64,000 nucleotides of DNA. Origin: an uncultured Chloroflexia bacterium. GTDB taxonomy: Bacteria > Chloroflexota > Limnocylindria > Limnocylindrales > CSP1-4. Position numbers and translations under genes: made by a program. Below the pieces are notes generated by a model. The model was not told the DNA's origin and did no database searches. It saw nothing but the letters and a program-made list of their open reading frames with translations. Shown in pieces: positions 1-64,000 of this stretch. The stretch spans positions 56,635-120,634 of the forward strand of contig CAWIFB010000056.1 of NCBI GenBank assembly GCA_963835335.1, in the 5' to 3' direction. How positions within the stretch are numbered: position 1 is the stretch's first letter; each line of letters begins with the position of its first letter.

Positions 1-893
1 AGATTGAGCCGCGCGGTGCTGCTGCCGAGCAGCGCCTGCTGCACAGCGGCCTGGCCGGTCGTCCAGGCGAAGACCGAGAGGGTGAGCACGACGCGCGTCC
101 CGTGGCTGTGCGCCGCGTTGATCGTCGTGGTCAGGCTCGAGCTGGTCCATCCGCCCCAGCCGGTGGTCGGCGATCCGCCGGTGGACTTGAGCAGGTTGCC
201 CAGCTTGTCGGCACCGACCGAGAAATAGGCGATCGTGGACAGGTCGTCGTAGTGCAGCGTCGATGCGGAACCGGAGACCTCCCAGTACGGGAGGAAGCCG
301 AACACCTGCCGGCGCAGGCCGGCGGCTGCGGCTGTGTCCGCGGTCGCAGTCGCGGGAGCGGTCCAGGACGTACCCGACGCCTGTGTGGACGTCCCGCCGC
401 CGTCGCCGTCGATCGGCGCGGACGACGGCTCCGTCGACGGCGCGGCCGCAAGCGGGACCAGCGGCGCAAGATCGGACGCGGACCCGGCCCAGCTGCTGCC
501 CTGGGGGCTGCGCGCCATGTCCCGGCCGCTCGCCCGACCAGCGGGAAGCGACATCGGGGCGCGCCCGTCAACGAGCCAGTGGTCCGTGGACCGCGGCGCG
601 AACGGGGTATCCACGCGATCGCCCGGCGTGAACGTGTTCGGGTCGGCGGCGTGGGCCATCGCCTGCTCGTACGCCACCGACGGCTCCGGGCGGCCGACCT
701 CTGTGACCGCGGCGCGATCGGCTGCCGACGCAGCGGGTGCCGGCTCGGAATCCGGAGCAGGGGCCGTCGCGGGTGGCCGCCCCGTCGGCGCCACGGCAAC
801 GGCCGGCGCGGGCACGGTACCCACGGCAACCATGGCGATCAACAGGACCGTGGCGATGGGGCGGCCGTGGAGCGCGAAGCGGGGTCGGTTCAC
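1..893 (-). CDS. Secreted glycoside hydrolase family 18-like protein (N-terminal part; runs off the window edge)
   Basis: Not in the ORF track; read by hand. GTG at 893 after AAGAGG, signal-peptide-like MNRPRF..TVLLIAMVAVG, then RRQVFGFLPYWE..YDDLSTIAYFSV..TINAAHSHGTRVVLTLSVF, typical of GH18 TIM barrels. Confidence 0.7.
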   Translation of the reverse strand, partial: MNRPRFALHGRPIATVLLIAMVAVGTVPAPAVAVAPTGRPPATAPAPDSEPAPAASAADRAAVTEVGRPEPSVAYEQAMAHAADPNTFTPGDRVDTPFAPRSTDHWLVDGRAPMSLPAGRASGRDMARSPQGSSWAGSASDLAPLVPLAAAPSTEPSSAPIDGDGGGTSTQASGTSWTAPATATADTAAAAGLRRQVFGFLPYWEVSGSASTLHYDDLSTIAYFSVGADKLGNLLKSTGGSPTTGWGGWTSSSLTTTINAAHSHGTRVVLTLSVFAWTTGQAAVQQALLGSSTARLN

Positions 894-1136
894 AGCCGTC
901 CTCTTGGTTCAGTTACCCGGCCGGTCGCCTGACCGCGACACGGGCCCGGCCGGATGCCCGCAGGGGCAGTCCCGGTGCTCGGGCCGGTATCTTCCTCCGC
1001 ATTGGCGGTTCGATCAACCTGACCAAGGTCCCCTGTCGGCGCAGTACGGTGTGGTTCGGTCTGCTCCGGTTCGGTCGCCCCGCGATGCGACCGTCCTCGC
1101 CGCTTGTCGCGTCATCCGAGAGATGCGTGGCCCCGA

Positions 1137-3494
1137 TCAATAGCCGGCGAACGCGGTGCTGATCGCGTCGCTCACCACACCGGCGCTGCCGAGCACGACG
1201 ATCCGTGCCGGGTGGAGCCTCGCGAGCTCGGTCGCGATGGGCGACGGGATGGCATCCCGGGTGACGAGCAGGACCGGGCCACCCTGTGCCCCGGCCACCG
1301 CGGCCCCGGCGAGCGCATCGGGGAAGTTGAGCCCGCTCGCCACGTACGCGACCGGGACTCCCGCCGTGAAGCTCGCCTTGCTGATGGCGGCAGCGGTGGC
1401 GAACCGGTCGGGACCCGACAGGCGGGTGACGGTGCCCGGGGTATATGCCGCCAGGGCAGCCTTCACCGCGTCGCTCACCACACCGGCGCTGCCGAGCACG
1501 ACGATCCGTGCCGGGTGGAGCCTCGCGAGCTCGGTCGCGATGGGCGACGGGATGGCATCCCGGGTGACGAGCAGGACCGGGCCACCCTGTGCCCCGGCCA
1601 CCGCGGCCCCGGCGAGCGCATCGGGGAAGTTGAGCCCGCTCGCCACGTACGCGACCGGGACTCCCGCCGTGAAGCTCGCCTTGCTGATGGCGGCAGCGGT
1701 GGCGAACCGGTCGGGACCCGACAGGCGGGTGACGGTGCCCGGGGTATATGCCGCCAGGGCAGCCTTCACCGCGTCGCTCACCACACCGGCGCTGCCGAGC
1801 ACGACGATCCGTGCCGGGTGGAGCCTCGCGAGCTCGGTCGCGATGGGCGACGGGATGGCATCCCGGGTGACGAGCAGGACCGGGCCACCCTGTGCCCCGG
1901 CCACCGCGGCCCCGGCGAGCGCATCGGGGAAGTTGAGCCCGCTCGCCACGTACGCGACCGGGACTCCCGCCGTGAAGCTCGCCTTGCTGATGGCGGCAGC
2001 GGTGGCGAACCGGTCGGGACCCGACAGGCGCGAGGTGCTGATCGGATCGTGATTGAGGACGAAGGTCGCCGTCGCGGTCAGCTCCGGGTTCTCCCACGCG
2101 TCGACGGCGGTGAGACGCCACCGGTACGTGCCGTCGGGGGCAAGCGAGCCACCAACGATCCCATCCCAGGTCATGGCGGCGGTATCGCCGGACCCGCTGC
2201 GGGTCGCCAGCTTCGAGCCCTTGCTGTTCTCGATCGCCAGAGTCCAGGACGCGCTCTCGGACAGGTCCACGCCCAGCACGTACCTGTCCCGGTCGCCGTC
2301 GCCGTTCGGCGTGAACAGGGCGTTGCCGTCGCTGACGGACCACACCACCGGGGACCGGCTGTCGCGCGGCGTGGCGACGTCGCCGATGATCCAGCCGCTG
2401 CTCGCGCCGTCGAACGTCTCGATGGCGAGCAGCTTTGCCCCATCGGAGGTCGGAACGATCTCGGACACGCGCAGCTGGTCATCCATGGGCAGCTTCGCGA
2501 CCGGTTCGGGCGGAAGCAGCTGCGCGACGGGGTCGGAGGCGATATCGACGGCGGCGGCGGCCGCGGCGTGCGCGGCGGCGGCGTCCGCCTCCGTCGCATA
2601 GACCGGCGCGTCGTCCACCGCGACGCTCGCGGCGCCGGGCGCCTGGAAGTCGGTCGGGTCGGTGGCCGTCGAGGCGAAGGCCGCGCCCGTCACCTGCGCC
2701 GTCGTCAGCGACATCGAGCCGGTCAGGGACCGGTAGAACCCGCTGGTCGAGGTGTTGGGGTCCATCTCGTAGGTGGCGCCCGCCGTGCGGCTGGACGCAT
2801 AGGACGAGACGTGGCCGTTGGCAGACGGCATGCCGCGCCACAGCTGGTCCACCGTCTGGAGTGTCGTGAACAATCGCGTGATGTACCCGCTGTGGCTGTG
2901 CCCGTCGGCGATGACCGCCCCCGCGCCCGCCTTGAGGAACGCGGACGCGTAGTTGTCGACCCGCTGCCGGGCGACGCTCAGCGTCGGCTCGGCATTGCCC
3001 GGCTCCGAGTTGCCCGACGCGTAGCACAGGTGGAACAGCAGGACGACGGCGTTGTGGGCAGGCGTCAGCGTCGCGATCGAGGGCTCGCCGTAGTACTTGT
3101 TCTCGTAGTCGGACAGCCTGCCATCGCCGTTGAGGTCGGCGTTGAGCCCGAAACCGTCCTTGGTCGTGTACTTGGAATCGTAGGTGTAGGGACTCGGCCA
3201 GCCGTTGCCATGCCCCAGGTAGACGACGATCGAGGCACCGTTCACGGCTGCCTTGACCGCCGACCACGTCGCGTTCGGGCTGTAGACCCTGACCACGTTG
3301 CTCGTGTACGCGATCGCCTCCGCGTAGATCTGGTCCGCGTACGACCGATACGTCGAGGTCGCGTCATGCGTCGCGCCGACGATGATGGCGACCTTGGGGC
3401 CCGTGGCCGCGGCGGCGGGCGAGACGGTCGGGGGAGCGAACGTGCCGACGCCCACGAAGAACACGGCGATGAGAAGGATGGCCAGCTTGCGCAA
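1137..3494 (-). CDS. Secreted surface protein: clan CD protease-like N-domain, SH3b-like and FlgD Ig-like domains, three cell-wall-binding-2 (CWB2) repeats
   Basis: Signal peptide MRKLAILLIAVFFVG; YLGHG..FHLCYASG; FTPNGDG..WDG..PDGTY (FlgD Ig); 3x RLSGPDRFATAAAIS..FPDALAG..PVLLV (CWB2). Confidence 0.85.
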   Translation of the reverse strand: MRKLAILLIAVFFVGVGTFAPPTVSPAAAATGPKVAIIVGATHDATSTYRSYADQIYAEAIAYTSNVVRVYSPNATWSAVKAAVNGASIVVYLGHGNGWPSPYTYDSKYTTKDGFGLNADLNGDGRLSDYENKYYGEPSIATLTPAHNAVVLLFHLCYASGNSEPGNAEPTLSVARQRVDNYASAFLKAGAGAVIADGHSHSGYITRLFTTLQTVDQLWRGMPSANGHVSSYASSRTAGATYEMDPNTSTSGFYRSLTGSMSLTTAQVTGAAFASTATDPTDFQAPGAASVAVDDAPVYATEADAAAAHAAAAAAVDIASDPVAQLLPPEPVAKLPMDDQLRVSEIVPTSDGAKLLAIETFDGASSGWIIGDVATPRDSRSPVVWSVSDGNALFTPNGDGDRDRYVLGVDLSESASWTLAIENSKGSKLATRSGSGDTAAMTWDGIVGGSLAPDGTYRWRLTAVDAWENPELTATATFVLNHDPISTSRLSGPDRFATAAAISKASFTAGVPVAYVASGLNFPDALAGAAVAGAQGGPVLLVTRDAIPSPIATELARLHPARIVVLGSAGVVSDAVKAALAAYTPGTVTRLSGPDRFATAAAISKASFTAGVPVAYVASGLNFPDALAGAAVAGAQGGPVLLVTRDAIPSPIATELARLHPARIVVLGSAGVVSDAVKAALAAYTPGTVTRLSGPDRFATAAAISKASFTAGVPVAYVASGLNFPDALAGAAVAGAQGGPVLLVTRDAIPSPIATELARLHPARIVVLGSAGVVSDAISTAFAGY
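1164..2030. repeat. Tandem 303-bp repeat (about 2.9 copies) encoding CWB2 units
   Basis: Copies start at 1164, 1467 and 1770; identical by eye. Confidence 0.95.
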
Positions 3495-3752
3495 TGGACG
3501 AGGCTCCGGTCATGGGCGGGGCGCCCGGCAGGAAGCCCGGGCAGGGATGAATGCCCTGCCAGCGTCGCCGCGCGCGCGTTCCCAGCCAATCGCTGGATGG
3601 TCAGGGCGCGCGTGGCCCTTTCGACCCCGTGACCATTGGGAACGTGATGGACCGGTGTGGATGAGGGCGGTCCGGCGGCGCCCGCCATCGGTGCGGCGAC
3701 GGGTGACCGCTGCCCCGGTCAGCCGTTTCGACAGGTAGCCGCCCGGCCCGGG

Positions 3753-4688
3753 TCAGCCCTCCCGAAGCGCCCGCCGCAGCGCGGGGACGGCATCCGCGAA
3801 CGCCGCCCGCCAGCCGCGCAGCCGCTCGCCCGACGGCAGCCCCGTTGGCTCGAGCACGGCCCACCGCGGTGGCGTTGATGCCCGCGGCCAATCCGCGGCC
3901 GGGATGTCGAGCACCGCCACATCGATTGCCGTGGCGCTCAGGACCGCGCGGGCCCAGTCGGCGCGTGAGACGCGTCCCTCGTTGACCAGGTGGTGGACCG
4001 TGACCCGGCCCGGTCCCGCACGGCAATAGGCATCCTCGGCGAGGAGCTCGCACAGCGCCTCGGCAACGTCCGGTGCGTAGGTCGGGCTGCCGATCTCGTC
4101 GCCGACGACGCGCAGCGGCTCCCCGGCATCGCGGGCCCGGATGGCCGCGGCCGCGATCTTGGCCGGGAAGTCACCGCCCGGCGGCCCGTGGAGCCACGCG
4201 GTCCGGACGACCGCCAGGCGCGAGGTCGTCGCGGCACCACCCTCGATCGCCTCGCGAGCGAGGCGCTCCGCCTCGGCCTTGCTTGCGCCGTACGCGTTGA
4301 TCGGGTTCTGCACGTCGTCCGGGGCATACCCGGTGCCGTCCGCGCGCCTCCCGTCGAAGACCTCGTTGGTCGAGACCAGGATGAGATCGACGTGGCGGCT
4401 GGCACAGGCAGCGGCCAGCAACCCCGAAGCCGTCGCGTTGCGCCGGCGCGCGAGCTGTGGATCGCGGGCGCACCCGTCGACATCGGTCCACGCCGCCGCG
4501 TGGATCACGACCTCGGGGCGGTCCCGCTCGATGAGCGCGGTCGCCGACGCCTCGTCGAGCGTGTCCAGGTCCAGCTCCGGCCGGCTCCACGCGATCGGGC
4601 CCATGGCACCCGTGAACGGCGACGCGCCGAGCGCATCGACGAGGGCGCTGCCGAGCCGGCCGCGCGCGCCGGTGACGGCCACGCGCAC
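3753..4688 (-). CDS. rmlD: dTDP-4-dehydrorhamnose reductase
   Basis: TGARGRLG, HAAAWTDVDGC, STNEVFDG, YGASK, GSPTY motifs. Confidence 0.9.
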   Translation of the reverse strand: MRVAVTGARGRLGSALVDALGASPFTGAMGPIAWSRPELDLDTLDEASATALIERDRPEVVIHAAAWTDVDGCARDPQLARRRNATASGLLAAACASRHVDLILVSTNEVFDGRRADGTGYAPDDVQNPINAYGASKAEAERLAREAIEGGAATTSRLAVVRTAWLHGPPGGDFPAKIAAAAIRARDAGEPLRVVGDEIGSPTYAPDVAEALCELLAEDAYCRAGPGRVTVHHLVNEGRVSRADWARAVLSATAIDVAVLDIPAADWPRASTPPRWAVLEPTGLPSGERLRGWRAAFADAVPALRRALREG

Positions 4689-4691
4689 CGG

Positions 4692-5792
4692 TCAGCGGAC
4701 CTCGTCGACGGCCACGCCACGCTCCAGCCGCTCGGCGTACTGCCGGGCGTAGTAGGCGTCCCAGTCGGCCGTTCGCGACTGCGCGATCCAGTCTGGATGC
4801 TCGCGGTACCAGGCAACCGTCGCCGGGAGGCCCTGCTCGAAGGGCACCCGTGGCTCCCAGCCGAGTGCGTCGAGCTTGCTGCCGTCCATCGCGTACCGGC
4901 GATCGTGGCCCGGCCGGTCGGGAACCGTCCGCACCAGGGACCAGTCGCGGCCGCACGCCGCCAGCAGCCGGCCGATCACGTCCCGGTTCGGCAGCTCGGT
5001 GCCGCCGGCGACATTGATGACGTCGCCGGGCTCCGCATGCCGCAGCGCGAAGTCGATCGCCGCGGCATGGTCCTCGACGTGGAGCCAGTCGCGAACCTGC
5101 ATCCCGTCGCCGTACATCGGCAGCGGCTCGCCGGCCAGCGCGTTGGTGACGAACAGCGGGATCAGCTTCTCCGGATGCTGGTACGGCCCGTACGTGTTCG
5201 AGCCCCGGGTCACGACCGTATCCACGTCGTACGTCACGTGGTAGGCGCGCACGAGCAGCTCGCCTGCCGCCTTCGCGGCCGCGTACGGGCTGCGCGGCGC
5301 GAGCGCGTCGGTCTCGACGCTGCGCCCGGCCGGGATCGAGCCGTAGACCTCGTCGGTGCTCACCTGGAGGAAGCGCGGCGCGGCCGGCCGTTCACCCGCG
5401 CGGGCACGCTCCGTCTCGCGTCTCGCCGCTTCCAGCAGGACGTGGACCCCGATCACGCCCGTGCGAAGGAACGCCTCGGGATCGAGGATGGAGCGGTCGA
5501 CGTGGGTCTCGGCGGCGACGTTGACGATGGCATCGGCGGCGGCGGCGAGCGGCCTCACAACCGCCGGATCGGCGATGTCGCCGTGGACGAACGCGAACCG
5601 TGCCGCCTGCTCCGGATCGTCCTCGACGGCCGCCAGGTTCGCCCGGTTGCCGGCATAGGTGAGCTTGTCGAGCACCGTGATCCGGGTGCCGTCGCGGCGG
5701 CCAAGCACGTCGCGCACGAGCTGGCTGCCGATGAACCCGGCCCCGCCGGTGACCAGGAGGTGAGCCCGCTCCGGGATGGGCGATCCGGTCAT
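4692..5792 (-). CDS. rmlB: dTDP-glucose 4,6-dehydratase
   Basis: TGGAGFIG, DKLTYAGN, AAETHVDRSI, STDEVYG, PGHDRRY; ATG at 5792 overlaps the rmlA stop. Confidence 0.95.
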   Translation of the reverse strand: MTGSPIPERAHLLVTGGAGFIGSQLVRDVLGRRDGTRITVLDKLTYAGNRANLAAVEDDPEQAARFAFVHGDIADPAVVRPLAAAADAIVNVAAETHVDRSILDPEAFLRTGVIGVHVLLEAARRETERARAGERPAAPRFLQVSTDEVYGSIPAGRSVETDALAPRSPYAAAKAAGELLVRAYHVTYDVDTVVTRGSNTYGPYQHPEKLIPLFVTNALAGEPLPMYGDGMQVRDWLHVEDHAAAIDFALRHAEPGDVINVAGGTELPNRDVIGRLLAACGRDWSLVRTVPDRPGHDRRYAMDGSKLDALGWEPRVPFEQGLPATVAWYREHPDWIAQSRTADWDAYYARQYAERLERGVAVDEVR

Positions 5793-6556
5793 CGCACGTC
5801 GTTCGGGTGGGCCGGCGGCGGCGCGAGGCGGTCGGCCTCGGCGTCGGCGCCCGCGAGCTGGGCTGCGTGGAGGAGCGAGGCGACCGTGCCCGCATCCGTC
5901 CACTGGCCGTCGTACACCTCCGTGAACAGGCCGCCCGCCGGGATGTAGCGGTTCAGGACGTCGGTGATCTCGAACTCGCCGCGCCCGGACGGTGCCAGCG
6001 TCTCGATGACATCGAACGCGTCGGGCCGCAGGAAGTACACGCCGATCGGGATCAGGTCGCTCTTGGGGTGATCGGGCTTCTCCTCGAACCCCAGCACGCG
6101 GCCCTCGGCGTCGAGCTCCGCGACGCCGAACCGCTGCGGATCCGGGACGCGGTAGAGGAGCGTGCCGGCCCCCCATGAGCCATCGTCGAACGCCTGTGCC
6201 GTGGCCGCGAGGGAGGGGCCGCGGAGGATGTTGTCGCCCAGGACCACGCAGAACGAGTCGGCGCCGATGAAGTCGCGGGCCAGGCCGATCGCGTGCGCGA
6301 TGCCCAGCGCGCCACGCTGGTAGCGGTAGGTCAGGTCAAGGCCGAAGTGCCGGCCGTCGCCGAGCAGCTCCACGATGTCGCCGACGCTCTTTCCGCCGAC
6401 GATCACCAGGACCTCGCGGATCCCCATCCCGGCCAGCGTGTCCAGGGGGTAGTAGATCATCGGCCGGTCATAGATCGGGAGCAGGTGCTTGTTGGTGACG
6501 ATCGTGAGCGGGAACAGCCGGCTCGCGGTGCCACCGGCGAGGACGAGGCCCTTCAT
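5789..6556 (-). CDS. rmlA: Glucose-1-phosphate thymidylyltransferase (short form)
   Basis: MKGLVLAGGTASRLFPLT..NKHLLPIYDRPMI; EEKP; GEFEITD; WTDAGT. Confidence 0.9.
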   Translation of the reverse strand: MKGLVLAGGTASRLFPLTIVTNKHLLPIYDRPMIYYPLDTLAGMGIREVLVIVGGKSVGDIVELLGDGRHFGLDLTYRYQRGALGIAHAIGLARDFIGADSFCVVLGDNILRGPSLAATAQAFDDGSWGAGTLLYRVPDPQRFGVAELDAEGRVLGFEEKPDHPKSDLIPIGVYFLRPDAFDVIETLAPSGRGEFEITDVLNRYIPAGGLFTEVYDGQWTDAGTVASLLHAAQLAGADAEADRLAPPPAHPNDVR

Positions 6557-6591
6557 CGGCGACAGCCTAGCAGGGCGGCACGGCTGGCGGA

Positions 6592-7551
6592 TCAGGACCC
6601 GGCCGAGCTCCCGGGCTGCGGCGACGGCGTGTAGCAGGGCACCTCGCCCTCGGGCACGACGCCCTCGGTGCCGCATGGAACCGGCTGCTCGTCGACCGGC
6701 GGCAGCCCTCCCTGGTAGTCCGTGATGATCAACGCCATCTCGAACGAGTCGAGGTTCGCGGCGGGCACCAGGAACGCCGTCTGGACGACGTCGTTGACGT
6801 CGCGCTGCACGTCCACCACGCTGCCCAGCAGGAGCCCCTTCGGGTACGGGGAACGGATCCCCCCGGCGAGCTCGATCCCGGCGGTGAACACCTCTTCCTC
6901 GGGCGAGATCTGCACCGAGGAATCGATGTTGCGCATGACGAGGACGCCGCCCGGCTGGCCGCCGACCTCTCCGGCCGCGCCGGAGCTGAGCAGCATGCCC
7001 ACGACGGTGGACGTCGGGTCGCTGATCAGGGTCACCTTCGCGAAGTTGGGGCCGACGTCCGTCACGCGGCCGGCCAGGGCCCCACCCTGGACGATGACCG
7101 CATCGCCCTCGGCGATCCCGTCATCGGTGCCCTTGTCGAGGATCACCAGCCGCCGGGTGTCGAGCGACTCGCGACCGATCACGCGCGTCGCCACGGTGGC
7201 ATGGTCGAACCCGGTCTGGAGCTGCAGGAGGGCCGTCAGCTGGTCGTTCTCGCGCTTGACCAGCTCGAGCCGCGCGTTCTCGTTGGTGAGGCGGTCGTTC
7301 TCGTCGCGCAGCGCGGCATTGTCGGTTCGAAGCTGGTCGATCTCGCCGATGGCCCCTGCCACGCCGGCCACGCTGTCGGCGACGCCGGCGATGGCACCCT
7401 GGAGCGGTCGCAGCGCGAACGACATCCCGCGCTGGAAGTCCTGGACGTACGGGTTGGCCGAGAAGGCCATCATGAGCAGCGTCACGGCGAGCAGGATCGT
7501 GAACGTGATGCCGCGACGGCGGGCCTGACGACTGGCGAGGCGTGGGGTCAT
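6592..7551 (-). CDS. mreC: Rod shape-determining protein MreC
   Basis: N-terminal TM, coiled coil (ENDRL..ENDQL), ILDKGTDDGI, YPKGLLLG; downstream of mreB. Confidence 0.92.
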   Translation of the reverse strand: MTPRLASRQARRRGITFTILLAVTLLMMAFSANPYVQDFQRGMSFALRPLQGAIAGVADSVAGVAGAIGEIDQLRTDNAALRDENDRLTNENARLELVKRENDQLTALLQLQTGFDHATVATRVIGRESLDTRRLVILDKGTDDGIAEGDAVIVQGGALAGRVTDVGPNFAKVTLISDPTSTVVGMLLSSGAAGEVGGQPGGVLVMRNIDSSVQISPEEEVFTAGIELAGGIRSPYPKGLLLGSVVDVQRDVNDVVQTAFLVPAANLDSFEMALIITDYQGGLPPVDEQPVPCGTEGVVPEGEVPCYTPSPQPGSSAGS

Positions 7552-7603
7552 GGCGCGAGCTCCGGGGGCCGGCCTCGACGCGACGAGGCGGGCAGTGCGG
7601 TGA

Positions 7604-8662
<1,059 letters not shown>

Positions 8663-9230
8663 GCTGGTGGGCAGATCCTTGCTGCGTGGACTGGGGCGTC
8701 GGTATCGGCGCCGGCGCGGCGGCCGGGATGGCCGCGGGTGGGGCGGGTCTGGACTCGCGCGCGAACCTGGCGCACGAGCCCGAGCAGTATACCCGCGGCC
8801 GGGTCCGCGCCCAGCGGGCGTGGCCGAGCCGTTGCCAGCCGTCGCGGCCGCCGCAATCCGGCCGTTGCCCGCTGCGGCCAGTACCAATGGGGGGGGCGGC
8901 CCCGTACCTCGGGGAGCGTTGGCGACGCATCGTCCCGCGACGACGATGCGCTCAGGTGCGGAGGGGAGCAGACGGTCCCGGTCAGACCCCCTCCCAGCCA
9001 GTCTGGAGGGACGGTGGAGCACCGGCGGGTCGGCGAGGAAGGTCGCCGGCCACGACGGCCCATCGTGCGAGTCCGGCGACCTTGCCCGCGTGTCCCGGGA
9101 GGTTGCGTCACTGCGGAGGGTGCCCCGTCCTCCCGGCGACCAGCCCTCCGTCGAGCGAAAACCGGTCACGTGCAGCTCGTCGGATCAGTCCCCCGTCCGG
9201 CTCATGGTCGAACACAGGAAGTGCCACCTG

Positions 9231-10643
9231 ATGGACGCCCAGGCGCTCGAGCTCCCGTTCGCCATCCCGGACCTGCTCCGGATCCCCCCGCATCGTCGCG
9301 TCGAGGTGCGCGCGGGGCCGACCCCTCCAGATCAGGCCCCGAACCCGGGCGTCGTACCCGCGACAGACACCTGGCTCCACCTCTACACGGCGGCATCGAT
9401 CGCAGCCGGACTGGGTGCGCTCGTCTGGACGACGCTGCGAGTCCCGATCCGGCCAACGATCGACCCGGGACTGACCGGAACTGCGCTCGCGGGGCCCGAC
9501 GGCGGCCTGCTGCTGTGGATCGCCCTCGGGTTCATGGGCTCGCTGCGTGTCCTGCCGATCCCCAGCAGCTCCGGCGTGTGGACATTCCACCTGCCGTTCG
9601 TTGCGGCCGCGATGGTCCTCGGTGGGCCGACGGCGGGGGCCTGGGTCGGACTGCTGTCGAGCCTGGAGCGCCGCGAGCTCAAGTCCCAACCGTGGTACGG
9701 CGCCCTCGCCAACCACGCGGTGCTCGCGCTGGCTGCCGTCGTGGGTGGGCTGACCGTCGAGGGAGTACGCGGCGCGCTCGCGTCCGGGGGCGCGGATCCC
9801 GGGACGGCTGGCCTGCTGTCGACCGCGGCCGGAACGGTGGTGCTGGCGATGATCGCCAACGGAATCGCCTCCGGCACGATCATGCTCCGCGAGCGACTTT
9901 CGTTCGGCGAGCTGATCGAGATCGTCCTTCGATCGCTGGGCCGGATGACCGCGGCCGAGATCGGGACCGCGTGGGTGTTCGTCGTCGCATACACCGCAGT
10001 GGGCTGGTGGGCGCCGCTCGTCGCCGCGACGGCGGTGCTGCTGATCTGGCCCGAGCCGGGCGAGGTGGACTTCCTCGATCCACTCACCAAGCTCATGCGG
10101 CTCCGCCCGTTCGAGCACATGTTCGACAGCGTCCTCGCACGCAGCCGACGCGGCCTCGCCGGTGGCGGGCTCATCGTCTCGCTGGACCTCGACGGGTTCG
10201 GCCAGATCAACAAGGACATCGGCATGGCGGCGGCCGACGAGGTGCTCGCCGACATCGGCACGCGCCTGCGCGCATCCGTGCGAGCGAGCGATCTGTTGTG
10301 CCGACGGGCAGGAGATGAGTTCCTGCTCTTCTTCGCGGGGGTCGTGGACGTCGCGACGGCCCGAGGTCTCGCCATCAAGGTCGCCGAGTCGATCCGGCAG
10401 CCGGTCTTGACGGCGTATGGCGTCCTCGTGGTGGGCGTGTCCATCGGTGGGGTGATCGTGCCCCCGTCAGCCGAGATCCCGGCCCGGGCCGTGCTCATGC
10501 ACTGGGCCGACCTCACGATGCAGGATGCGAAGAAGGCCCACAAGGCCGACCCCTCGGTCCCGGCAATCGCGTTCCACGACTACGGGCTTGGTGCCGCTGG
10601 TGCCGCTGGTGCCGCTGGTGCCGCCGGCGCAGGGTCGCGGTAA
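9231..10643 (+). CDS. Multi-TM membrane protein with GGDEF domain (AGDEF variant)
   Basis: About 7-8 hydrophobic segments, then DPLTKL, DLDGFGQIN, RASD-LLCRR-AGDEF; AGGAA upstream of ATG 9231. Confidence 0.85.
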   Translation: MDAQALELPFAIPDLLRIPPHRRVEVRAGPTPPDQAPNPGVVPATDTWLHLYTAASIAAGLGALVWTTLRVPIRPTIDPGLTGTALAGPDGGLLLWIALGFMGSLRVLPIPSSSGVWTFHLPFVAAAMVLGGPTAGAWVGLLSSLERRELKSQPWYGALANHAVLALAAVVGGLTVEGVRGALASGGADPGTAGLLSTAAGTVVLAMIANGIASGTIMLRERLSFGELIEIVLRSLGRMTAAEIGTAWVFVVAYTAVGWWAPLVAATAVLLIWPEPGEVDFLDPLTKLMRLRPFEHMFDSVLARSRRGLAGGGLIVSLDLDGFGQINKDIGMAAADEVLADIGTRLRASVRASDLLCRRAGDEFLLFFAGVVDVATARGLAIKVAESIRQPVLTAYGVLVVGVSIGGVIVPPSAEIPARAVLMHWADLTMQDAKKAHKADPSVPAIAFHDYGLGAAGAAGAAGAAGAGSR

Positions 10644-10708
10644 ATCATCGAGCTGCAACCGGAACGGCCGCGCCCACCCGTGGGCGCCTCGGCTAGGATC
10701 CCCGCGCC

Positions 10709-12742
10709 ATGACCCACCCGCTCGATGCCGCCCGGCCGATCGAGCCCGGCTCCACTCCGTTCCCGCGGCTGTTCTCACCGCTGCGCCTGGGCTCGCTGCA
10801 GGTCCGCAACCGGATCTTCTCGTCGGGCCACGACACGGTGATGGCCGAGCGGGGGCTGGTGTCCGATCGGCTGATCGCCTACCAGCAGGCGCGGGCCGCG
10901 GGCGGCGTGGGGCTCATCGTCGTCCAGGTGGCGGCCGTGCACCCGACAGCGGAGTACACGTCCCACGCCCTGGGCGCCTGGGACGACGCGTGCATACCCG
11001 GCTTCCGACGGCTGGCCGAGGTGGTCCACGCGGAGGGCGCGGGCATCATCGGCCAGATCTTCCACGGCGGCCGGGAGATCATGGACTCCGACGACGGCAC
11101 GCTGCCCGTCCCGCTGGCACCTTCCAGCGTCCCCAGCGAGCGATTCCACACGATGCCCCGCTCGATGCCGGTGCCCCTCATCCGCGAGATGGTCGACGGG
11201 TATGCGGCGTCCGCGGTCCGTCTCAGCGTGGCCGGGCTTGACGGCGTGGAGATCGTCGCGAGCCACGGCTACCTGCCGGCCCAGTTCCTCAGCCCGCGCG
11301 TGAACCTGCGCACCGATGCGTACGGGGGCTCGCTCGAGAACCGGCTCCGGTTCCTGCGCGAGGTCATCGCGGCGGTGCGCGCCGCGGTCGACGACGGCCT
11401 CGTCGTCGGGCTCCGCATCTCGATCGACGAACGCTCCGCCGAGGGCCTGCAGCGCGACGAGACCCTCGAGGCCCTGGCCACGCTCGATGCCGACGGCGGT
11501 CCCGACTATGTGAGCGTCGTCGCGGGCACGTCGGCGACCCTGGCGGGCTCGGATCACATCGTGCCGCCGATGACGATGGCCAACGCATACACGGCGCCGC
11601 TCGCGGCCGCGACGAAGGCCGTCGTGCGAGTGCCGGTCCTGGTCGCCGGGCGGGTCAACCAGCCACAGGAGGCGGAGCACATCCTGGAGCTCGGGCAGGC
11701 CGATGCGGTCGCGATGACGCGCGCGCTGATCTCGGATCCCCGGCTCCCGGCCAAGGCCGCGGCCGGCCGTCTGGACGAGATCCGGGCCTGCGTGGGCTGC
11801 AACCAGGCGTGCATCGGTCACTTCCACGCCGGCTATCCGATCTCCTGCATCCAGTACCCCGAGAGCGGACGGGAGCTGGAGTTCGGGGCTCGCATGTCGG
11901 TCGGGCCCGGCGCACGGAGGCGGGTGATGGTCGTCGGCGGCGGGCCGGCCGGCCTCAAGGCTGCCGCGGTCGCGGCGGAGCGCGGCCACGACGTCACACT
12001 CCACGAGGCGGGGCGCTGGGTCGGAGGCCAGGTGCTGCTGGCCCAGCTGCTGCCCGGCCGCGCCGAGTTCGGCGGCGTCGTCACGAACCTGCGCGGCGAG
12101 GCCGAGCGCGCCGGCGTGCGCATCATCACCGGCTCGCGCGTCGATGTCGCGGTGGTGGAGCGAGAGGCGCCCGACACGGTGATCGTCGCGACGGGCGCGC
12201 TGCCGTATCGTCCACCGCTCGAGCTCGCGAACGACCCGCTCGTGCTCGACGCCTGGCAGGTGATCCGGGGGACGGAGGTCCCGCCGGGCCGGGTCGTGGT
12301 GATCGACTGGCGGTGCGACTGGATCGGGCCCGGCGTGGCGCTGCTGCTGGCTGCGGCGGGCCACCCCGTGACCCTCGCGGTCAACGGCTACACGCCCGGG
12401 TTCCGAATCCAGCAGTACGTCCGCGACGCATCGATCGCCGCCCTCAACCGGGCCCGCGTGACGATCCTGCCGCTCACCCGGCCGTTCGGGTACGACGGGT
12501 CGGCGGTGTTCCTCCAGCACACGCTCACGGAGGACGCCGTGATCGTCGAGGACGTTGCGGCGCTCGTCCTCGCCCACGGGCACGTGCCGGAGTCGACGCT
12601 CCTCGACGCGCTTGCGGCACGCGCGGACCTGCGGTCGGCCGCGGGCCAGCCGATCGAGATCCACGGCATCGGGGACTGCCTGGCGCCGCGGACGGTCGAG
12701 GAGGCCGTGCTGGAGGGGCTGCGCGTCGCACACGCGATCTGA
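10709..12742 (+). CDS. NADH:flavin oxidoreductase (OYE barrel, Fe-S and FAD domains; FadH/TMADH-like)
   Basis: SHGYLPAQFLSP, RTDAYGGSLENRLRF, CVGCNQAC..C, VVGGGPAG. Confidence 0.92.
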   Translation: MTHPLDAARPIEPGSTPFPRLFSPLRLGSLQVRNRIFSSGHDTVMAERGLVSDRLIAYQQARAAGGVGLIVVQVAAVHPTAEYTSHALGAWDDACIPGFRRLAEVVHAEGAGIIGQIFHGGREIMDSDDGTLPVPLAPSSVPSERFHTMPRSMPVPLIREMVDGYAASAVRLSVAGLDGVEIVASHGYLPAQFLSPRVNLRTDAYGGSLENRLRFLREVIAAVRAAVDDGLVVGLRISIDERSAEGLQRDETLEALATLDADGGPDYVSVVAGTSATLAGSDHIVPPMTMANAYTAPLAAATKAVVRVPVLVAGRVNQPQEAEHILELGQADAVAMTRALISDPRLPAKAAAGRLDEIRACVGCNQACIGHFHAGYPISCIQYPESGRELEFGARMSVGPGARRRVMVVGGGPAGLKAAAVAAERGHDVTLHEAGRWVGGQVLLAQLLPGRAEFGGVVTNLRGEAERAGVRIITGSRVDVAVVEREAPDTVIVATGALPYRPPLELANDPLVLDAWQVIRGTEVPPGRVVVIDWRCDWIGPGVALLLAAAGHPVTLAVNGYTPGFRIQQYVRDASIAALNRARVTILPLTRPFGYDGSAVFLQHTLTEDAVIVEDVAALVLAHGHVPESTLLDALAARADLRSAAGQPIEIHGIGDCLAPRTVEEAVLEGLRVAHAI

Positions 12743-12795
12743 AGGCGACGACGAGGCCGGCGGGTCGGCTCCGGCCCACCGTCGACGGCCGGGAC

Positions 12796-13557
12796 TCAGC
12801 CCCGCGACGAGCCTCGCCCGACCCGGTCGAAGGTCACGCCGCGGTCCCGCAGCGAGATCCACGCGTCCTGGCCGATCACGACGTGGTCCAGCACGTCGAC
12901 GTCGAGCAGGCGGCCTGCCGCGATCGCCTCGGCCGTGAGGTGCAGGTCGTCGGGTGACGGCGTGGGGTCTCCGCTCGGGTGGTTGTGGACCAGGATCACG
13001 CCCGACGCGTCGAGCCGCACGGCGTCCCGGAACAGCTCGCCGACGCGCACCAGCGACGCCGATACGTTGCCGACGTAGACCGTGGACACGCGCTGGACGG
13101 CGTTCTTCGCGTTCAGGCTCAGCACGCGCAGCTCCTCGCGCTCCAGCCGGCCCATGTCCACCAGGAGACGGTCCGCAACGTCGCGCGGCGAGCGGATCGT
13201 CCAGCGCCCCGCGGGACGCTCCGCGATCGAGCGTCGCCCGAGCTCGAAGGCTGCCGCGAGGCGCGCCGCCTTGGCGGCGCCGATGCCGGGGATCACGGCG
13301 AGCTCGGTATCCGTCGCCCTGGCGAGCGCACCGACCGTGGCATGACGCGCGAGCGCCTCCTCGGCCAGCTCGACCGCGCTGCGCCCACCGGAGCCGGTCC
13401 CCCAGACCAGCGCGATCAGCTCTGCCGCCGACAGCCCGCCGGGCCCGCGCATGGCGAGCCGCTCGCGCGGACGCTCGGCGGCGGGCAGATCCCGCACCGA
13501 CCTGGACGTGGGTCGATGGGCCGGAGCGGCTGCCACCTGGACGTCGAGATCGGTCAC
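12796..13557 (-). CDS. radC: RadC family (HhH + JAB/MPN) protein
   Basis: ERPRERL, PGIGAAKAA, HNHPSGDPTPSPDD, LDHVVIG; GTG at 13557 after GAGAGG. Confidence 0.93.
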   Translation of the reverse strand: MTDLDVQVAAAPAHRPTSRSVRDLPAAERPRERLAMRGPGGLSAAELIALVWGTGSGGRSAVELAEEALARHATVGALARATDTELAVIPGIGAAKAARLAAAFELGRRSIAERPAGRWTIRSPRDVADRLLVDMGRLEREELRVLSLNAKNAVQRVSTVYVGNVSASLVRVGELFRDAVRLDASGVILVHNHPSGDPTPSPDDLHLTAEAIAAGRLLDVDVLDHVVIGQDAWISLRDRGVTFDRVGRGSSRG

Positions 13558-13812
13558 GGCCCACCTCTCATGGGGCGGCGAGCTTGGCTGGGGGACGAAG
13601 GCACCGGAGTCCCCGGATCCGGACAACGGAAGCCCGCCGATTTCCCCCGCCATCCGGACCCGGGAACGTGGCGCAGCCTATCCGGCGATGCTTACCGCCG
13701 GCTCATCGATGGCTTCGCCGCGAGTTAGTGAAGTTAGGCGGCGGCGGGAACCTGGCGGCCGTCAGCCGTGTCCCCCGGGGCAGCTGGTCACGCTGCTCAG
13801 ATGGAGCGTCGT

Positions 13813-14808
13813 TCAGCCGGCGGCGCCGCTGGCGAACAGGGCGATGACCTGCAGGGCGTTGAACGCAGCGTGGAGGCCGATCGCGGCATACACCGATCGC
13901 CGGGACAGGAACACCCAGCCGAGCGCGATCCCCACCGGAAGCAGCGCGATGAACGAGAACACTGCCCGCTGTGCACCCGTGCCGAACGAGACGTCGAACA
14001 GCGTGACGACGTGCGCGAGAGCGAAGAACACCGCGCCTCGGGCGATCGCCTGCCTGGCGCCCCAGACGCGCGCCCATGCAGTGGTCGCGAACCCGCGGAA
14101 GAACAGCTCCTCGCCGATCGGGGCCAGCACCGCAGCCGAGACCAGGTTGGCCGCGAGCCCAAGGGCATCGCCAGCCTGCGGCAGCGGGCTCGGTGCCGGC
14201 TCGAGGAACCCGGCGAGGAGTCCCCCCAGGAGGAGCGTGATCCCCAGCACCGGGACCGCGATCAGGGCACCGACGAGGAGGTCGCGCACGGCCTCGGCGG
14301 GCGGCAGGCGGAGCCCCATCTCGCTCCACGTGAGCGCGCCGGGTCCGACGACCAGCAGGCGGACCACGGCGACGTACATCAGCGTCGTGAGCACCAGCGA
14401 CACGGCGGTGGCAAGCGGCGAATCGGCGCTCACCCCGAGCGCCGTGAGCGGGGCGAGGACCACGACGATCGCCACCAGGGTGAGCGCGATCACGGCCATG
14501 AACGCGAGGACCGGTGCCGGCCCGCGATAGGCCAGGGTCTGGTCCCGCCCGCGCTCGACCGCCTGGGAGCCGGCGGCGGACACGAGCCCGACGGCCAGCA
14601 CCACGAGCCCGCCGAGGAACATCCACGGCGCGGCTCCGCTGCCGGACGCCAGGAATGACAGGGTCACGATCGCCAGGCCCATGACCGCCCCAAGCCAGCC
14701 GATCAGGTACAGGGCGGGGGCCGCGCGTCCCTCGAGGCTGAACGTCGAGCTGCCGGGGGCGGACGCGGCGGCGGGTGGTTCGGAGTGCGGCTCCGGCGGG
14801 TCCGTCAA
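13813..14808 (-). CDS. CPBP (CAAX/Abi) family intramembrane glutamic endopeptidase
   Basis: PIGEELFFRG, FALAH, HAAFN; TTG start overlaps the upstream stop. Confidence 0.88.
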   Translation of the reverse strand: MTDPPEPHSEPPAAASAPGSSTFSLEGRAAPALYLIGWLGAVMGLAIVTLSFLASGSGAAPWMFLGGLVVLAVGLVSAAGSQAVERGRDQTLAYRGPAPVLAFMAVIALTLVAIVVVLAPLTALGVSADSPLATAVSLVLTTLMYVAVVRLLVVGPGALTWSEMGLRLPPAEAVRDLLVGALIAVPVLGITLLLGGLLAGFLEPAPSPLPQAGDALGLAANLVSAAVLAPIGEELFFRGFATTAWARVWGARQAIARGAVFFALAHVVTLFDVSFGTGAQRAVFSFIALLPVGIALGWVFLSRRSVYAAIGLHAAFNALQVIALFASGAAG

Positions 14809-15470
14809 GGTTCCGAGATCGGCCCCTGGGCCTTGCTCGGCGGCGCCACAGAGCGCGGCGGAGCCACAGAGCGCGGCGTCTGGCGCAGCGCGGCGGACCG
14901 CGTCGGCGGGCGCAGTGGCGCGCGGCTGGTCGCCTCGAGACGATCGGGCTCGGCCAGGCCGCCGGTGATGGGTTCGAGCGCTGCGAGATCGCCGCGCTCG
15001 AAGTCGCGCCCGCACCAGGCGCACAGCGACCAGTCGAGACCGACCAGCCGGCCGCAGTTGGCGCACACACGGTTGAGGCGCGTGCGACAGGTCGGGCAGA
15101 TGATCCATTCCTCGTGGACGCGGCGTGCGCAGGTGGGACAGGTGCGGATCGTCTCCACCTCCGCCAGCAGCGCCTCCTCGGCGAGGTTGCGCTCGTAGAT
15201 CTCGCCGATCTTCTCCTGGGGTCGCAGGATCCGGTACACGACGATCCCGAACGGGAACAGGATCGGCGTGAACAGCACGATCAACGCCGCCGACACGTAG
15301 GGCATCACGGGGTTGTCGGTCCGCAGCTGCATGTCCCGGAACGCCCAGTACGCGGCTGCCAGCCACAGGATCACGAAATAGACGACGATCGCCTGGAACG
15401 TGAGCTGGACGATCGGGTTGTCCAGGAACCCGCCGATCGTGTCACCGATCGTGTTGAGGATCTCTTCCAT
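14805..15470 (-). CDS. Membrane protein with double zinc ribbon
   Basis: Two TM helices, then CPTC..CPTC..CANC..CAWC. Confidence 0.85.
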   Translation of the reverse strand: MEEILNTIGDTIGGFLDNPIVQLTFQAIVVYFVILWLAAAYWAFRDMQLRTDNPVMPYVSAALIVLFTPILFPFGIVVYRILRPQEKIGEIYERNLAEEALLAEVETIRTCPTCARRVHEEWIICPTCRTRLNRVCANCGRLVGLDWSLCAWCGRDFERGDLAALEPITGGLAEPDRLEATSRAPLRPPTRSAALRQTPRSVAPPRSVAPPSKAQGPISEP

Positions 15471-15584
15471 GCGGCGGCGTGGGGCCTCCCAGCGGGCGCA
15501 GAGCGCGCCCAAAGGCACGCGGCGTTCGGCAGTGTAACAGGGGTCGCCCCGGGTTCCCGGGCGCTGGCATCCGCGCGCTGGCGC

Positions 15585-16583
15585 TCAGACGCGGGGGCCG
15601 GTGTCCTCGTGACGGAGGCGGGCGGTCGCGAAGGTCCAGGCCGCGGCCCGTGCCGCCACGGCAACCCCGACCAGGACCAGGCCGCCGAGCCACAGCGTGA
15701 CCCAGAGGACCACTGCTGCGAGCGCGTTGCGCGGGTCGGCGCCACCCAGCATGAGGTCCCGCACGCGCGACCAGCCGGTCCCGGACGCCAGGAGCGCCGG
15801 GCCGAGGAGCAGCACCATGGCCACGAGGCCCACGAGAGCGGTGGCCAGCGTCCGGACCGGGCGGCGCACCACGTCAGCCCAACCGAGCAGCCATGCGCGG
15901 GCGATCGATCGGCGGTTGAGGACGAGGTGGCGCACGGCGATCGCGGCGGCAGCGTCGGACACGAGCCAGACGGCGCCGACGCCGGCGAGCAGGCCCGGGA
16001 CCGCACGCACGACACGCAGCGGCAGCGGCGTGACCAGATCCTCCGGCAGGATCAGCTCGTGGTACGCCGCCTCGTACACCGGGCCCCAGGCGAGGGCGAA
16101 GGCAACGAGGACCGGCACCAGCGCCAGCAGCCGGATCACCGTGATCCGCCCGACCCCGGGGGCGCCGGCGAGGTCGGCGCCTTCCATCGTCAGGCCCTCG
16201 GCCGCCGCGGCCTCGAGCGCGACCTGGATCCCCTGCCGCTCCGCCCACGCGCCGACGGCACACGAGACGATGACGATCCCGACGCCCGCCAGGACGGCAG
16301 CGACGACGACCAGCACCAGCTCTGCCGACGGCGTTCCGAGCACGAGCCGGTTTGCCGGCCCGCCGAGGTCGTTCTGCAGGCCGGTGGGCGTCGGCAGCAC
16401 GAGGATGGGCCACGCGACGAGGACGATGCCGCCACCGGCAAGAAACCCGAGCAGCCCGAAGGCCCAGGCGGCGGGCCGGATGAGCGTGGTGACGAACGCC
16501 GACGTGATGGCCGTCCGCCACGGCAGTCGTGCTCGAGCCGGCATCAGGCCCGCGCGCGGCTCCGTCACGGCGCCCCGGATCAC
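15585..16583 (-). CDS. Hypothetical multi-TM membrane protein
   Basis: Strongly hydrophobic ORF whose start overlaps the UPF0182 stop. Confidence 0.7.
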   Translation of the reverse strand: MIRGAVTEPRAGLMPARARLPWRTAITSAFVTTLIRPAAWAFGLLGFLAGGGIVLVAWPILVLPTPTGLQNDLGGPANRLVLGTPSAELVLVVVAAVLAGVGIVIVSCAVGAWAERQGIQVALEAAAAEGLTMEGADLAGAPGVGRITVIRLLALVPVLVAFALAWGPVYEAAYHELILPEDLVTPLPLRVVRAVPGLLAGVGAVWLVSDAAAAIAVRHLVLNRRSIARAWLLGWADVVRRPVRTLATALVGLVAMVLLLGPALLASGTGWSRVRDLMLGGADPRNALAAVVLWVTLWLGGLVLVGVAVAARAAAWTFATARLRHEDTGPRV

Positions 16584-19500
16584 GGTTGCTGGCTGGCTCC
16601 CGGCGAACCGGTCAGCTGGCCCAGCCGCTGGAGCGCGTCCTGGACGTGCGCGATCTCCGTGCCGTACGTCGCGAAGTCGCCGTCACGCAGGGCCTGCTGG
16701 GCCAGCTCGAAGTGCTGGTTGGCGTACGCGACAAGACCGTCGACATCGGATGGCAGCTCGCTGCCGGGCGGCAGGGTGGGGCTCGGCGTTGCCGATGCAC
16801 CCGGCGTCGGTGTCGGCCCCGGCGTGGGGGACGTGCCCGGGCTCCCTCCCTGGGCCGCGAGCAGCTGCTTGAGGGCGTCACTCAGGGTGTCACCCCAGAC
16901 GATCGTGGTCGGGCTGCCGACGACGATCTTGCGGAACTCCGGGAACTTGGCCGAGGTCGACTGGAGGTACACGGGCTGGAGGTAGACCAGCGAGTCCCCC
17001 ACCGGCACGACGATCAGGTTGCCGCGGATGACCCGGCTCCCGCTCTGGTTCCACAGCGTGATCTGGCCACTGATCGTGGAGTCCTGGTCGATCCGGGCCT
17101 CGATCTGCGCCGGCCCGAAGATGGTCGTGTCGGCCGGGAACTGGAACACGCTCACCTTTCCGTAGTTGGGCGCGTCATTGCGGGCCGCGACCCAGCTGAT
17201 CATGTTTGGCCGGCTGGCGGCGATCATCGGCTGGATCAGCAGGAACTCCGCTGCGTTCTCGCCCGGCAGCCGCATCACCACGTAGTACGCCTCGGTCGCG
17301 AGGCTCTGCTCGTTCGTCTGCGCATCGGGCACGGTCCAGCGGTCGTTGTTCGAGAAGAACACCAGCGGCTGGGTCACGTGGTAGCGCCCGAACATCCGCG
17401 TCTGGACGTTGAACAGCTCCTCGGGCACCCGCAGGTGCGCAGCGATCCCGGCCGGCATCTGGTCCATGCCGGTGAACAGGCTCGGGAAGATCCCCTGCCA
17501 GGCGCGGATCAGGGGATCGGTCGGATCGGCCACGTACAGGTGCATCGTGCCGTCGTACGCGTCCATCGTGATCTTGACGCTGTTGCGGATGTAGTTGAAC
17601 TCGCCGCCGCCGAGGCCGGTGGGCCCGCCGAGGTCCGCGGGGTTGAACCAGGTGGCGTGCGGAAACCGGTCACTGACCGTGTACGCGTCCTGCACGTACA
17701 CGAGGCGCCCGGTCACGTCGTCGACGACCAGGTACGGGTCCTTGTCGTAGCGCAGGAAGGGGGCGATCATCCCCAGCCGTTCGCTGAGCGTGCGGTGGAA
17801 CAGGAGCTGGCTGTCCGCCTGGATCTGATCCGAGATCAGGAGGTCTAGGTCGCGGAACCGGAGCGCGTACAGCAGCCGGGTGAGCGTCGAATCGAGCTTG
17901 ATCCCCGAATCGCCCGTCCAGGTCGTCTTCTCGTCGCTGCTGCCTGCGCTCGTGTCGAGCGGGTAGTCGAACTCCGCCTGGCGCGCTCGCACGATGACGT
18001 AGTGATCGTCGCCCTCGCCGAAGTAGATCCGCGGCTGCGTCACGGTCGGCGCATCGTTGCTCGAGACGGGCGGCAGGTCGCGGATCCACAGGCGCGGCTG
18101 TCCCTCCGGGGTGACCTCGTTGACCGGCACCATGGCCAGGCCCACGCCGTGGGTGTAGATGATCCGCTCGTTGACCCAGCTGGTCGCCGCCGGGTTCTTC
18201 TGGATCGCGAGCTCGCGCGCCGAGAGCATCACCTGGCGCAGCTTGCCGTTGATCATGTAGCGGTCGGTGTCGACGTCGATGAAGTCGTAGTACTGGCGCA
18301 CCGTCTGCAGCTGGTCGAGCGTGGCCTGAAGGGGCCGGTAGTCCCACAGGCGGGCGTTCGTGAACGTGTCTGCCTCGCTGTCGATCGCAGCCTGCGTCAG
18401 TGGCTGGTCGCCGCTGTACGGCTGCGACGTCCATTCGTCGATCCCGAACGCGAGCCGGGTCATCGCGATGTTGTTCGCGATGTACTGCTCCTCCTGGGCG
18501 TAGGTGTTGGGATCGACGGTGAACCGCTGGATCGCCTCCGGATACAGCCGCCCGAGCACGATCGAGGCGCTGAACCAGACGATGACGATCAGGCCCAGCG
18601 GCCACAGCCAGCGGGTGAACGCCCCGGCGATCAGGAGGGCGCCGGCAAGGCCCGACAGGAACGTGAGCACGTCGTAGGCCAGGAACCGGGCGTTGGCGTC
18701 CGTGAACGAGACACCGATCGAGACGCCGGATCCGCTGTACACGAGCTCGTACTTGTCGAGCTGGTAGCCGAACGCCACCGACAGCAGGTACAACCCTGCG
18801 AGCACGGCGAGGTGGACGCGGACGCGCGTGATGAACACCTCGCCGCCACGTGACGCGGCAACCAGGTACCGCGCGCCGGCGACGGCGAGCGATGCCAGCA
18901 GCAGCCCGTTGACCAGCGTCTGGGCCAGCCGGAAGAACGGCAGCTCGAACAGGAAGAAGCTGATGTCCTTGCCGAACACCGGGTCCGTGACCGTCGACGA
19001 GGGCGAGAACGGCACGCGGTTGGCCCACAGCAGGATCGTGTCCCAGGCACCCGAGACCGTCCCGGCCACACCCAGCGCAAGGAGGATCGCGAACCCGGCG
19101 ATCACCCAGCGCCCGAGCGGGACGATATCGGGCAGGTCCTCGGGCTCGAACACGAACGTGCCTTCGTCCCGCACGCCGGTGCCGCCGCCCAGCGGGCCAC
19201 CGAACGGACCGCGGAGCTGGCCGCTCGCCCTGGCGCTTCGTTCCGCCTGACGCTGCGCCTCGCCGAGACGGCTGGCGATCGCGCGGAGGCGGCCGGGGCG
19301 CTCCGGGTCCGGGGGCGGCGCGAGGCGGCCGGCCACGAACAGGTTGCCGAGCAGGACCACGAGCGCGAGCGACAAGGGCGGCGGCGAACAGGCCGGCCTG
19401 CGCCCCGAGGCGGGTCCAGAACACGGCGTCGAACCCGACGCTCTTGTACCAGATGGCATCGGTCCAGATGTCGACCGTGGTGCCGGCGAGGATGACGATG

Positions 19501-19886
19501 AACAGGACCACGGCGATGACGAGGGCGACGCCCATCCGACGCAGGACCCCGCCGATCGAGGGGGGCCGCGCCCCGTCCTTGGGACCGCCGACCGGGCGCG
19601 GCGGTCGCGGGGATCGTGGCGGTCCGCCCGCGCGCCGCCGACGCCGGCGGAGCGGGATGGGCTCGTGGCTGGTTTGGTCGTCCGACTCGGTGGGTGCCTG
19701 GCCGTCGGACTCGCCCGCCGCGTCGGAGTCCGCGACCTCGTCGTCGTGGCCGTCCTCGTCCTCGTCCGATTCCCCGTTCCCGTCCGAGGGCTGCTCGTCA
19801 TCGCCGCGCGACCGTGGCGATCGGCCCTCGGCCTCTGCGCGCCGGCGCTCCAGCTCGCGCATGAACTCATCGAACAGGTCTGTCAT
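16580..19886 (-). CDS. UPF0182 family membrane protein (apparent frameshift near 19375)
   Basis: N-terminus MTDLFDEF..WTDAIWYKSVGF in one frame; DPVFGKDISFFLFELP, NARLWD, YTHG, NYIRNSVK, GNLIVVP in the other. Confidence 0.9.
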
Positions 19887-19965
19887 CCCGGATGAGTCTA
19901 TGTGACTCCGGCGTTCCCGGCGAACGAGGCGAGCCATCGTCGTGACGGCCGCCGCCGGGATCTGA

Positions 19966-20424
19966 TCAGGGGCGGGACAGCGACTCGACCGATCGCCGGA
20001 ATCCGGCCAGGACCTGCTCGGCGAGCTGGTTGGGCCGGAGGGTTGCCAGCAGTGCCGGCTCCCAGCGGAATGCCGCCCGGACCGCCAGCGGCGCGCGCCA
20101 CGGCCGGGCGTCGTCGTCGGGCGGAACGAGTGGTGCGAGCTTGATGGCCAGCCGTCCGTCCTCCTCGCGGATCATCCCGGACAGGGACCCGGCGAACAAC
20201 GGACCAAGGCGCAGGAGGGGAGGTTCGGGTGGCGGACCCGCGACCGGGCCAACCTCGCGGAAGCTCACGACGCCGTCGTCATCGGCAACCCACAGGACGG
20301 CGAGCCACCAGTCGTCGGGGCCGTCGACCGGCTTCGCCATCCCAGCCTGCAGGCGTCGCTCGCCGACGCGCACGATCTGCTCGCGCAGGAACGACGGACC
20401 CGGATGCGGCAGTCGGTCTGGCAC
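19966..20424 (-). CDS. Hypothetical protein
   Basis: Globular-looking translation from GTG 20424, 7 nt after TATCCT. Confidence 0.65.
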   Translation of the reverse strand: MPDRLPHPGPSFLREQIVRVGERRLQAGMAKPVDGPDDWWLAVLWVADDDGVVSFREVGPVAGPPPEPPLLRLGPLFAGSLSGMIREEDGRLAIKLAPLVPPDDDARPWRAPLAVRAAFRWEPALLATLRPNQLAEQVLAGFRRSVESLSRP

Positions 20425-20452
20425 GCGGCCGAGGATACCCGGCGAGCCCGCG

Positions 20453-20974
20453 TCAGGCGCCGGGCGTGTCTCCCGGAGCGGGTGGTGCGGCGGGCACCTC
20501 GATCTTGTCGGCGCTGGCGGCCGGGGCCACATCGTCGGCGTCGGCCTGTGCCGCGGCATCGACGGCGTTGAGCTCCGCGAGCGGAATGCCCCGATGGGCC
20601 AGCGCATCCGACTTGAGCGCGATGGCCTCGGCCTCGAGGTCTGCCCGCTCCGCATCGATCTGGAGGCGAAGCATCTCGCGTCGCACCGCGTCCGACGGTG
20701 GCGCGACCGACGACGGGTCCACCGGACGATCCTCGTCGGGCGGCATGTCGCCGCTGAGGAAGGACAGGATCCGGTTCCGAGGTCGAGCGGATCCGGAGCG
20801 GGCTCCGATGATGGCCTCCGGATCGAGCGCGGTCACGCCGGGAAGCTCGGGCTCGGTTCCCGTCGCGCTCGTGAGCGCCGCTCCGCAGGAGGGGCAGCGC
20901 TCGACGTCAGGGGCGGGAAGCTTGGCCGAGCACCACTGGCAGGTGGTGACCGGACCGCTCGTCTGATCGGCCAT
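20453..20974 (-). CDS. Hypothetical protein with N-terminal zinc ribbon
   Basis: CQWC..CPSC; TACAGT 6 nt upstream of ATG. Confidence 0.7.
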   Translation of the reverse strand: MADQTSGPVTTCQWCSAKLPAPDVERCPSCGAALTSATGTEPELPGVTALDPEAIIGARSGSARPRNRILSFLSGDMPPDEDRPVDPSSVAPPSDAVRREMLRLQIDAERADLEAEAIALKSDALAHRGIPLAELNAVDAAAQADADDVAPAASADKIEVPAAPPAPGDTPGA

Positions 20975-21028
20975 GTGCGCACTGTAGCCCACCGGGGAAG
21001 TACCGATATCCCCCGTTCAGGCTATCCA

Positions 21029-22795
21029 TTACTCCCACTCGATCGTGGCCGGCGGCTTGCTGCTGATGTCGTACACGACACGGTTGACGCCGGGGACCTC
21101 GTTGACGATCCGGGACGAGATCCGGCCAAGCACGTCGTAGGGCAGCTTGGCCCAGTCGGCCGTCATGCCGTCCTCCGATGTGACGGCCCGGATCGCGACG
21201 ACGTTCGCGTACGTCCGTCCATCGCCCATGACGCCGACCGACCGGACCGGGGTCAGGATCGCGAACGACTGCCAGACGTTGCGATACAGGCCGGCCGCCT
21301 TGATCTCGTCGATCACGATCCAGTCGGCATCACGCAGCGTGTCCAGCCGCTCCGCGGTGACCTCGCCGATGATCCGGATCGCGAGACCCGGACCCGGGAA
21401 CGGCTGGCGATGGACCATTGCATCCGGCAGGCCGAGCTCCAGGCCAACCAGCCGCACCTCGTCCTTGAACAGGTAGCGCAACGGCTCGATGAGCTGGAAC
21501 CGCAGGTCCGCCGGCAGGCCGCCGACGTTGTGGTGGGTCTTGATCTTCTGGGCGGTCTTGGTCTCGGGCGTCGTGGACTCGATCACGTCCGGGTACAGCG
21601 TGCCCTGGGTGAGGAAGTCGATCCGGCCCAGCTTGGCGGCCTCCTCCTCGAACACCCGGATGAACTCGCTGCCGATGATCCGCCGCTTCTGCTCCGGGTC
21701 CGTGACGCCCGCGAGCCGGGCGAGGAACCGCTCCCGGGCATCGACCATGACCAGGCGCATGCCGAGGTTCGCCTCGAAGGTGGCGCGCAGGAGCTCCGAC
21801 TCCTTCTTGCGCATCAGGCCGTGGTCGACGTAGATGCAGGTCAGCCGGTCGCCGACCGCCCGGTGGACGAGCGCGGCCGCGACAGCGGAATCGACGCCGC
21901 CCGACAGGGCACAGATGACCTGGCCCTGGGAGCCCGTCTCGTGCGCGTGCCGGTCGACCCGATCGCGGATCGCGGCGATCGTGGTCTCGGCGAAGTTGGC
22001 CGGCGTCCAGCTCGGCTCGACGCCGGCAATCCCCGTGACGAAGTTGCGCAGGACGTCGCGTCCCCGGGGGGTGTGGACGACCTCCGGGTGGAACTGGATG
22101 CCGTACAGGTTCCGATCCGGGGCGGCGAGCCCCGCGAAGGGCGTCGAATCGGTCTGCGCCGTGGCGTGGAACCCCTCGGGCAGCCGGGTGATCGAATCGC
22201 CGTGGCTCATCCAGACCGGCTGCTCGCGATCGATGCCGGTGAACAGCCCGTCATCGCGGGTGAGCTGCACGGTGGCCGGTCCGTACTCGCGCCGGGTCGC
22301 CGGGAGCACGTCCCCGCCCAGCTCCAGCGCCATCAGCTGGGCGCCGTAGCAGATGCCCAGCACCGGGATCCGCCCGCTCCAGATCGAGGCGTGTGCCTTG
22401 GGGGCGCCATCGTCATAGACCGAGTTGGGACCACCGGACAGGATGATCGCGCGCACGCCGCGCCGCTCCAGCTCGGCGAGGGGCGTGTCGTGGGGCAGCA
22501 GCTCCGAGTACACGTGGAGCTCGCGGACCCGTCGCGCGATCAGCTGGGCGAACTGGCTGCCGAAGTCGAGGACGGCCACGCTGCCCGGCTCCGGGATGGC
22601 CGTGGGCGGGGGGCGGTCCTCCGGCGTGCGGGCGGGCGCGGGGGCGTCGAGCGCGACCTCCAGGTAGGCCTCGACCTCCGCGTCATCCGGCGCGAGTACC
22701 CGGTGACCGGCATTCGCGGGCTCCCCATGGACCGTCTTGCCGCGCCGCTCGGCGTCCTCGGCGACGGGCTGCGATGGCTCCTCCGGCTCGGCCAA
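21029..22795 (-). CDS. guaA: GMP synthase (glutamine-hydrolysing)
   Basis: [42 protein letters not shown]; TTG start after GGGAGG, with an acidic N-terminal extension. Confidence 0.97.
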
Positions 22796-22927
22796 TGGCC
22801 CCTCCCGCGTCAACGTGCGATGGTGTGCGCAGAGTCTACCGGCCGGGGCGCCGGCGAGGGCTGCGCGGGTCGGCACCGGATCGACCGGACGCGACCGACA
22901 TCACCTCATGCGAAGGAGCTGCCGAAG

Positions 22928-23359
22928 TTGACGCTCGATGCGGCTGGCGGATCGGCCCACGTTCGCTACCCGATCCGGATCGGCCGCCGGTCGGCCGGTC
23001 TGCTGCGGGTCGTGTTCGGCGTGACGCCGGAGCGAGCCTGGGCTCAGGTCGGCGAGGACGACGTCGTGGCGCGGTTCGGCCGGTTCGAGCTGCGTGTCGC
23101 GATCACGAACATCACCCGCTGGCGGATCGAGGGTCCCTGGCGCTGGATCACGGCCATCGGCGTGCGCAGGAGCATCCGCCACGGCGATGTCTCGTTCGCC
23201 GGCAGCGCTCGGGGCGGCGTGCGGCTCGACTTCCGGACCCCGGTCCGCTGGTCGTTCCTGCGCGTACCGGCCCTGCACGTCGGCGTGGAGGATCTGGAGG
23301 GATTTGCCGCCGCGCTCGTCGAGCGCGGGATTCCAGGCGAGGATGCTCGCCGGGCGTAG
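22928..23359 (+). CDS. Hypothetical protein
   Basis: AAGGAG then TTG; protein-like translation (ARFGRF..GPWRWITAIGVR). Confidence 0.7.
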   Translation: MTLDAAGGSAHVRYPIRIGRRSAGLLRVVFGVTPERAWAQVGEDDVVARFGRFELRVAITNITRWRIEGPWRWITAIGVRRSIRHGDVSFAGSARGGVRLDFRTPVRWSFLRVPALHVGVEDLEGFAAALVERGIPGEDARRA

Positions 23360-23576
23360 GACTGCGCGGCGGCGTCGGTCCTCGTTGTCGGGGCGGTCAT
23401 GGTCGCGATGTGTGCCGGGAATGCCACGACGTCCGACGCCGGACCAGCAGACGCGGCGGCCAGCGAGCCATGAATCCTCGTAGTCGTCTGAGCGCACACT
23501 GGTTCCGCCGGGGACGATCCACCCTCGGCGTAGAATCCAAGTCTCGTCGCCGCGTCCTCGAAGGAAGGAAGCGTCA

Positions 23577-23825
23577 GTGGGTAGGCTCCGGCGGCTCCTC
23601 TCCTGGCTCGTAGCGCTGGTCCCAGTGCCCCGCGGGATCGCCGACGGACCACCGGCCGTGGATCCACGCCTCGATCCCGACGCCCTCGACGCGTTCGGAC
23701 ACGAGCAGATCGCGCAGTTCGGCGTCGGCCGATCACACGCCGCTTCCGCGCCGCTACTGACCCCGTTCGGAACCGACGTTGCGGCAGATGTCCGGGAAGC
23801 TCAGCGCGAGCGCGTGGACAAATAG
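23577..23825 (+). CDS. Small hypothetical protein (82 aa)
   Basis: AAGGAAGG upstream of GTG; no family recognised. Confidence 0.45.
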   Translation: MGRLRRLLSWLVALVPVPRGIADGPPAVDPRLDPDALDAFGHEQIAQFGVGRSHAASAPLLTPFGTDVAADVREAQRERVDK

Positions 23826-24240
23826 CGCCCGGCTACTGCGGGTTCGCGCCAGCGATCCAGATCGCAAGGACACGCCTGCCTCGCATTGTGTGACCTCGCT
23901 CGTCGAAACCGAGGCAAGGCATGTCACATACCACCAGGAGCGGTGGTAGTCCGGCTTCTGTCACATATCGCGGAGGGGCTCGCGACCCGGTGCCGGTGTC
24001 CCCGCACGAATTCCCGGGGCAGGCGGCCTGATCATGCTCGCTCGAGGCCGATGGGTCGGACTATCACCACGACTCGCGGTGCCTGGCAGGAGTTCCGGCG
24101 CTACGGGGCACATAGCACCGCGTCCGGCGGTGGGTGGCAGGAATCGCCCGTCGGCGGTGCAGCCCAGTGGCCGCCGCGCTCGCATGGTCCGGCCCCGGAT
24201 CCCAGCGGCGACGGGCGCCGCGCGACGGCGCTCGCGCCCG

Positions 24241-25407
24241 CTATTTCCCGCGCAGCTGCCAGGACTTGCCCTCGGTGACGACCGACGGCGCGTAGACGAT
24301 CTCGACCTCGTGCATGTCGGCGATCGTGCGGGCACCGAGCGCGGCCATCGACTGCCGGAGCGCGCCCATGAGGTTCTGCGTCCCGTCGGTCACGTGCGAG
24401 GGGCCGTTGAGGATCTGGTCCAGCGGCCCGACCGTTCCCACCCGGATCCGGGTTCCGCGCGGCAGGACCGGCGACGGCGCGGCCATGCCCCAGTTCGTGC
24501 CCCGGCCCGGCGCTTCCGCTGCGCGGGCGAGCGGCGAGCCGAGCATCACGACGTCCGCGCCGGCGGCCAGCGCCTTGGCGATGTCACCACCCCGCTTCAT
24601 CCCGCCGTCCGCGACCACCGGGACGTACCGCCCGGTTTCCGCGTGGAACAGGTCCCGCGCCGCCGCCACGTCCGCGATCGCGCTGACCTGCGGGATCCCG
24701 ATCCCCAGCACCTCGCGCGTCGTGCACGCGGCGCCGGGCCCGACGCCCACGAAGATGGCCGCTGCACCCTGCTCCATCAGCTGGTACGCGGCATCGGCGT
24801 TGGTGGTGTTGCCCACGGCGACCGGGATCGGCATGAACCGGGTGAAGTCGCCCAGTGCGAGCGGCTCGTAGCCCGTGGCCAGGTGGCGGGCCGACGAGAC
24901 CTGCGACTGGACGAGGAACAGGTCGGCGCCGTTCTCCGCGCAGAACGGTCCGAACCGGCGCGCGACGCCAGGTGTCGCGGATACCGCGGCCTTCGACCCG
25001 GCGGCGTGCAGCTCGTCGATCCGCCGGGCGATCAGGTCCTCGCGGATCGGTGCCGCGTACGCCTCCGCGAGCAGGTCCTGGATGTGGTCGTCGGGCGCAT
25101 CGACGATCCGGTCGAGCACGGCCAACGGGTCGTCGTAGCGGGTCTGTACGCCCTCGAGATTGAGGACCGACAGGCCGCCCAGGCGGGCCAGCTCGGCGGA
25201 CAGGGCGACGTCGGCAACCGCGTCCATCGCGGCCGCGAGGACGGGGATCTCGAGTGGCAGGCCGCAGAACTCCTGCGCCAGGACCACGTCGGCAGGGTCG
25301 ACGGTATCGGTGCCCGGGGCCAGCGAGACGTCGTCGAACCCGTAGGTGGGCCGGATCGCATCGACCTTGGAGCGGAAGACCCGCCGGTTCGCCAACGTCT
25401 CGGTCAT
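24241..25407 (-). CDS. guaB: GuaB3-type IMP dehydrogenase family protein
   Basis: YGFDDVSLAPG, AAAMD, VGVGPGAACTTR, VADGG, WGMAAP; no CBS domains. Confidence 0.9.
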   Translation of the reverse strand: MTETLANRRVFRSKVDAIRPTYGFDDVSLAPGTDTVDPADVVLAQEFCGLPLEIPVLAAAMDAVADVALSAELARLGGLSVLNLEGVQTRYDDPLAVLDRIVDAPDDHIQDLLAEAYAAPIREDLIARRIDELHAAGSKAAVSATPGVARRFGPFCAENGADLFLVQSQVSSARHLATGYEPLALGDFTRFMPIPVAVGNTTNADAAYQLMEQGAAAIFVGVGPGAACTTREVLGIGIPQVSAIADVAAARDLFHAETGRYVPVVADGGMKRGGDIAKALAAGADVVMLGSPLARAAEAPGRGTNWGMAAPSPVLPRGTRIRVGTVGPLDQILNGPSHVTDGTQNLMGALRQSMAALGARTIADMHEVEIVYAPSVVTEGKSWQLRGK

Positions 25408-25522
25408 TCCGCCGTCCTCTCGAGCAATCGGGCCGCCTCCATCGCCTGCGCAGAGTCTAGCGGTCGACGGGCAGGGCCATAATCCGAGGGGTCCGCAGAC
25501 CAGATCCACGAAGGGGCGAGTC

Positions 25523-26395
25523 ATGACGAAGGGCAAGTCGAAACAGGCGCAGGCGGGGAACGTGAAGGATGCGGACGCCGATGGCGGGGCGGGCACTCCC
25601 ATTGCCGGCCCCAAGGCGCCGAAGATGTCCTCGAAGGCCTATCTCGTGGAGCTGGCCAAGCTCCAGGTCGAGCTGGCGAAGCTCCAGGAGTGGGTCAAGG
25701 CGCGCGGCCTCAAGGTGGTCGTGATCTTCGAGGGACGTGACGCTGCCGGCAAGGGCGGCGCGATCAAGACGTTGACGCTGGCCCTCAATCCGCGCGTTGC
25801 CCGGGTCGTCGCGCTGCCTGCACCCACCGAGCGGGAGCGCACGCAGTGGTATTTCCAGCGCTACGTCCCCCACCTGCCCGCCGCCGGGGAGATCGTGCTG
25901 CTCGACCGCAGCTGGTACAACCGCGCCGGCGTCGAGCGCGTGATGGGGTTCGCGACGGCGGCCGAGATCGAGGAGTTCTATCGATCCTGTCCGGAGTTCG
26001 AGCGGATGCTCGTGCGGTCAGGGATCATCCTGATCAAGTACTGGTTCTCGGTCAGCGACGCCGAGCAGGAGAAGCGGTTCCAGGGCCGGATCGACGACCC
26101 GACCAAGCGCTGGAAGCTGAGCCCGATGGACCTGATGTCGCGGACGCGCTGGGTCGACTACTCGATCGCCAAGGACGAGATGTTCCGCCATACGGACATC
26201 AAGCAGGCGCCGTGGTACGTGGTCAACGGCGACGACAAGAAGCGCGCGCGGCTCAACGTGATCAGCCACTTCCTGTCGCTGATCCCGTACGAGGACCTCA
26301 CCCCGGAGCCGATCGTCCTGCCGCCGCGCGAGCCGGATCGCGGCTACGTCCGACCGCCGATGGACGAGCAGACCTTCGTCCCGGAGCGGTACTGA
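25523..26395 (+). CDS. ppk2: Polyphosphate kinase 2
   Basis: FEGRDAAGKGG, WYFQRY, DRSWYNRAGVERVMGF, WKLSPMD. Confidence 0.97.
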   Translation: MTKGKSKQAQAGNVKDADADGGAGTPIAGPKAPKMSSKAYLVELAKLQVELAKLQEWVKARGLKVVVIFEGRDAAGKGGAIKTLTLALNPRVARVVALPAPTERERTQWYFQRYVPHLPAAGEIVLLDRSWYNRAGVERVMGFATAAEIEEFYRSCPEFERMLVRSGIILIKYWFSVSDAEQEKRFQGRIDDPTKRWKLSPMDLMSRTRWVDYSIAKDEMFRHTDIKQAPWYVVNGDDKKRARLNVISHFLSLIPYEDLTPEPIVLPPREPDRGYVRPPMDEQTFVPERY

Positions 26396-26438
26396 CCGCC
26401 CCTCGCCGGGCACCGGGGGTTTGCCGCAGACCTGACGC

Positions 26439-26927
26439 TCAGCCGATGACGCGCGCGCCGTCGCGGTCCAGCTCGAACCACGGCGCGCGCGCAGGGTCGA
26501 GCACCTCGTCACGGATCCGCTCGATCGCGGTGCGGTACGCCGGCCACACCACCTCCCGGTGCGCCGCCTCGAGCGGCAGCCAGCGGGCACCATCGTGCTC
26601 GTGTGACAGAACGGGCTCCGCGTCTGCCCCAACGCGCACGGCAAACACCGCCGCCATCACCACGGCATCAACCGACGGCTCGTGGAACTGGTTGACCAGG
26701 TCGAGGTCGTAGAAGACCTCGATCTCCGCCGGCCCGAACCCGGTCTCCTCCGCCAGCTCACGCAGGGCCCCGGCCGTGATCCGCTCCCCGGGCTCGAGCC
26801 CGCCCGACACGCACTGCCACAGCCCGGCCAGGATCCGGCCGGGCGCGCGGCGCATGAGCAGGATCTCCGGTCCGGCCTCGCGGACGCGGAACATCCAGCA
26901 ATCGACGAAGTCGGGACGAAAGCTCAT
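26439..26927 (-). CDS. NUDIX hydrolase (NudB-like)
   Basis: GGLEPGERITAGALRELAEETG Nudix box; LSHEH. Confidence 0.9.
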   Translation of the reverse strand: MSFRPDFVDCWMFRVREAGPEILLMRRAPGRILAGLWQCVSGGLEPGERITAGALRELAEETGFGPAEIEVFYDLDLVNQFHEPSVDAVVMAAVFAVRVGADAEPVLSHEHDGARWLPLEAAHREVVWPAYRTAIERIRDEVLDPARAPWFELDRDGARVIG

Positions 26928-27508
26928 CGGGCGGTCAGCCCAAGCTCGAGCCTCTCCAGCTGCTCGAGGTGCATGAGGTCGTGGACGCCCGAGAACAGCA
27001 GCCACTCGCCGCACCGCAACCGGCCCACCAGCGGGTGTTCCAGCGGGCAGGGCTCGATCTCGTGGCCCTCGATGGCGCGCAACGCACGCTCCACGATCCG
27101 CTGGCTGGTGGCAATCCTGCGCAGCAGCTGCTCGCGCGTGGCATCCACGTCGCCCGGGATCCCCGGTGTCACCGCTGGCGCGTCGGACGGCCACCGCCCA
27201 CGTGCGGCAAGCGATGCGGCGAGGGCGAGGCCGGCGCGCGAGTCGGCCGTGTGTCCCAGCGCCTGCGCCACGTTCCAGTCGCCCTCGCCGCCGGGCATCG
27301 AGAATGCCTCGTCCGGAAGCGCGTCGACGATCGAGACCAGACCGGCGGCCACCGCGGCGAGCTGTGTGCTGATGCCGGGTGCGCTCCCGGGGCCCGCGCC
27401 CCGCCGCACCTCGCGCCGGACCGAGATGAACGCGCCCTCGTCGATGCCTCGCCAGGCACGCACGACATCCGGGGCTGCGGGCTCGAGGGCGTCGATCCGG
27501 GCAGGCAT
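26924..27508 (-). CDS. DinB superfamily protein
   Basis: WNVAQALGH..HPLVG..HDLMH metal-binding His pattern. Confidence 0.82.
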   Translation of the reverse strand: MPARIDALEPAAPDVVRAWRGIDEGAFISVRREVRRGAGPGSAPGISTQLAAVAAGLVSIVDALPDEAFSMPGGEGDWNVAQALGHTADSRAGLALAASLAARGRWPSDAPAVTPGIPGDVDATREQLLRRIATSQRIVERALRAIEGHEIEPCPLEHPLVGRLRCGEWLLFSGVHDLMHLEQLERLELGLTAR

Positions 27509-27548
27509 CGGGGAGCGGGTGGCGGCCCGGGCCGGGCGGCGGCCGGCC

Positions 27549-28481
27549 TCAGCCCGGCAGGAGCTGGCGCAGCGCGAACAGCACGTTCGCGGGCCGCTCC
27601 GCCAGCCGGCGCATGTACCACGGGTACCACGCGCTGCCGTACGCGATCAGCGTCTGGACCCTGAACCCGGCACGGGCGAGCCGGCGCTGCTCCTTCGCGC
27701 GGATGCCGTACAGCATCTGGACCTCGAACCCGTCCTTCTGGACACCCGCCGCAGCCGCATGGCCGGCGATCTGCTCCACCAGGTCCACGTCGTGCGTGCC
27801 AAGGCCCAGCCTTATGTCGCGCGTCCGGCTCTCCCGGAGCAGGGTCACGGCGACCGCCAGGTAGTTGGCGTCGACCTCGCGCCTGGAACGGAAGGCGACG
27901 TCGCGCGGCTCGTCGTAGGCACCCTTGACCAGGCGGATCGCCGGGTTCAGCGGGAGCAGCCGCTCCACGTCCCTGGCCGTGCGCCGGAGGTAGGCCTGGA
28001 GGCAGATCCCCGTTCTCGGGTGGGACGCCCGGAGCCGCTGGTACAGGTTGAGCGTCCGGTCGACGTAGCTGCTGTCCTCCATGTCGATCCACAGGTATGA
28101 TCCCTGCGCCTCGGCCGCGGCCGCGAGCACGCGCAGGTGCCCGAAGCAGACATCCTCGTCGATGTCCAGGCCCAGCTGGGTCGGCTTGACGCTGATCTCG
28201 CCGTCGATCTCGGCGGCCTTGATCCGGCCCAGCAGCTCCCGGTAGTGGTCCGCGACCACCTGTGCCTGCTCGATCTCGGTCAGGTTCTCGCCGAGCCTGG
28301 TGTACAGCGTCCCGATGCCCAGAACGTGGAGCTCGAATGCCGCGCCGAGCGCGTCATCGATCTCCTCGCCGGGCATGAACCGTCCGACCGCGCGGCGCAT
28401 GAACGGGAGCCTGGGCAGCCGCTCGCGCATCCAGGCGTTCCGAGCGAACCACAGCAGGATCCTGCGGAGCACCCGGTTCAC
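27549..28481 (-). CDS. Monofunctional proline dehydrogenase
   Basis: LGEN, SVKPTQLG, IDMED, QAYLRR, RLVKGAY, GTHD, QMLYG, YMRRLAERPAN. Confidence 0.95.
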   Translation of the reverse strand: MNRVLRRILLWFARNAWMRERLPRLPFMRRAVGRFMPGEEIDDALGAAFELHVLGIGTLYTRLGENLTEIEQAQVVADHYRELLGRIKAAEIDGEISVKPTQLGLDIDEDVCFGHLRVLAAAAEAQGSYLWIDMEDSSYVDRTLNLYQRLRASHPRTGICLQAYLRRTARDVERLLPLNPAIRLVKGAYDEPRDVAFRSRREVDANYLAVAVTLLRESRTRDIRLGLGTHDVDLVEQIAGHAAAAGVQKDGFEVQMLYGIRAKEQRRLARAGFRVQTLIAYGSAWYPWYMRRLAERPANVLFALRQLLPG

Positions 28482-28807
28482 AGGCGTTCGAAGCGCTCCA
28501 CCGGCAGCACGAACACCGTGGCGCCGCCCACCTCCACCTCGAGCGGATAGGGCATGAAGAACTCGCCCGGTTCCATGATCGGCGGCATCGGGTTCACGAT
28601 CTGCGTCCGGGCGTGGCAGCTCTCGCGCACGATCGCGAGGACCTCCTCGACCTGCGGCTCCTCCACGCCCACCATGACCGTCGCGTTCGACTGCTTGAGG
28701 AACCCGCCGGACGAGTGAAGCCGCGTGGCGCGGTACTCGCGCTCGAGCAGGGCGTCCACGAGGGCGCCGGCATCTTCGTTGTGGACGATGGCGACGACGA
28801 GCTTCAT
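28478..28807 (-). CDS. darA: PII-like cyclic di-AMP receptor (DarA/PstA/YaaQ)
   Basis: MKLVVAIVHNEDA..TRLHSSGGFLKQSNAT..VGGATVFV; 109 aa. Confidence 0.92.
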   Translation of the reverse strand: MKLVVAIVHNEDAGALVDALLEREYRATRLHSSGGFLKQSNATVMVGVEEPQVEEVLAIVRESCHARTQIVNPMPPIMEPGEFFMPYPLEVEVGGATVFVLPVERFERL

Positions 28808-29004
28808 CGACGCGAGGATAGCCCACCCGGAGACGCTCGATGGCGCCGGGACGGCGGGCGGGCACGTTCGGCGCGGTCGCGCGCACGTGCGACGGCTCCG
28901 CGCCCGATCGGCGGGTGTACGATGCCGACTCGCCTCGATCGGGCGCGAGGGCGCCGCCCAGGGACCCGGAGCCCGCCCCGATCCGGCAGCACGCGGAGGC
29001 ACAC

Positions 29005-30027
29005 GTGTCGGACTCCATCGGCGCCGGCGACGGCCCGCTCACCGTTCTCTCGGCTGGCGCCGCGGCCCTCGCGCGCGCCGGCGACCTGGACACTGCGCTG
29101 TCGGTCATCGCGGAAGCCGGTTCGGCTGCCGTGCACGCCGCAACCGCTGCCGTGTTCACCCTGGACACGGACGGCGGCGGTCTCGAGCTGCTGCTGACGC
29201 TGGGCATGCCGGACGAAAGCGTCGACGGCTTTGCCGCGGACGTGTCGGGCAATCCGGACCATCCGATCCACCGCGCGGCGGTCGACCGGAGCGGTTCGCT
29301 CGGACGGACGAGCGAGACGGCGGGTGGGGACACGATGACGATCGTCGACCTGCCGCTGGTCGTCGCAAGCGGGGGCGTCGAGGAAGGGATGGGCGTGCTG
29401 AGCTTCGGCTGGCCCGGGGCCCACGAGGTGGGAACGTCCGAGGAGAAGCTCCTGGTCGCGATCGCAGACCTCGCGGCGTCGGCGATCTCGGCGTTCCGGA
29501 CGGCCTCGCTCGCCGCCGAACGCGCCGAATGGTTCGAACGCGTCGCGCACACGGATGCCCTCACCGGGCTGTCCAACGCCCGGACGCTGACCCGGATCCT
29601 GGAGCTCGAGGTGGCGCGCGCACAGCGCCAGGGCAGCGAGGTCTCGGTTGCGGTGTTCGACGTCGATGGGTTCACGAAGCTCAACACGTCGGCGGGGTCG
29701 CGTGCAGGCGACCAGGTCCTGCGCCAGGTCGCCGCGGTGCTTGCCGAGAACGTCCGGCTGGTCGATACCATCGCCCGCACGGGTGGCGACGAGTTCGTGC
29801 TCGTGGCGCCGGGCTCGGCCGGGGTGACTGTCGCGCACCGGGTTCTCGATGGGATCGCCTCGCTGGAGGCCGTGGAGGACCTCCCGGTGACCGTGTCGGC
29901 CGGTGTCGCCAGGTTCCCCCAGGATGGCGGCGATGCCGAGGCGCTGATCGGCGCCGCACGTGCGGCGCTCGCGACCGCCTCCGGCGCGGCGTCGATCTCG
30001 GAGGCGGCGGGCAGCATCGGCTCGTAG
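29005..30027 (+). CDS. GAF-GGDEF diguanylate cyclase
   Basis: GAF-like N-terminus; TDALTGL, DVDGF, RLVD-TIART-GGDEF; GGAGG upstream. Confidence 0.92.
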   Translation: MSDSIGAGDGPLTVLSAGAAALARAGDLDTALSVIAEAGSAAVHAATAAVFTLDTDGGGLELLLTLGMPDESVDGFAADVSGNPDHPIHRAAVDRSGSLGRTSETAGGDTMTIVDLPLVVASGGVEEGMGVLSFGWPGAHEVGTSEEKLLVAIADLAASAISAFRTASLAAERAEWFERVAHTDALTGLSNARTLTRILELEVARAQRQGSEVSVAVFDVDGFTKLNTSAGSRAGDQVLRQVAAVLAENVRLVDTIARTGGDEFVLVAPGSAGVTVAHRVLDGIASLEAVEDLPVTVSAGVARFPQDGGDAEALIGAARAALATASGAASISEAAGSIGS

Positions 30028-30043
30028 GCAGCATCGGCTCGTA
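30010..30043 (+). repeat. 17-bp tandem duplication spanning the cyclase stop codon
   Basis: GGCAGCATCGGCTCGTA twice in a row. Confidence 0.9.
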
Positions 30044-30103
30044 GCCGGCGCGCGCATCGGCGCGGATCCCGCGCGCGCCGCGCGGACGGCGGCTCCCGAA
30101 ACG

Positions 30104-30799
30104 TCAGCCGGCGTCGGTCTCGACGCTGCGCAGAGCTGCCGCCAGGCACGGGAGCCGGCCGGCGATCCTGCGCACGGCCGCCACGGCTCCGGCGAGCACC
30201 GCGGCCTCGTCGCCCGTCGCATCGACGATCGCGTAGCGCCCGGGCTCAGCCGCCGCGAACCCGAGAAACGCCGCTCGCACCCGCTTGTGATACGCCAGGT
30301 CCTGGAAGGCCTCGAAGCGCGTCACCTCGACCGCCTTGCGGCCCAGGCCAACCTCGACGGGAATGTCGAGCAGGATCGTGAGATCCGGCACCAGGCCTCC
30401 GGTCGCGAGCCGTTGCACGGCCACGAGCTCGGCCATCGGAACCCCGGATCCGCGTCCCTGGTACGCGAGGGACGAGTCGGCGTACCGATCGCACACCACG
30501 ACGGCACCCCGATCGAGCGCTGGGCCGATCACCTCGGTGACGTGCTGGGCCCGCGCGGCGGCGAACAGGAGCGCATCCGCAAGCCCCGTCCGATCGATCC
30601 GGGGCTCGGTATCGAGCACCAGGCGCCGGATCTGCTCGCCCAGCGGCGTCGACCCCGGCTCGCGGGTGGTGACGACCTCGCAGCCGCCGGCACGGAGCAC
30701 CGTCGCGAGCCGTGGCATGAGGCTGGACTTCCCCGATCCGTCCGGACCCTCGAGGGTGATGAACAGGCCTCGGTCGACGGGCGCGGCAGGCGTATCCAC
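30104..30799 (-). CDS. tmk: Thymidylate kinase
   Basis: FITLEGPDGSGKS, TREPG, AARAQH, CDRYADSSLAYQG. Confidence 0.96.
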   Translation of the reverse strand: MDTPAAPVDRGLFITLEGPDGSGKSSLMPRLATVLRAGGCEVVTTREPGSTPLGEQIRRLVLDTEPRIDRTGLADALLFAAARAQHVTEVIGPALDRGAVVVCDRYADSSLAYQGRGSGVPMAELVAVQRLATGGLVPDLTILLDIPVEVGLGRKAVEVTRFEAFQDLAYHKRVRAAFLGFAAAEPGRYAIVDATGDEAAVLAGAVAAVRRIAGRLPCLAAALRSVETDAG

Positions 30800-30909
30800 G
30801 AGCACGAGTGTACGGGGATCGGCCGGCCGGCACCGACCCTGCCTCCGGACGCCCGCTACGCCGAATGCCCTAGCGGCGCGCCACCGGTGGACCCGGTACC
30901 CTCGGCGTG

Positions 30910-32352
30910 ATGCGTGATCTGACCGGCCGTGCCCTCGACACGGCGACCGCCCTGGGCGCGACCTACGCTGACGTGCGCGTCGTGCGACGGATCGAGGAGT
31001 CGATCACCATCAAGTCGGCTCGGGTCGAAGGCGTGTCGTCGGGCGAGACCGAGGGTTTCGGCATTCGGGTCCTGGTCAACGGGGCGTGGGGATTTGCCGC
31101 GAGCCATCACCTGAGCACCGGCGAGGCAGACCGGGTCGCGGCGGACGCGGTCCGGATCGCGAGAGCCAGCGCGACCGCCATCCGGAACCCGGTCCGGCTT
31201 GACGATCGCCCGCCGGCGAACGGCAGCTTCGAGTCCCCGGTGGTCGAGGACCCGTTTGCCGTTCCGCTCGATCAGAAGGTCGAGCTCCTGCTCGCCGCGG
31301 ACAGGGCCATGAACGGCGTCAAGGGCATCACCTTCACCGAGTCCATGTACGCCGCCCAGCGCGAGTCGAAGACGTTCGCCGCATCCGATGGCAGCTACAC
31401 GGAGCAGGTCATCACCCACATCGGCAGCGGCCTCGAGGCCAACGCCATCGCGGACGACGAGCACCAGCGCCGCAGCTACCCGGACAATGGCGGCCTGTGG
31501 GCGTCCGCGGGCTACGAGTTCGTCCGGGCGATGGACCTCGAGGCGAACGCCGAGCGAACCGCCGCCGAGGCGGTCGAGCTGCTGAGCGCGCCGCCGCTAC
31601 CCGCCGGCACGCGCACGATCCTGCTCCATCCCAGCCAGCTGTACATGCAGGTCCACGAGAGCTGCGGCCACCCGACCGAGCTCGACCGGGCGTTCGGCAC
31701 CGAGGCCAGCTACGCCGGCACGAGCTTCCTGACTCCGGACCTTCTCGACGGCTTCCGCTACGGCTCCGATCTGTGCGACATCGTCGCCGACGCCACGGTC
31801 CCCGGCGGCCTGGGCAGCTTCGGGTGGGACGACGAGGGTGTCGTCGCCCAGCAGGTACCGCTGATCAGGGAAGGGATGTTCGTCGGCTATCTCAGCTCCC
31901 GCGAGACGGCACCACGGATCGGACGCCAGTCCGGTGGTGCGATGCGCGCCGACGGCTGGAACCGGATCCCGCTGATCCGGATGACGAACGTCAACCTGCT
32001 GCCCAGGCCCGGCATGAGCTTCGACGACATCATCGCGGACACCGACGACGGGATCATGTTCGAGACCAACCGCAGCTGGTCGATCGACGACCGCCGGCTC
32101 AACTTCCAGTTCGGCACCGAGATCTGCCGGGAGATCAAGGGCGGCAAGCCGGGCCGGCTGTACCGCAACGGCACGTACACCGGGATCACCTACGAGCTGT
32201 GGCGATCGATGGACGCCGTGGGCGACGCAAGCTCGTGGCGGATGTGGGCCACCCCGAACTGCGGCAAGGGCGAGCCGCCGCAGACCGGTCACGTCGGCCA
32301 CGGCGTCTCCGGCGCACGGTTCCGTAACGTGCGGGTCGGGGTCATGGGATGA
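30910..32352 (+). CDS. tldD: TldD metalloprotease
   Basis: GFGIRVLVNGAWGFA, HESCGHPTELDR, DDEG, RMTN, CGKG. Confidence 0.95.
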   Translation: MRDLTGRALDTATALGATYADVRVVRRIEESITIKSARVEGVSSGETEGFGIRVLVNGAWGFAASHHLSTGEADRVAADAVRIARASATAIRNPVRLDDRPPANGSFESPVVEDPFAVPLDQKVELLLAADRAMNGVKGITFTESMYAAQRESKTFAASDGSYTEQVITHIGSGLEANAIADDEHQRRSYPDNGGLWASAGYEFVRAMDLEANAERTAAEAVELLSAPPLPAGTRTILLHPSQLYMQVHESCGHPTELDRAFGTEASYAGTSFLTPDLLDGFRYGSDLCDIVADATVPGGLGSFGWDDEGVVAQQVPLIREGMFVGYLSSRETAPRIGRQSGGAMRADGWNRIPLIRMTNVNLLPRPGMSFDDIIADTDDGIMFETNRSWSIDDRRLNFQFGTEICREIKGGKPGRLYRNGTYTGITYELWRSMDAVGDASSWRMWATPNCGKGEPPQTGHVGHGVSGARFRNVRVGVMG

Positions 32353-33719
32353 GCGACAGGCACGGGATCGGCGGCGATCCGGCCGAGGCGCTGCGGCTCG
32401 CGGAGCTCGTCGTCGACATGTCCTCGAAGGCCGGCGCGACCGAGGCCGAGGCGCTCGTCGCGTCGGGCGAATCCGCGCTCACCCGATTTGCCAATTCGGA
32501 GATCCACCAGAACGTCAGCAGCGACGAGGTGCTGGTCAACCTGCGCTTCGTGAGCGGCCGTCGGGTGGGGGTGGCATCGACGGGACGGACGGACGCCGAG
32601 GGGCTGCGCGCCCTGGTCGAGCGGGCGACGGCCATCGCAGCCAACGTCGCGGAGCTTGACGATTGGGCCGGGCTGCCCGACGGCGGGAGCGTGGCACCGC
32701 TCGCGATCGCCTGGTCGGACGGCACGGCGGGCGCCACGCCGGAGCTTCGCGCCGATGGAGCCCGGGCCGTCATCGCGGCAGCGGACGAGGCCGGCGTCAC
32801 GGCCTACGGATCGTTCTCGACCGACGTCGAGGCGATCGCGGTCGCCAACTCGCACGGGATCCGCGCCGCGGAGCGCCGGACCAGCTCGCAGCTGCTGACG
32901 GTGACGATGGGGCCTGACAACGGCACCGGATACGCGGAGCAGTGCTCGGTCGACGCGACGGTGATCGATGCTGCCGCGATCGGGCGCGAGGCCGCCGAGC
33001 GCGCGAAGGCGAGCACCAACCCCGTGGCGCTGGACCCCGGCGACTATCCGGTGGTCCTCCACCACTACGCGGTCGTCGACCTGCTGGACATGATCGGCTA
33101 CCTGGGGCTCTCGGCCCTCGCCGTCCAGGAGGACCGGTCGTTCTTCGAGGCGGGCAGGCAGGTCGCGTCGAAGCTGGTGACCATCGCGGACGACGGCCGG
33201 GACCCCGCCGGCCTGCCGGCGGGCTTCGATGCCGAGGGCGTGCCCAAGCAGCGACTCGCGCTGCTCGATGCGGGCGCCTGCCGCGACCTGGCCTTCGACC
33301 AGCAGACCGCGGCGCGTGCCGGCCGGTCGTCGACGGGTCATGGGATGCCGGCGCCGAACCCGTACGGCCCGTTCCCCACCAACATGGTCATGGCCGCGGG
33401 TGACGCCACGGATGACGACCTCGTGGGCGGGCTCGAGCGGGGCCTGCTGGTGACCCGGTTCCACTACACCAACCCGGTGTACCCCAAGCGCGTCGTGATC
33501 ACGGGCATGACGCGGGACGGGACATTCCTGGTCGAGGACGGCAAGGTCGTCGGCGCCGTCCGCAACCTGCGGTACACGATGTCGTACCTCGACGCGCTGG
33601 CCAACGTGGAGGCCGTGGGACGCGAGCGCCGGTGCCTGCGCGGCTTCCTGGGCGGGAGTGTCGTGCCCTCGCTCCGGCTGTCGTCGTTCTCGTTCACCGG
33701 CGCCACGGCCGAGGGCTAG
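32349..33719 (+). CDS. pmbA: TldE/PmbA family protein
   Basis: TRFANSEIHQN, FDAEG, STGH, TGMTRDG; no HExxxH; start overlaps the tldD stop. Confidence 0.9.
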   Translation: MSDRHGIGGDPAEALRLAELVVDMSSKAGATEAEALVASGESALTRFANSEIHQNVSSDEVLVNLRFVSGRRVGVASTGRTDAEGLRALVERATAIAANVAELDDWAGLPDGGSVAPLAIAWSDGTAGATPELRADGARAVIAAADEAGVTAYGSFSTDVEAIAVANSHGIRAAERRTSSQLLTVTMGPDNGTGYAEQCSVDATVIDAAAIGREAAERAKASTNPVALDPGDYPVVLHHYAVVDLLDMIGYLGLSALAVQEDRSFFEAGRQVASKLVTIADDGRDPAGLPAGFDAEGVPKQRLALLDAGACRDLAFDQQTAARAGRSSTGHGMPAPNPYGPFPTNMVMAAGDATDDDLVGGLERGLLVTRFHYTNPVYPKRVVITGMTRDGTFLVEDGKVVGAVRNLRYTMSYLDALANVEAVGRERRCLRGFLGGSVVPSLRLSSFSFTGATAEG

Positions 33720-33727
33720 GTCGCCGG

Positions 33728-34021
33728 ATGGGCATCGGAGATGCACGCGCCTCGGATCTCACGATCTTCATCGACACCGACGCCTCGATCACCGTCGACG
33801 TCGGCTCGCGGTTCGTGGCGGTGGGAACCGAGGACCTTGAGCGAATCCTGGATCGCCTCGCCGCGGACGGCGGAACGCTCCGGCTCCTCGGTGCGCCCGA
33901 TCGTGCGGACGACGGGGACGAGCCGCCGGATCGCGAGAGCGACCCCGCCGCGGGTGCCGCGTCACACGTGCTGGCGCTCGCCCACGCGCGCGGGTTGGAG
34001 GTCATCCGCAATGACCGCTGA
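33728..34021 (+). CDS. Small hypothetical protein
   Basis: Short ORF filling the gap between pmbA and the SnoaL-like gene. Confidence 0.5.
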   Translation: MGIGDARASDLTIFIDTDASITVDVGSRFVAVGTEDLERILDRLAADGGTLRLLGAPDRADDGDEPPDRESDPAAGAASHVLALAHARGLEVIRNDR

Positions 34022-34044
34022 GCCGCGCCGCGGTCACGGCTGAG

Positions 34045-34497
34045 ATGCCGGCCGAAGGCAGCATCCGCTCGCGCCTCGCCCGGCGCTTCGATCCCATCGA
34101 GCTGCGGGCGATCAAGCGGCTGTGGATCCGGCACTCGATCGCCGAGGACGCCCGGGACATCGACGGGCTGATCGCGACGCTGGCACCGGACTGCGTCTAC
34201 GAGATGGTGCCCACCGGCCAACGCTGGGAGGGGCACGACGGCGCGCGCGCGTTCTACACCGAGCTGTTCGCCGCGTTCCCGGACAACCGGTTCGGGCTGA
34301 CCGACATCGTGGTCGGACCGCAGGGCGTGTTCGAGGCGGCGCAGCTGACGGGCACCAACCTCGGGCCATGGGCCGGGGTGCCAGCCTCCGGGCTGCCGGT
34401 CAGCCTGGGCGTGTTGATCCTGTTTCCGTGGGATCCCGCCACGGGTCGGTTCCGCGGGGAGCGGATCTGGTTCGATCGAGGATCGCTGAGCACGTAG
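34045..34497 (+). CDS. SnoaL-like / NTF2-fold ester cyclase family protein
   Basis: FYTELFAAFPD, GTNLGPWAGVPASG, ERIWFD. Confidence 0.85.
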   Translation: MPAEGSIRSRLARRFDPIELRAIKRLWIRHSIAEDARDIDGLIATLAPDCVYEMVPTGQRWEGHDGARAFYTELFAAFPDNRFGLTDIVVGPQGVFEAAQLTGTNLGPWAGVPASGLPVSLGVLILFPWDPATGRFRGERIWFDRGSLST

Positions 34498-34521
34498 CTC
34501 CCGGGGCAGTGTCGATCGTCC

Positions 34522-37437
34522 CTACCAGGCGACGAGCTTCCAGATCTCCGGCTCCAGCTCTCCAGGGTTCCCGCCGACCTCGGCGAAGATCGCGACCGCG
34601 CGCTTGAGGTGGGCCATCGACTCGTCGATCCGGCCCACCGCGTGCAGCTGGTCGGCGAGGCTGTTCTCGACGGCTGCCTCGAGGTGGCGCTCGCCTGTCC
34701 GCCGGCATTCGTCGAGGGCGGCCTCGAGCAGTGAGATTGCGGTTACCCGGTCACCGGCAGCTGCCTCGACGAGGGCGAGCGCGTTGCGGGCCGCGATCGC
34801 CGCCCCTGCATCGGGATCGGTGGCCGCCAGGGCGAGGCTCTGCTCCAGGGACGCGCGTGCCGCGTCCAGATCACCGGTCTCGCGCGCGATCAGCCCCAGG
34901 ATCCGATGCGCCGCACCGGCGCCCGGATCATCCCCGGCCGCCGCTGCGAGACCGAGCGCGCGAGAGGCCGCGAGGTGGGCGAGGTCGAGCTCGCCCGCGC
35001 GGTGCGCCACCACCGCACGTTCGGCCAGCGCCCGGACCAGGATCCGGGAGCCGGCGGCCGTCTCCCCGAGCTCGAGCGTCGAGATCGCCGCGTCAAGGTG
35101 ACTGGCCGCGGTTGCGAGGTCGCCCCTGCGGGCGTGCACCCTCCCGAGCCGGAGCTCGACCACCGGGAGCTGGTCGTCCGCGGTCGCCGCGGCGGCGGCC
35201 TCGAGCGCCGCGATGGCACCGGTGTAGTCGCCCAGGGCGGTCCGAACCTCGCCCAGCAGGAGCTGGATCGCGGCCACGTCCGGATGCCCCAGCGCGATCG
35301 CGGTCTCGAGATGCGCAGCCGCCTCGCGATTCGCGAACAGGGCCCGGGCGCGAACCCCGGCCTGGCGGAAGGCCTCCGCCGCCTCCGCCTCCCGACCCGC
35401 CGCTCGTTCGTGGATCGCCACCTGGACCAGTCGAGCGGGGTCGTCGCGGCCGGAGATCTCGACCCTGAGAAGCTCGGCGGTCCGGCGATGGAGCAGCCGT
35501 CGGCGGGCGAGGCTGGTCGCCTCGTAGGCGGCGTCGCGGAGCTTGGCGTGCGCGAAGTCGAAAGCGACCTCCGGCGCCGCCGGAACGTCGCGGACGATGC
35601 CGCGCCGAACCAGCTCCTCGAGCGCCGTCACGGTCTCGTCCTCGGAGCGTCCGCTCGTCCCCCGCACGAGGGGCAGGTCGAACGAGCGGCCGATGACGGC
35701 GGCCGCCGACAGCACCTGTCCGGCCGTCTCGCTCACCGACGCCAGCCGCTCCCGGAGGAGGGTGCGGACGCTCCGCGCCGGTCCCTCGATCAAGCCGGTC
35801 CCCGTCGCAAGCGCCTCGACCACGTACAGGGGCAGGCCCTCGCTCTCCTCGAGCAGCGTGTCGACGGCCATCGGGGACTGCCCGACGACGGATGCCGCCG
35901 CCACGAGCTGCTCGACGTCCTCGCGTCCGAGCCGGCGTAGTGCGACGGCCGTCGTGTCCGGGAGGGCCTCGATCGTGTCCACGAAGATGGAGCCAAGCTC
36001 GTCGAGATCCTCGGGTCGCCAGGTGAGGAGGAGCAGGACCGGGCGACCCGTCAGCCGGCGACCGAGCCAGACCAGCGCCTCCCGCGATGCATCGTCCGCC
36101 CACTGGAGGTCCTCCACCGTGATGAGTCCCGGCACCGGTCCGGCCACGAGCACACTCAGGGTGTTCGCGACGGCTTCCAGGAGGCGAACCCGTGCTGCCG
36201 ATCCGTCGTCGTTCCCGGCGCGGACCTCCCGGACCGGCCGGCGACGCGACAGACCGGGGGGCATGGGGACGAGGCGCTCCAGCTCCGCGAGGGTGGCGTG
36301 CGGCAGGTGCTGGAGGCGATCGACGGCGTCCGGACGAGCGAACCCGACGCGCAGCAGCTCCACGACGAGCCCGTAGGCGATGCCGGCCTCCGACGCGAAC
36401 GACCGCGCGACGAGCGCCGTGCCGCCCGCGGCATGCACGCTGTCGCGGATGCTCTCGGCGAGCCGCGACTTCCCGATTCCCGCTTCACCGGTGACGTAGG
36501 CGACCCGCCCGTCGATCCCCGCGTCCCGGCACGCATCCAGGAGGGAACGCAGGTCGCGGTCGCGCCCGACCAGCGGCAGCCGGGCGAGGGCGGGCGGTTT
36601 GCCGTCGACCGTTCCGCTCGCCGCAGCCTCGACAGAAACCCGGTCGTCCGGCGATGTCGAGGCCGCAGCTCGATCGTCGCGGACCGCCTCGTACAGCTCG
36701 GTCGTCTCGGCCAACGGCACGACGCCGAGCTCCCGCTCCAGCACGGCGACACACGAGCGGTACTGGCGGATCGCGCCCGCCCGGTCGCCCGAGCGCGCAA
36801 GGAGCCGCATCAGGCGCCGCTGCGCAGGCTCGTCGAGCGGATCGAGATCCACGCGGCGCGCTGCGGCGGCGACGGCGGCGGGGATATCCCCTTCCGCTTC
36901 CGCGGTCACTGCGAGCCGGTCGAGCACGCCGGCAACGGCTCGATCCGCCGCGACCGCTCGGGTCGCCCGCCAGTCATCGAACTCCGGGCTGTCACGCAAC
37001 GAGAACCCGGCCAGGAACGGACCCCTGGCGGCCGCGGCCGCGTCCCGCAACGCGCGCCCGGACGCGTCGAGGCCTGCGGCCTCCACGGCCACCAGGTCGA
37101 CCCATGTGCCGGTCGTGTCGAAGGTGACCGTGGACCGGTCGACCCGAATCCAACGGTCCCCGAGCGCCGCCCGGAGCACGGACAGCGTCCGCCGCAGCGC
37201 GCCGCGCGCCGATTCGTCGTCCGACTCGGGCCACAGGAGGGCAGCCAGCTCCTCGCGAGCGAACGGCCGGCCCTCGATGGCGAGGAGGGCGAGGATCGCC
37301 GAGGCCTTGCGCGTGTCCACGGCGATCGGCTCGCCGTCCACGCGAACGTCGAGCGGCCCGAGCACGCGGATCTCGAGACCGGAGGCCCGGGCGGCAGGCG
37401 GGACGGGCGAGGCAGACGCAGGCACCGGATGGGACAT
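34522..37437 (-). CDS. SARP/AfsR-like regulator: winged helix, BTAD, STAND AAA ATPase, TPR
   Basis: IRVLGP..REELAALLWP; GPFLAGF..EFDDW; DPLDE..LMRLL (BTAD); LVGRD; GEAGIGKS; EDLQWAD; FAHAKLR; C-terminal TPRs. Confidence 0.92.
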   Translation of the reverse strand: MSHPVPASASPVPPAARASGLEIRVLGPLDVRVDGEPIAVDTRKASAILALLAIEGRPFAREELAALLWPESDDESARGALRRTLSVLRAALGDRWIRVDRSTVTFDTTGTWVDLVAVEAAGLDASGRALRDAAAAARGPFLAGFSLRDSPEFDDWRATRAVAADRAVAGVLDRLAVTAEAEGDIPAAVAAAARRVDLDPLDEPAQRRLMRLLARSGDRAGAIRQYRSCVAVLERELGVVPLAETTELYEAVRDDRAAASTSPDDRVSVEAAASGTVDGKPPALARLPLVGRDRDLRSLLDACRDAGIDGRVAYVTGEAGIGKSRLAESIRDSVHAAGGTALVARSFASEAGIAYGLVVELLRVGFARPDAVDRLQHLPHATLAELERLVPMPPGLSRRRPVREVRAGNDDGSAARVRLLEAVANTLSVLVAGPVPGLITVEDLQWADDASREALVWLGRRLTGRPVLLLLTWRPEDLDELGSIFVDTIEALPDTTAVALRRLGREDVEQLVAAASVVGQSPMAVDTLLEESEGLPLYVVEALATGTGLIEGPARSVRTLLRERLASVSETAGQVLSAAAVIGRSFDLPLVRGTSGRSEDETVTALEELVRRGIVRDVPAAPEVAFDFAHAKLRDAAYEATSLARRRLLHRRTAELLRVEISGRDDPARLVQVAIHERAAGREAEAAEAFRQAGVRARALFANREAAAHLETAIALGHPDVAAIQLLLGEVRTALGDYTGAIAALEAAAAATADDQLPVVELRLGRVHARRGDLATAASHLDAAISTLELGETAAGSRILVRALAERAVVAHRAGELDLAHLAASRALGLAAAAGDDPGAGAAHRILGLIARETGDLDAARASLEQSLALAATDPDAGAAIAARNALALVEAAAGDRVTAISLLEAALDECRRTGERHLEAAVENSLADQLHAVGRIDESMAHLKRAVAIFAEVGGNPGELEPEIWKLVAW

Positions 37438-37441
37438 TTCG

Positions 37442-37488
37442 CGTAACGGTAACGCGTTGGCGCAGGATCTCGTAACGTTCTCCGAACG
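37442..37488. promoter_or_regulatory. GTAACG repeat cluster / putative operator A
   Basis: GTAACG at 37443, 37449 and 37472 in the divergent intergenic region; 19-mer at 37470 shared with 41261. Confidence 0.6.
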
Positions 37489-37511
37489 GCAGCGTCCCAC
37501 CATCCGAGGCC

Positions 37512-38759
37512 ATGACCGCGTCCAGAGTCGCGCACCAAGCACCCCGCCTGGCCCCCGCACGCTCGACAGCGCGGCGGCTCGCCCACCTGCTCAGCGGGCT
37601 GGCACTGGCACTCGACGTGCTGGCCGTGCTGCTGCTCGTGCCGCAGGCCGGCACCGGGGTGTTCGAGCGACTCGACGGCAACACGCTGGGCGGCTACGTG
37701 CTCGGAGCTACGTTCCCCGTGGTCGGGTGGCTGATCGCGACCCGCAGACCTGGCAACGCGATCGGCTGGGTGTTCATTGTGATCGGCCTGTCGCAGGCGC
37801 TCGACACGTTCGCCGGGCAGTACGGCGTGGTCGGTCTCGTCACGACGCCCGGATCCCTGCCGGCAGCCGACCTGCTTGCGTGGGTCGCGGTCTGGGCCTG
37901 GGCGCCGGGCTTCACGCTCCTCCTCACGTACTCCGTGCTCCTTTTCCCGGACGGCCACCTGCCGTCGTCCCGGTGGCGCCCGGTCGCGTGGCTGGCTGGA
38001 TGTGCGCTCGTGCTGCTCGTCGTGCCGGTGGCGATCCTCGCGTGGGGCAGCTCGGGACGCGACCTGGTGGGGACGGGTCCCGTCGAATCGACAGACCCGG
38101 CGGTGACCATGATCCTGGGGTTGCAGTTCGTCGGCCTCATCCTGCTGATGATCAGTGGCCTGGGCTCGATCGCCAGCCTTGTCGTCCGCTTCCGGCGCTC
38201 GACGGGAGCCGAGCGCGCCCAGCTCAAATGGTTCGTGGCTGCCGGTGCCATCGAGGTCGTGAGCCTCAGTGCCTCGGCGTTCGTGACGCTGCCCGGGCTG
38301 CTGCTCAACGCGCTCCTGGCGGTGACGGTGGCGCCTCTGCTGCCCATCGCGGCCACGGTCGCGATCCTCCGCTACCACCTGTATGACATCGATCGCATCG
38401 TGAGCCGGACGGTCGCATGGGGCGCCGTCACGCTGGTCCTCGTCCTCGTGTTCGCCGGGGCCGTCGTCGGCCTCGACGACCTGCTCGCCGGGGTGACCCA
38501 GGGCCAGACCCTCGCGGTCGCGGCGTCGACGCTGTTGGCGTTCGCGCTGTTCCAGCCGATCCGGGGCCGGGTCCAGGCGGCGGTCGACCATCGGTTCGAC
38601 CGCGCGCGGTACGACGGCCAGCGGATCGTCGATGCCTTCGCCGAGGGGCTGCGCGGGCAGGTGGACCTGGCCCAGATCAACGACGGCGTGCTGGCCGCCG
38701 TGACGGGCACCGTCCGGCCCCGCACCGGGGCGGTGTGGCTCCGGGAGCGCCGACGATGA
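37512..38759 (+). CDS. Multi-TM sensor-like membrane protein 1 (ends in a partial GAF)
   Basis: NAIGW, LLFPDGHLPSSRWR, ERAQLKW, ILRYHLYDID, AASTL..FQP, DHRFDRARYD..AVWLR*. Confidence 0.85.
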   Translation: MTASRVAHQAPRLAPARSTARRLAHLLSGLALALDVLAVLLLVPQAGTGVFERLDGNTLGGYVLGATFPVVGWLIATRRPGNAIGWVFIVIGLSQALDTFAGQYGVVGLVTTPGSLPAADLLAWVAVWAWAPGFTLLLTYSVLLFPDGHLPSSRWRPVAWLAGCALVLLVVPVAILAWGSSGRDLVGTGPVESTDPAVTMILGLQFVGLILLMISGLGSIASLVVRFRRSTGAERAQLKWFVAAGAIEVVSLSASAFVTLPGLLLNALLAVTVAPLLPIAATVAILRYHLYDIDRIVSRTVAWGAVTLVLVLVFAGAVVGLDDLLAGVTQGQTLAVAASTLLAFALFQPIRGRVQAAVDHRFDRARYDGQRIVDAFAEGLRGQVDLAQINDGVLAAVTGTVRPRTGAVWLRERRR

Positions 38760-39985
38760 CGACGGCCACGGAGCGCAGGCGCAACGGCCAGGTGGAGGCC
38801 ACGCTTGGCCGCGCCGCGACGGCCGGGCTGTGGGCGCTGATCCTGGTCCTCGCCGCAGGTGGTCTGGCCAACATCCTGCTGCCGCAGGGCGCGACGCAGA
38901 ACAATGACGCCATTGCCTTCATCCTGTCTGCAGCGATCACGCTTCTGTTCGGTGGCATCGGCGCGCTCGTCGTCAGCCGGCAGCCGTCCAACGCAGTCGG
39001 CTGGCTGCTCTGGGTCATCGGCGCCCTCATCGGCCTGAGCATGGCCGCGACGGCGTATGCCATCTGGAGCCTGACCGCGTTCGATGCGCAGCTGCCCGGG
39101 AGCGTCATCGCCGGCTGGATCACCCAGTGGGCGTTCAGCCCGACGCTCGTCATCGCGCTCCTGTTCCTGCCGCTCCTCTTTCCCGATGGCCGGCTGCCGT
39201 CGCGGCGCTGGCGGTGGGCGCTCGCGTTCGCCGCCCTGACCACCGTCGCCGCCGGCCTGCCCGATATGCTCCAGCCCGGCCCGCTCGGACCGACAGGGAT
39301 CCCGAACCCCACGGGCTGGTCGGGAGACCCGGCGCTGCTCGATGCGCTCCGGGCCTTCAACTCGATCAGCCCGATCCTCGCGTTCCCGGTCGTCGTCGCC
39401 TCCGCCGTCGTCCGCTACCGTCGCGGGACCCCGGTCGAGCGCCAGCAGCTCAAGTGGTTCGGCGCAACGGCCGTCCTCGCGGTGATCTCGCTGTCGGTGG
39501 CCGTGCTCGCCCCCGAGCCGTACGGGGTCCTGGGGTTCTTCGGCGCGATGATCGCCGTCGCCCTGCTGCCGGTCTCGATCGGGATCGCGATCCTCCGCTA
39601 TCGCCTGTACGCGATCGACCGCCTGGTCAGCCGCTCCATCTCGTGGGCGATCGTCAGCCTCAGCCTCGCCGCCGTGTTCGCCGGTGCGGTGATCTCGCTG
39701 CAGGCGCTGCTGGCCGGCGTGACTCAGGGTCAGACCTTTGCCGTCGCGGCCTCGACGCTTGCCGCGTTTGCGCTGTTCCAGCCCCTCCGTCGGCGCGTCC
39801 AGGCAGCCGTGGACCGGCGGTTCGACCGGGCCAGGTACGACGGGCAGCGGCTCGTCGGCGCGTTTGCCGAGGACCTGCGAGGCGAGATCGACCTCGCCGA
39901 GATCCGTGACGAGATGCTCGCGACGGTGGCGACGGCCGTTCGCCCCGGGCACGGAGCGGTCTGGCTCCGAGGCGACCGGGCATGA
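38756..39985 (+). CDS. Multi-TM sensor-like membrane protein 2 (paralog)
   Basis: Same motif series; ATG overlaps the previous stop. Confidence 0.85.
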   Translation: MTTATERRRNGQVEATLGRAATAGLWALILVLAAGGLANILLPQGATQNNDAIAFILSAAITLLFGGIGALVVSRQPSNAVGWLLWVIGALIGLSMAATAYAIWSLTAFDAQLPGSVIAGWITQWAFSPTLVIALLFLPLLFPDGRLPSRRWRWALAFAALTTVAAGLPDMLQPGPLGPTGIPNPTGWSGDPALLDALRAFNSISPILAFPVVVASAVVRYRRGTPVERQQLKWFGATAVLAVISLSVAVLAPEPYGVLGFFGAMIAVALLPVSIGIAILRYRLYAIDRLVSRSISWAIVSLSLAAVFAGAVISLQALLAGVTQGQTFAVAASTLAAFALFQPLRRRVQAAVDRRFDRARYDGQRLVGAFAEDLRGEIDLAEIRDEMLATVATAVRPGHGAVWLRGDRA

Positions 39986-40001
39986 CCGGTCTCGTGCGCC
40001 G

Positions 40002-41204
40002 ATGACGGCCGCGCGGCGCCGCGTGAGGCTGCAGGTCGCGGCCATCGTCGCCATGGCAACGGTCGCGCTCGTGTTCGTGGCTGTCGGCGTGCCGCTGGGT
40101 GTCGAGACCCTGGACCGGTACGGTCCTGCCGGCCCCGTGTTCCTCCTGATCTTCCCCGCGATCGTCCTGTCGCTGACGTTCGTGGGCGGCTTCGTGGCAT
40201 TTCGCGTCGGCAACCCGGTGGGCTGGCTGCTCGAGCTGTCCGGGCTGGCGTCCGCGATCGGGATCTTCGGCGGCACGTACGTGAACTACGACCACGACCT
40301 GCAGGCGGGGTTCCCCTTCGTGGTGCCGATCGCCTGGCTGTCGAGCTGGATGTTCCTGCCCGCGATCGGGATGCTCCTCGTGTACCTCCCCCTGCTGTTC
40401 CCGACCGGTCGCTTCCTGGGGCCGCGCTGGCGCGCCTTCGGCATGGTTGGCCTGCTCGGCCTCGCCGGGAGCGTTGCGGCAGGGCTCATGCCCGGCCCGC
40501 TGTCGAGCGCACCCTGGATTGCGAACCCGCTCGGCGTCCCTGGCGCCACCGACGTCCTCGCCGGGATCACCACCATCTCCAACCTCGCCACTCCGGTCTT
40601 CTTCGGCGGTGCGGTGATCAGCGTGTTCGTGCGCTATCGGCGGGCGGGAATCGTCGAGCGTCATCAGCTCAAGTGGTTCGGCCTCGTGGCCGGGGTCGCG
40701 GTGGTGACGTTCATCATCTCGATCCCCAACAACGGGCCGGTCTCGGACGCCGCATGGGCGCTGGGACTCGCGATGCTGCCGCTGCTGCCGATCGCCATCG
40801 GGATCGCGATCCTCCGCTACCGCCTGTGGGACATCGACCGGATCATCAGCCGCACGCTTGGCTGGGGCGTCGTGACCGCCGTGCTGGTGACGGTGTTCGC
40901 CCTGGTGGTGGTCGCCTTCGAGGACGCCCTGGCGGGCATCACGCAGGGCCAGACGCTCGCCGTGGCCGGCTCCACGCTGCTCGCCGCATCGCTGTTCCAG
41001 CCGCTCCGGAGACGGGTCCAGGCGGCGGTCGACCGCCGATTCGATCGGGCCCGGTACGACGCCGAGCACACCATCCAGGGCATGGGCTCCCGGCTCCGGG
41101 ACGGGATGGACGAGCCGCGGGTCCGGGCGGCCATCCTCGCCACGGCGACCGAGGCGGTGCGGCCCGCAAGCGCGGCCGTCTGGCTCCGGCAGCGGGCCCG
41201 GTGA
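40002..41204 (+). CDS. Multi-TM sensor-like membrane protein 3 (paralog)
   Basis: Same motif series, ending RPASAAVWLRQRAR*. Confidence 0.85.
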   Translation: MTAARRRVRLQVAAIVAMATVALVFVAVGVPLGVETLDRYGPAGPVFLLIFPAIVLSLTFVGGFVAFRVGNPVGWLLELSGLASAIGIFGGTYVNYDHDLQAGFPFVVPIAWLSSWMFLPAIGMLLVYLPLLFPTGRFLGPRWRAFGMVGLLGLAGSVAAGLMPGPLSSAPWIANPLGVPGATDVLAGITTISNLATPVFFGGAVISVFVRYRRAGIVERHQLKWFGLVAGVAVVTFIISIPNNGPVSDAAWALGLAMLPLLPIAIGIAILRYRLWDIDRIISRTLGWGVVTAVLVTVFALVVVAFEDALAGITQGQTLAVAGSTLLAASLFQPLRRRVQAAVDRRFDRARYDAEHTIQGMGSRLRDGMDEPRVRAAILATATEAVRPASAAVWLRQRAR

Positions 41205-41227
41205 CCATCCCGGCCGCGCCGCGGCTC

Positions 41228-41279
41228 CGTAACGTCCCGAATTCCCTCATAGCCGAGGTTTCGTAACGATGTCCGGACG
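41228..41279 (+). promoter_or_regulatory. CGTAACG repeats / putative operator B
   Basis: CGTAACG at 41228 and 41262; TCGTAACGATGTCCGGACG matches 37470-37488 at 16/19 positions. Confidence 0.6.
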
Positions 41280-41300
41280 CCCACCCACGAGGATCCGCCC

Positions 41301-42953
41301 ATGAGCGTACTCACCGGCACATTCCGCCGCCTCAAGGGCCGCCAGTCCGCCGGCGCGGAGGCCGCGCCCGCGACGATCCCGACGGCCGCGGCAGAGGTCG
41401 AGCAACCCGGCGTCGCGATCGACATCCCGGAGACCGACCCGCTGTTCGCCTATCTCCAGTCGGCTCCCGGGCCCGTGGACCTCTCCCGCCTCGAGCTCGC
41501 CTCGGCGGCCCTGACCCAGCTCCGCGAGGCCGGCGTGGCCCTGGTGGTTCCCCTCGTGACCCAGGGCGAGCTGATCGGTACGTTGAACCTCGGCCCCCGC
41601 CTGTCCGAGCAGGACTACTCGTCGGACGATCGCCGCCTCCTGGCCACGCTCGCCGCACAGGCCGCGCCGGCGATCCGCGTCGCGCAGCTCGTCCGCGAGC
41701 AGGCAGTGGAGGCCGCCGAGCGTGAGCGCTACCAGCAGGAGCTCAAGGTCGCACAGCTGATCCAGCAGCAGTTCCTGCCACGCGAGCTGCCCAGGCTGCC
41801 CGAGTGGCAGATCGCCGCGTACTACGGCCCGGCGCGCGTGGTGGGCGGCGACTTCTACGACTTCATCGACCTCGGGGGTGGCCGGATCGGCGTCGTCGTG
41901 GGTGACGTGACCGACAAGGGCGTTCCGGCCGCGCTGGTCATGGCCCGCACGCACTCGATCCTGCGCGCCGAGGCGCCGCGGCTGATCGAGCCCGGCAAGG
42001 TGCTCGCGCGCGCCAACGAGCTGCTGGTGCCCGAGATGCCGGCCCGCATGTTCGTGACCTGCCTGTACGGCGTCCTGGAGCCGGCAACCGGCCGTTTCGT
42101 GTTTGCCAACGCCGGGCACAACCTGCCCTACGTGCGGACGCCGCACGGCGTCATCGAGCTTCGGGCGACCGGCCTGCCGCTCGGGCTCATGCCGGGCATC
42201 GAGTACGAGGAGACCGAGGGCTCGGTGGGCCAGGGCGACGCGATGCTGCTCTACTCGGACGGCGTCGTGGAGCAGCACGGACCGGGCCGCGAGATGTACG
42301 GCTTCCCCCGCCTGCGCACCGCCATGGAGGGCTCCGATGCCGGGAGCGAGCTGCTGGACCGGTTGCTCGAGGAGCTGAACGCGTTCCAGGGCACAGAGGT
42401 CGAGCAGGAGGACGACATCACGCTCGTCACCCTCCGGCGATCGACCGGCGTGACCGAGGGTGCCTGGTCCGAGGATCGTCCCGAGGTCGCGCTCACGCGC
42501 GACGACGAACCCGCCGAGACCCTCGCGGCCGAGCCACTGCTTGTGTTCACGATCGAGGGCGCCATCGGCAACGAGCGGGCGGCGATGCAGCGCGTTGCCG
42601 AGATCGTCGAGCCGTTGGGGCTGGAGCCCGCGCGGCTGGAGCGCCTCAAGACCGCCGTCGCCGAGACAGTGATGAACGCGATCGAGTACGGCTCCCAGGG
42701 CGACCCGGAGGTGCCGGTCGACGTCCGGGTGGACGCCGACGACGCGACGATCCGCGTCCGCGTCACGGACCGGGCCCTGTCCGGACCGGTGCCCGATGTC
42801 GAGATGCCGGACCTCGACGCCAAGCTCGACGGCCGCCAGAAGCCGCGGGGCTGGGGCCTGTTCCTGATCCGCCACATGGTCGACGGCATGGATGTGCACG
42901 TCGCCGATGGCCTGCAGACCGTCACCCTCACCCTCGCCCGGGACGGGCGCTGA
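41301..42953 (+). CDS. Partial GAF + SpoIIE/PP2C phosphatase (RsbU-like) + HATPase (RsbW-like) fusion
   Basis: VVPLVTQGELIGTLNLG..LLATLAAQAA; VGGDFYD, GDVTDKG, NAGH, YSDG, DDIT; ETVMNAIEYG, RGWGLFLI. Confidence 0.92.
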   Translation: MSVLTGTFRRLKGRQSAGAEAAPATIPTAAAEVEQPGVAIDIPETDPLFAYLQSAPGPVDLSRLELASAALTQLREAGVALVVPLVTQGELIGTLNLGPRLSEQDYSSDDRRLLATLAAQAAPAIRVAQLVREQAVEAAERERYQQELKVAQLIQQQFLPRELPRLPEWQIAAYYGPARVVGGDFYDFIDLGGGRIGVVVGDVTDKGVPAALVMARTHSILRAEAPRLIEPGKVLARANELLVPEMPARMFVTCLYGVLEPATGRFVFANAGHNLPYVRTPHGVIELRATGLPLGLMPGIEYEETEGSVGQGDAMLLYSDGVVEQHGPGREMYGFPRLRTAMEGSDAGSELLDRLLEELNAFQGTEVEQEDDITLVTLRRSTGVTEGAWSEDRPEVALTRDDEPAETLAAEPLLVFTIEGAIGNERAAMQRVAEIVEPLGLEPARLERLKTAVAETVMNAIEYGSQGDPEVPVDVRVDADDATIRVRVTDRALSGPVPDVEMPDLDAKLDGRQKPRGWGLFLIRHMVDGMDVHVADGLQTVTLTLARDGR

Positions 42954-42968
42954 CCGATGGAGGCAGCC

Positions 42969-43331
42969 ATGAACGAGCAACGGCTCGACATCGAGGTCGT
43001 CAGCTTGACCGCCGGCGAGGCTCGGCTGGCGATGCGCGGCGACGTGGACATCGCGGCTGACCAGGCGCTCGCCACCGCCTACGCGACGGCGGCGGCCGCT
43101 GGCGCCACGCGCGTGGTCCTCGACTTCACGAGCGTCGACTACATCAACTCGACCGGCATCGCGCTGATCGTCCGGCTGCTCGCCGAGGCCCGCCGCGATC
43201 ACCGCGAGGTCATCGCCGAGGGGCTCACCGACCACTACCGGGAGATCTTCCGGATCACCCGGCTGTCCGACTACCTCACGATCGCCGATGACATGTCGGC
43301 GGCCAGCGTCCCAGAGGAGGGCAATCGATGA
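42969..43331 (+). CDS. STAS anti-anti-sigma factor (RsbV-like) 1
   Basis: GDVD, VLDFTSVDYINSTGI, IFRITRL. Confidence 0.9.
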   Translation: MNEQRLDIEVVSLTAGEARLAMRGDVDIAADQALATAYATAAAAGATRVVLDFTSVDYINSTGIALIVRLLAEARRDHREVIAEGLTDHYREIFRITRLSDYLTIADDMSAASVPEEGNR

Positions 43332-43672
43332 CCGATACGACCGTCGACGTCAGCCACCACGGCGATGCCGCGATCCTCCACGTGCACGGCGAGATCACCG
43401 GGGGCAGCGAGCCCGCACTGATGGACGCCTATGGCCTGGCCGGCGACGCGCGCGCCATCGTGCTCGACTTCGGCGATCTCGAGTACATGAACAGCGGTGG
43501 GATCGGGCTGCTGGTGACGCTCCTCGTGCGCACGCAGCGGGCCGGCCAGAAGCTGCTGGCCGTCGGCCTGACGGAGCACTACCACCAGATCCTCGCGCTC
43601 ACCCGCCTCGACGAGGCGATCTCCATCCACGACGACGAGTCGGCGGCGCTGGCCGCAGCCGGCACGGCCTGA
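43328..43672 (+). CDS. STAS anti-anti-sigma factor (RsbV-like) 2
   Basis: GEIT, LDFGDLEYMNSGGI, ILALTRL. Confidence 0.9.
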   Translation: MTDTTVDVSHHGDAAILHVHGEITGGSEPALMDAYGLAGDARAIVLDFGDLEYMNSGGIGLLVTLLVRTQRAGQKLLAVGLTEHYHQILALTRLDEAISIHDDESAALAAAGTA

Positions 43673-43686
43673 AACGGAGCGTTCCG

Positions 43687-44427
43687 ATGACCACCGAGCC
43701 TCGCACCCCCCGCGACAAGGAATCCTGGGCCCGCCCCGTGGACCGGCTGTCCACGACCGCCAAGACCGGCGGCATGGACACCGTGACCGGCAAGCGCGTC
43801 TCCGGCCCCATCCAGGGCTTTGGCCAGATGTGGCAGAAGACGTTCAAGGTCCGCCTGAGCGGCGTCGATCTCGACCCCGAGGCCGTGGTCGCGCACTGGA
43901 AGGCCGGCTTCCCCACCTTCTGGCCCAAGGGCGCGGCGTTCTACGCCCCCCTGGCGGGGATCGCCCCGGGCGAGGTCGCCCTTCTCGAGGTCGCACCGGT
44001 CCCGGGCTCACCGGTCAAGATGTCGACCGGGGTCATGGTCATCTACGCTGACCGCGAGTCATTCACGTTCATGACGCCCGAGGGTCACGCGCTGTCCGCA
44101 TGGATCACCTTCTCCGCCTTCCGCGATGGCGCTACCACGGTTGCCCAGGCACAGGCGCTGGAGCGGACGAGCGATCCGTTCATCGAGCTCAGCTACATCT
44201 TCGGCGCCAACCGCGCGAACGACCGGTTCTGGGAGAAGACGCTCGAGAACCTCGCCGCATCCCTGGGTGTCGGCGCGCCGGTCATCGAGGCCGAGAAGAT
44301 CTGCGTGGACAGGCGCCGCCAGTGGCGGTACGTGCGCAACCTTCGCCACAGCGCGGCCGTGAACATGGCCGTGGGCACGGTCACCGCGCCGGTCCGCTGG
44401 GTGCGGCGTCGCCGGGTCGCGAGCTGA
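43687..44427 (+). CDS. Conserved hypothetical protein (possibly SRPBCC/DUF1990-like)
   Basis: GGAG upstream; QGFGQMWQKT, FTFMTPEGH..WITF; co-oriented with the STAS genes. Confidence 0.7.
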   Translation: MTTEPRTPRDKESWARPVDRLSTTAKTGGMDTVTGKRVSGPIQGFGQMWQKTFKVRLSGVDLDPEAVVAHWKAGFPTFWPKGAAFYAPLAGIAPGEVALLEVAPVPGSPVKMSTGVMVIYADRESFTFMTPEGHALSAWITFSAFRDGATTVAQAQALERTSDPFIELSYIFGANRANDRFWEKTLENLAASLGVGAPVIEAEKICVDRRRQWRYVRNLRHSAAVNMAVGTVTAPVRWVRRRRVAS

Positions 44428-44455
44428 TCGCAACGCGTCCCTCCCGGAGCCCGCG

Positions 44456-45895
44456 GTGACGCCCCGGCGTCGCCGCGGCGACGGGCTGGATGCCATCGTC
44501 GTCGGCGCAGGTCCTAACGGCCTTGCCGCAGCCATCGAGCTCGCACGTGCCGGGCGATCGGTCCGGATCTACGAGGCCGCCGGGGAGGTGGGTGGCGGGT
44601 CGCGATCAGCGGAGCTGACCCTGCCGGGGTTCGTCCACGACGTGTGCTCGGCGGTCCATCCGCTGGGCGTGGCATCACCCTTCTTCGCGTCGCTCGACCT
44701 GGCCCGCTACGGGCTGGAATGGGTTCAACCGGAGGCACCGCTCGCGCACGCCCTGGCTCCCGGCCGGAGCGTCATCCTGGAACGCGACCTGGAGGTCATG
44801 CGCGAGGCGCTCGGCCGGGATGGCGATGCCTGGGCCCGGCTGTTCGGGCCGCTCGTCCGCGAGTGGGAGCGGCTCGCGCCGGCGCTGCTCGGGCCCGTCG
44901 TCCGGCCGCCTCGCCACCCGCTGCTCCTGGCGCGGTTCGGCCTGCCCGCGGTCCTGCCCGCCACCTCGCTGGCGAGGATCGCATTCCGCGAGCCGGCCGC
45001 CCGGGCGCTGTTCGCGGGCATGGCCGGCCACTCGATGCTCCGCCTCGGCCGCCCGCTCTCCGCGTCGTTCGGGCTGGTGCTGGGGATGCTCGCCCACGCG
45101 GTCGGCTGGCCGGTGGCGCGCGGCGGGAGCGGCCGGATCGCCGCCGCGCTCGAGGCCGAGGCTCGCGCGCTGGGCGTCGAGATCGTCACCGGGCATCGGG
45201 TCGACGCCCTTGGCGCACTGCCGGCGGCGCGGGCCGTGGTCCTGGACCTGACGCCACGCCAGGTCGTCGCGCTTGCCGGAGACCGGCTGCCGACCCGGTA
45301 CCGGGGCCAGCTGGAGCGGTACCGCTACGGACCGGGGGTGTTCAAGATGGACTGGGCGCTGGACGGCCCGATCCCGTGGGCCGATCCGGCGACGGCGCGA
45401 GCGGGCACCGTGCACCTGGGTGGGACGCTGGCCGAGGTCGCGGCCTCCGAGGACGCCGTCGGTCGCGGACACCCGGCCGATCGCCCGCTCGTCCTCGTTG
45501 TCCAGCCGACCATCGCGGACCCGTCGCGCGCTCCGGAGGGCAAGCACGTCGCGTGGGCCTACTGCCACGTGCCCAACGGCTCGTCCGTGGACATGACAGC
45601 CGCCATCGAGAGCCAGGTCGAGCGCTTCGCGCCCGGGTTCCGCGACCTCGTGCTCGCCCGGAGCGTGAGGGACGCGGCGGCCATGGAGGCGTACGACGCG
45701 AACTACATCGGCGGTGACATCAACGGCGGGATCCAGGACATCCGCCAGCTGCTGTTCCGGCCGGTCCTCCGCTGGAACCCGTACACCACGCCGGATCCGG
45801 GCCTGTTCCTGTGCTCGTCTTCGACACCGCCGGGCGGGGGGGTCCACGGGATGAGCGGCTGGCATGCGGCACGCGAGGTCATCCGCCGGACCTGA
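44456..45895 (+). CDS. Phytoene dehydrogenase-like FAD oxidoreductase
   Basis: VVGAGPNGL, HDVCSAVHP, NYIGGDI, STPPGGGVHGMSG. Confidence 0.9.
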   Translation: MTPRRRRGDGLDAIVVGAGPNGLAAAIELARAGRSVRIYEAAGEVGGGSRSAELTLPGFVHDVCSAVHPLGVASPFFASLDLARYGLEWVQPEAPLAHALAPGRSVILERDLEVMREALGRDGDAWARLFGPLVREWERLAPALLGPVVRPPRHPLLLARFGLPAVLPATSLARIAFREPAARALFAGMAGHSMLRLGRPLSASFGLVLGMLAHAVGWPVARGGSGRIAAALEAEARALGVEIVTGHRVDALGALPAARAVVLDLTPRQVVALAGDRLPTRYRGQLERYRYGPGVFKMDWALDGPIPWADPATARAGTVHLGGTLAEVAASEDAVGRGHPADRPLVLVVQPTIADPSRAPEGKHVAWAYCHVPNGSSVDMTAAIESQVERFAPGFRDLVLARSVRDAAAMEAYDANYIGGDINGGIQDIRQLLFRPVLRWNPYTTPDPGLFLCSSSTPPGGGVHGMSGWHAAREVIRRT

Positions 45896-45962
45896 CGACT
45901 CCCGGGGTCGCGGCACGGGCCGCGTTAGGGGGTGCCGCGGTGGCAGACTGCGCTGGTCCACG

Positions 45963-47165
45963 ATGTCGACCCGCAGCCTCTCCCTGAACGAGGTCCGCAT
46001 CCTCGGCCGCCAGGTCACAGCCGAGGCGATGGCGCGAGCGCTGCTCGCGATCGGTGCGGCCGTGTTCTTCTGGCTGCTCGGCCCCGGACAGGGCGACAAC
46101 GACCCGTTCAACCCCCTCGCCGCCGCGCTGCTCCATGGTCGCCTCTCGATCCCGGACCCGATGCCCTGGCTCGAGAGCGTCCCGGCGCCCGATGGTGGCT
46201 GGTACGTCCCGCTCGCGCCGGGTCCCGCGATCGTCCTGCTCCCGGTCGTCGCGCTGGTCGGGCCGCACGTCGTGGACACGAGCCTGTTGTCGGCGATCTC
46301 GGCCGCCGTGGCGGTCTGGCTGGCGTGGGGCCTGGTCCGGCAGATCGGCGGGACCGCGCGGCAGGCGGCCTGGCTCACAATCGGGCTCGCGTTCGGGTCC
46401 GAGCTGACCTGGGTGGCGACCTCGGGCGGTCCGCACAACGTCGAGCACATGCTCGCGATGGCATGCCTGATGGGCAGCCTTCGCCTCGCGATCGCGGGTC
46501 GAAACCCTGCGGCGGCCGGGCTGCTGTGGGCATTCGCCGTCACCTGCCGCGTCCCGGTCGGGCTCGCGCTGCCGCTGTTCGCGTGGCTGTATCGACGGCA
46601 GATCGCGCGGTTCGTGCTGGCCGCAGCACCCATCGGAGCCCTGCTCGTGCTGTACAACACCGCCCGGTTCGGCAACCCGCTGGACTTCGGGCTGGCCCGG
46701 ATCATGGGCGGCGACCCACCCACGTCGGTCCTTGACGAGCCCTGGTACGACCACGGGATCATCGCGATCGACTACCTGCCGCGGGGGCTGCACACGATGC
46801 TCCTCCGGACGTTCGACATCGTGTCCGACCCGCCGTGGTTCCGCCCCAACTGGACGGGCGCATCCGTGCTGCTCACGATGCCGGTGCTGGCATGGCTCCA
46901 TCGGGCGCGGGCGAGGGTGCTCATCGTCCCGTGGCTGGTGGCGGGTCTCGTCCTCGTCCCGGACCTGCTCCACGGCGCTCCGGGCTTCGCGCAGTTCGGG
47001 TACCGGTTCATCTGCGACGTGCTGCCGATCCTGTGGTGGCTGCTGGCCTGGGTCGCGGTCAATCGCGGGCTGACGCTGGGCATGCGCGCGGCGATCGTGG
47101 CCGGGATCGCGGTCAACATGTACGCGCTGTGGACGGTGTGGGCGCTCGGCTTCGTGGGGTACTGA
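45963..47165 (+). CDS. Polytopic membrane protein, GT-C glycosyltransferase-like
   Basis: About 10 TM segments; YNTARFGNPLDFG, QFGYRF. Confidence 0.6.
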   Translation: MSTRSLSLNEVRILGRQVTAEAMARALLAIGAAVFFWLLGPGQGDNDPFNPLAAALLHGRLSIPDPMPWLESVPAPDGGWYVPLAPGPAIVLLPVVALVGPHVVDTSLLSAISAAVAVWLAWGLVRQIGGTARQAAWLTIGLAFGSELTWVATSGGPHNVEHMLAMACLMGSLRLAIAGRNPAAAGLLWAFAVTCRVPVGLALPLFAWLYRRQIARFVLAAAPIGALLVLYNTARFGNPLDFGLARIMGGDPPTSVLDEPWYDHGIIAIDYLPRGLHTMLLRTFDIVSDPPWFRPNWTGASVLLTMPVLAWLHRARARVLIVPWLVAGLVLVPDLLHGAPGFAQFGYRFICDVLPILWWLLAWVAVNRGLTLGMRAAIVAGIAVNMYALWTVWALGFVGY

Positions 47166-47203
47166 CGGCCCGGGCGCGTCTCGGCCGTCGCGCCCCGACC
47201 AAC

Positions 47204-47513
47204 CGCGACTCACCGGGCGCATCAAGGGCATGGCGCGGCTGGCGGATATCGAGCCTGAACGACGCAATTCGAGCCGAGCTCCCTGCCTGGACGCCGATTT
47301 GATGCGCCGCGTGAGTCGCGCGAGGGAGTGACCGGCGCAAGGGCGCGAACCCGGCGCGAGCGAACGAACCCGGCGCGAGGGCGCATCCCGCCCAGCCGTG
47401 ACTCACCGGGCGCATCAAGCGCATGGCGCGGCTGGCGGATATCGAGCCTGAACGACGCAATTCGAGCCGAGCGCCATGCCTGGACGCCGATTTGATGCGC
47501 CGCGTGAGTCACG
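47204..47513. repeat. Two 117-bp palindromic elements (47204-47320, 47397-47513), REP/MITE-like
   Basis: Direct repeats with a 193-bp period, each with terminal inverted repeats; located between convergent genes. Confidence 0.9.
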
Positions 47514-47562
47514 CGAGAACGCGCGGCGCTCCGGCGGGTGCCCGGTCGGGCGGAGTCCGCCG

Positions 47563-49710
47563 CTAGCGCCAGGTCGTCCGGGCAGCGTCCGGGTACAGGC
47601 GCACGCGGCGGTACGGCTCGCGCCCGCGTGACCGCGAGACGAGGTTCGCCCGCTCGGCCATCTGGTGCTGCAGCCGGCGGATATACGCGTTCTGGGGTGC
47701 CAGCTCGACTGGCTCCTGCTGCTTCACCACCATCCCGATCGCCTGCTCCGTCTCGCGCAGCGCGGCCTCGCGCGGGTCCACCTCGAGCGCGAAGATCGAG
47801 GTCAGCGATGCCTGCATCTGGACGATCGTGTTGGACTTGAGGACGTAGACCGGGATCGCCCGATCCTCCGCCTCGCGGATCGCCGGCGGCTTCTGGCGAT
47901 ACTCGCTGCGCAGGGTCATCGCGACGTCGGCCTCGTCGACATCGCGGGCCACGATCACGGGCAGCTGGAGATCGCGGATCGCCTGCTCCAGCCGCTTGCG
48001 GCTGATCCCGTGCGGGAACACGCGCAGGGTCGGCAGCGTGCCGCCCTCGACCTCGAGCGCACCGGCCCCGAAGGCCGCATCGTCGCCGAACGACGCGTCG
48101 TCGAACGACGCGTCGTCGTCATCGGCCTCGTCGGGCCCCGCCCCGGTCTCGCCGGGGACGAGCAGCGCGAGCTGGCGCTCTGCCTCTGCCTCCAGCTCCG
48201 CGGCGTTCACCGGCCGGGTGCCCTCGTCCTCGCGCAGGGCGTTGAGCGCGCGCGCCGCCTCGTCGCGCCACGCCTTCTGGCGCTGCAGCTCGCGGGCGTC
48301 GCGGGCGCGGATCTCGGCCGCCGCGGCCGCCTCGGCGCGTTCCAGCGGTCCCCGGTCGGCGATGTCCCCGGCGACGAACGGCGACCCGGGCTGCACCGCG
48401 AACCGCTCGCCGGGCAGGGTGCTTAGCGGCTCTGGTCGGTCGCCCTCCGGCGTGCGCGCACCACGATCGCTCCCGCGATCCGAGCCGCCGCGCGAGCTGC
48501 GCCAGCCCCCGGCCTGGCCGGGCCGGAACCCGGGCCGGGTCGGCAGCCGGTCCTCGCCGGCGTAGCCGCCGGTCCGGTAGGTCGACGTCCCACGCCAGCC
48601 GGGCTCGCGTCCCCAGGCGCCGGCGCCCGAGCCGGTGAGCCCGTTGAACCGGTCGCCGGAGCCGGAGTCCCGGGCGGACGGCTTGGGTCGCGCCTGCGAA
48701 CGATGGACGCCCTCCTCGTCGCGCCACCGGAGCTCGGGCGTCACGAGGTCGCCGAGGAGCATCGAATCGACCGTCGCCGCGACATCCGCGTGAACCATCA
48801 CCCGCTCCCGGTCCTGGATCTCCACGATGACGTCGAACGTCGGCGGCGCCTTCCGCTCCAGCACGCTCTTCTGCGTGCGACGCCGGCGCGCCTCCTCGTC
48901 ACCCAGGGTCACGCTCTGGATTCCGCCGATCAGGTCCGACAGCGTCGGGTTGAGCATCAGGTTGTCGAGGTTGTTGCCGTGGGCGGTGCCGATCAGCTGA
49001 ACGCCGCGCTCGGCGATCGTGCGCGCCGCCTGCGCCTCGAGCTCCGTGCCGATCTCGTCGATGACGATGACCTGGGGCATGTGGTTCTCGACGGCCTCGA
49101 TCATCACCTCGTGCTGGAGGCTGGGCGTCCGGACCTGCATCCGGCGCGCCTTGCCGATCGCCGGGTGCGGGATGTCACCGTCGCCCGCGATCTCGTTCGA
49201 GGTGTCGACCACCACGACGCGCTTGCCCTGCTCGTCCGCGAGCACGCGGGCGGCTTCGCGCAGCATGGTCGTCTTGCCGATCCCGGGCCGGCCCATGATC
49301 AGGATCGACTTCCCGCTCTGGACGAAGTCGGAGATGATCTCGATCGTCCCGTACACGGCGCGCCCGATGCGGCAGGTGAGCCCGACGACCTTGCCGTTGC
49401 GGTTCCGGATGGCGCTGATCCGGTGCAGCGTGCGCTCGATGCCGGCGCGGTTGTCGTCGCCGAAGGTCCCGATGTGCTCGACGACGTACTGGATGTCGGC
49501 TTCCCCGATCTCGCGCTCGAGCAGCGCGACCTCGCTGTTGGGGTAGCGCGCCTCCGGCCGGCGGCCCAGGTCGAGCACGACCTCGATCAGCGTCTCGGGG
49601 TCGGGCAGGGCGTGGATGGCCGCGACGATCTCCGGCGGCAGTGCCGCGAGGAGCACGTCCAGGTCATCCATCGTCTCGCGCTGCCCATCCCGGGATCCCA
49701 CGCTGCTCAT
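47563..49710 (-). CDS. Ycf45/SpoIIIAA-like AAA ATPase with C-terminal R3H domain
   Basis: [43 protein letters not shown]. Confidence 0.92.
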
Positions 49711-49725
49711 ACCTCCGTTCGGCCG

Positions 49726-50772
49726 CTAGCTGATGCCGGCCGGCACGAGCCGGGGCTCGGCGACACGGACAAGGGTCTCCTTCATCAGGAGCGTGACCGT
49801 CGCGATCATGTCGAAGCCTTCCTCCTCGAGCCGCCGGTCGAGTGGCAGCTCGTAGGTTCGCACAGGCGCCAGGATGCCCTGGTTGGCGCGGTGCTCGGCC
49901 TCGGACCGGGCCGCGATCACGCCCAGCGCATACCGGAGCAGCGGCACGACATCCGCGCCCGGCCGCGCCAGCAGCTTGAGGTAGTGCGGCTGGTCCTCCT
50001 TCGCGACGCCGACCTGGACGAACCCGTCGACCTGCGTCCCGTCCGCTCCGCCACCCGGAGCATCGATCACGAACGCGTCCACGTCCGCGAAGCGCAGGAT
50101 CGGCGCGAGCGAGCTTCGGGGCACCCGCCACTCGCGTCCCTGGCGTTCCCAGTCGGCCAGCCGGAGCGCCTCGAGGCGCTGGATCGGCGCCGGCGTCACC
50201 GACGCGTACAGGCGGGCGAGCGGCAGGGCGTCGAGCGGCACCGCCGGTCGGATGCGCGAGGCGCGCGCCTCGTCGTCGGTCCAGGGGCTCGGCAGCGGCC
50301 GCTCGGGCGCCCGGTACAGGACGCGCTCGTCGCCGTAGCGCACGAACCCCGCCTGCATGAACAGCTCCACGTTGTCGTCCGCCTCCGCGCACGCGACATG
50401 GAACCGGACCGCACCCCGCTTCGCGCCGTCGCGCAGCAGGTGCTGCACGAGGCGGAACCGGACATCGCCCGCGTCCAGCCCGCCGACCGCGTCGAGCTCG
50501 ACGACCGTCCACTCGTCGCGGTGGCTCTCCCGCTCCACGCGCAGGAGCCCGGCGATATGGCCGTCGCGATCGAACACGTACAGCACGTCGTGCGGGCGAA
50601 ACGCCCCCAGCGGCAGCCGGAACAGGCTGAACATGCCGATCGGGGGGCCGGACACGGGCAGGCCCAGCGAGCGCGTCCCGTCGCCATCGGCCTGGGCGAG
50701 CCGTGACAGCTCGCCGAGCGCGGCGAGATCCGTCAGCCGCGCGGCGCGTACCTTGCCCGAGCTGCGTGCCAT
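49726..50772 (-). CDS. Hypothetical protein, probable tandem GNAT-like fold
   Basis: KVRAARLTD..LFMQAGF and IRPAVPLD..LEEEGF duplicated pattern. Confidence 0.6.
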   Translation of the reverse strand: MARSSGKVRAARLTDLAALGELSRLAQADGDGTRSLGLPVSGPPIGMFSLFRLPLGAFRPHDVLYVFDRDGHIAGLLRVERESHRDEWTVVELDAVGGLDAGDVRFRLVQHLLRDGAKRGAVRFHVACAEADDNVELFMQAGFVRYGDERVLYRAPERPLPSPWTDDEARASRIRPAVPLDALPLARLYASVTPAPIQRLEALRLADWERQGREWRVPRSSLAPILRFADVDAFVIDAPGGGADGTQVDGFVQVGVAKEDQPHYLKLLARPGADVVPLLRYALGVIAARSEAEHRANQGILAPVRTYELPLDRRLEEEGFDMIATVTLLMKETLVRVAEPRLVPAGIS

Positions 50773-50779
50773 GTCGCCG

Positions 50780-51418
50780 TCACCCGGCCTGCGAGGTTCG
50801 ACGGGTGGGATGGTGCCGTCGCCCCGCACCCTCGCCCGGTTCCGCGTGCTCGGCGGCCATCGTCGCCAGGAGCCGGTGGAACCGCGTCTCGCCGGCCAGC
50901 TCGGGGTGGAACGATGTCGCGATCACGTTGTGCTCCCGAACAGCGACGATCCGGCCGTCGTCGAGCCGGGCGATGACGTCCACGCCGGGTCCGACACGGT
51001 CGATGACGGGTGCCCGGATGAACACCCCGTGGACCCGCTGCGAGCCGAGCAGCGGCACGTCGAGCTCCGCCTCGAATGAGTCGAGCTGGCGGCCGAAGGC
51101 GTTGCGGCGGACGCTCACGTCGAGCAGCGGCAGCACGGCCGGCTCGCCCCCATCGATGTCGCGCGCCAGCATGATCATGCCGGCGCAGGTGCCGAACAGC
51201 GGCGCACCGCTCGCCGCGAGGTCGAGGATCGGCTGGCGCAGTCCCCAGCGGTCGATCAGCCGGCGCATCGTCGTGCTCTCCCCACCCGGGATGATCAGGC
51301 CGTCGATGTCGCGAACGTGGGCGGGCAGGCGCACCTCGACCGGCTCGACGCCGATCGCGCGCAGCACGGCGACATGCTCGGCGAACGCCCCCTGCAGGGC
51401 GAGCACCCCGATCCTCAT
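50780..51418 (-). CDS. pdxT: PLP synthase glutaminase subunit
   Basis: GVLALQG, PGGESTT, GTCAG, RNAFGRQ, FIRAP, FHPE. Confidence 0.97.
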   Translation of the reverse strand: MRIGVLALQGAFAEHVAVLRAIGVEPVEVRLPAHVRDIDGLIIPGGESTTMRRLIDRWGLRQPILDLAASGAPLFGTCAGMIMLARDIDGGEPAVLPLLDVSVRRNAFGRQLDSFEAELDVPLLGSQRVHGVFIRAPVIDRVGPGVDVIARLDDGRIVAVREHNVIATSFHPELAGETRFHRLLATMAAEHAEPGEGAGRRHHPTRRTSQAG

Positions 51419-51509
51419 CGGGTCACCGGGCGAACGAGCGTCACGGACATCGGCGCGCGCGCACCAGGCGCCACGACGGCGGCGCTCCTGCCTACCTTCG
51501 GCGCGAGGA

Positions 51510-52393
51510 CTACCAACCGCGGACCGCGAGCCGCTCCTGCTCCGGAATGGCTTCCATGGCGAGCCCGCGCATCGGCGCTCCGAGGCCCTTCGAGACCTCG
51601 GCGATGATCTTGGCGTCCTGGTAATGGGTGGTCGCCTGGACGATGGCGTTGGCCATTCGCGCCGGATCCTCGCTCTTGAAGATCCCGGATCCCACGAACA
51701 CGCCCTCCGCGCCCAGCTGCATGACCAGCGCGGCGTCCGACGGCGTGCTGATGCCGCCGGCGACGAAGTTGACGACCGGCAGCTTGCCCGCCGCGGCGAC
51801 CTCCCGGACCAGCTCGTATGGCGCCTGGAGCTCCTTCGCGGCGACGAACAGCTCGTCCTCGCGCATGCCCTGGAGCCGGCGGATCCCGGCCAGCACGTCG
51901 CGCAGCTGCCGCACCGCCTCGACGATGTTGCCCGTCCCGGCCTCGCCCTTGGTGCGCATCATCGCCGCGCCCTCGTTGATCCGGCGCAGCGCCTCGCCGA
52001 GGTTCCGGCAGCCGCACACGAACGGCACCTTGAATGCGTGCTTGTCGATGTGGTTGGTCTCGTCGGCCGGCGTCAGGACCTCGGACTCGTCGATGTAGTC
52101 CACGCCGAGCGCCTCGAGCACCTGCGCCTCGACGAAGTGGCCGATCCGGGCCTTGGCCATGACCGGGATGGTGACCGCGTCCATGATCCCGACGATCATC
52201 TCGGGATCCGACATCCGGGCGACGCCACCGGCGGCGCGAATGTCGGCGGGACGCGCTCCAGCGCCATCACGGCGACGGCGCCGGCATCCTCGGCGATCTT
52301 GGCCTGCTCCGGGGTGACGACGTCCATGATGACGCCGCCCTTGAGCATCTGGGCGAGGCCCTTCCGTGTGGCCCAGGTGGAGGTTTCGGTCAT
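51510..52393 (-). CDS. pdxS: PLP synthase subunit (apparent 1-nt deletion at 52248-52250)
   Basis: [19 protein letters not shown] in one frame; [24 protein letters not shown] in the next. Confidence 0.95.
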
Positions 52394-52517
52394 GAGGGTC
52401 AGGCTCCGAGAGGACGCGTGAGTGGTCGGCCGGCCAGCTTGCCCCGGGGTCGTCGCCCGTTCGAGGTGGTTCGGCCCGACGTCACCGCCGGATTATCGCA
52501 TGAGGACCGGGAATGCC

Positions 52518-53261
52518 CTAGCGAACCAGGGTACGGACGACGCCCGACATCAGCGTGGTCGCGCGGCGCGCGGACGTGGGCGACAGGCGGCTGAGCGCCT
52601 CGACCAGCCCCAGCACGTCGTCGTCCGGGAGCCCGTCGAGCAGCTTCACGAGGCGCATCACGGTGTCGTCGGGCACCTCGCCCAGCAGCCGCAACGCGCG
52701 CTCCAGCTCGGTGGGCTCGAGGCGCGACACGAGACCGACCGCGCGGTCGAACAGCCGGACGAACACGAGGAACGTCGACAGCCAGTCGCGGAGGCGGATG
52801 AGGTCCCGATCGCCGGGGTGCTGCATCAGGGCGACGCCCGCGTCTGCGAGCGTGGCCTCGAGGACCACGATGATCGGGTCTCCCTCGCGGACCTTGCGCT
52901 CTGCGACGACGCGGCCGAACCAGCGCCAGTGGTCACCGACGGCCATGTAGGCGGTGCCCGCCGGGCCGCGCCTGCCGACGCGGCGCAGCTCCGGGACGCG
53001 CTCCACGAGACCCCACGCCTCGGCCTCGGCGAGGGCCAGGCTCGCCGCGCGATGGCTCAGGTTGAGCGCCTCGCGCACCTCGCGCTCCGTCAGCGGTCCG
53101 CCGCGTGCCATCAGGTAGGCGTGGACGCGCGCGATCGCGGGCGCGACACCCCAGGCGGCTCCCATCTCACCCCACGCGTCCGCGAGGCGGAGCCGGATCT
53201 CCTCGGCCATGGGCGAGGCCGGGGGGCGGTCGGATTCGAGCATGGGAGCGGCGTCGGTCAC
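52518..53261 (-). CDS. GbsR/MarR-like transcriptional regulator
   Basis: WGEMGAAWG..ARVHAYL..PLTERE..LNLS..WGLVER winged-helix pattern. Confidence 0.8.
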   Translation of the reverse strand: MTDAAPMLESDRPPASPMAEEIRLRLADAWGEMGAAWGVAPAIARVHAYLMARGGPLTEREVREALNLSHRAASLALAEAEAWGLVERVPELRRVGRRGPAGTAYMAVGDHWRWFGRVVAERKVREGDPIIVVLEATLADAGVALMQHPGDRDLIRLRDWLSTFLVFVRLFDRAVGLVSRLEPTELERALRLLGEVPDDTVMRLVKLLDGLPDDDVLGLVEALSRLSPTSARRATTLMSGVVRTLVR

Positions 53262-53372
53262 GTCGGCATGCTACTCCGCTTCGAAAACCTGCACCTGCAG
53301 GCTAGCCGATTTCCGGGACGCCGGCGCAGGCGATGCCGGCGGCCGACGCGGCGCTGGACTAGCATCTCGTGA

Positions 53373-54638
53373 GTGACCGAGGCAATGCACGACATCGCCG
53401 CGCGGGGGTTCGACGCTGCCGCGGACGCGTACGAGCGCGCGCGACCCCCGTACCCTGCGCATGCCGTCGCAACGATCGTCGACCGGCTGGACCTTCGTCC
53501 CGGACGGACGGTCCTGGAGCTGGGAGCCGGGACCGGCAAGCTGACCCGGCTGCTGGTTCCGAGCGGTGCGCGGGTCCTGGCGCTCGAGCCGGTCGAGGCG
53601 ATGCGCGCGAAGCTGGCGGCGGCCGCCCCCGGCGTGGAGCTCATCGAGGGCACTGCCGAGTCGATCCCGCTCGGATCGTCCTCTGTCGATGCCGTCGTCG
53701 TCGCCCAGGCGTTCCACTGGTTCGACGCGATCCGCGCGCTGTCGGAGATCCACCGGGTCCTGCGGCCCGGCGGCCGGCTGCTGCTGGCCTGGAACTTCCG
53801 CGACGAGACCGTGCCCTGGGTGAAGGAGCTGGGCGACCTCACCCACCGCCTGATCCGGGACGAACCCCAGGCATGGCATCGCACGTGGCGTGACGCCCTG
53901 GCCCGGTGCGCGTTGTTCCCCGCCTTCGACGTGGCGATGTTCAGGCACGTGCACGCGCTGACACCCGAGGCAGTCGTAGACCGCGTTGCCTCGGTCAGCT
54001 ACATCGCGGCCGCGGAGCCCGGGGCACGAGCCGGAATCCTGGCCGAGGTGGCGACCCTCCTGGCCCGGGATCCGGCCACCGCCGGCCAGGCGACGGTCGA
54101 CCTGCCGTACACGACCGAGGTCATGTGGGCAGAGCGACGATCCCCCGCACCATCGACGACGGGGATCGTGGCTTCGGTCAACATGAGCCGGGGCGGGGTG
54201 CCCAAGCCACCGGTGGATGGCACGCGGATCGTCCGGCTGGGCCTCGAGGGCGACGGGCACAACGCACCGGAGCCTGTTCACGGCGGCCCCGATCAGGCCG
54301 TGTCGGTCTACTCGCAGGAGGCGATCGAGCGCGTGCGCGCCGACGGGCACGCGGCATTCCCCGGCGCGTACGGCGAGAACCTGACCCTGCTGGGGATCGA
54401 CTGGTCGCTGCTCCACGGCGGCGATCGGCTGGTCATCGGCGGGGACGAGGATGGGGTGATGCTCGAGCTGACCGAGCACGCGGCACCGTGCCAGACGATC
54501 GCCCACTGGTTCGTCGATCGGCGGATCGGGCGGATCAGCCCCACGGCGCATCCGGAGGATGCCCGCTGGTACGCCCGCGTGCTCCGCGAGGGGCCGGTCG
54601 CGCCGGGAATGGCGGTCCGGGTCGCCACACCCGGCTGA
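53373..54638 (+). CDS. Class I SAM methyltransferase-MOSC domain fusion
   Basis: YERARPPYP, LELGAGTGK, AQAFHWF, LRPGG; then GVPK, GLEGD, HGGPDQAV, GENL, PC, WYARVLREG. Confidence 0.88.
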   Translation: MTEAMHDIAARGFDAAADAYERARPPYPAHAVATIVDRLDLRPGRTVLELGAGTGKLTRLLVPSGARVLALEPVEAMRAKLAAAAPGVELIEGTAESIPLGSSSVDAVVVAQAFHWFDAIRALSEIHRVLRPGGRLLLAWNFRDETVPWVKELGDLTHRLIRDEPQAWHRTWRDALARCALFPAFDVAMFRHVHALTPEAVVDRVASVSYIAAAEPGARAGILAEVATLLARDPATAGQATVDLPYTTEVMWAERRSPAPSTTGIVASVNMSRGGVPKPPVDGTRIVRLGLEGDGHNAPEPVHGGPDQAVSVYSQEAIERVRADGHAAFPGAYGENLTLLGIDWSLLHGGDRLVIGGDEDGVMLELTEHAAPCQTIAHWFVDRRIGRISPTAHPEDARWYARVLREGPVAPGMAVRVATPG

Positions 54639-54715
54639 CCGCACGAGCGGACGCTGGCCGTGGCGCCACGCCGGCGCGCATCGCGCTACGCTTCCGCCAG
54701 CAATCCGGAGGAATG

Positions 54716-54916
54716 ATGGCCAACAACGCCAAGGCCGGCGACCCCGCCCCGGCGATGACACGCGAACAGCTCCTCGAGCAGCATGCCGAGGCTCGCGCAC
54801 GCAGGAACCGCGCTCCGCTGGGCGGTCCCGAGTGGGCGGCCGCGAGCGCCGACGTGGGTCGGATCGAGGTCGAGATCGCGCGCGTCGAGCGCGCCATGAA
54901 CCCGCCCCGGGGTTGA
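54716..54916 (+). CDS. Small hypothetical helical protein
   Basis: GGAGG upstream; MANNAK..EVEIARVERAMNPPRG. Confidence 0.7.
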   Translation: MANNAKAGDPAPAMTREQLLEQHAEARARRNRAPLGGPEWAAASADVGRIEVEIARVERAMNPPRG

Positions 54917-54989
54917 CGAGGAGGCAGCCGCCAAGACCTCGGTTTCGAGCCCCGCTGCCTCTCCCGACCGTCCTGCTATCGTTCGGCCG

Positions 54990-55505
54990 ATGGACGGCGT
55001 CGTGCTCGTGCTGAACCAGAACTACGAGCCGCTGAACGTCTGCAACATCCCGCGGGCGTTCCGGCTGCTCTTCGGCTTCAAGGCCGAGGTGATCGAGTAC
55101 AACCATGCCGAGATCCGGACCGTGCGCGAGGTCTACAAGGCGCCCTCGGTCATCCGGCTCCAGCACCACATCCGGCGGCCGCGACCGAGGGTCAAGCTGA
55201 CCCGGCGCGAGATCTTCGCCCGCGACCGGCACACCTGCCAGTACTGCGGCCGCCAGGCGCACGACCTGACCCTGGACCACGTGATGCCCCGGCACCGCGG
55301 CGGCGCGCACTCGTGGGACAACCTCGTCGCCGCATGCAAGGCGTGCAACCACCGGAAGGGCGGGCGGACCCCCGAGGAGGCCCGGCTCAGGCTCGTGCGC
55401 CTGCCGTTCGAGCCGCGCAGCGACCTCTACTCGCTGTTCACGCCCTATCTCGACGACGATCGGAACGAGGCCTGGCGGACGTACCTCTTCCTCGGCCGAA
55501 GCTGA
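54990..55505 (+). CDS. HNH endonuclease family protein
   Basis: VLVLNQNYEPL, PSVIRL, RDRHTCQYC, DHVMP, WDNLVAACKACN. Confidence 0.93.
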   Translation: MDGVVLVLNQNYEPLNVCNIPRAFRLLFGFKAEVIEYNHAEIRTVREVYKAPSVIRLQHHIRRPRPRVKLTRREIFARDRHTCQYCGRQAHDLTLDHVMPRHRGGAHSWDNLVAACKACNHRKGGRTPEEARLRLVRLPFEPRSDLYSLFTPYLDDDRNEAWRTYLFLGRS

Positions 55506-55513
55506 GGGTTCGG

Positions 55514-56893
55514 GTGACCGCCCCGGACGACGCCGGCGAGCGGCTTGCGAGGGCCATGCCGCCCGCGGTCATCGGGATCATCGAGGACCTGCATGCAGCC
55601 GGGCACGCGGCGTACGTCGTCGGCGGATCGCTGCGCGACGCGCTGCTCGGACGTGCACCTGCCGACTGGGACATGGCCACCGACGCCCGCCCGGATCGGA
55701 TCGTCGCCCTGTTCCCCGGGGCGGTGTACGAGAACCGGTTCGGCACGGTCGCGGTGCGCCGGGACGACGACGTCTACGAGATCACGACGTTCCGCACCGA
55801 GCACGACTATGCCGACTTCCGGCGGCCGCACCGGGTGGAGTTCGGGGACGACATCGAGATGGACCTCGCCAGGCGCGACTTCACCGTCAATGCGCTCGCC
55901 TGGGGCCGTGGCCCGGCCGACGACGGGCCGAACCAGCTCGTCGACCCGTTCGAGGGGCGGGCGGACCTGGCCACTCGGGCGATCCGGGCGGTCGGCGATC
56001 CCGACGCACGGTTCCGTGAGGATGCGCTGCGCATGGTCCGGGCGGTCCGCCTCGCGGCGTCGCTCGGCTTCGAGATCGAGCCCCGGACGCTGTCGGCGAT
56101 CCGGGCCAATGCCGGCCTCGTCGCCCACCTGTCCGGTGAGCGCGTGGGCGCCGAGCTGGGCAGGCTGCTGGCCACCCCCGTCCCGTCAATCGGCCTTCGC
56201 CTCCTGCTCGAGACGGGGCTGCTGGCCGTCATCTCGCCCGACCTCGCAAGGCAGCCCGGCATCCCCCAGAACAAGGTCCCCGGCGAGGACCTGTGGGACC
56301 ACACGCTGCGGGCCGTCGACGCCGCACCAGCGGACCGGCCGATCGTCCGGCTCGCGGCGCTGCTCCACGACATCGGCAAGCCATCCACGCTCGCCGACGG
56401 ACATTTCCACCACCACGACGCCGTCGGCGCGCGGCTTGCGGAGGGCCTGCTCCGGAAGCTCCGGGTCCCGCGTGCGGCCATGGACGAGATCGTGCACCTC
56501 GTCCGGCAGCACATGTTCACGGTCGACCCGGAAGCGTCGGACTACGCGGTTCGCCGCTTCATCAAGCGGATCGGCCGCGACAACATCGATGCCCTGTTCG
56601 CCCTCCGCCACGCGGACGACATCGGCAGCGGCGTGCCTGCGAACGATCCCGGCCTGGCCGCGTTCCGGGCCCGCATCGACGCGGAGCTCACGGCCCGGGT
56701 CGTGCTCGATCGGCACGCCCTCGCGGTCGACGGCAGCGACCTGATGCGGGAGCTGGGCCTGCAACCCGGTCCGCGGCTGGGCGGGGTCCTCGAGGCGCTC
56801 CTCGACCGCGTGATCGAGGACCCGGGGCTCAACGATCGCGCGACGCTGATGCTGCTCGCACAGGGCATGCTTGCGGACATGGGTGACGCGTGA
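55514..56893 (+). CDS. cca: Class II tRNA nucleotidyltransferase (CCA-adding) with HD domain
   Basis: VGGSLRD, DWD, EITTFR, DLARRDFTVNA, EDALR, LLHDIGK. Confidence 0.92.
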   Translation: MTAPDDAGERLARAMPPAVIGIIEDLHAAGHAAYVVGGSLRDALLGRAPADWDMATDARPDRIVALFPGAVYENRFGTVAVRRDDDVYEITTFRTEHDYADFRRPHRVEFGDDIEMDLARRDFTVNALAWGRGPADDGPNQLVDPFEGRADLATRAIRAVGDPDARFREDALRMVRAVRLAASLGFEIEPRTLSAIRANAGLVAHLSGERVGAELGRLLATPVPSIGLRLLLETGLLAVISPDLARQPGIPQNKVPGEDLWDHTLRAVDAAPADRPIVRLAALLHDIGKPSTLADGHFHHHDAVGARLAEGLLRKLRVPRAAMDEIVHLVRQHMFTVDPEASDYAVRRFIKRIGRDNIDALFALRHADDIGSGVPANDPGLAAFRARIDAELTARVVLDRHALAVDGSDLMRELGLQPGPRLGGVLEALLDRVIEDPGLNDRATLMLLAQGMLADMGDA

Positions 56894-57507
56894 TCGAGCT
56901 GCTGCTGCAGGCCGAGCGGGCGCTGGCCCTCGGTCTGGTGGACCAGGCGGAGCGCCTGTACCGCCAGGCGATCGCCGCCGATCCGCGCAACTCGATCGCC
57001 GTGGTCGGGCTGGCCCGGGTCGCGCTCGAGCATTCGGACGACGCCGAGGCCTACCGGCGCGCGCGGCAGGCCCTGCAGATCGATCCCGAGAACGTCGCCG
57101 CGAACCGGCTCGTTCGCCGGCTCGAGGAGGTCCACCCGCAACGCGCGAGCCCGGGAGCGCCCGCGGCGATGATCGTCCCTGCGCAGACGAGCTCGCCGGC
57201 TCCGGCGGCGTCCCCCACGGCGGTGCCTGCGCCCGAAACCGCGCCCGAAGCCGGCGCCCGAAGCGTCGCCAGAAGCGGCGCCCGAAGCGGCGCCGGAGCC
57301 CACGCCGGCGCACGTGCCCGAACCGGCGCCGGCGCCCGTGCCCGAGCGGCCCGTGCCCGCGCCCGAGCCCGAGCCTGAGGCCCACGCGTCGTCGAACCGC
57401 CCGCCACGCCACGGCCGTGGGCCGTTTCCGAGCACGAGATCGAGCCACCGCGGCCGGCGCGCCGCCGGTCCCTGCTCGACCGGCTCCTACGGAGGAATCG
57501 CACATGA
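56890..57507 (+). CDS. TPR protein with Pro/Glu-rich linker (two compensating apparent indels)
   Basis: Two TPRs; the APEA/PE repeat reads in a shifted frame from about 57251 to 57388; the original frame resumes as VVEPP..RRSLLDRLLRRNRT*, overlapping the galE ATG. Confidence 0.7.
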
Positions 57508-58514
57508 AGGTCCTGGTCACCGGTGGTGCGGGCTACGTCGGCGGCGTGTCCGTCGACACGATCCTGGCCGCGGGTCACGGCGTCGTCGTCCTCGACGACC
57601 TGACCACCGGCCACGCGGCCAGCGTCCACCCCGACGCCCGGACGGTCGTCGGCTCCTACGCGGACGAGGACGCCACGCGGACGCTGCTGGAGTCGGAGGG
57701 CATCGATGCCATCCTCCACTGCGCCGCGCGCTCCCTGGTCGGCGAGAGCGTCGCGGACCCCGCGAAGTACTACCGCGACAATGTGGCCGGCGGCGTCGCG
57801 CTGCTCGAAGCCGCCCGTGCCGTCGGGGTGCGCCGGATCGTGTTCTCGTCGACCGCCGCCGTCTACGGCATCCCCGATGCGACGCCCATCCCGGAGGACG
57901 CGCCGCTCCGGCCGATCAACACCTACGGCGAGACCAAGCGGACGTTCGAGGGGGCGCTGCACTGGTACGGGCAGGCGTACGGCATGCGCAGCGTGATCCT
58001 CCGCTACTTCAACGTCGCCGGCGCCACGGAGCGACTCGGTGAGGTCCACCGGCCGGAGACGCACCTGATCCCGAACCTGCTCCTGGCCGCGGAGGGAGGG
58101 CCGCCGCTCACGCTGTACGGGGACGACTACCCCACGCCCGACGGCACGCCGATCCGCGACTACATCCACGTCGCGGACCTGGCGGACGCGCACCTCGCCG
58201 CCCTCGAGGCCACGTCGCCCGCGGACTCGAGGACCGGACCCGGGTCCGGTCCGACGGCGCCCATGATCGCGAACCTCGGCACATCGACCGGGTTCTCGGT
58301 GCTCGAGGTGATGCGGGCGGCGGAGACCGTCGTTGGCGCCGCCATCCCGCACACGATCGGGCCCAGGCGCGCGGGGGATCCGCCCGCCCTGGTCGCCTCG
58401 AGCGAGCGGGCGCGGCGGGACCTCGGCTGGATGCCGGGACGGTCGACCCTCGAGGCGATGATCGGGTCAGCGTGGGCGTGGCGGCGGGCGCACCCGGCGG
58501 GCTACGGGGACTGA
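57504..58514 (+). CDS. galE: UDP-glucose 4-epimerase
   Basis: MKVLVTGGAGYVG, VGES, FSSTAAVYG, LRYFN, RDYIHV. Confidence 0.95.
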   Translation: MKVLVTGGAGYVGGVSVDTILAAGHGVVVLDDLTTGHAASVHPDARTVVGSYADEDATRTLLESEGIDAILHCAARSLVGESVADPAKYYRDNVAGGVALLEAARAVGVRRIVFSSTAAVYGIPDATPIPEDAPLRPINTYGETKRTFEGALHWYGQAYGMRSVILRYFNVAGATERLGEVHRPETHLIPNLLLAAEGGPPLTLYGDDYPTPDGTPIRDYIHVADLADAHLAALEATSPADSRTGPGSGPTAPMIANLGTSTGFSVLEVMRAAETVVGAAIPHTIGPRRAGDPPALVASSERARRDLGWMPGRSTLEAMIGSAWAWRRAHPAGYGD

Positions 58515-58542
58515 GCGCGGCCCGGATGCGCCAGGCCGATCG

Positions 58543-59952
58543 TCAGCGGCGGTCCTCGAGCGGCGCGCGGTCCGGCGCGAGGCGCGGCGGTGGCGCCTCG
58601 GCGCCGTCGGACGAGACCTCGCCGGAGCCGATCCACCGGTCGCTCACCGGCCACACCAGCCACAGGCCGACGAGCATGGTCACGATCAGGCTCAGGATCG
58701 CGACCTGGTATGCGGCGACCCCGATCGACCCGAGCAGCAGGAACACGATCGCGCCGTACAGCAGCTGGCCGATGACCTGCGAGGCCTTGCCGACCAGCCC
58801 GTAGACCCCGAAGAACTCGCCCACCCGGTTGGGTGGCGACAGCCGGACCATGAACACCCGGTCGGCAACCTGCACCCCGCCCAGACCGGAGCCGAGGATC
58901 GCTCCGGCGACCAGGAACAGGGCCATCCCGGCGGTCGACGGCGTGGGGCCACCGGTGCCCGGGTCCGTGCCGTTGAGCGACAGCGACAGCGCGCCCAGCA
59001 CGAGGCCGACGGCCCAGCTCACGAGCACCGTGATCAGCGTCTGCCGGGGCCCGACCCGATCGGCCAGCCAGCCCCACACGAAGGACATCACGATCGCGAC
59101 CAGCGTCAGCGACAGCAGGATCAGGTTGGCCTGCGCCGCTGTCAGCCCGACGGCCTCGACGGACACGACGGTCATGACCACGATCACGGTGTTGACCGCA
59201 TCGGAGTAGAAGAACCGCCCGACCAGGAACCGCGGCAGCCCCGGCACGGCCCGGGCGTGGGCGATCGTCGTCTCGAGCTGGCGCCACGAGGCGAGCGCGT
59301 CGGCGACGGTCAGCCGCGGGGCCGACGGGTCGCGGTGCTCGCGGACGACCACGAACACGGGGATCGCGAACAGCGCGAACAGCACGGCCGAGAGCGGGAA
59401 GCGGACCTCGACCGGCACGTCGAACAGGAAGATCGCGAGACCGACGAAGACCGTGCCGCAGTAGCCGACCCCGGTGCCGATTCCGCTCAGCCGCCCGCGG
59501 GTGGCGGGCGTGCTCACCAGCTTGATCGAGGCGTCGTAGTAGATGAGCGCGGCCTGGTAGCCGAAGTTGGCCAGCACGAACAGCAGCACGCCCACCAGCG
59601 GACCGCTCAGCCCGATGATCGCCGTCGGCCCGACGCACAGCGCGGTGAACGCGAGCAGGAACGGCAGCCGGCGGCCACCCCGGTCGGACAGCGCGCCGAG
59701 GACCGGCGACACGATCGCGTTGAACCCGACGCTGACCGCGATCGCGACGCTCAGGACGAGCTGCCCGCTCGCCGCACCGAAGCGGGCGTCGTCGGTCAGC
59801 CACAGACCGATCGCGCCGGACACGATCGCGAACGAGAAGATCGTGTTCGCGAAGTCGTACAGGACCCACGACGCCTGCGCGGCGGGCCGGAGGTTCGGGT
59901 CACGCGCGCTGGCGGCCGTGGGCACGGCCGCGGGGACGGATGGGGCCGACAT
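58543..59952 (-). CDS. MFS transporter (UMF1/Atg22-like)
   Basis: WVLYDFANT, PVLGALSDRGGRR, EFFGVY; about 12 TM segments. Confidence 0.88.
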   Translation of the reverse strand: MSAPSVPAAVPTAASARDPNLRPAAQASWVLYDFANTIFSFAIVSGAIGLWLTDDARFGAASGQLVLSVAIAVSVGFNAIVSPVLGALSDRGGRRLPFLLAFTALCVGPTAIIGLSGPLVGVLLFVLANFGYQAALIYYDASIKLVSTPATRGRLSGIGTGVGYCGTVFVGLAIFLFDVPVEVRFPLSAVLFALFAIPVFVVVREHRDPSAPRLTVADALASWRQLETTIAHARAVPGLPRFLVGRFFYSDAVNTVIVVMTVVSVEAVGLTAAQANLILLSLTLVAIVMSFVWGWLADRVGPRQTLITVLVSWAVGLVLGALSLSLNGTDPGTGGPTPSTAGMALFLVAGAILGSGLGGVQVADRVFMVRLSPPNRVGEFFGVYGLVGKASQVIGQLLYGAIVFLLLGSIGVAAYQVAILSLIVTMLVGLWLVWPVSDRWIGSGEVSSDGAEAPPPRLAPDRAPLEDRR

Positions 59953-60133
59953 GGGCGCCTCGCGGGTTGGCTCGGGTGACGGTCGCAGGGTGGCAGGATC
60001 ATAGTCCGCGGCCATGCCGCGGATCGCGCCGCTTCGTGCCGGCCGGCGATCAGCGGACGGTCGCGCGCACCTGTCGTGCGTGCCCACGGGTCCCGGGGTG
60101 CCGGACGGTTCCGCCCGGTGGTAGGGTGAGCCC

Positions 60134-61564
60134 GTGCCCGCGACGACCCTGACGCCCGCGATCCGCGAAGAGATCGCCCGGCTCGGCCGCGCCGACATCA
60201 TGGTCGGCATCCCGAGCTTCAAGAACGCCGCGACGATCGGCTATGTCGTGCGGGCGGCCCATGCCGGGCTCGTCCAGTACTTCCCGGACCTCAAGCCGGT
60301 GCTGGTGAACTCCGATGCCGGCAGCCCGGACGGCACCCAGCGCGTCGTCGTGGACACCGAGCCGCCGGACTACGTCGAATCGATCCTGCTCGTCCGGCCG
60401 ACCAACCGTCTCGACCGGGTGACGCTGACCTACCCGGAGATCGACGGCATCGGCGGCAAGGGCGCGGCGCTGCGCACGATCTTCGAGATCGCGGCCGCGC
60501 TCGAGGTCCAGGCGCTGGTCGTCGTCGACAGCGACCTGCGCAGCATCGTCCCCGAATGGATCGAGCTGCTGGCGGGTCCGATCCTCAAGGGCGGCTACGA
60601 CTTCGTCGCCCCGCTGTACTCGCGCTACAAGTACGACGGGACGATCACCAACACCGTCACGTACCCGCTGACGCGGGCGCTCTACGGCCACCGCATCCGC
60701 CAGCCGATCGGCGGCGACTTCGGGGTCAGCGGCGACCTCGTCCGCCACTACCTCGAGCTCGACGACTGGACCGAGGACATCAGCAAGTTCGGCATCGACA
60801 TCTGGATGACCACGTCCGCCGTGTCGGGCGGATACGCGGTGTGCCAGACGCGGCTGGGTGCCAAGATCCACGACCCCAAGGATCCCGGCGCCGACCTGGG
60901 CCCGATGTTCCGGCAGGTCGTGGGCACGATCCTGAGCCTTGCGGTCCAGCATCCGGGCTCGTGGCTGGGGATCCGCGGCAGCCACGACGTTCCCGCGTAC
61001 GGCTTCGAGCGGATCATCGATCCGCCGCCGCTCGAGGTGAACTCGATCCGGCTGCTGTCCGAGTTCCACGCGGGGTCGCTGGGCGTGGTCGACACCTGGC
61101 GGGCGATGCTCGACCCGGCCAACCTGGACATGGTGCTCACCCTGGCCGCCGAGGCCGGACGCCTCGCGGACGCGGCACAGCTGCGGCTGGGCGTCGGGGG
61201 CGAGACGGACACCGCCCACCCGACCACGCTCGAGATGGCCGAGGCGCTGGCGGGCTTCCACTTCCCGGACGACCTGTGGGCCCGGGTGATCTACGACCTC
61301 GTGATCGCGACCCGGCGGGGCACCGTGGGCACCGCCCGGCTGGTCGCGGCGCTCGTCCCGATCTACTTCGGGCGCGTCGGCAGCTTCATCATCGAGAACC
61401 GCCATCTCACGACGGCCGACGCCGAAGAGGGCGTCGAGCGGCAGGCGCGCGAGTTCGAGCTGCTCAAGCCATACCTCGTCGAGCGCTGGCAGGCGCTGTC
61501 CGACGAGCTGGGTGCCGGGGAATCGGGCGGGGCAAGCCGAACGGGAACCGGACGCCGGCGCTGA
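60134..61564 (+). CDS. Glucosylglycerate/mannosylglycerate synthase-like glycosyltransferase
   Basis: VGIPSFKNAATI, GKGAAL, DSDLRS, YDGTITN, RQPIGGDFG, FGIDIWMT. Confidence 0.78.
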   Translation: MPATTLTPAIREEIARLGRADIMVGIPSFKNAATIGYVVRAAHAGLVQYFPDLKPVLVNSDAGSPDGTQRVVVDTEPPDYVESILLVRPTNRLDRVTLTYPEIDGIGGKGAALRTIFEIAAALEVQALVVVDSDLRSIVPEWIELLAGPILKGGYDFVAPLYSRYKYDGTITNTVTYPLTRALYGHRIRQPIGGDFGVSGDLVRHYLELDDWTEDISKFGIDIWMTTSAVSGGYAVCQTRLGAKIHDPKDPGADLGPMFRQVVGTILSLAVQHPGSWLGIRGSHDVPAYGFERIIDPPPLEVNSIRLLSEFHAGSLGVVDTWRAMLDPANLDMVLTLAAEAGRLADAAQLRLGVGGETDTAHPTTLEMAEALAGFHFPDDLWARVIYDLVIATRRGTVGTARLVAALVPIYFGRVGSFIIENRHLTTADAEEGVERQAREFELLKPYLVERWQALSDELGAGESGGASRTGTGRRR

Positions 61565-61585
61565 CTCGCCCGCGAGCACCGCGCG

Positions 61586-63502
61586 ATGAGCGGCGAGCCG
61601 CTGCCGTCACGCATCCTGATCCCGGTCGCGAACCCGCTGACCGCCGAGGAGCTGATCCGGATCGGGGCCACCCTGCTGGATCCGCGCACCGGCGAGCTGG
61701 CCGCGCTCGGGATCGTCGAGGTGCCCGAGGGCATGCCGCTGAGCGAGGGGGCGACCCGGGCCCGCCAGGCGCGCCGGCTGCTCCAGAAGGTGCTCGACTA
61801 CGTCCCCGAGGGCACCACGATCCACCCGCTGGTCCGGATCGGCCGGCACGCGGCCGCCGGCATCGTCGAAGCGGCCGCCGAGCAGGAGGCGGACCTGCTG
61901 ATCTTCGGCTGGGGCGGCAAGTCCGGGCCGCGCCGCGATCCCGGGGCATCCGTCATCTCGCCCACGATCGACGAGGTCGTGCGCGAATCGCCGTGCGACA
62001 TCGCCGTCGTCAAGCAGCGCGGCGCGCGCGATATCCGGCGGATCCTCGTCCCCGTTCGCGGCGGTCCGCACGCGGAGCTCGCGATGCGGTTTGCCAACGC
62101 CCTTGCCCACCGGCTGGGCGCCACCGTCGTCGTGATGCATGTCGTGCCCGCGGGCGTCACCGAGGCGGTCCGCGCCCAGGCGGAGCACGCGCTTGCCGCG
62201 TTCGTCCGCCAGCACCTGACGGCGCGCTCGGAGCCGATCCTGCGCGAGACCCAGAACGTCCGGACGGCGATCCTGCGCGAGGCCGAGCGCGCCGACCTCG
62301 TGGTGATGGGCGCCTCGGCGCCGCCCGGCGATGCGGGGAGCTCGCTGTTCGGCGCGCTGCCGGAGGCGATCGCCCAACGCGCCAAGCCGACCGTGATCGT
62401 CGTCAAGACCCGCGAGCCGATCGGCCGCCAGACGTTCGAGCAGCTTGCGCAGCGCGCGGAGACGCTGGCCGCCGCCGATCGTGCGGCCGAGGAGTCGCGG
62501 GCCATCCCGGCCCGGGTCGAGCGGTGGTTCGCCGAGGCGAACTTCCACCACTCGGAGTTCGCCGACCTGGCGCGGATGACCGCGCTCAAGGACAAGCTCG
62601 GGGTCACCGTCAGCCTCGTGCTGCCGACGCTCAACGAGGCCGACACGATCGGGCCGATCGTGCGCCGCGCCGTCCGCGAGATGCAGGAGCGGTTCAGGCT
62701 CGTGGACGAGCTGCTCGTCATCGACTCCGCGTCCACCGACGACACCCGCGCGATCGCGGAGGCCGAGGGTGCGCGCGTGGTCCAGCACCCCGACGTGCTG
62801 AGCCGGTACGGCTCGTACCAGGGCAAGGGCGAGGCGCTGTGGAAGTCGCTGTACGAGACCTCGGGCGACATCGTGGTGTGGGCGGACACCGACGTCCGGA
62901 ACTGGCATCACCGGATGGTCTACGGCACCCTCGGACCGCTGCTCGTCGAGCCGCGCCTCCAGTACGTGAAGGGCTACTACCAGCGCCCGATCGTCGAGGG
63001 TGGCGTGCTCAAGGAGGGGGGCGGCGGCCGGGTCACCGAGCTCGTCGCGCGGCCGTTGATCAACCTGTTCTTCCCCGAGCTGTCGGGCATGATCCAGCCG
63101 CTGAGCGGCGAGTACGCCGGCCGCCGCTCGCTGCTCGAGCAGCTGCCGTTCTTCACGGGCTACGCGGTGGAGATCGGCCACCTGATCGATGCCGCGGAGC
63201 GAGCCGGCATCGAGGGCCTGGGCCAGGTCGACCTCGAGCGCCGGGTGCACCGGAACCAGGAGCTGGAGGGGCTGTCGCGGATGTCGTTCGTCATCCTCCA
63301 GGCCGTCATGAAGCGGCTCGAGGAGCGGCGGCGCGCGCGGCTGTTCGCGGAGCTCGGCTCGACGATGAAGCTGCCGCGCTCCGGCCGCGGACGGCTCTCG
63401 CTGGAGGTCATCGAGCTCGCCGATCACGAGCGGCCGCCGATGATCCGGATCCCCGAATACCTCGACAAGCGGCACCCCGCAGCCGGCGAGAACGGGTCCT
63501 GA
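61586..63502 (+). CDS. gpgS: Tandem universal stress protein domains fused to glucosyl-3-phosphoglycerate synthase
   Basis: RILIPVANP and RILVPVRGGPH (USP x2); LPTLNE, GKGEALWKS, GGGRVTELVARP, QPLSGEYA, GYAVE, HRNQ. Confidence 0.88.
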   Translation: MSGEPLPSRILIPVANPLTAEELIRIGATLLDPRTGELAALGIVEVPEGMPLSEGATRARQARRLLQKVLDYVPEGTTIHPLVRIGRHAAAGIVEAAAEQEADLLIFGWGGKSGPRRDPGASVISPTIDEVVRESPCDIAVVKQRGARDIRRILVPVRGGPHAELAMRFANALAHRLGATVVVMHVVPAGVTEAVRAQAEHALAAFVRQHLTARSEPILRETQNVRTAILREAERADLVVMGASAPPGDAGSSLFGALPEAIAQRAKPTVIVVKTREPIGRQTFEQLAQRAETLAAADRAAEESRAIPARVERWFAEANFHHSEFADLARMTALKDKLGVTVSLVLPTLNEADTIGPIVRRAVREMQERFRLVDELLVIDSASTDDTRAIAEAEGARVVQHPDVLSRYGSYQGKGEALWKSLYETSGDIVVWADTDVRNWHHRMVYGTLGPLLVEPRLQYVKGYYQRPIVEGGVLKEGGGGRVTELVARPLINLFFPELSGMIQPLSGEYAGRRSLLEQLPFFTGYAVEIGHLIDAAERAGIEGLGQVDLERRVHRNQELEGLSRMSFVILQAVMKRLEERRRARLFAELGSTMKLPRSGRGRLSLEVIELADHERPPMIRIPEYLDKRHPAAGENGS

Positions 63503-63535
63503 CGTGGACGCGCCTCGTTCGCTCACGGGTGGCCG

Positions 63536-64000
63536 GTGACGTCACCGGACCGGTCGCTCCACGTCCTCGTCGCCCCCGACTCGTTCAAGGGCTCGTTGAC
63601 GAGCGTCGAGGTCGCGCAGCGCGGTCGCCGGCGGCTGGCGGCGCGCCCGGCCGGATGACGACGTCCGGCTGGCCCCGCTCGCGGATGGCGGCGAGGGCAC
63701 GCTGGTCGCGATCGAGGCGTCCGGGGGATGGGCGTGGCGCGAGGCGGCCGCGATCGATCCGCTGGAGCGCCCGATCCGCGCCCGATGGCTCGTGCGCGAC
63801 GACCAGACGGTCGCGTTCGTCGAGATGGCCACGGCCTCCGGCCTGTCGCTGGTCGCCCCGGAGGCACGCGACGCCGCGCGCGCCACGAGCCATGGGACGG
63901 GCGACGTGCTGCGCGCCGTGCTCGACGCGGGGATCCGCGACATCGCGCTGGGGATCGGCGGCAGTGCGACCAGCGATGGCGGCGCGGGGATCCTGCGTGC
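63536..64000 (+). CDS. glxK: Glycerate kinase (GlxK/GarK class), truncated by the window edge, apparent indel near 63620
   Basis: VAPDSFKGSL in one frame; PLADGGEGT, EMATASGL, TSHGTG, GIGGSATSDGG in another. Confidence 0.88.

What the first reader, a model, noticed from the sequence alone, without database searches (positions are those of the whole stretch)
37512..42953. Candidate split-GAF signalling system: three interchangeable membrane sensors and one phosphatase/kinase output
Seen: three paralogous multi-TM proteins each end at the same point, after RFDRARYD, two predicted helices (e.g. FAEGLRGQVDLAQINDGVLAAVTGTV) and one strand (RP...AVWLR*), with no catalytic domain. The next gene has no TM segment and begins IPETDPLFAYL..VALVVPLVTQGELIGTLNLGPR..DDRRLLATLAAQAAPAI, then PP2C and HATPase domains. 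Established: a GAF domain opens with helix-helix-strand and closes with the 'vPL..g.liG.l.l' strands and the 'LL..LA.QAA.AI' helix. Inference: the two parts are complementary halves of one GAF domain that could reassemble in trans, so any of three sensors could dock on one output enzyme. I know of no described system built this way.
Basis: partly seen in the sequence, partly recalled or inferred. Interest (0 to 1): 0.9.

Follow-up and report, generated by a model that had tools for sequence, protein, structure and literature searches.

The report
GAF sensor domain split across genes
Three neighbouring membrane-sensor genes each end with the first helix and strand of a GAF sensor domain, the next gene (a phosphatase/kinase) starts with the rest of that domain, and the same arrangement recurs in many soil bacteria, so several sensors probably plug into one output enzyme by completing a shared domain.

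Summary
S1 (37512-38759), S2 (38756-39985) and S3 (40002-41204) are paralogous membrane proteins that all stop 4-5 residues after VWLR. OUT (41301-42953) has a GAF lacking its N-terminal part, then PP2C/SpoIIE and an RsbW-like ATPase.

Single-chain relatives show that the two pieces are one GAF. Their Pfam GAF match begins 25-30 residues before the end of the sensor-tail homology and runs on into the OUT-like part.

Modelled alone, OUT residues 1-40 are disordered and the GAF region has only three strands. The sensor tail alone is a helix plus coil.

The split form is conserved. Of 244 sensor copies in 79 loci, 239 end at the same point. Arrays hold up to 8 copies, often next to one OUT gene.

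OUT-bearing genomes carry sensors in 18 of 21 cases in one phylum sample and 50 of 50 in a second.

A complex prediction gave only weak support (0.52; best control 0.01).

Physical reassembly in trans is likely but unproven. My literature searches found no description. I rate it a new variant of partner-switching signalling, of high interest.

The parts
34522..37434 (-). SARP-like regulator (BTAD + AAA_16 + TPR), transcribed divergently from the sensor array. The start is not settled; the ORF is open to 37560.
   Evidence: Pfam AAA_16 E 8.6e-19, BTAD 1.7e-16, TPR_12 6.1e-13. A 35-61% identical gene lies on the opposite strand beside sensor arrays in 28 of 79 related loci.
37512..38759 (+). Sensor S1, 415 aa, multi-helix membrane protein with no catalytic domain.
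38664..38744 (+). S1 tail (residues 385-411): the piece homologous to GAF helix 1 and strand 1, ending VWLR.
   Evidence: Alignment with S2. Tail limits were set on S2. Homology to the start of the GAF match in single-chain relatives.
38756..39985 (+). Sensor S2, 409 aa. Its ATG overlaps the S1 stop (ATGA).
   Evidence: AF2 model has mean pLDDT 85.9 and about ten long helices; the last helix is 327-374, then helix 380-394, then coil 395-409.
39890..39970 (+). S2 tail (residues 379-405): GAF helix 1 plus strand 1. P397 and W403 are invariant in 92 aligned family members.
40002..41204 (+). Sensor S3, 400 aa.
41109..41189 (+). S3 tail (residues 370-396): GAF helix 1 plus strand 1.
41205..41300 (+). 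Spacer between S3 and OUT. It is in frame with both but holds two stop codons. A GAGGA lies before the OUT ATG.
41301..41411 (+). OUT residues 1-37: a short basic N-terminal peptide (F8 R9 R10 shared by at least half of 83 aligned relatives), then a variable Ala/Pro-rich linker. Modelled as disordered.
41412..41774 (+). OUT residues 38-158: GAF domain lacking helix 1 and strand 1, plus the long exit helix (108-158).
   Evidence: Pfam GAF matches start at profile positions 38, 57 and 87. AF2 gives pLDDT 82-96 per ten-residue block with H47-54, E59-60, H69-76, E81-87, E90-97, H108-158.
41877..42440 (+). OUT PP2C/SpoIIE phosphatase domain (residues 193-380).
   Evidence: Pfam PF07228 E 1.5e-50, positions 2-191 of 192. 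Closest solved chain is Rv1364c, 3ke6_A, E 2.4e-16.
42576..42932 (+). OUT RsbW-like ATPase/kinase domain (residues 426-544).
   Evidence: Pfam PF13581 E 4.1e-20. Anti-sigma F factor chains match at E about 5e-5.
42957..43331 (+). STAS protein 1 (anti-sigma-factor-antagonist type).
   Evidence: Pfam STAS_2 E 6.2e-12, STAS 1.5e-10. STAS genes like those of the window were found in 24 of 79 related loci, as a pair downstream of the OUT-like gene where that gene is in view.
43328..43672 (+). STAS protein 2.
   Evidence: Pfam STAS E 8.9e-13

Best explanation
One GAF domain is encoded in two pieces.

Each sensor (S1, S2, S3) is a membrane protein with a variable N-terminal half and a conserved C-terminal half. 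Its last membrane helix runs on into the cytoplasm (RFDRARYD motif). A short helix follows (GAF helix 1), then a strand (GAF strand 1, P-x5-W-L-R), and the protein ends.

The output protein OUT starts with a short basic peptide and a disordered linker. It then carries the rest of the GAF, a long helix, a PP2C phosphatase and an RsbW-like kinase. Two STAS substrate proteins are encoded next.

Shown here: the two pieces are homologous to the two parts of a single GAF in single-chain relatives. Neither piece models as a domain alone. The split form is conserved and genomically coupled in two phyla, usually with many sensors per OUT gene.

Inferred: the sensor tail inserts its helix and strand into OUT's incomplete sheet and rebuilds the GAF at the membrane. 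Movements of the membrane bundle would then pass through the rebuilt GAF and its exit helix to set the phosphatase/kinase balance on the STAS proteins. The different sensors would share or compete for the one output.

The downstream target is unknown. The conserved divergent SARP-like regulator is a candidate.
For: Homology across the split.
- In P0149, S1 residues 10-415 align to 14-426 and OUT 41-143 aligns to 444-545, while Pfam GAF covers 396-527 = profile 1-132 of 133. P0194 behaves the same way.
- In 7 of 10 further single-chain representatives, PF01590 runs from position 1-3 to 130-133 and starts 25-30 residues before the end of the S2-tail homology.
- P0469 and P0472 are single chains with membrane module, GAF, SpoIIE and HATPase_c_2, the exact fused equivalent.

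Incompleteness of each piece alone.
- OUT's Pfam GAF matches begin at profile positions 38, 57 and 87.
- The AF2 model of OUT has residues 1-40 at pLDDT 45-66 and only E59-60, E81-87 and E90-97 as strands before the exit helix.
- In the AF2 model of S2 the tail is helix 380-394 plus coil 395-409.

Conservation of the truncated end.
- Of the 120 best near-length homologs, 119 carry the motif, and 113 of those 119 end 50-64 residues after it.
- 239 of 244 sensor copies in 79 loci end no more than 25 residues past the window's end point.
- Mean pairwise tail identity (0.44) is close to that of the conserved C-terminal half (0.48) and above the N-terminal half (0.33).
- P397 and W403 are invariant in 92 sequences.

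Linkage.
- An OUT-like half-GAF lies within 1 kb downstream of the last sensor in 20 of 79 loci and elsewhere in the locus in 6. Another 24 loci have under 1.5 kb of sequence after the array.
- Of the 29 loci with no OUT in view, I tested 15 (14 genomes) genome-wide. 13 of 14 have an OUT-like match, 12 of them in a short frame of 214-621 aa.

Co-occurrence.
- In 301 genomes of the window's phylum, 18 of 21 OUT-bearing genomes have sensors, against 29 of 280 others. In 13 of those 18 the two lie within 6 kb.
- Stand-alone tail-bearing sensors occur in 17 OUT genomes (plus one partial) against 2 genomes without OUT.
- None of the 19 genomes that show only long fused forms has an OUT (my reading of the listed rows).
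- In 301 genomes of a second phylum, 50 of 50 OUT genomes have sensors, against 37 of 251 others.
- 20 of 21 OUT genomes in the first sample have a single OUT match.

Complex prediction (OUT 1-150 with S2 343-409): weak support. Score 0.52, best of 3 controls 0.01. That mark was reached by 58 of 80 solved complexes and 2 of 110 mismatched pairs. At 0.60 or under it was reached by only 7 of those 80 solved complexes and by both passing mismatches. The runs agree in at least 87% of contacts, and the partner's pLDDT is at least 61.

Split and single-chain forms interleave on a tree: 5-6 changes, at least 2-3 forced by well-supported branches.
Against: - No binding was measured.
- The complex score is in the weak band. 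No contacts were returned, so I could not check that the tail strand sits beside OUT 90-97. Halves of a split domain can pass from the model's memory of single-chain GAF folds, so the score shows likeness, not binding.
- The sensor tail alone gives no Pfam GAF hit. Its assignment as GAF helix 1 and strand 1 rests on relatives.
- Matches of single-chain profiles to solved GAF chains over the full domain are not significant: 4mcw_A E 0.05, 3trc_A E 0.13.
- Some genomes have stand-alone sensors but no OUT found: G216, G052 (84% complete), G312 and G524. G310 has the OUT-like piece only inside a 949-aa frame.
- In the one-contig genome G165 the OUT lies over 500 kb from every listed sensor.
- Tails of paralogs within one locus are not clearly more alike than tails between loci at matched core identity (0.39-0.68 against 0.40-0.66), so there is no sign of co-adaptation to a shared partner.
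- In the tree, some 'split' rows may be genes cut by contig ends.
Confidence: 0.6

Rival explanations
1. Sensors and OUT work together, but not by rebuilding a GAF. The sensors recruit or regulate OUT through another contact, for instance OUT's conserved basic N-terminal peptide or the membrane surface. The half-GAF acts alone or as a domain-swapped OUT dimer.
For: OUT has a moderately conserved basic N-terminal peptide before a variable linker. The half-GAF is modelled with high confidence on its own, pLDDT at least 91 for residues 41-120. The complex score is only weak. There is no within-genome co-adaptation signal in the tails.
Against: It does not explain why thousands of sensors keep exactly helix 1 plus strand 1 and stop there. 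It does not explain why OUT lacks exactly those elements. It does not explain why single-chain relatives join them into one GAF match. Controls with unrelated partners scored 0.00-0.01.
Confidence: 0.22
2. The tails are leftovers of an old gene fission. The stand-alone membrane proteins now act independently of OUT, and their adjacency merely reflects ancestry.
For: 29 of 79 loci show sensors with no OUT within the fetched flanks. Sensors are dispersed in G165. Four genomes have sensors but no OUT found.
Against: The tail is about as conserved as the conserved membrane half, with an invariant Pro and Trp. Co-occurrence holds even where the genes are unlinked: 13 of 14 'orphan' genomes, and 50 of 50 and 18 of 21 OUT genomes. 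Genomes that show only fused forms have no OUT.
Confidence: 0.1
3. Artefact: a single membrane-GAF-PP2C gene broken by assembly or sequencing errors in this metagenome-assembled genome.
For: The genome is an incomplete bin, 61% complete in 58 contigs. S3 and OUT share a reading frame. Some database 'fusions' (P0146, part of P0129) are clearly frameshift read-throughs.
Against: Two stops, a ribosome-binding site and a conserved start peptide separate the genes. The same gene boundaries recur in 79 independent loci and in hundreds of database proteins 547-555 aa long at 79-94% identity.
Confidence: 0.02

Closest known systems
Single-chain membrane-sensor-GAF-SpoIIE(-HATPase_c_2) proteins, e.g. 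P0469 and P0472, and the ~915-aa forms with an added PAS domain that a source names 'SpoIIE family protein phosphatase [Rubrobacter sp.]' (P0194, P0207)
   Same: Same membrane module, same RF..R.RYD linker, same GAF, PP2C and (in P0469 and P0472) RsbW-like ATPase. OUT residues 41-143 are 57% identical to P0149 residues 444-545.
   Different: They are one polypeptide. In the window the chain is cut in the loop after GAF strand 1, the sensor part is multiplied into an array, and OUT has its own start with a basic peptide.
RsbU/RsbW/RsbV-type partner-switching modules. The closest solved chain is M. tuberculosis Rv1364c (3ke6), a fused phosphatase-kinase.
   Same: PP2C phosphatase plus RsbW-like kinase, with STAS substrates encoded next to them. 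OUT residues 163-492 match 3ke6_A residues 30-342 at E 2.4e-16.
   Different: From my recall, not from any call: the input of Rv1364c is a PAS domain in the same chain, and Bacillus RsbU is switched on by RsbT released from a stressosome. Here the input would arrive by completing a split GAF, and no sigma-factor gene was seen in the cluster.
Membrane-GAF-HisKA_3-HATPase_c histidine kinases with the same membrane module (P0214, P0229, P0232; L083, L084)
   Same: The membrane module and tail are 29-38% identical to S2, followed by a complete GAF.
   Different: They are single chains with a histidine-kinase output. In the phylum sample, none of the 19 genomes that showed only these long forms had an OUT-like gene.
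HisKA_7TM (PF16927), the N-terminal 7TM region of histidine kinases
   Same: Weak matches in relatives of the sensors: P0047 E 9.8e-7 at 29.3 bits, just above the 28.6-bit cut-off, to the last third of the model. It is also the nearest named cluster in the ESM Atlas, score 0.83.
   Different: The window's sensors give no hit at E up to 0.1. All 30 of the 30 nearest Atlas clusters are unnamed. Foldseek found no solved structure at E up to 0.001.
PrsK, the XrtA/PEP-CTERM histidine kinase (TIGR02916)
   Same: Sub-threshold matches in register: S1 residues 282-413 = model positions 209-347, and OUT residues 74-130 = model positions 405-462. The two genes hit successive parts of one model.
   Different: Scores of 16-20 bits against a cut-off of 300. 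This is a lead only, not membership.

Membership tests
GAF domain (PF01590 / PF13185 / PF13492), OUT alone | Match over the whole profile, including the N-terminal helix and first strands | tested here: not met
   Matches cover profile positions 57-133 of 133, 87-135 of 136 and 38-127 of 129 only.
GAF domain, OUT alone | A complete central beta sheet flanked by helices. The five-to-six-strand description of the fold is from my recall. | tested here: not met
   The AF2 model has only E59-60, E81-87 and E90-97 before the exit helix, and residues 1-40 are disordered.
GAF domain, sensor tail alone | Significant match to a GAF profile | tested here: not met
   No GAF hit at E up to 0.1 for S1-S3. 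The tail is only about 27 residues long.
GAF domain, sensor tail plus OUT together | The two pieces correspond to consecutive parts of one GAF. | tested here: met
   In single-chain relatives the Pfam GAF match spans both homologous pieces: P0149 and P0194, and 7 of 10 others.
GAF domain, sensor tail plus OUT together | The two pieces assemble physically into one fold. | tested here: inconclusive
   Complex prediction gave weak support: 0.52 against a best control of 0.01, with no contacts given.
PP2C / SpoIIE phosphatase (PF07228) | Full-length profile match above the curated cut-off | tested here: met
   172.3 bits against a cut-off of 25, positions 2-191 of 192. Catalytic residues were not checked residue by residue.
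RsbW-like anti-sigma kinase (PF13581 HATPase_c_2) | Profile match above the cut-off | tested here: met
   72.5 bits against 27.4. NCBIfam RsbW and SpoIIAB models score far below their cut-offs, so it is not an equivalog of either.
Partner-switching system | Phosphatase, kinase and STAS antagonist encoded together | tested here: met
   OUT plus two STAS genes. STAS genes like those of the window were found in 24 of 79 loci.
Partner-switching system | A sigma factor or other target held by the kinase | not tested
   Among the ten window proteins between 32349 and 47165 scanned with Pfam, none matched a sigma-factor family. The genome was not searched for one.
HisKA_7TM (PF16927) | Profile match above the gathering score | tested here: not met
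   No hit for S1-S3. Only weak hits in some relatives.

The most novel reading that the evidence does not exclude
A plug-in receptor system. Dozens of different membrane sensors per genome each carry the same roughly 27-residue 'key' (GAF helix 1 plus strand 1). That key completes the incomplete GAF 'lock' of a single phosphatase/kinase. The cell would then integrate many signals, or switch between them, by which sensor occupies the output. Arrays reach at least 8 copies per locus, and some genomes gave up to 49 first-look candidates, of which only 6 per genome were scored. Evolution would add inputs simply by duplicating sensors. Repeated changes between split and fused forms suggest the two states are functionally equivalent.
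Probability: 0.45. Interest if true: 0.88.

Novelty: new variant of a known kind. Interest (0 to 1): 0.8.

Why it matters
Bacterial sensors are normally wired to their outputs in one of three ways: by being in one chain, by phosphotransfer, or by docking of whole domains. A natural, conserved system would be a fourth wiring principle if a sensory domain is cut in a loop and rebuilt from two gene products, with many alternative donors for one acceptor.

It would explain a very large unnamed family of membrane proteins. More than 7,000 homologs were scored in one search, and all 30 nearest Atlas clusters are 'hypothetical'. These proteins come from soil Chloroflexota and Actinomycetota.

It would also give a ready-made, evolution-tested split site for building modular synthetic receptors. 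And it makes an open question testable: how many-to-one signal integration is achieved in partner-switching networks.

Tried and rejected
Read-through or frameshift joining of S3 and OUT: rejected. Two in-frame stops lie in the 96-nt spacer, and OUT has a ribosome-binding site and a conserved start.

Database 'fusions' as proof of a fused ancestor. P0146 and the second junction of P0129 read like frameshifted run-ons and were set aside. P0147 is an in-frame sensor-OUT fusion on a 3.5-kb contig that I could not verify. P0216 has the order OUT then sensor and a truncated SpoIIE, and is also unverified.

Fold of the membrane module. Foldseek against the PDB gave 0 hits at E up to 0.001. The best were G-protein-coupled receptors at TM-score 0.15-0.47, which I take as a generic helical bundle. 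The Atlas gave only unnamed clusters.

Solved GAF relatives by sequence. OUT residues 1-150 gave only E 0.011 or worse (CodY, DevS, DosT GAF C-terminal parts). A profile of 16 single-chain relatives reached full-length GAF chains only at E 0.05-0.13. These are consistent but not significant.

Co-adaptation test: tail identity within a locus against between loci at matched core identity showed no clear excess.

Promoter and terminator scan of 37300-43900: 0 promoter-like sites, and 1 terminator-like site inside OUT against 1.3 expected. Uninformative.

The neighbours of the fourth paralog (L001) gave no Pfam hits for the ORFs I chose, which may not be real genes in this GC-rich DNA.

Two of four long fused forms (L082, L085) gave no Pfam hit, but they align over their full length with membrane-GAF-histidine-kinase proteins.

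Literature. Six full-text searches returned nothing on a natural split GAF or on this family. I saw only listings and the starts of abstracts and read no paper. Supplementary files were not consulted.

The statements about Rv1364c's PAS input, RsbT and the stressosome, the usual GAF strand count and order, and PP2C control through a linker helix are recalled, not taken from any call.

I did not use the look-up of encoding contigs because it was announced as closed.

Unpublished genomes. The phylum tallies include G272 and G173, G309, G314, G402, G396, G485, G362, G550, G332 and G434, and G537 and G462. The counts 13 of 14, 50 of 50, 87 of 301 and '19 long-form-only genomes' rest partly on them.

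The second-phylum sample also contained six genomes that I had already reached through sensor loci (G301, G302, G303, G305, G306, G308). Without them the figure is 44 of 44.

The counts of stand-alone against long forms are my own reading of the printed rows. Seven matches were not listed, and three genomes (G142, G208, G240) could not be classed.

Full report
WHAT IS THERE

The window is GC-rich, 70-74% throughout. It lies in an incomplete bin of 3.06 Mb in 58 contigs, 61% complete. The nearest named homologs of its proteins carry the label Candidatus Limnocylindrales, and related loci are labelled Chloroflexia or Limnocylindria.

Six genes follow each other on the + strand:
- S1, 37512-38759.
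- S2, 38756-39985, whose ATG overlaps the S1 stop.
- S3, 40002-41204.
- OUT, 41301-42953.
- Two STAS genes, 42957-43331 and 43328-43672.

A SARP-like regulator (BTAD, AAA_16, TPR) is transcribed divergently from about 37434.

S2 and S3 are 46% and 37% identical to S1. All three end VRP..(G/A)AVWLR plus 4-5 residues.

Pfam finds nothing above threshold in the sensors. In OUT it finds SpoIIE, HATPase_c_2 and only the later part of each GAF profile.

S3 and OUT share a frame, but two stops, a 96-nt spacer and a GAGGA before the ATG separate them.

THE TWO PIECES ARE PARTS OF ONE GAF

A search among longer proteins found relatives in which the same membrane module is followed in one chain by GAF and an output.

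In P0149 (922 aa), S1 residues 10-415 align to 14-426 and OUT residues 41-143 align to 444-545 at 57% identity. Pfam GAF covers 396-527, profile positions 1-132 of 133. P0194 gives the same picture.

Among cluster representatives found with OUT residues 1-150, 15 carry the match far inside the protein, and 14 of those 15 have S2 homology upstream. I scanned 10 of them. In 7, the PF01590 match runs from position 1-3 to 130-133 and starts 25-30 residues before the end of the tail homology. P0469 and P0472 also carry HATPase_c_2, so they are the fused equivalent of sensor plus OUT.

Between the VWL strand and the D(I)APxDPL segment, these single chains have a hydrophilic linker of roughly 10 to 60 residues or more. 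The genes are therefore cut in a loop that is already long and variable.

Sub-threshold NCBIfam matches to PrsK hit successive parts of one model. Non-significant matches of a single-chain profile to whole solved GAF chains point the same way.

NEITHER PIECE IS A DOMAIN ALONE

The AF2 model of OUT (83-row alignment, mean pLDDT 85.7) leaves residues 1-40 as low-confidence coil. Before the long helix 108-158 that leads into the PP2C, it gives only H47-54, E59-60, H69-76, E81-87 and E90-97.

The model of S2 (92 rows, mean pLDDT 85.9) has about ten long helices. The last, 327-374, continues out of the membrane. Then comes helix 380-394, then coil to the end.

THE SPLIT FORM IS CONSERVED AND COMMON

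The near-length search scored 7,379 homologs at E up to 0.001 among 8,000 candidates. Of the best 120, 119 carry the RF..R motif, and 113 of those end 50-64 residues after it.

A scan of species-representative genomes gave 79 loci from Chloroflexota, Actinomycetota and two bins labelled Acidobacteriota. They hold 264 sensor copies, with a median of 3 and a maximum of 8 per locus. 53 loci hold two or more copies. 239 of 244 complete copies end within 25 residues of the window's end point.

The tail is about as conserved as the conserved membrane half (0.44 against 0.48 mean identity). The N-terminal half is more variable at 0.33, as expected if that half does the sensing.

OUT is far more conserved. 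The 120 best clusters are 79-94% identical and mostly 547-566 aa long. It starts with a moderately conserved basic peptide followed by a variable Ala/Pro-rich linker.

LINKAGE AND CO-OCCURRENCE

An OUT-like half-GAF lies within 1 kb downstream of the last sensor in 20 of 79 loci and elsewhere in 6. A further 24 loci end too soon to tell, and 29 have at least 1.5 kb downstream with none.

I tested 15 of those 29 loci, in 14 genomes, across the whole genome. 13 genomes have an OUT-like match, 12 of them in a short frame. One has it only in a 949-aa frame, and one has none.

In 301 genomes of the window's phylum:
- 47 have sensor matches and 21 have OUT matches.
- 18 of the 21 OUT genomes have sensors.
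- In 13 of those 18 the genes lie within 6 kb.
- 20 of the 21 have one OUT match.

By my reading of the rows, stand-alone tail-bearing sensors occur in 17 OUT genomes, plus one partial, and in 2 genomes without OUT. None of the 19 genomes that show only 660-963-aa frames has an OUT. Four such long forms were fetched: two are membrane-GAF-HisKA_3-HATPase_c by Pfam, and two align full-length with such kinases.

In 301 genomes of a second phylum, centred on a Rubrobacteraceae bin, 50 have OUT and all 50 have sensors, against 37 of the other 251. Related genomes are not independent, and six genomes of that sample had been reached through sensors beforehand. Without them the figure is 44 of 44.

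COMPLEX PREDICTION

OUT residues 1-150 with S2 residues 343-409, each with its own alignment, gave weak support.
- Score 0.52 (runs 0.52, 0.52, 0.50), best of three controls 0.01.
- That mark was reached by 58 of 80 solved complexes and 2 of 110 mismatched pairs.
- At 0.60 or under, it was reached by only 7 of those 80 solved complexes and by both passing mismatches.
- The runs agree in at least 87% of contacts, and the partner's pLDDT is at least 61.

Halves of a split domain may pass because the model remembers whole GAF folds, so this shows likeness, not binding. No contacts were returned.

HISTORY

On a tree of the half-GAF plus PP2C region (30 rows), split and single-chain forms interleave. 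The tree needs 5-6 changes, and well-supported branches force at least 2-3. Some 'split' rows may be genes cut by contig ends.

MECHANISM (INFERENCE)

From my recall, in GAF domains the first strand lies inside the sheet, next to the last strand. On that basis the sensor strand would sit between OUT 90-97 and OUT 38-42, with the sensor helix packing against the exit helix.

A signal in the membrane bundle would then reach the PP2C through the rebuilt GAF and helix 108-158. That would shift the phosphorylation of the two STAS proteins.

With one OUT and several sensors, the sensors would share or compete for the output. Only 4 tail-bearing sensors were found in this incomplete genome.

A fifth paralog joins the same membrane module directly to a cyclase domain, which fits the module being an input device.

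The SARP-like regulator is conserved beside the arrays in 28 of 79 loci and may be the target, or the regulator of the operon.

PROBABILITIES AND NOVELTY

My odds are:
- About 0.85-0.9 that the two pieces are halves of one GAF.
- About 0.6 that they reassemble in trans as the coupling mechanism.
- About 0.45-0.5 that different sensors use one OUT interchangeably.

The parts are known kinds: GAF, PP2C/RsbW/STAS partner switching, and a 7TM-like input module. The wiring is not. Six literature searches found no description. I therefore file it as a new variant of a known kind, with high interest.

Noticed in passing
window 34522-37434 (- strand); related loci L003, L007, L008, L013 and 24 more: A ~970-aa SARP-like regulator (BTAD, AAA_16, TPR) is conserved at 35-61% identity, on the opposite strand, beside the sensor arrays in 28 of 79 loci. 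It may belong to the system as target or regulator.
   Followed up: partly
window 41301-41345 (OUT residues 1-15): OUT and its relatives start with a short basic peptide (M-T/S-x-L-T-x-x-F-R-R...), followed by a variable Ala/Pro-rich linker. It could be a membrane-binding or docking peptide. The in-frame fusion P0147 keeps it.
   Followed up: partly
proteins P0121-P0137, P0143, P0148, P0217, P0223; locus L066 3380-5812: Proteins of about 780-1010 aa without Pfam domains are two or three sensor modules in one frame, each with its own tail. Whether they are real tandem fusions or merged gene calls was not checked.
   Followed up: partly
L002 3524-5068 (- strand), own genome contig 28: A fifth paralog carries the membrane module (S1 residues 52-360) but no tail, and is fused to an adenylate/guanylate cyclase domain (PF00211, E 1.2e-6).
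   Followed up: no
proteins P0366, P0379, P0406, P0415, P0447 and others: Giant proteins of 1,500-3,950 aa match OUT residues ~75-145 in 6 to 17 separate stretches. They appear to be long tandem arrays of GAF-like units.
   Followed up: no
window 43700-44427 (+ strand): An ORF after the STAS pair has no Pfam match (the longer ORF 43288-44427 was scanned) but recurs after the STAS genes in L013, L018 and L069 at 52-63% identity.
   Followed up: no
The genome search samples, e.g. G526, G422, G464, G303: Some genomes of the second phylum gave 39-49 first-look sensor candidates. Only 6 per genome were scored, so copy numbers may reach tens per genome.
   Followed up: no
window 32349-33719, 34045-34497, 44456-45895: Ordinary neighbours: a PmbA/TldD-type metallopeptidase, a SnoaL-like protein and an FAD-dependent oxidoreductase.
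   Followed up: no
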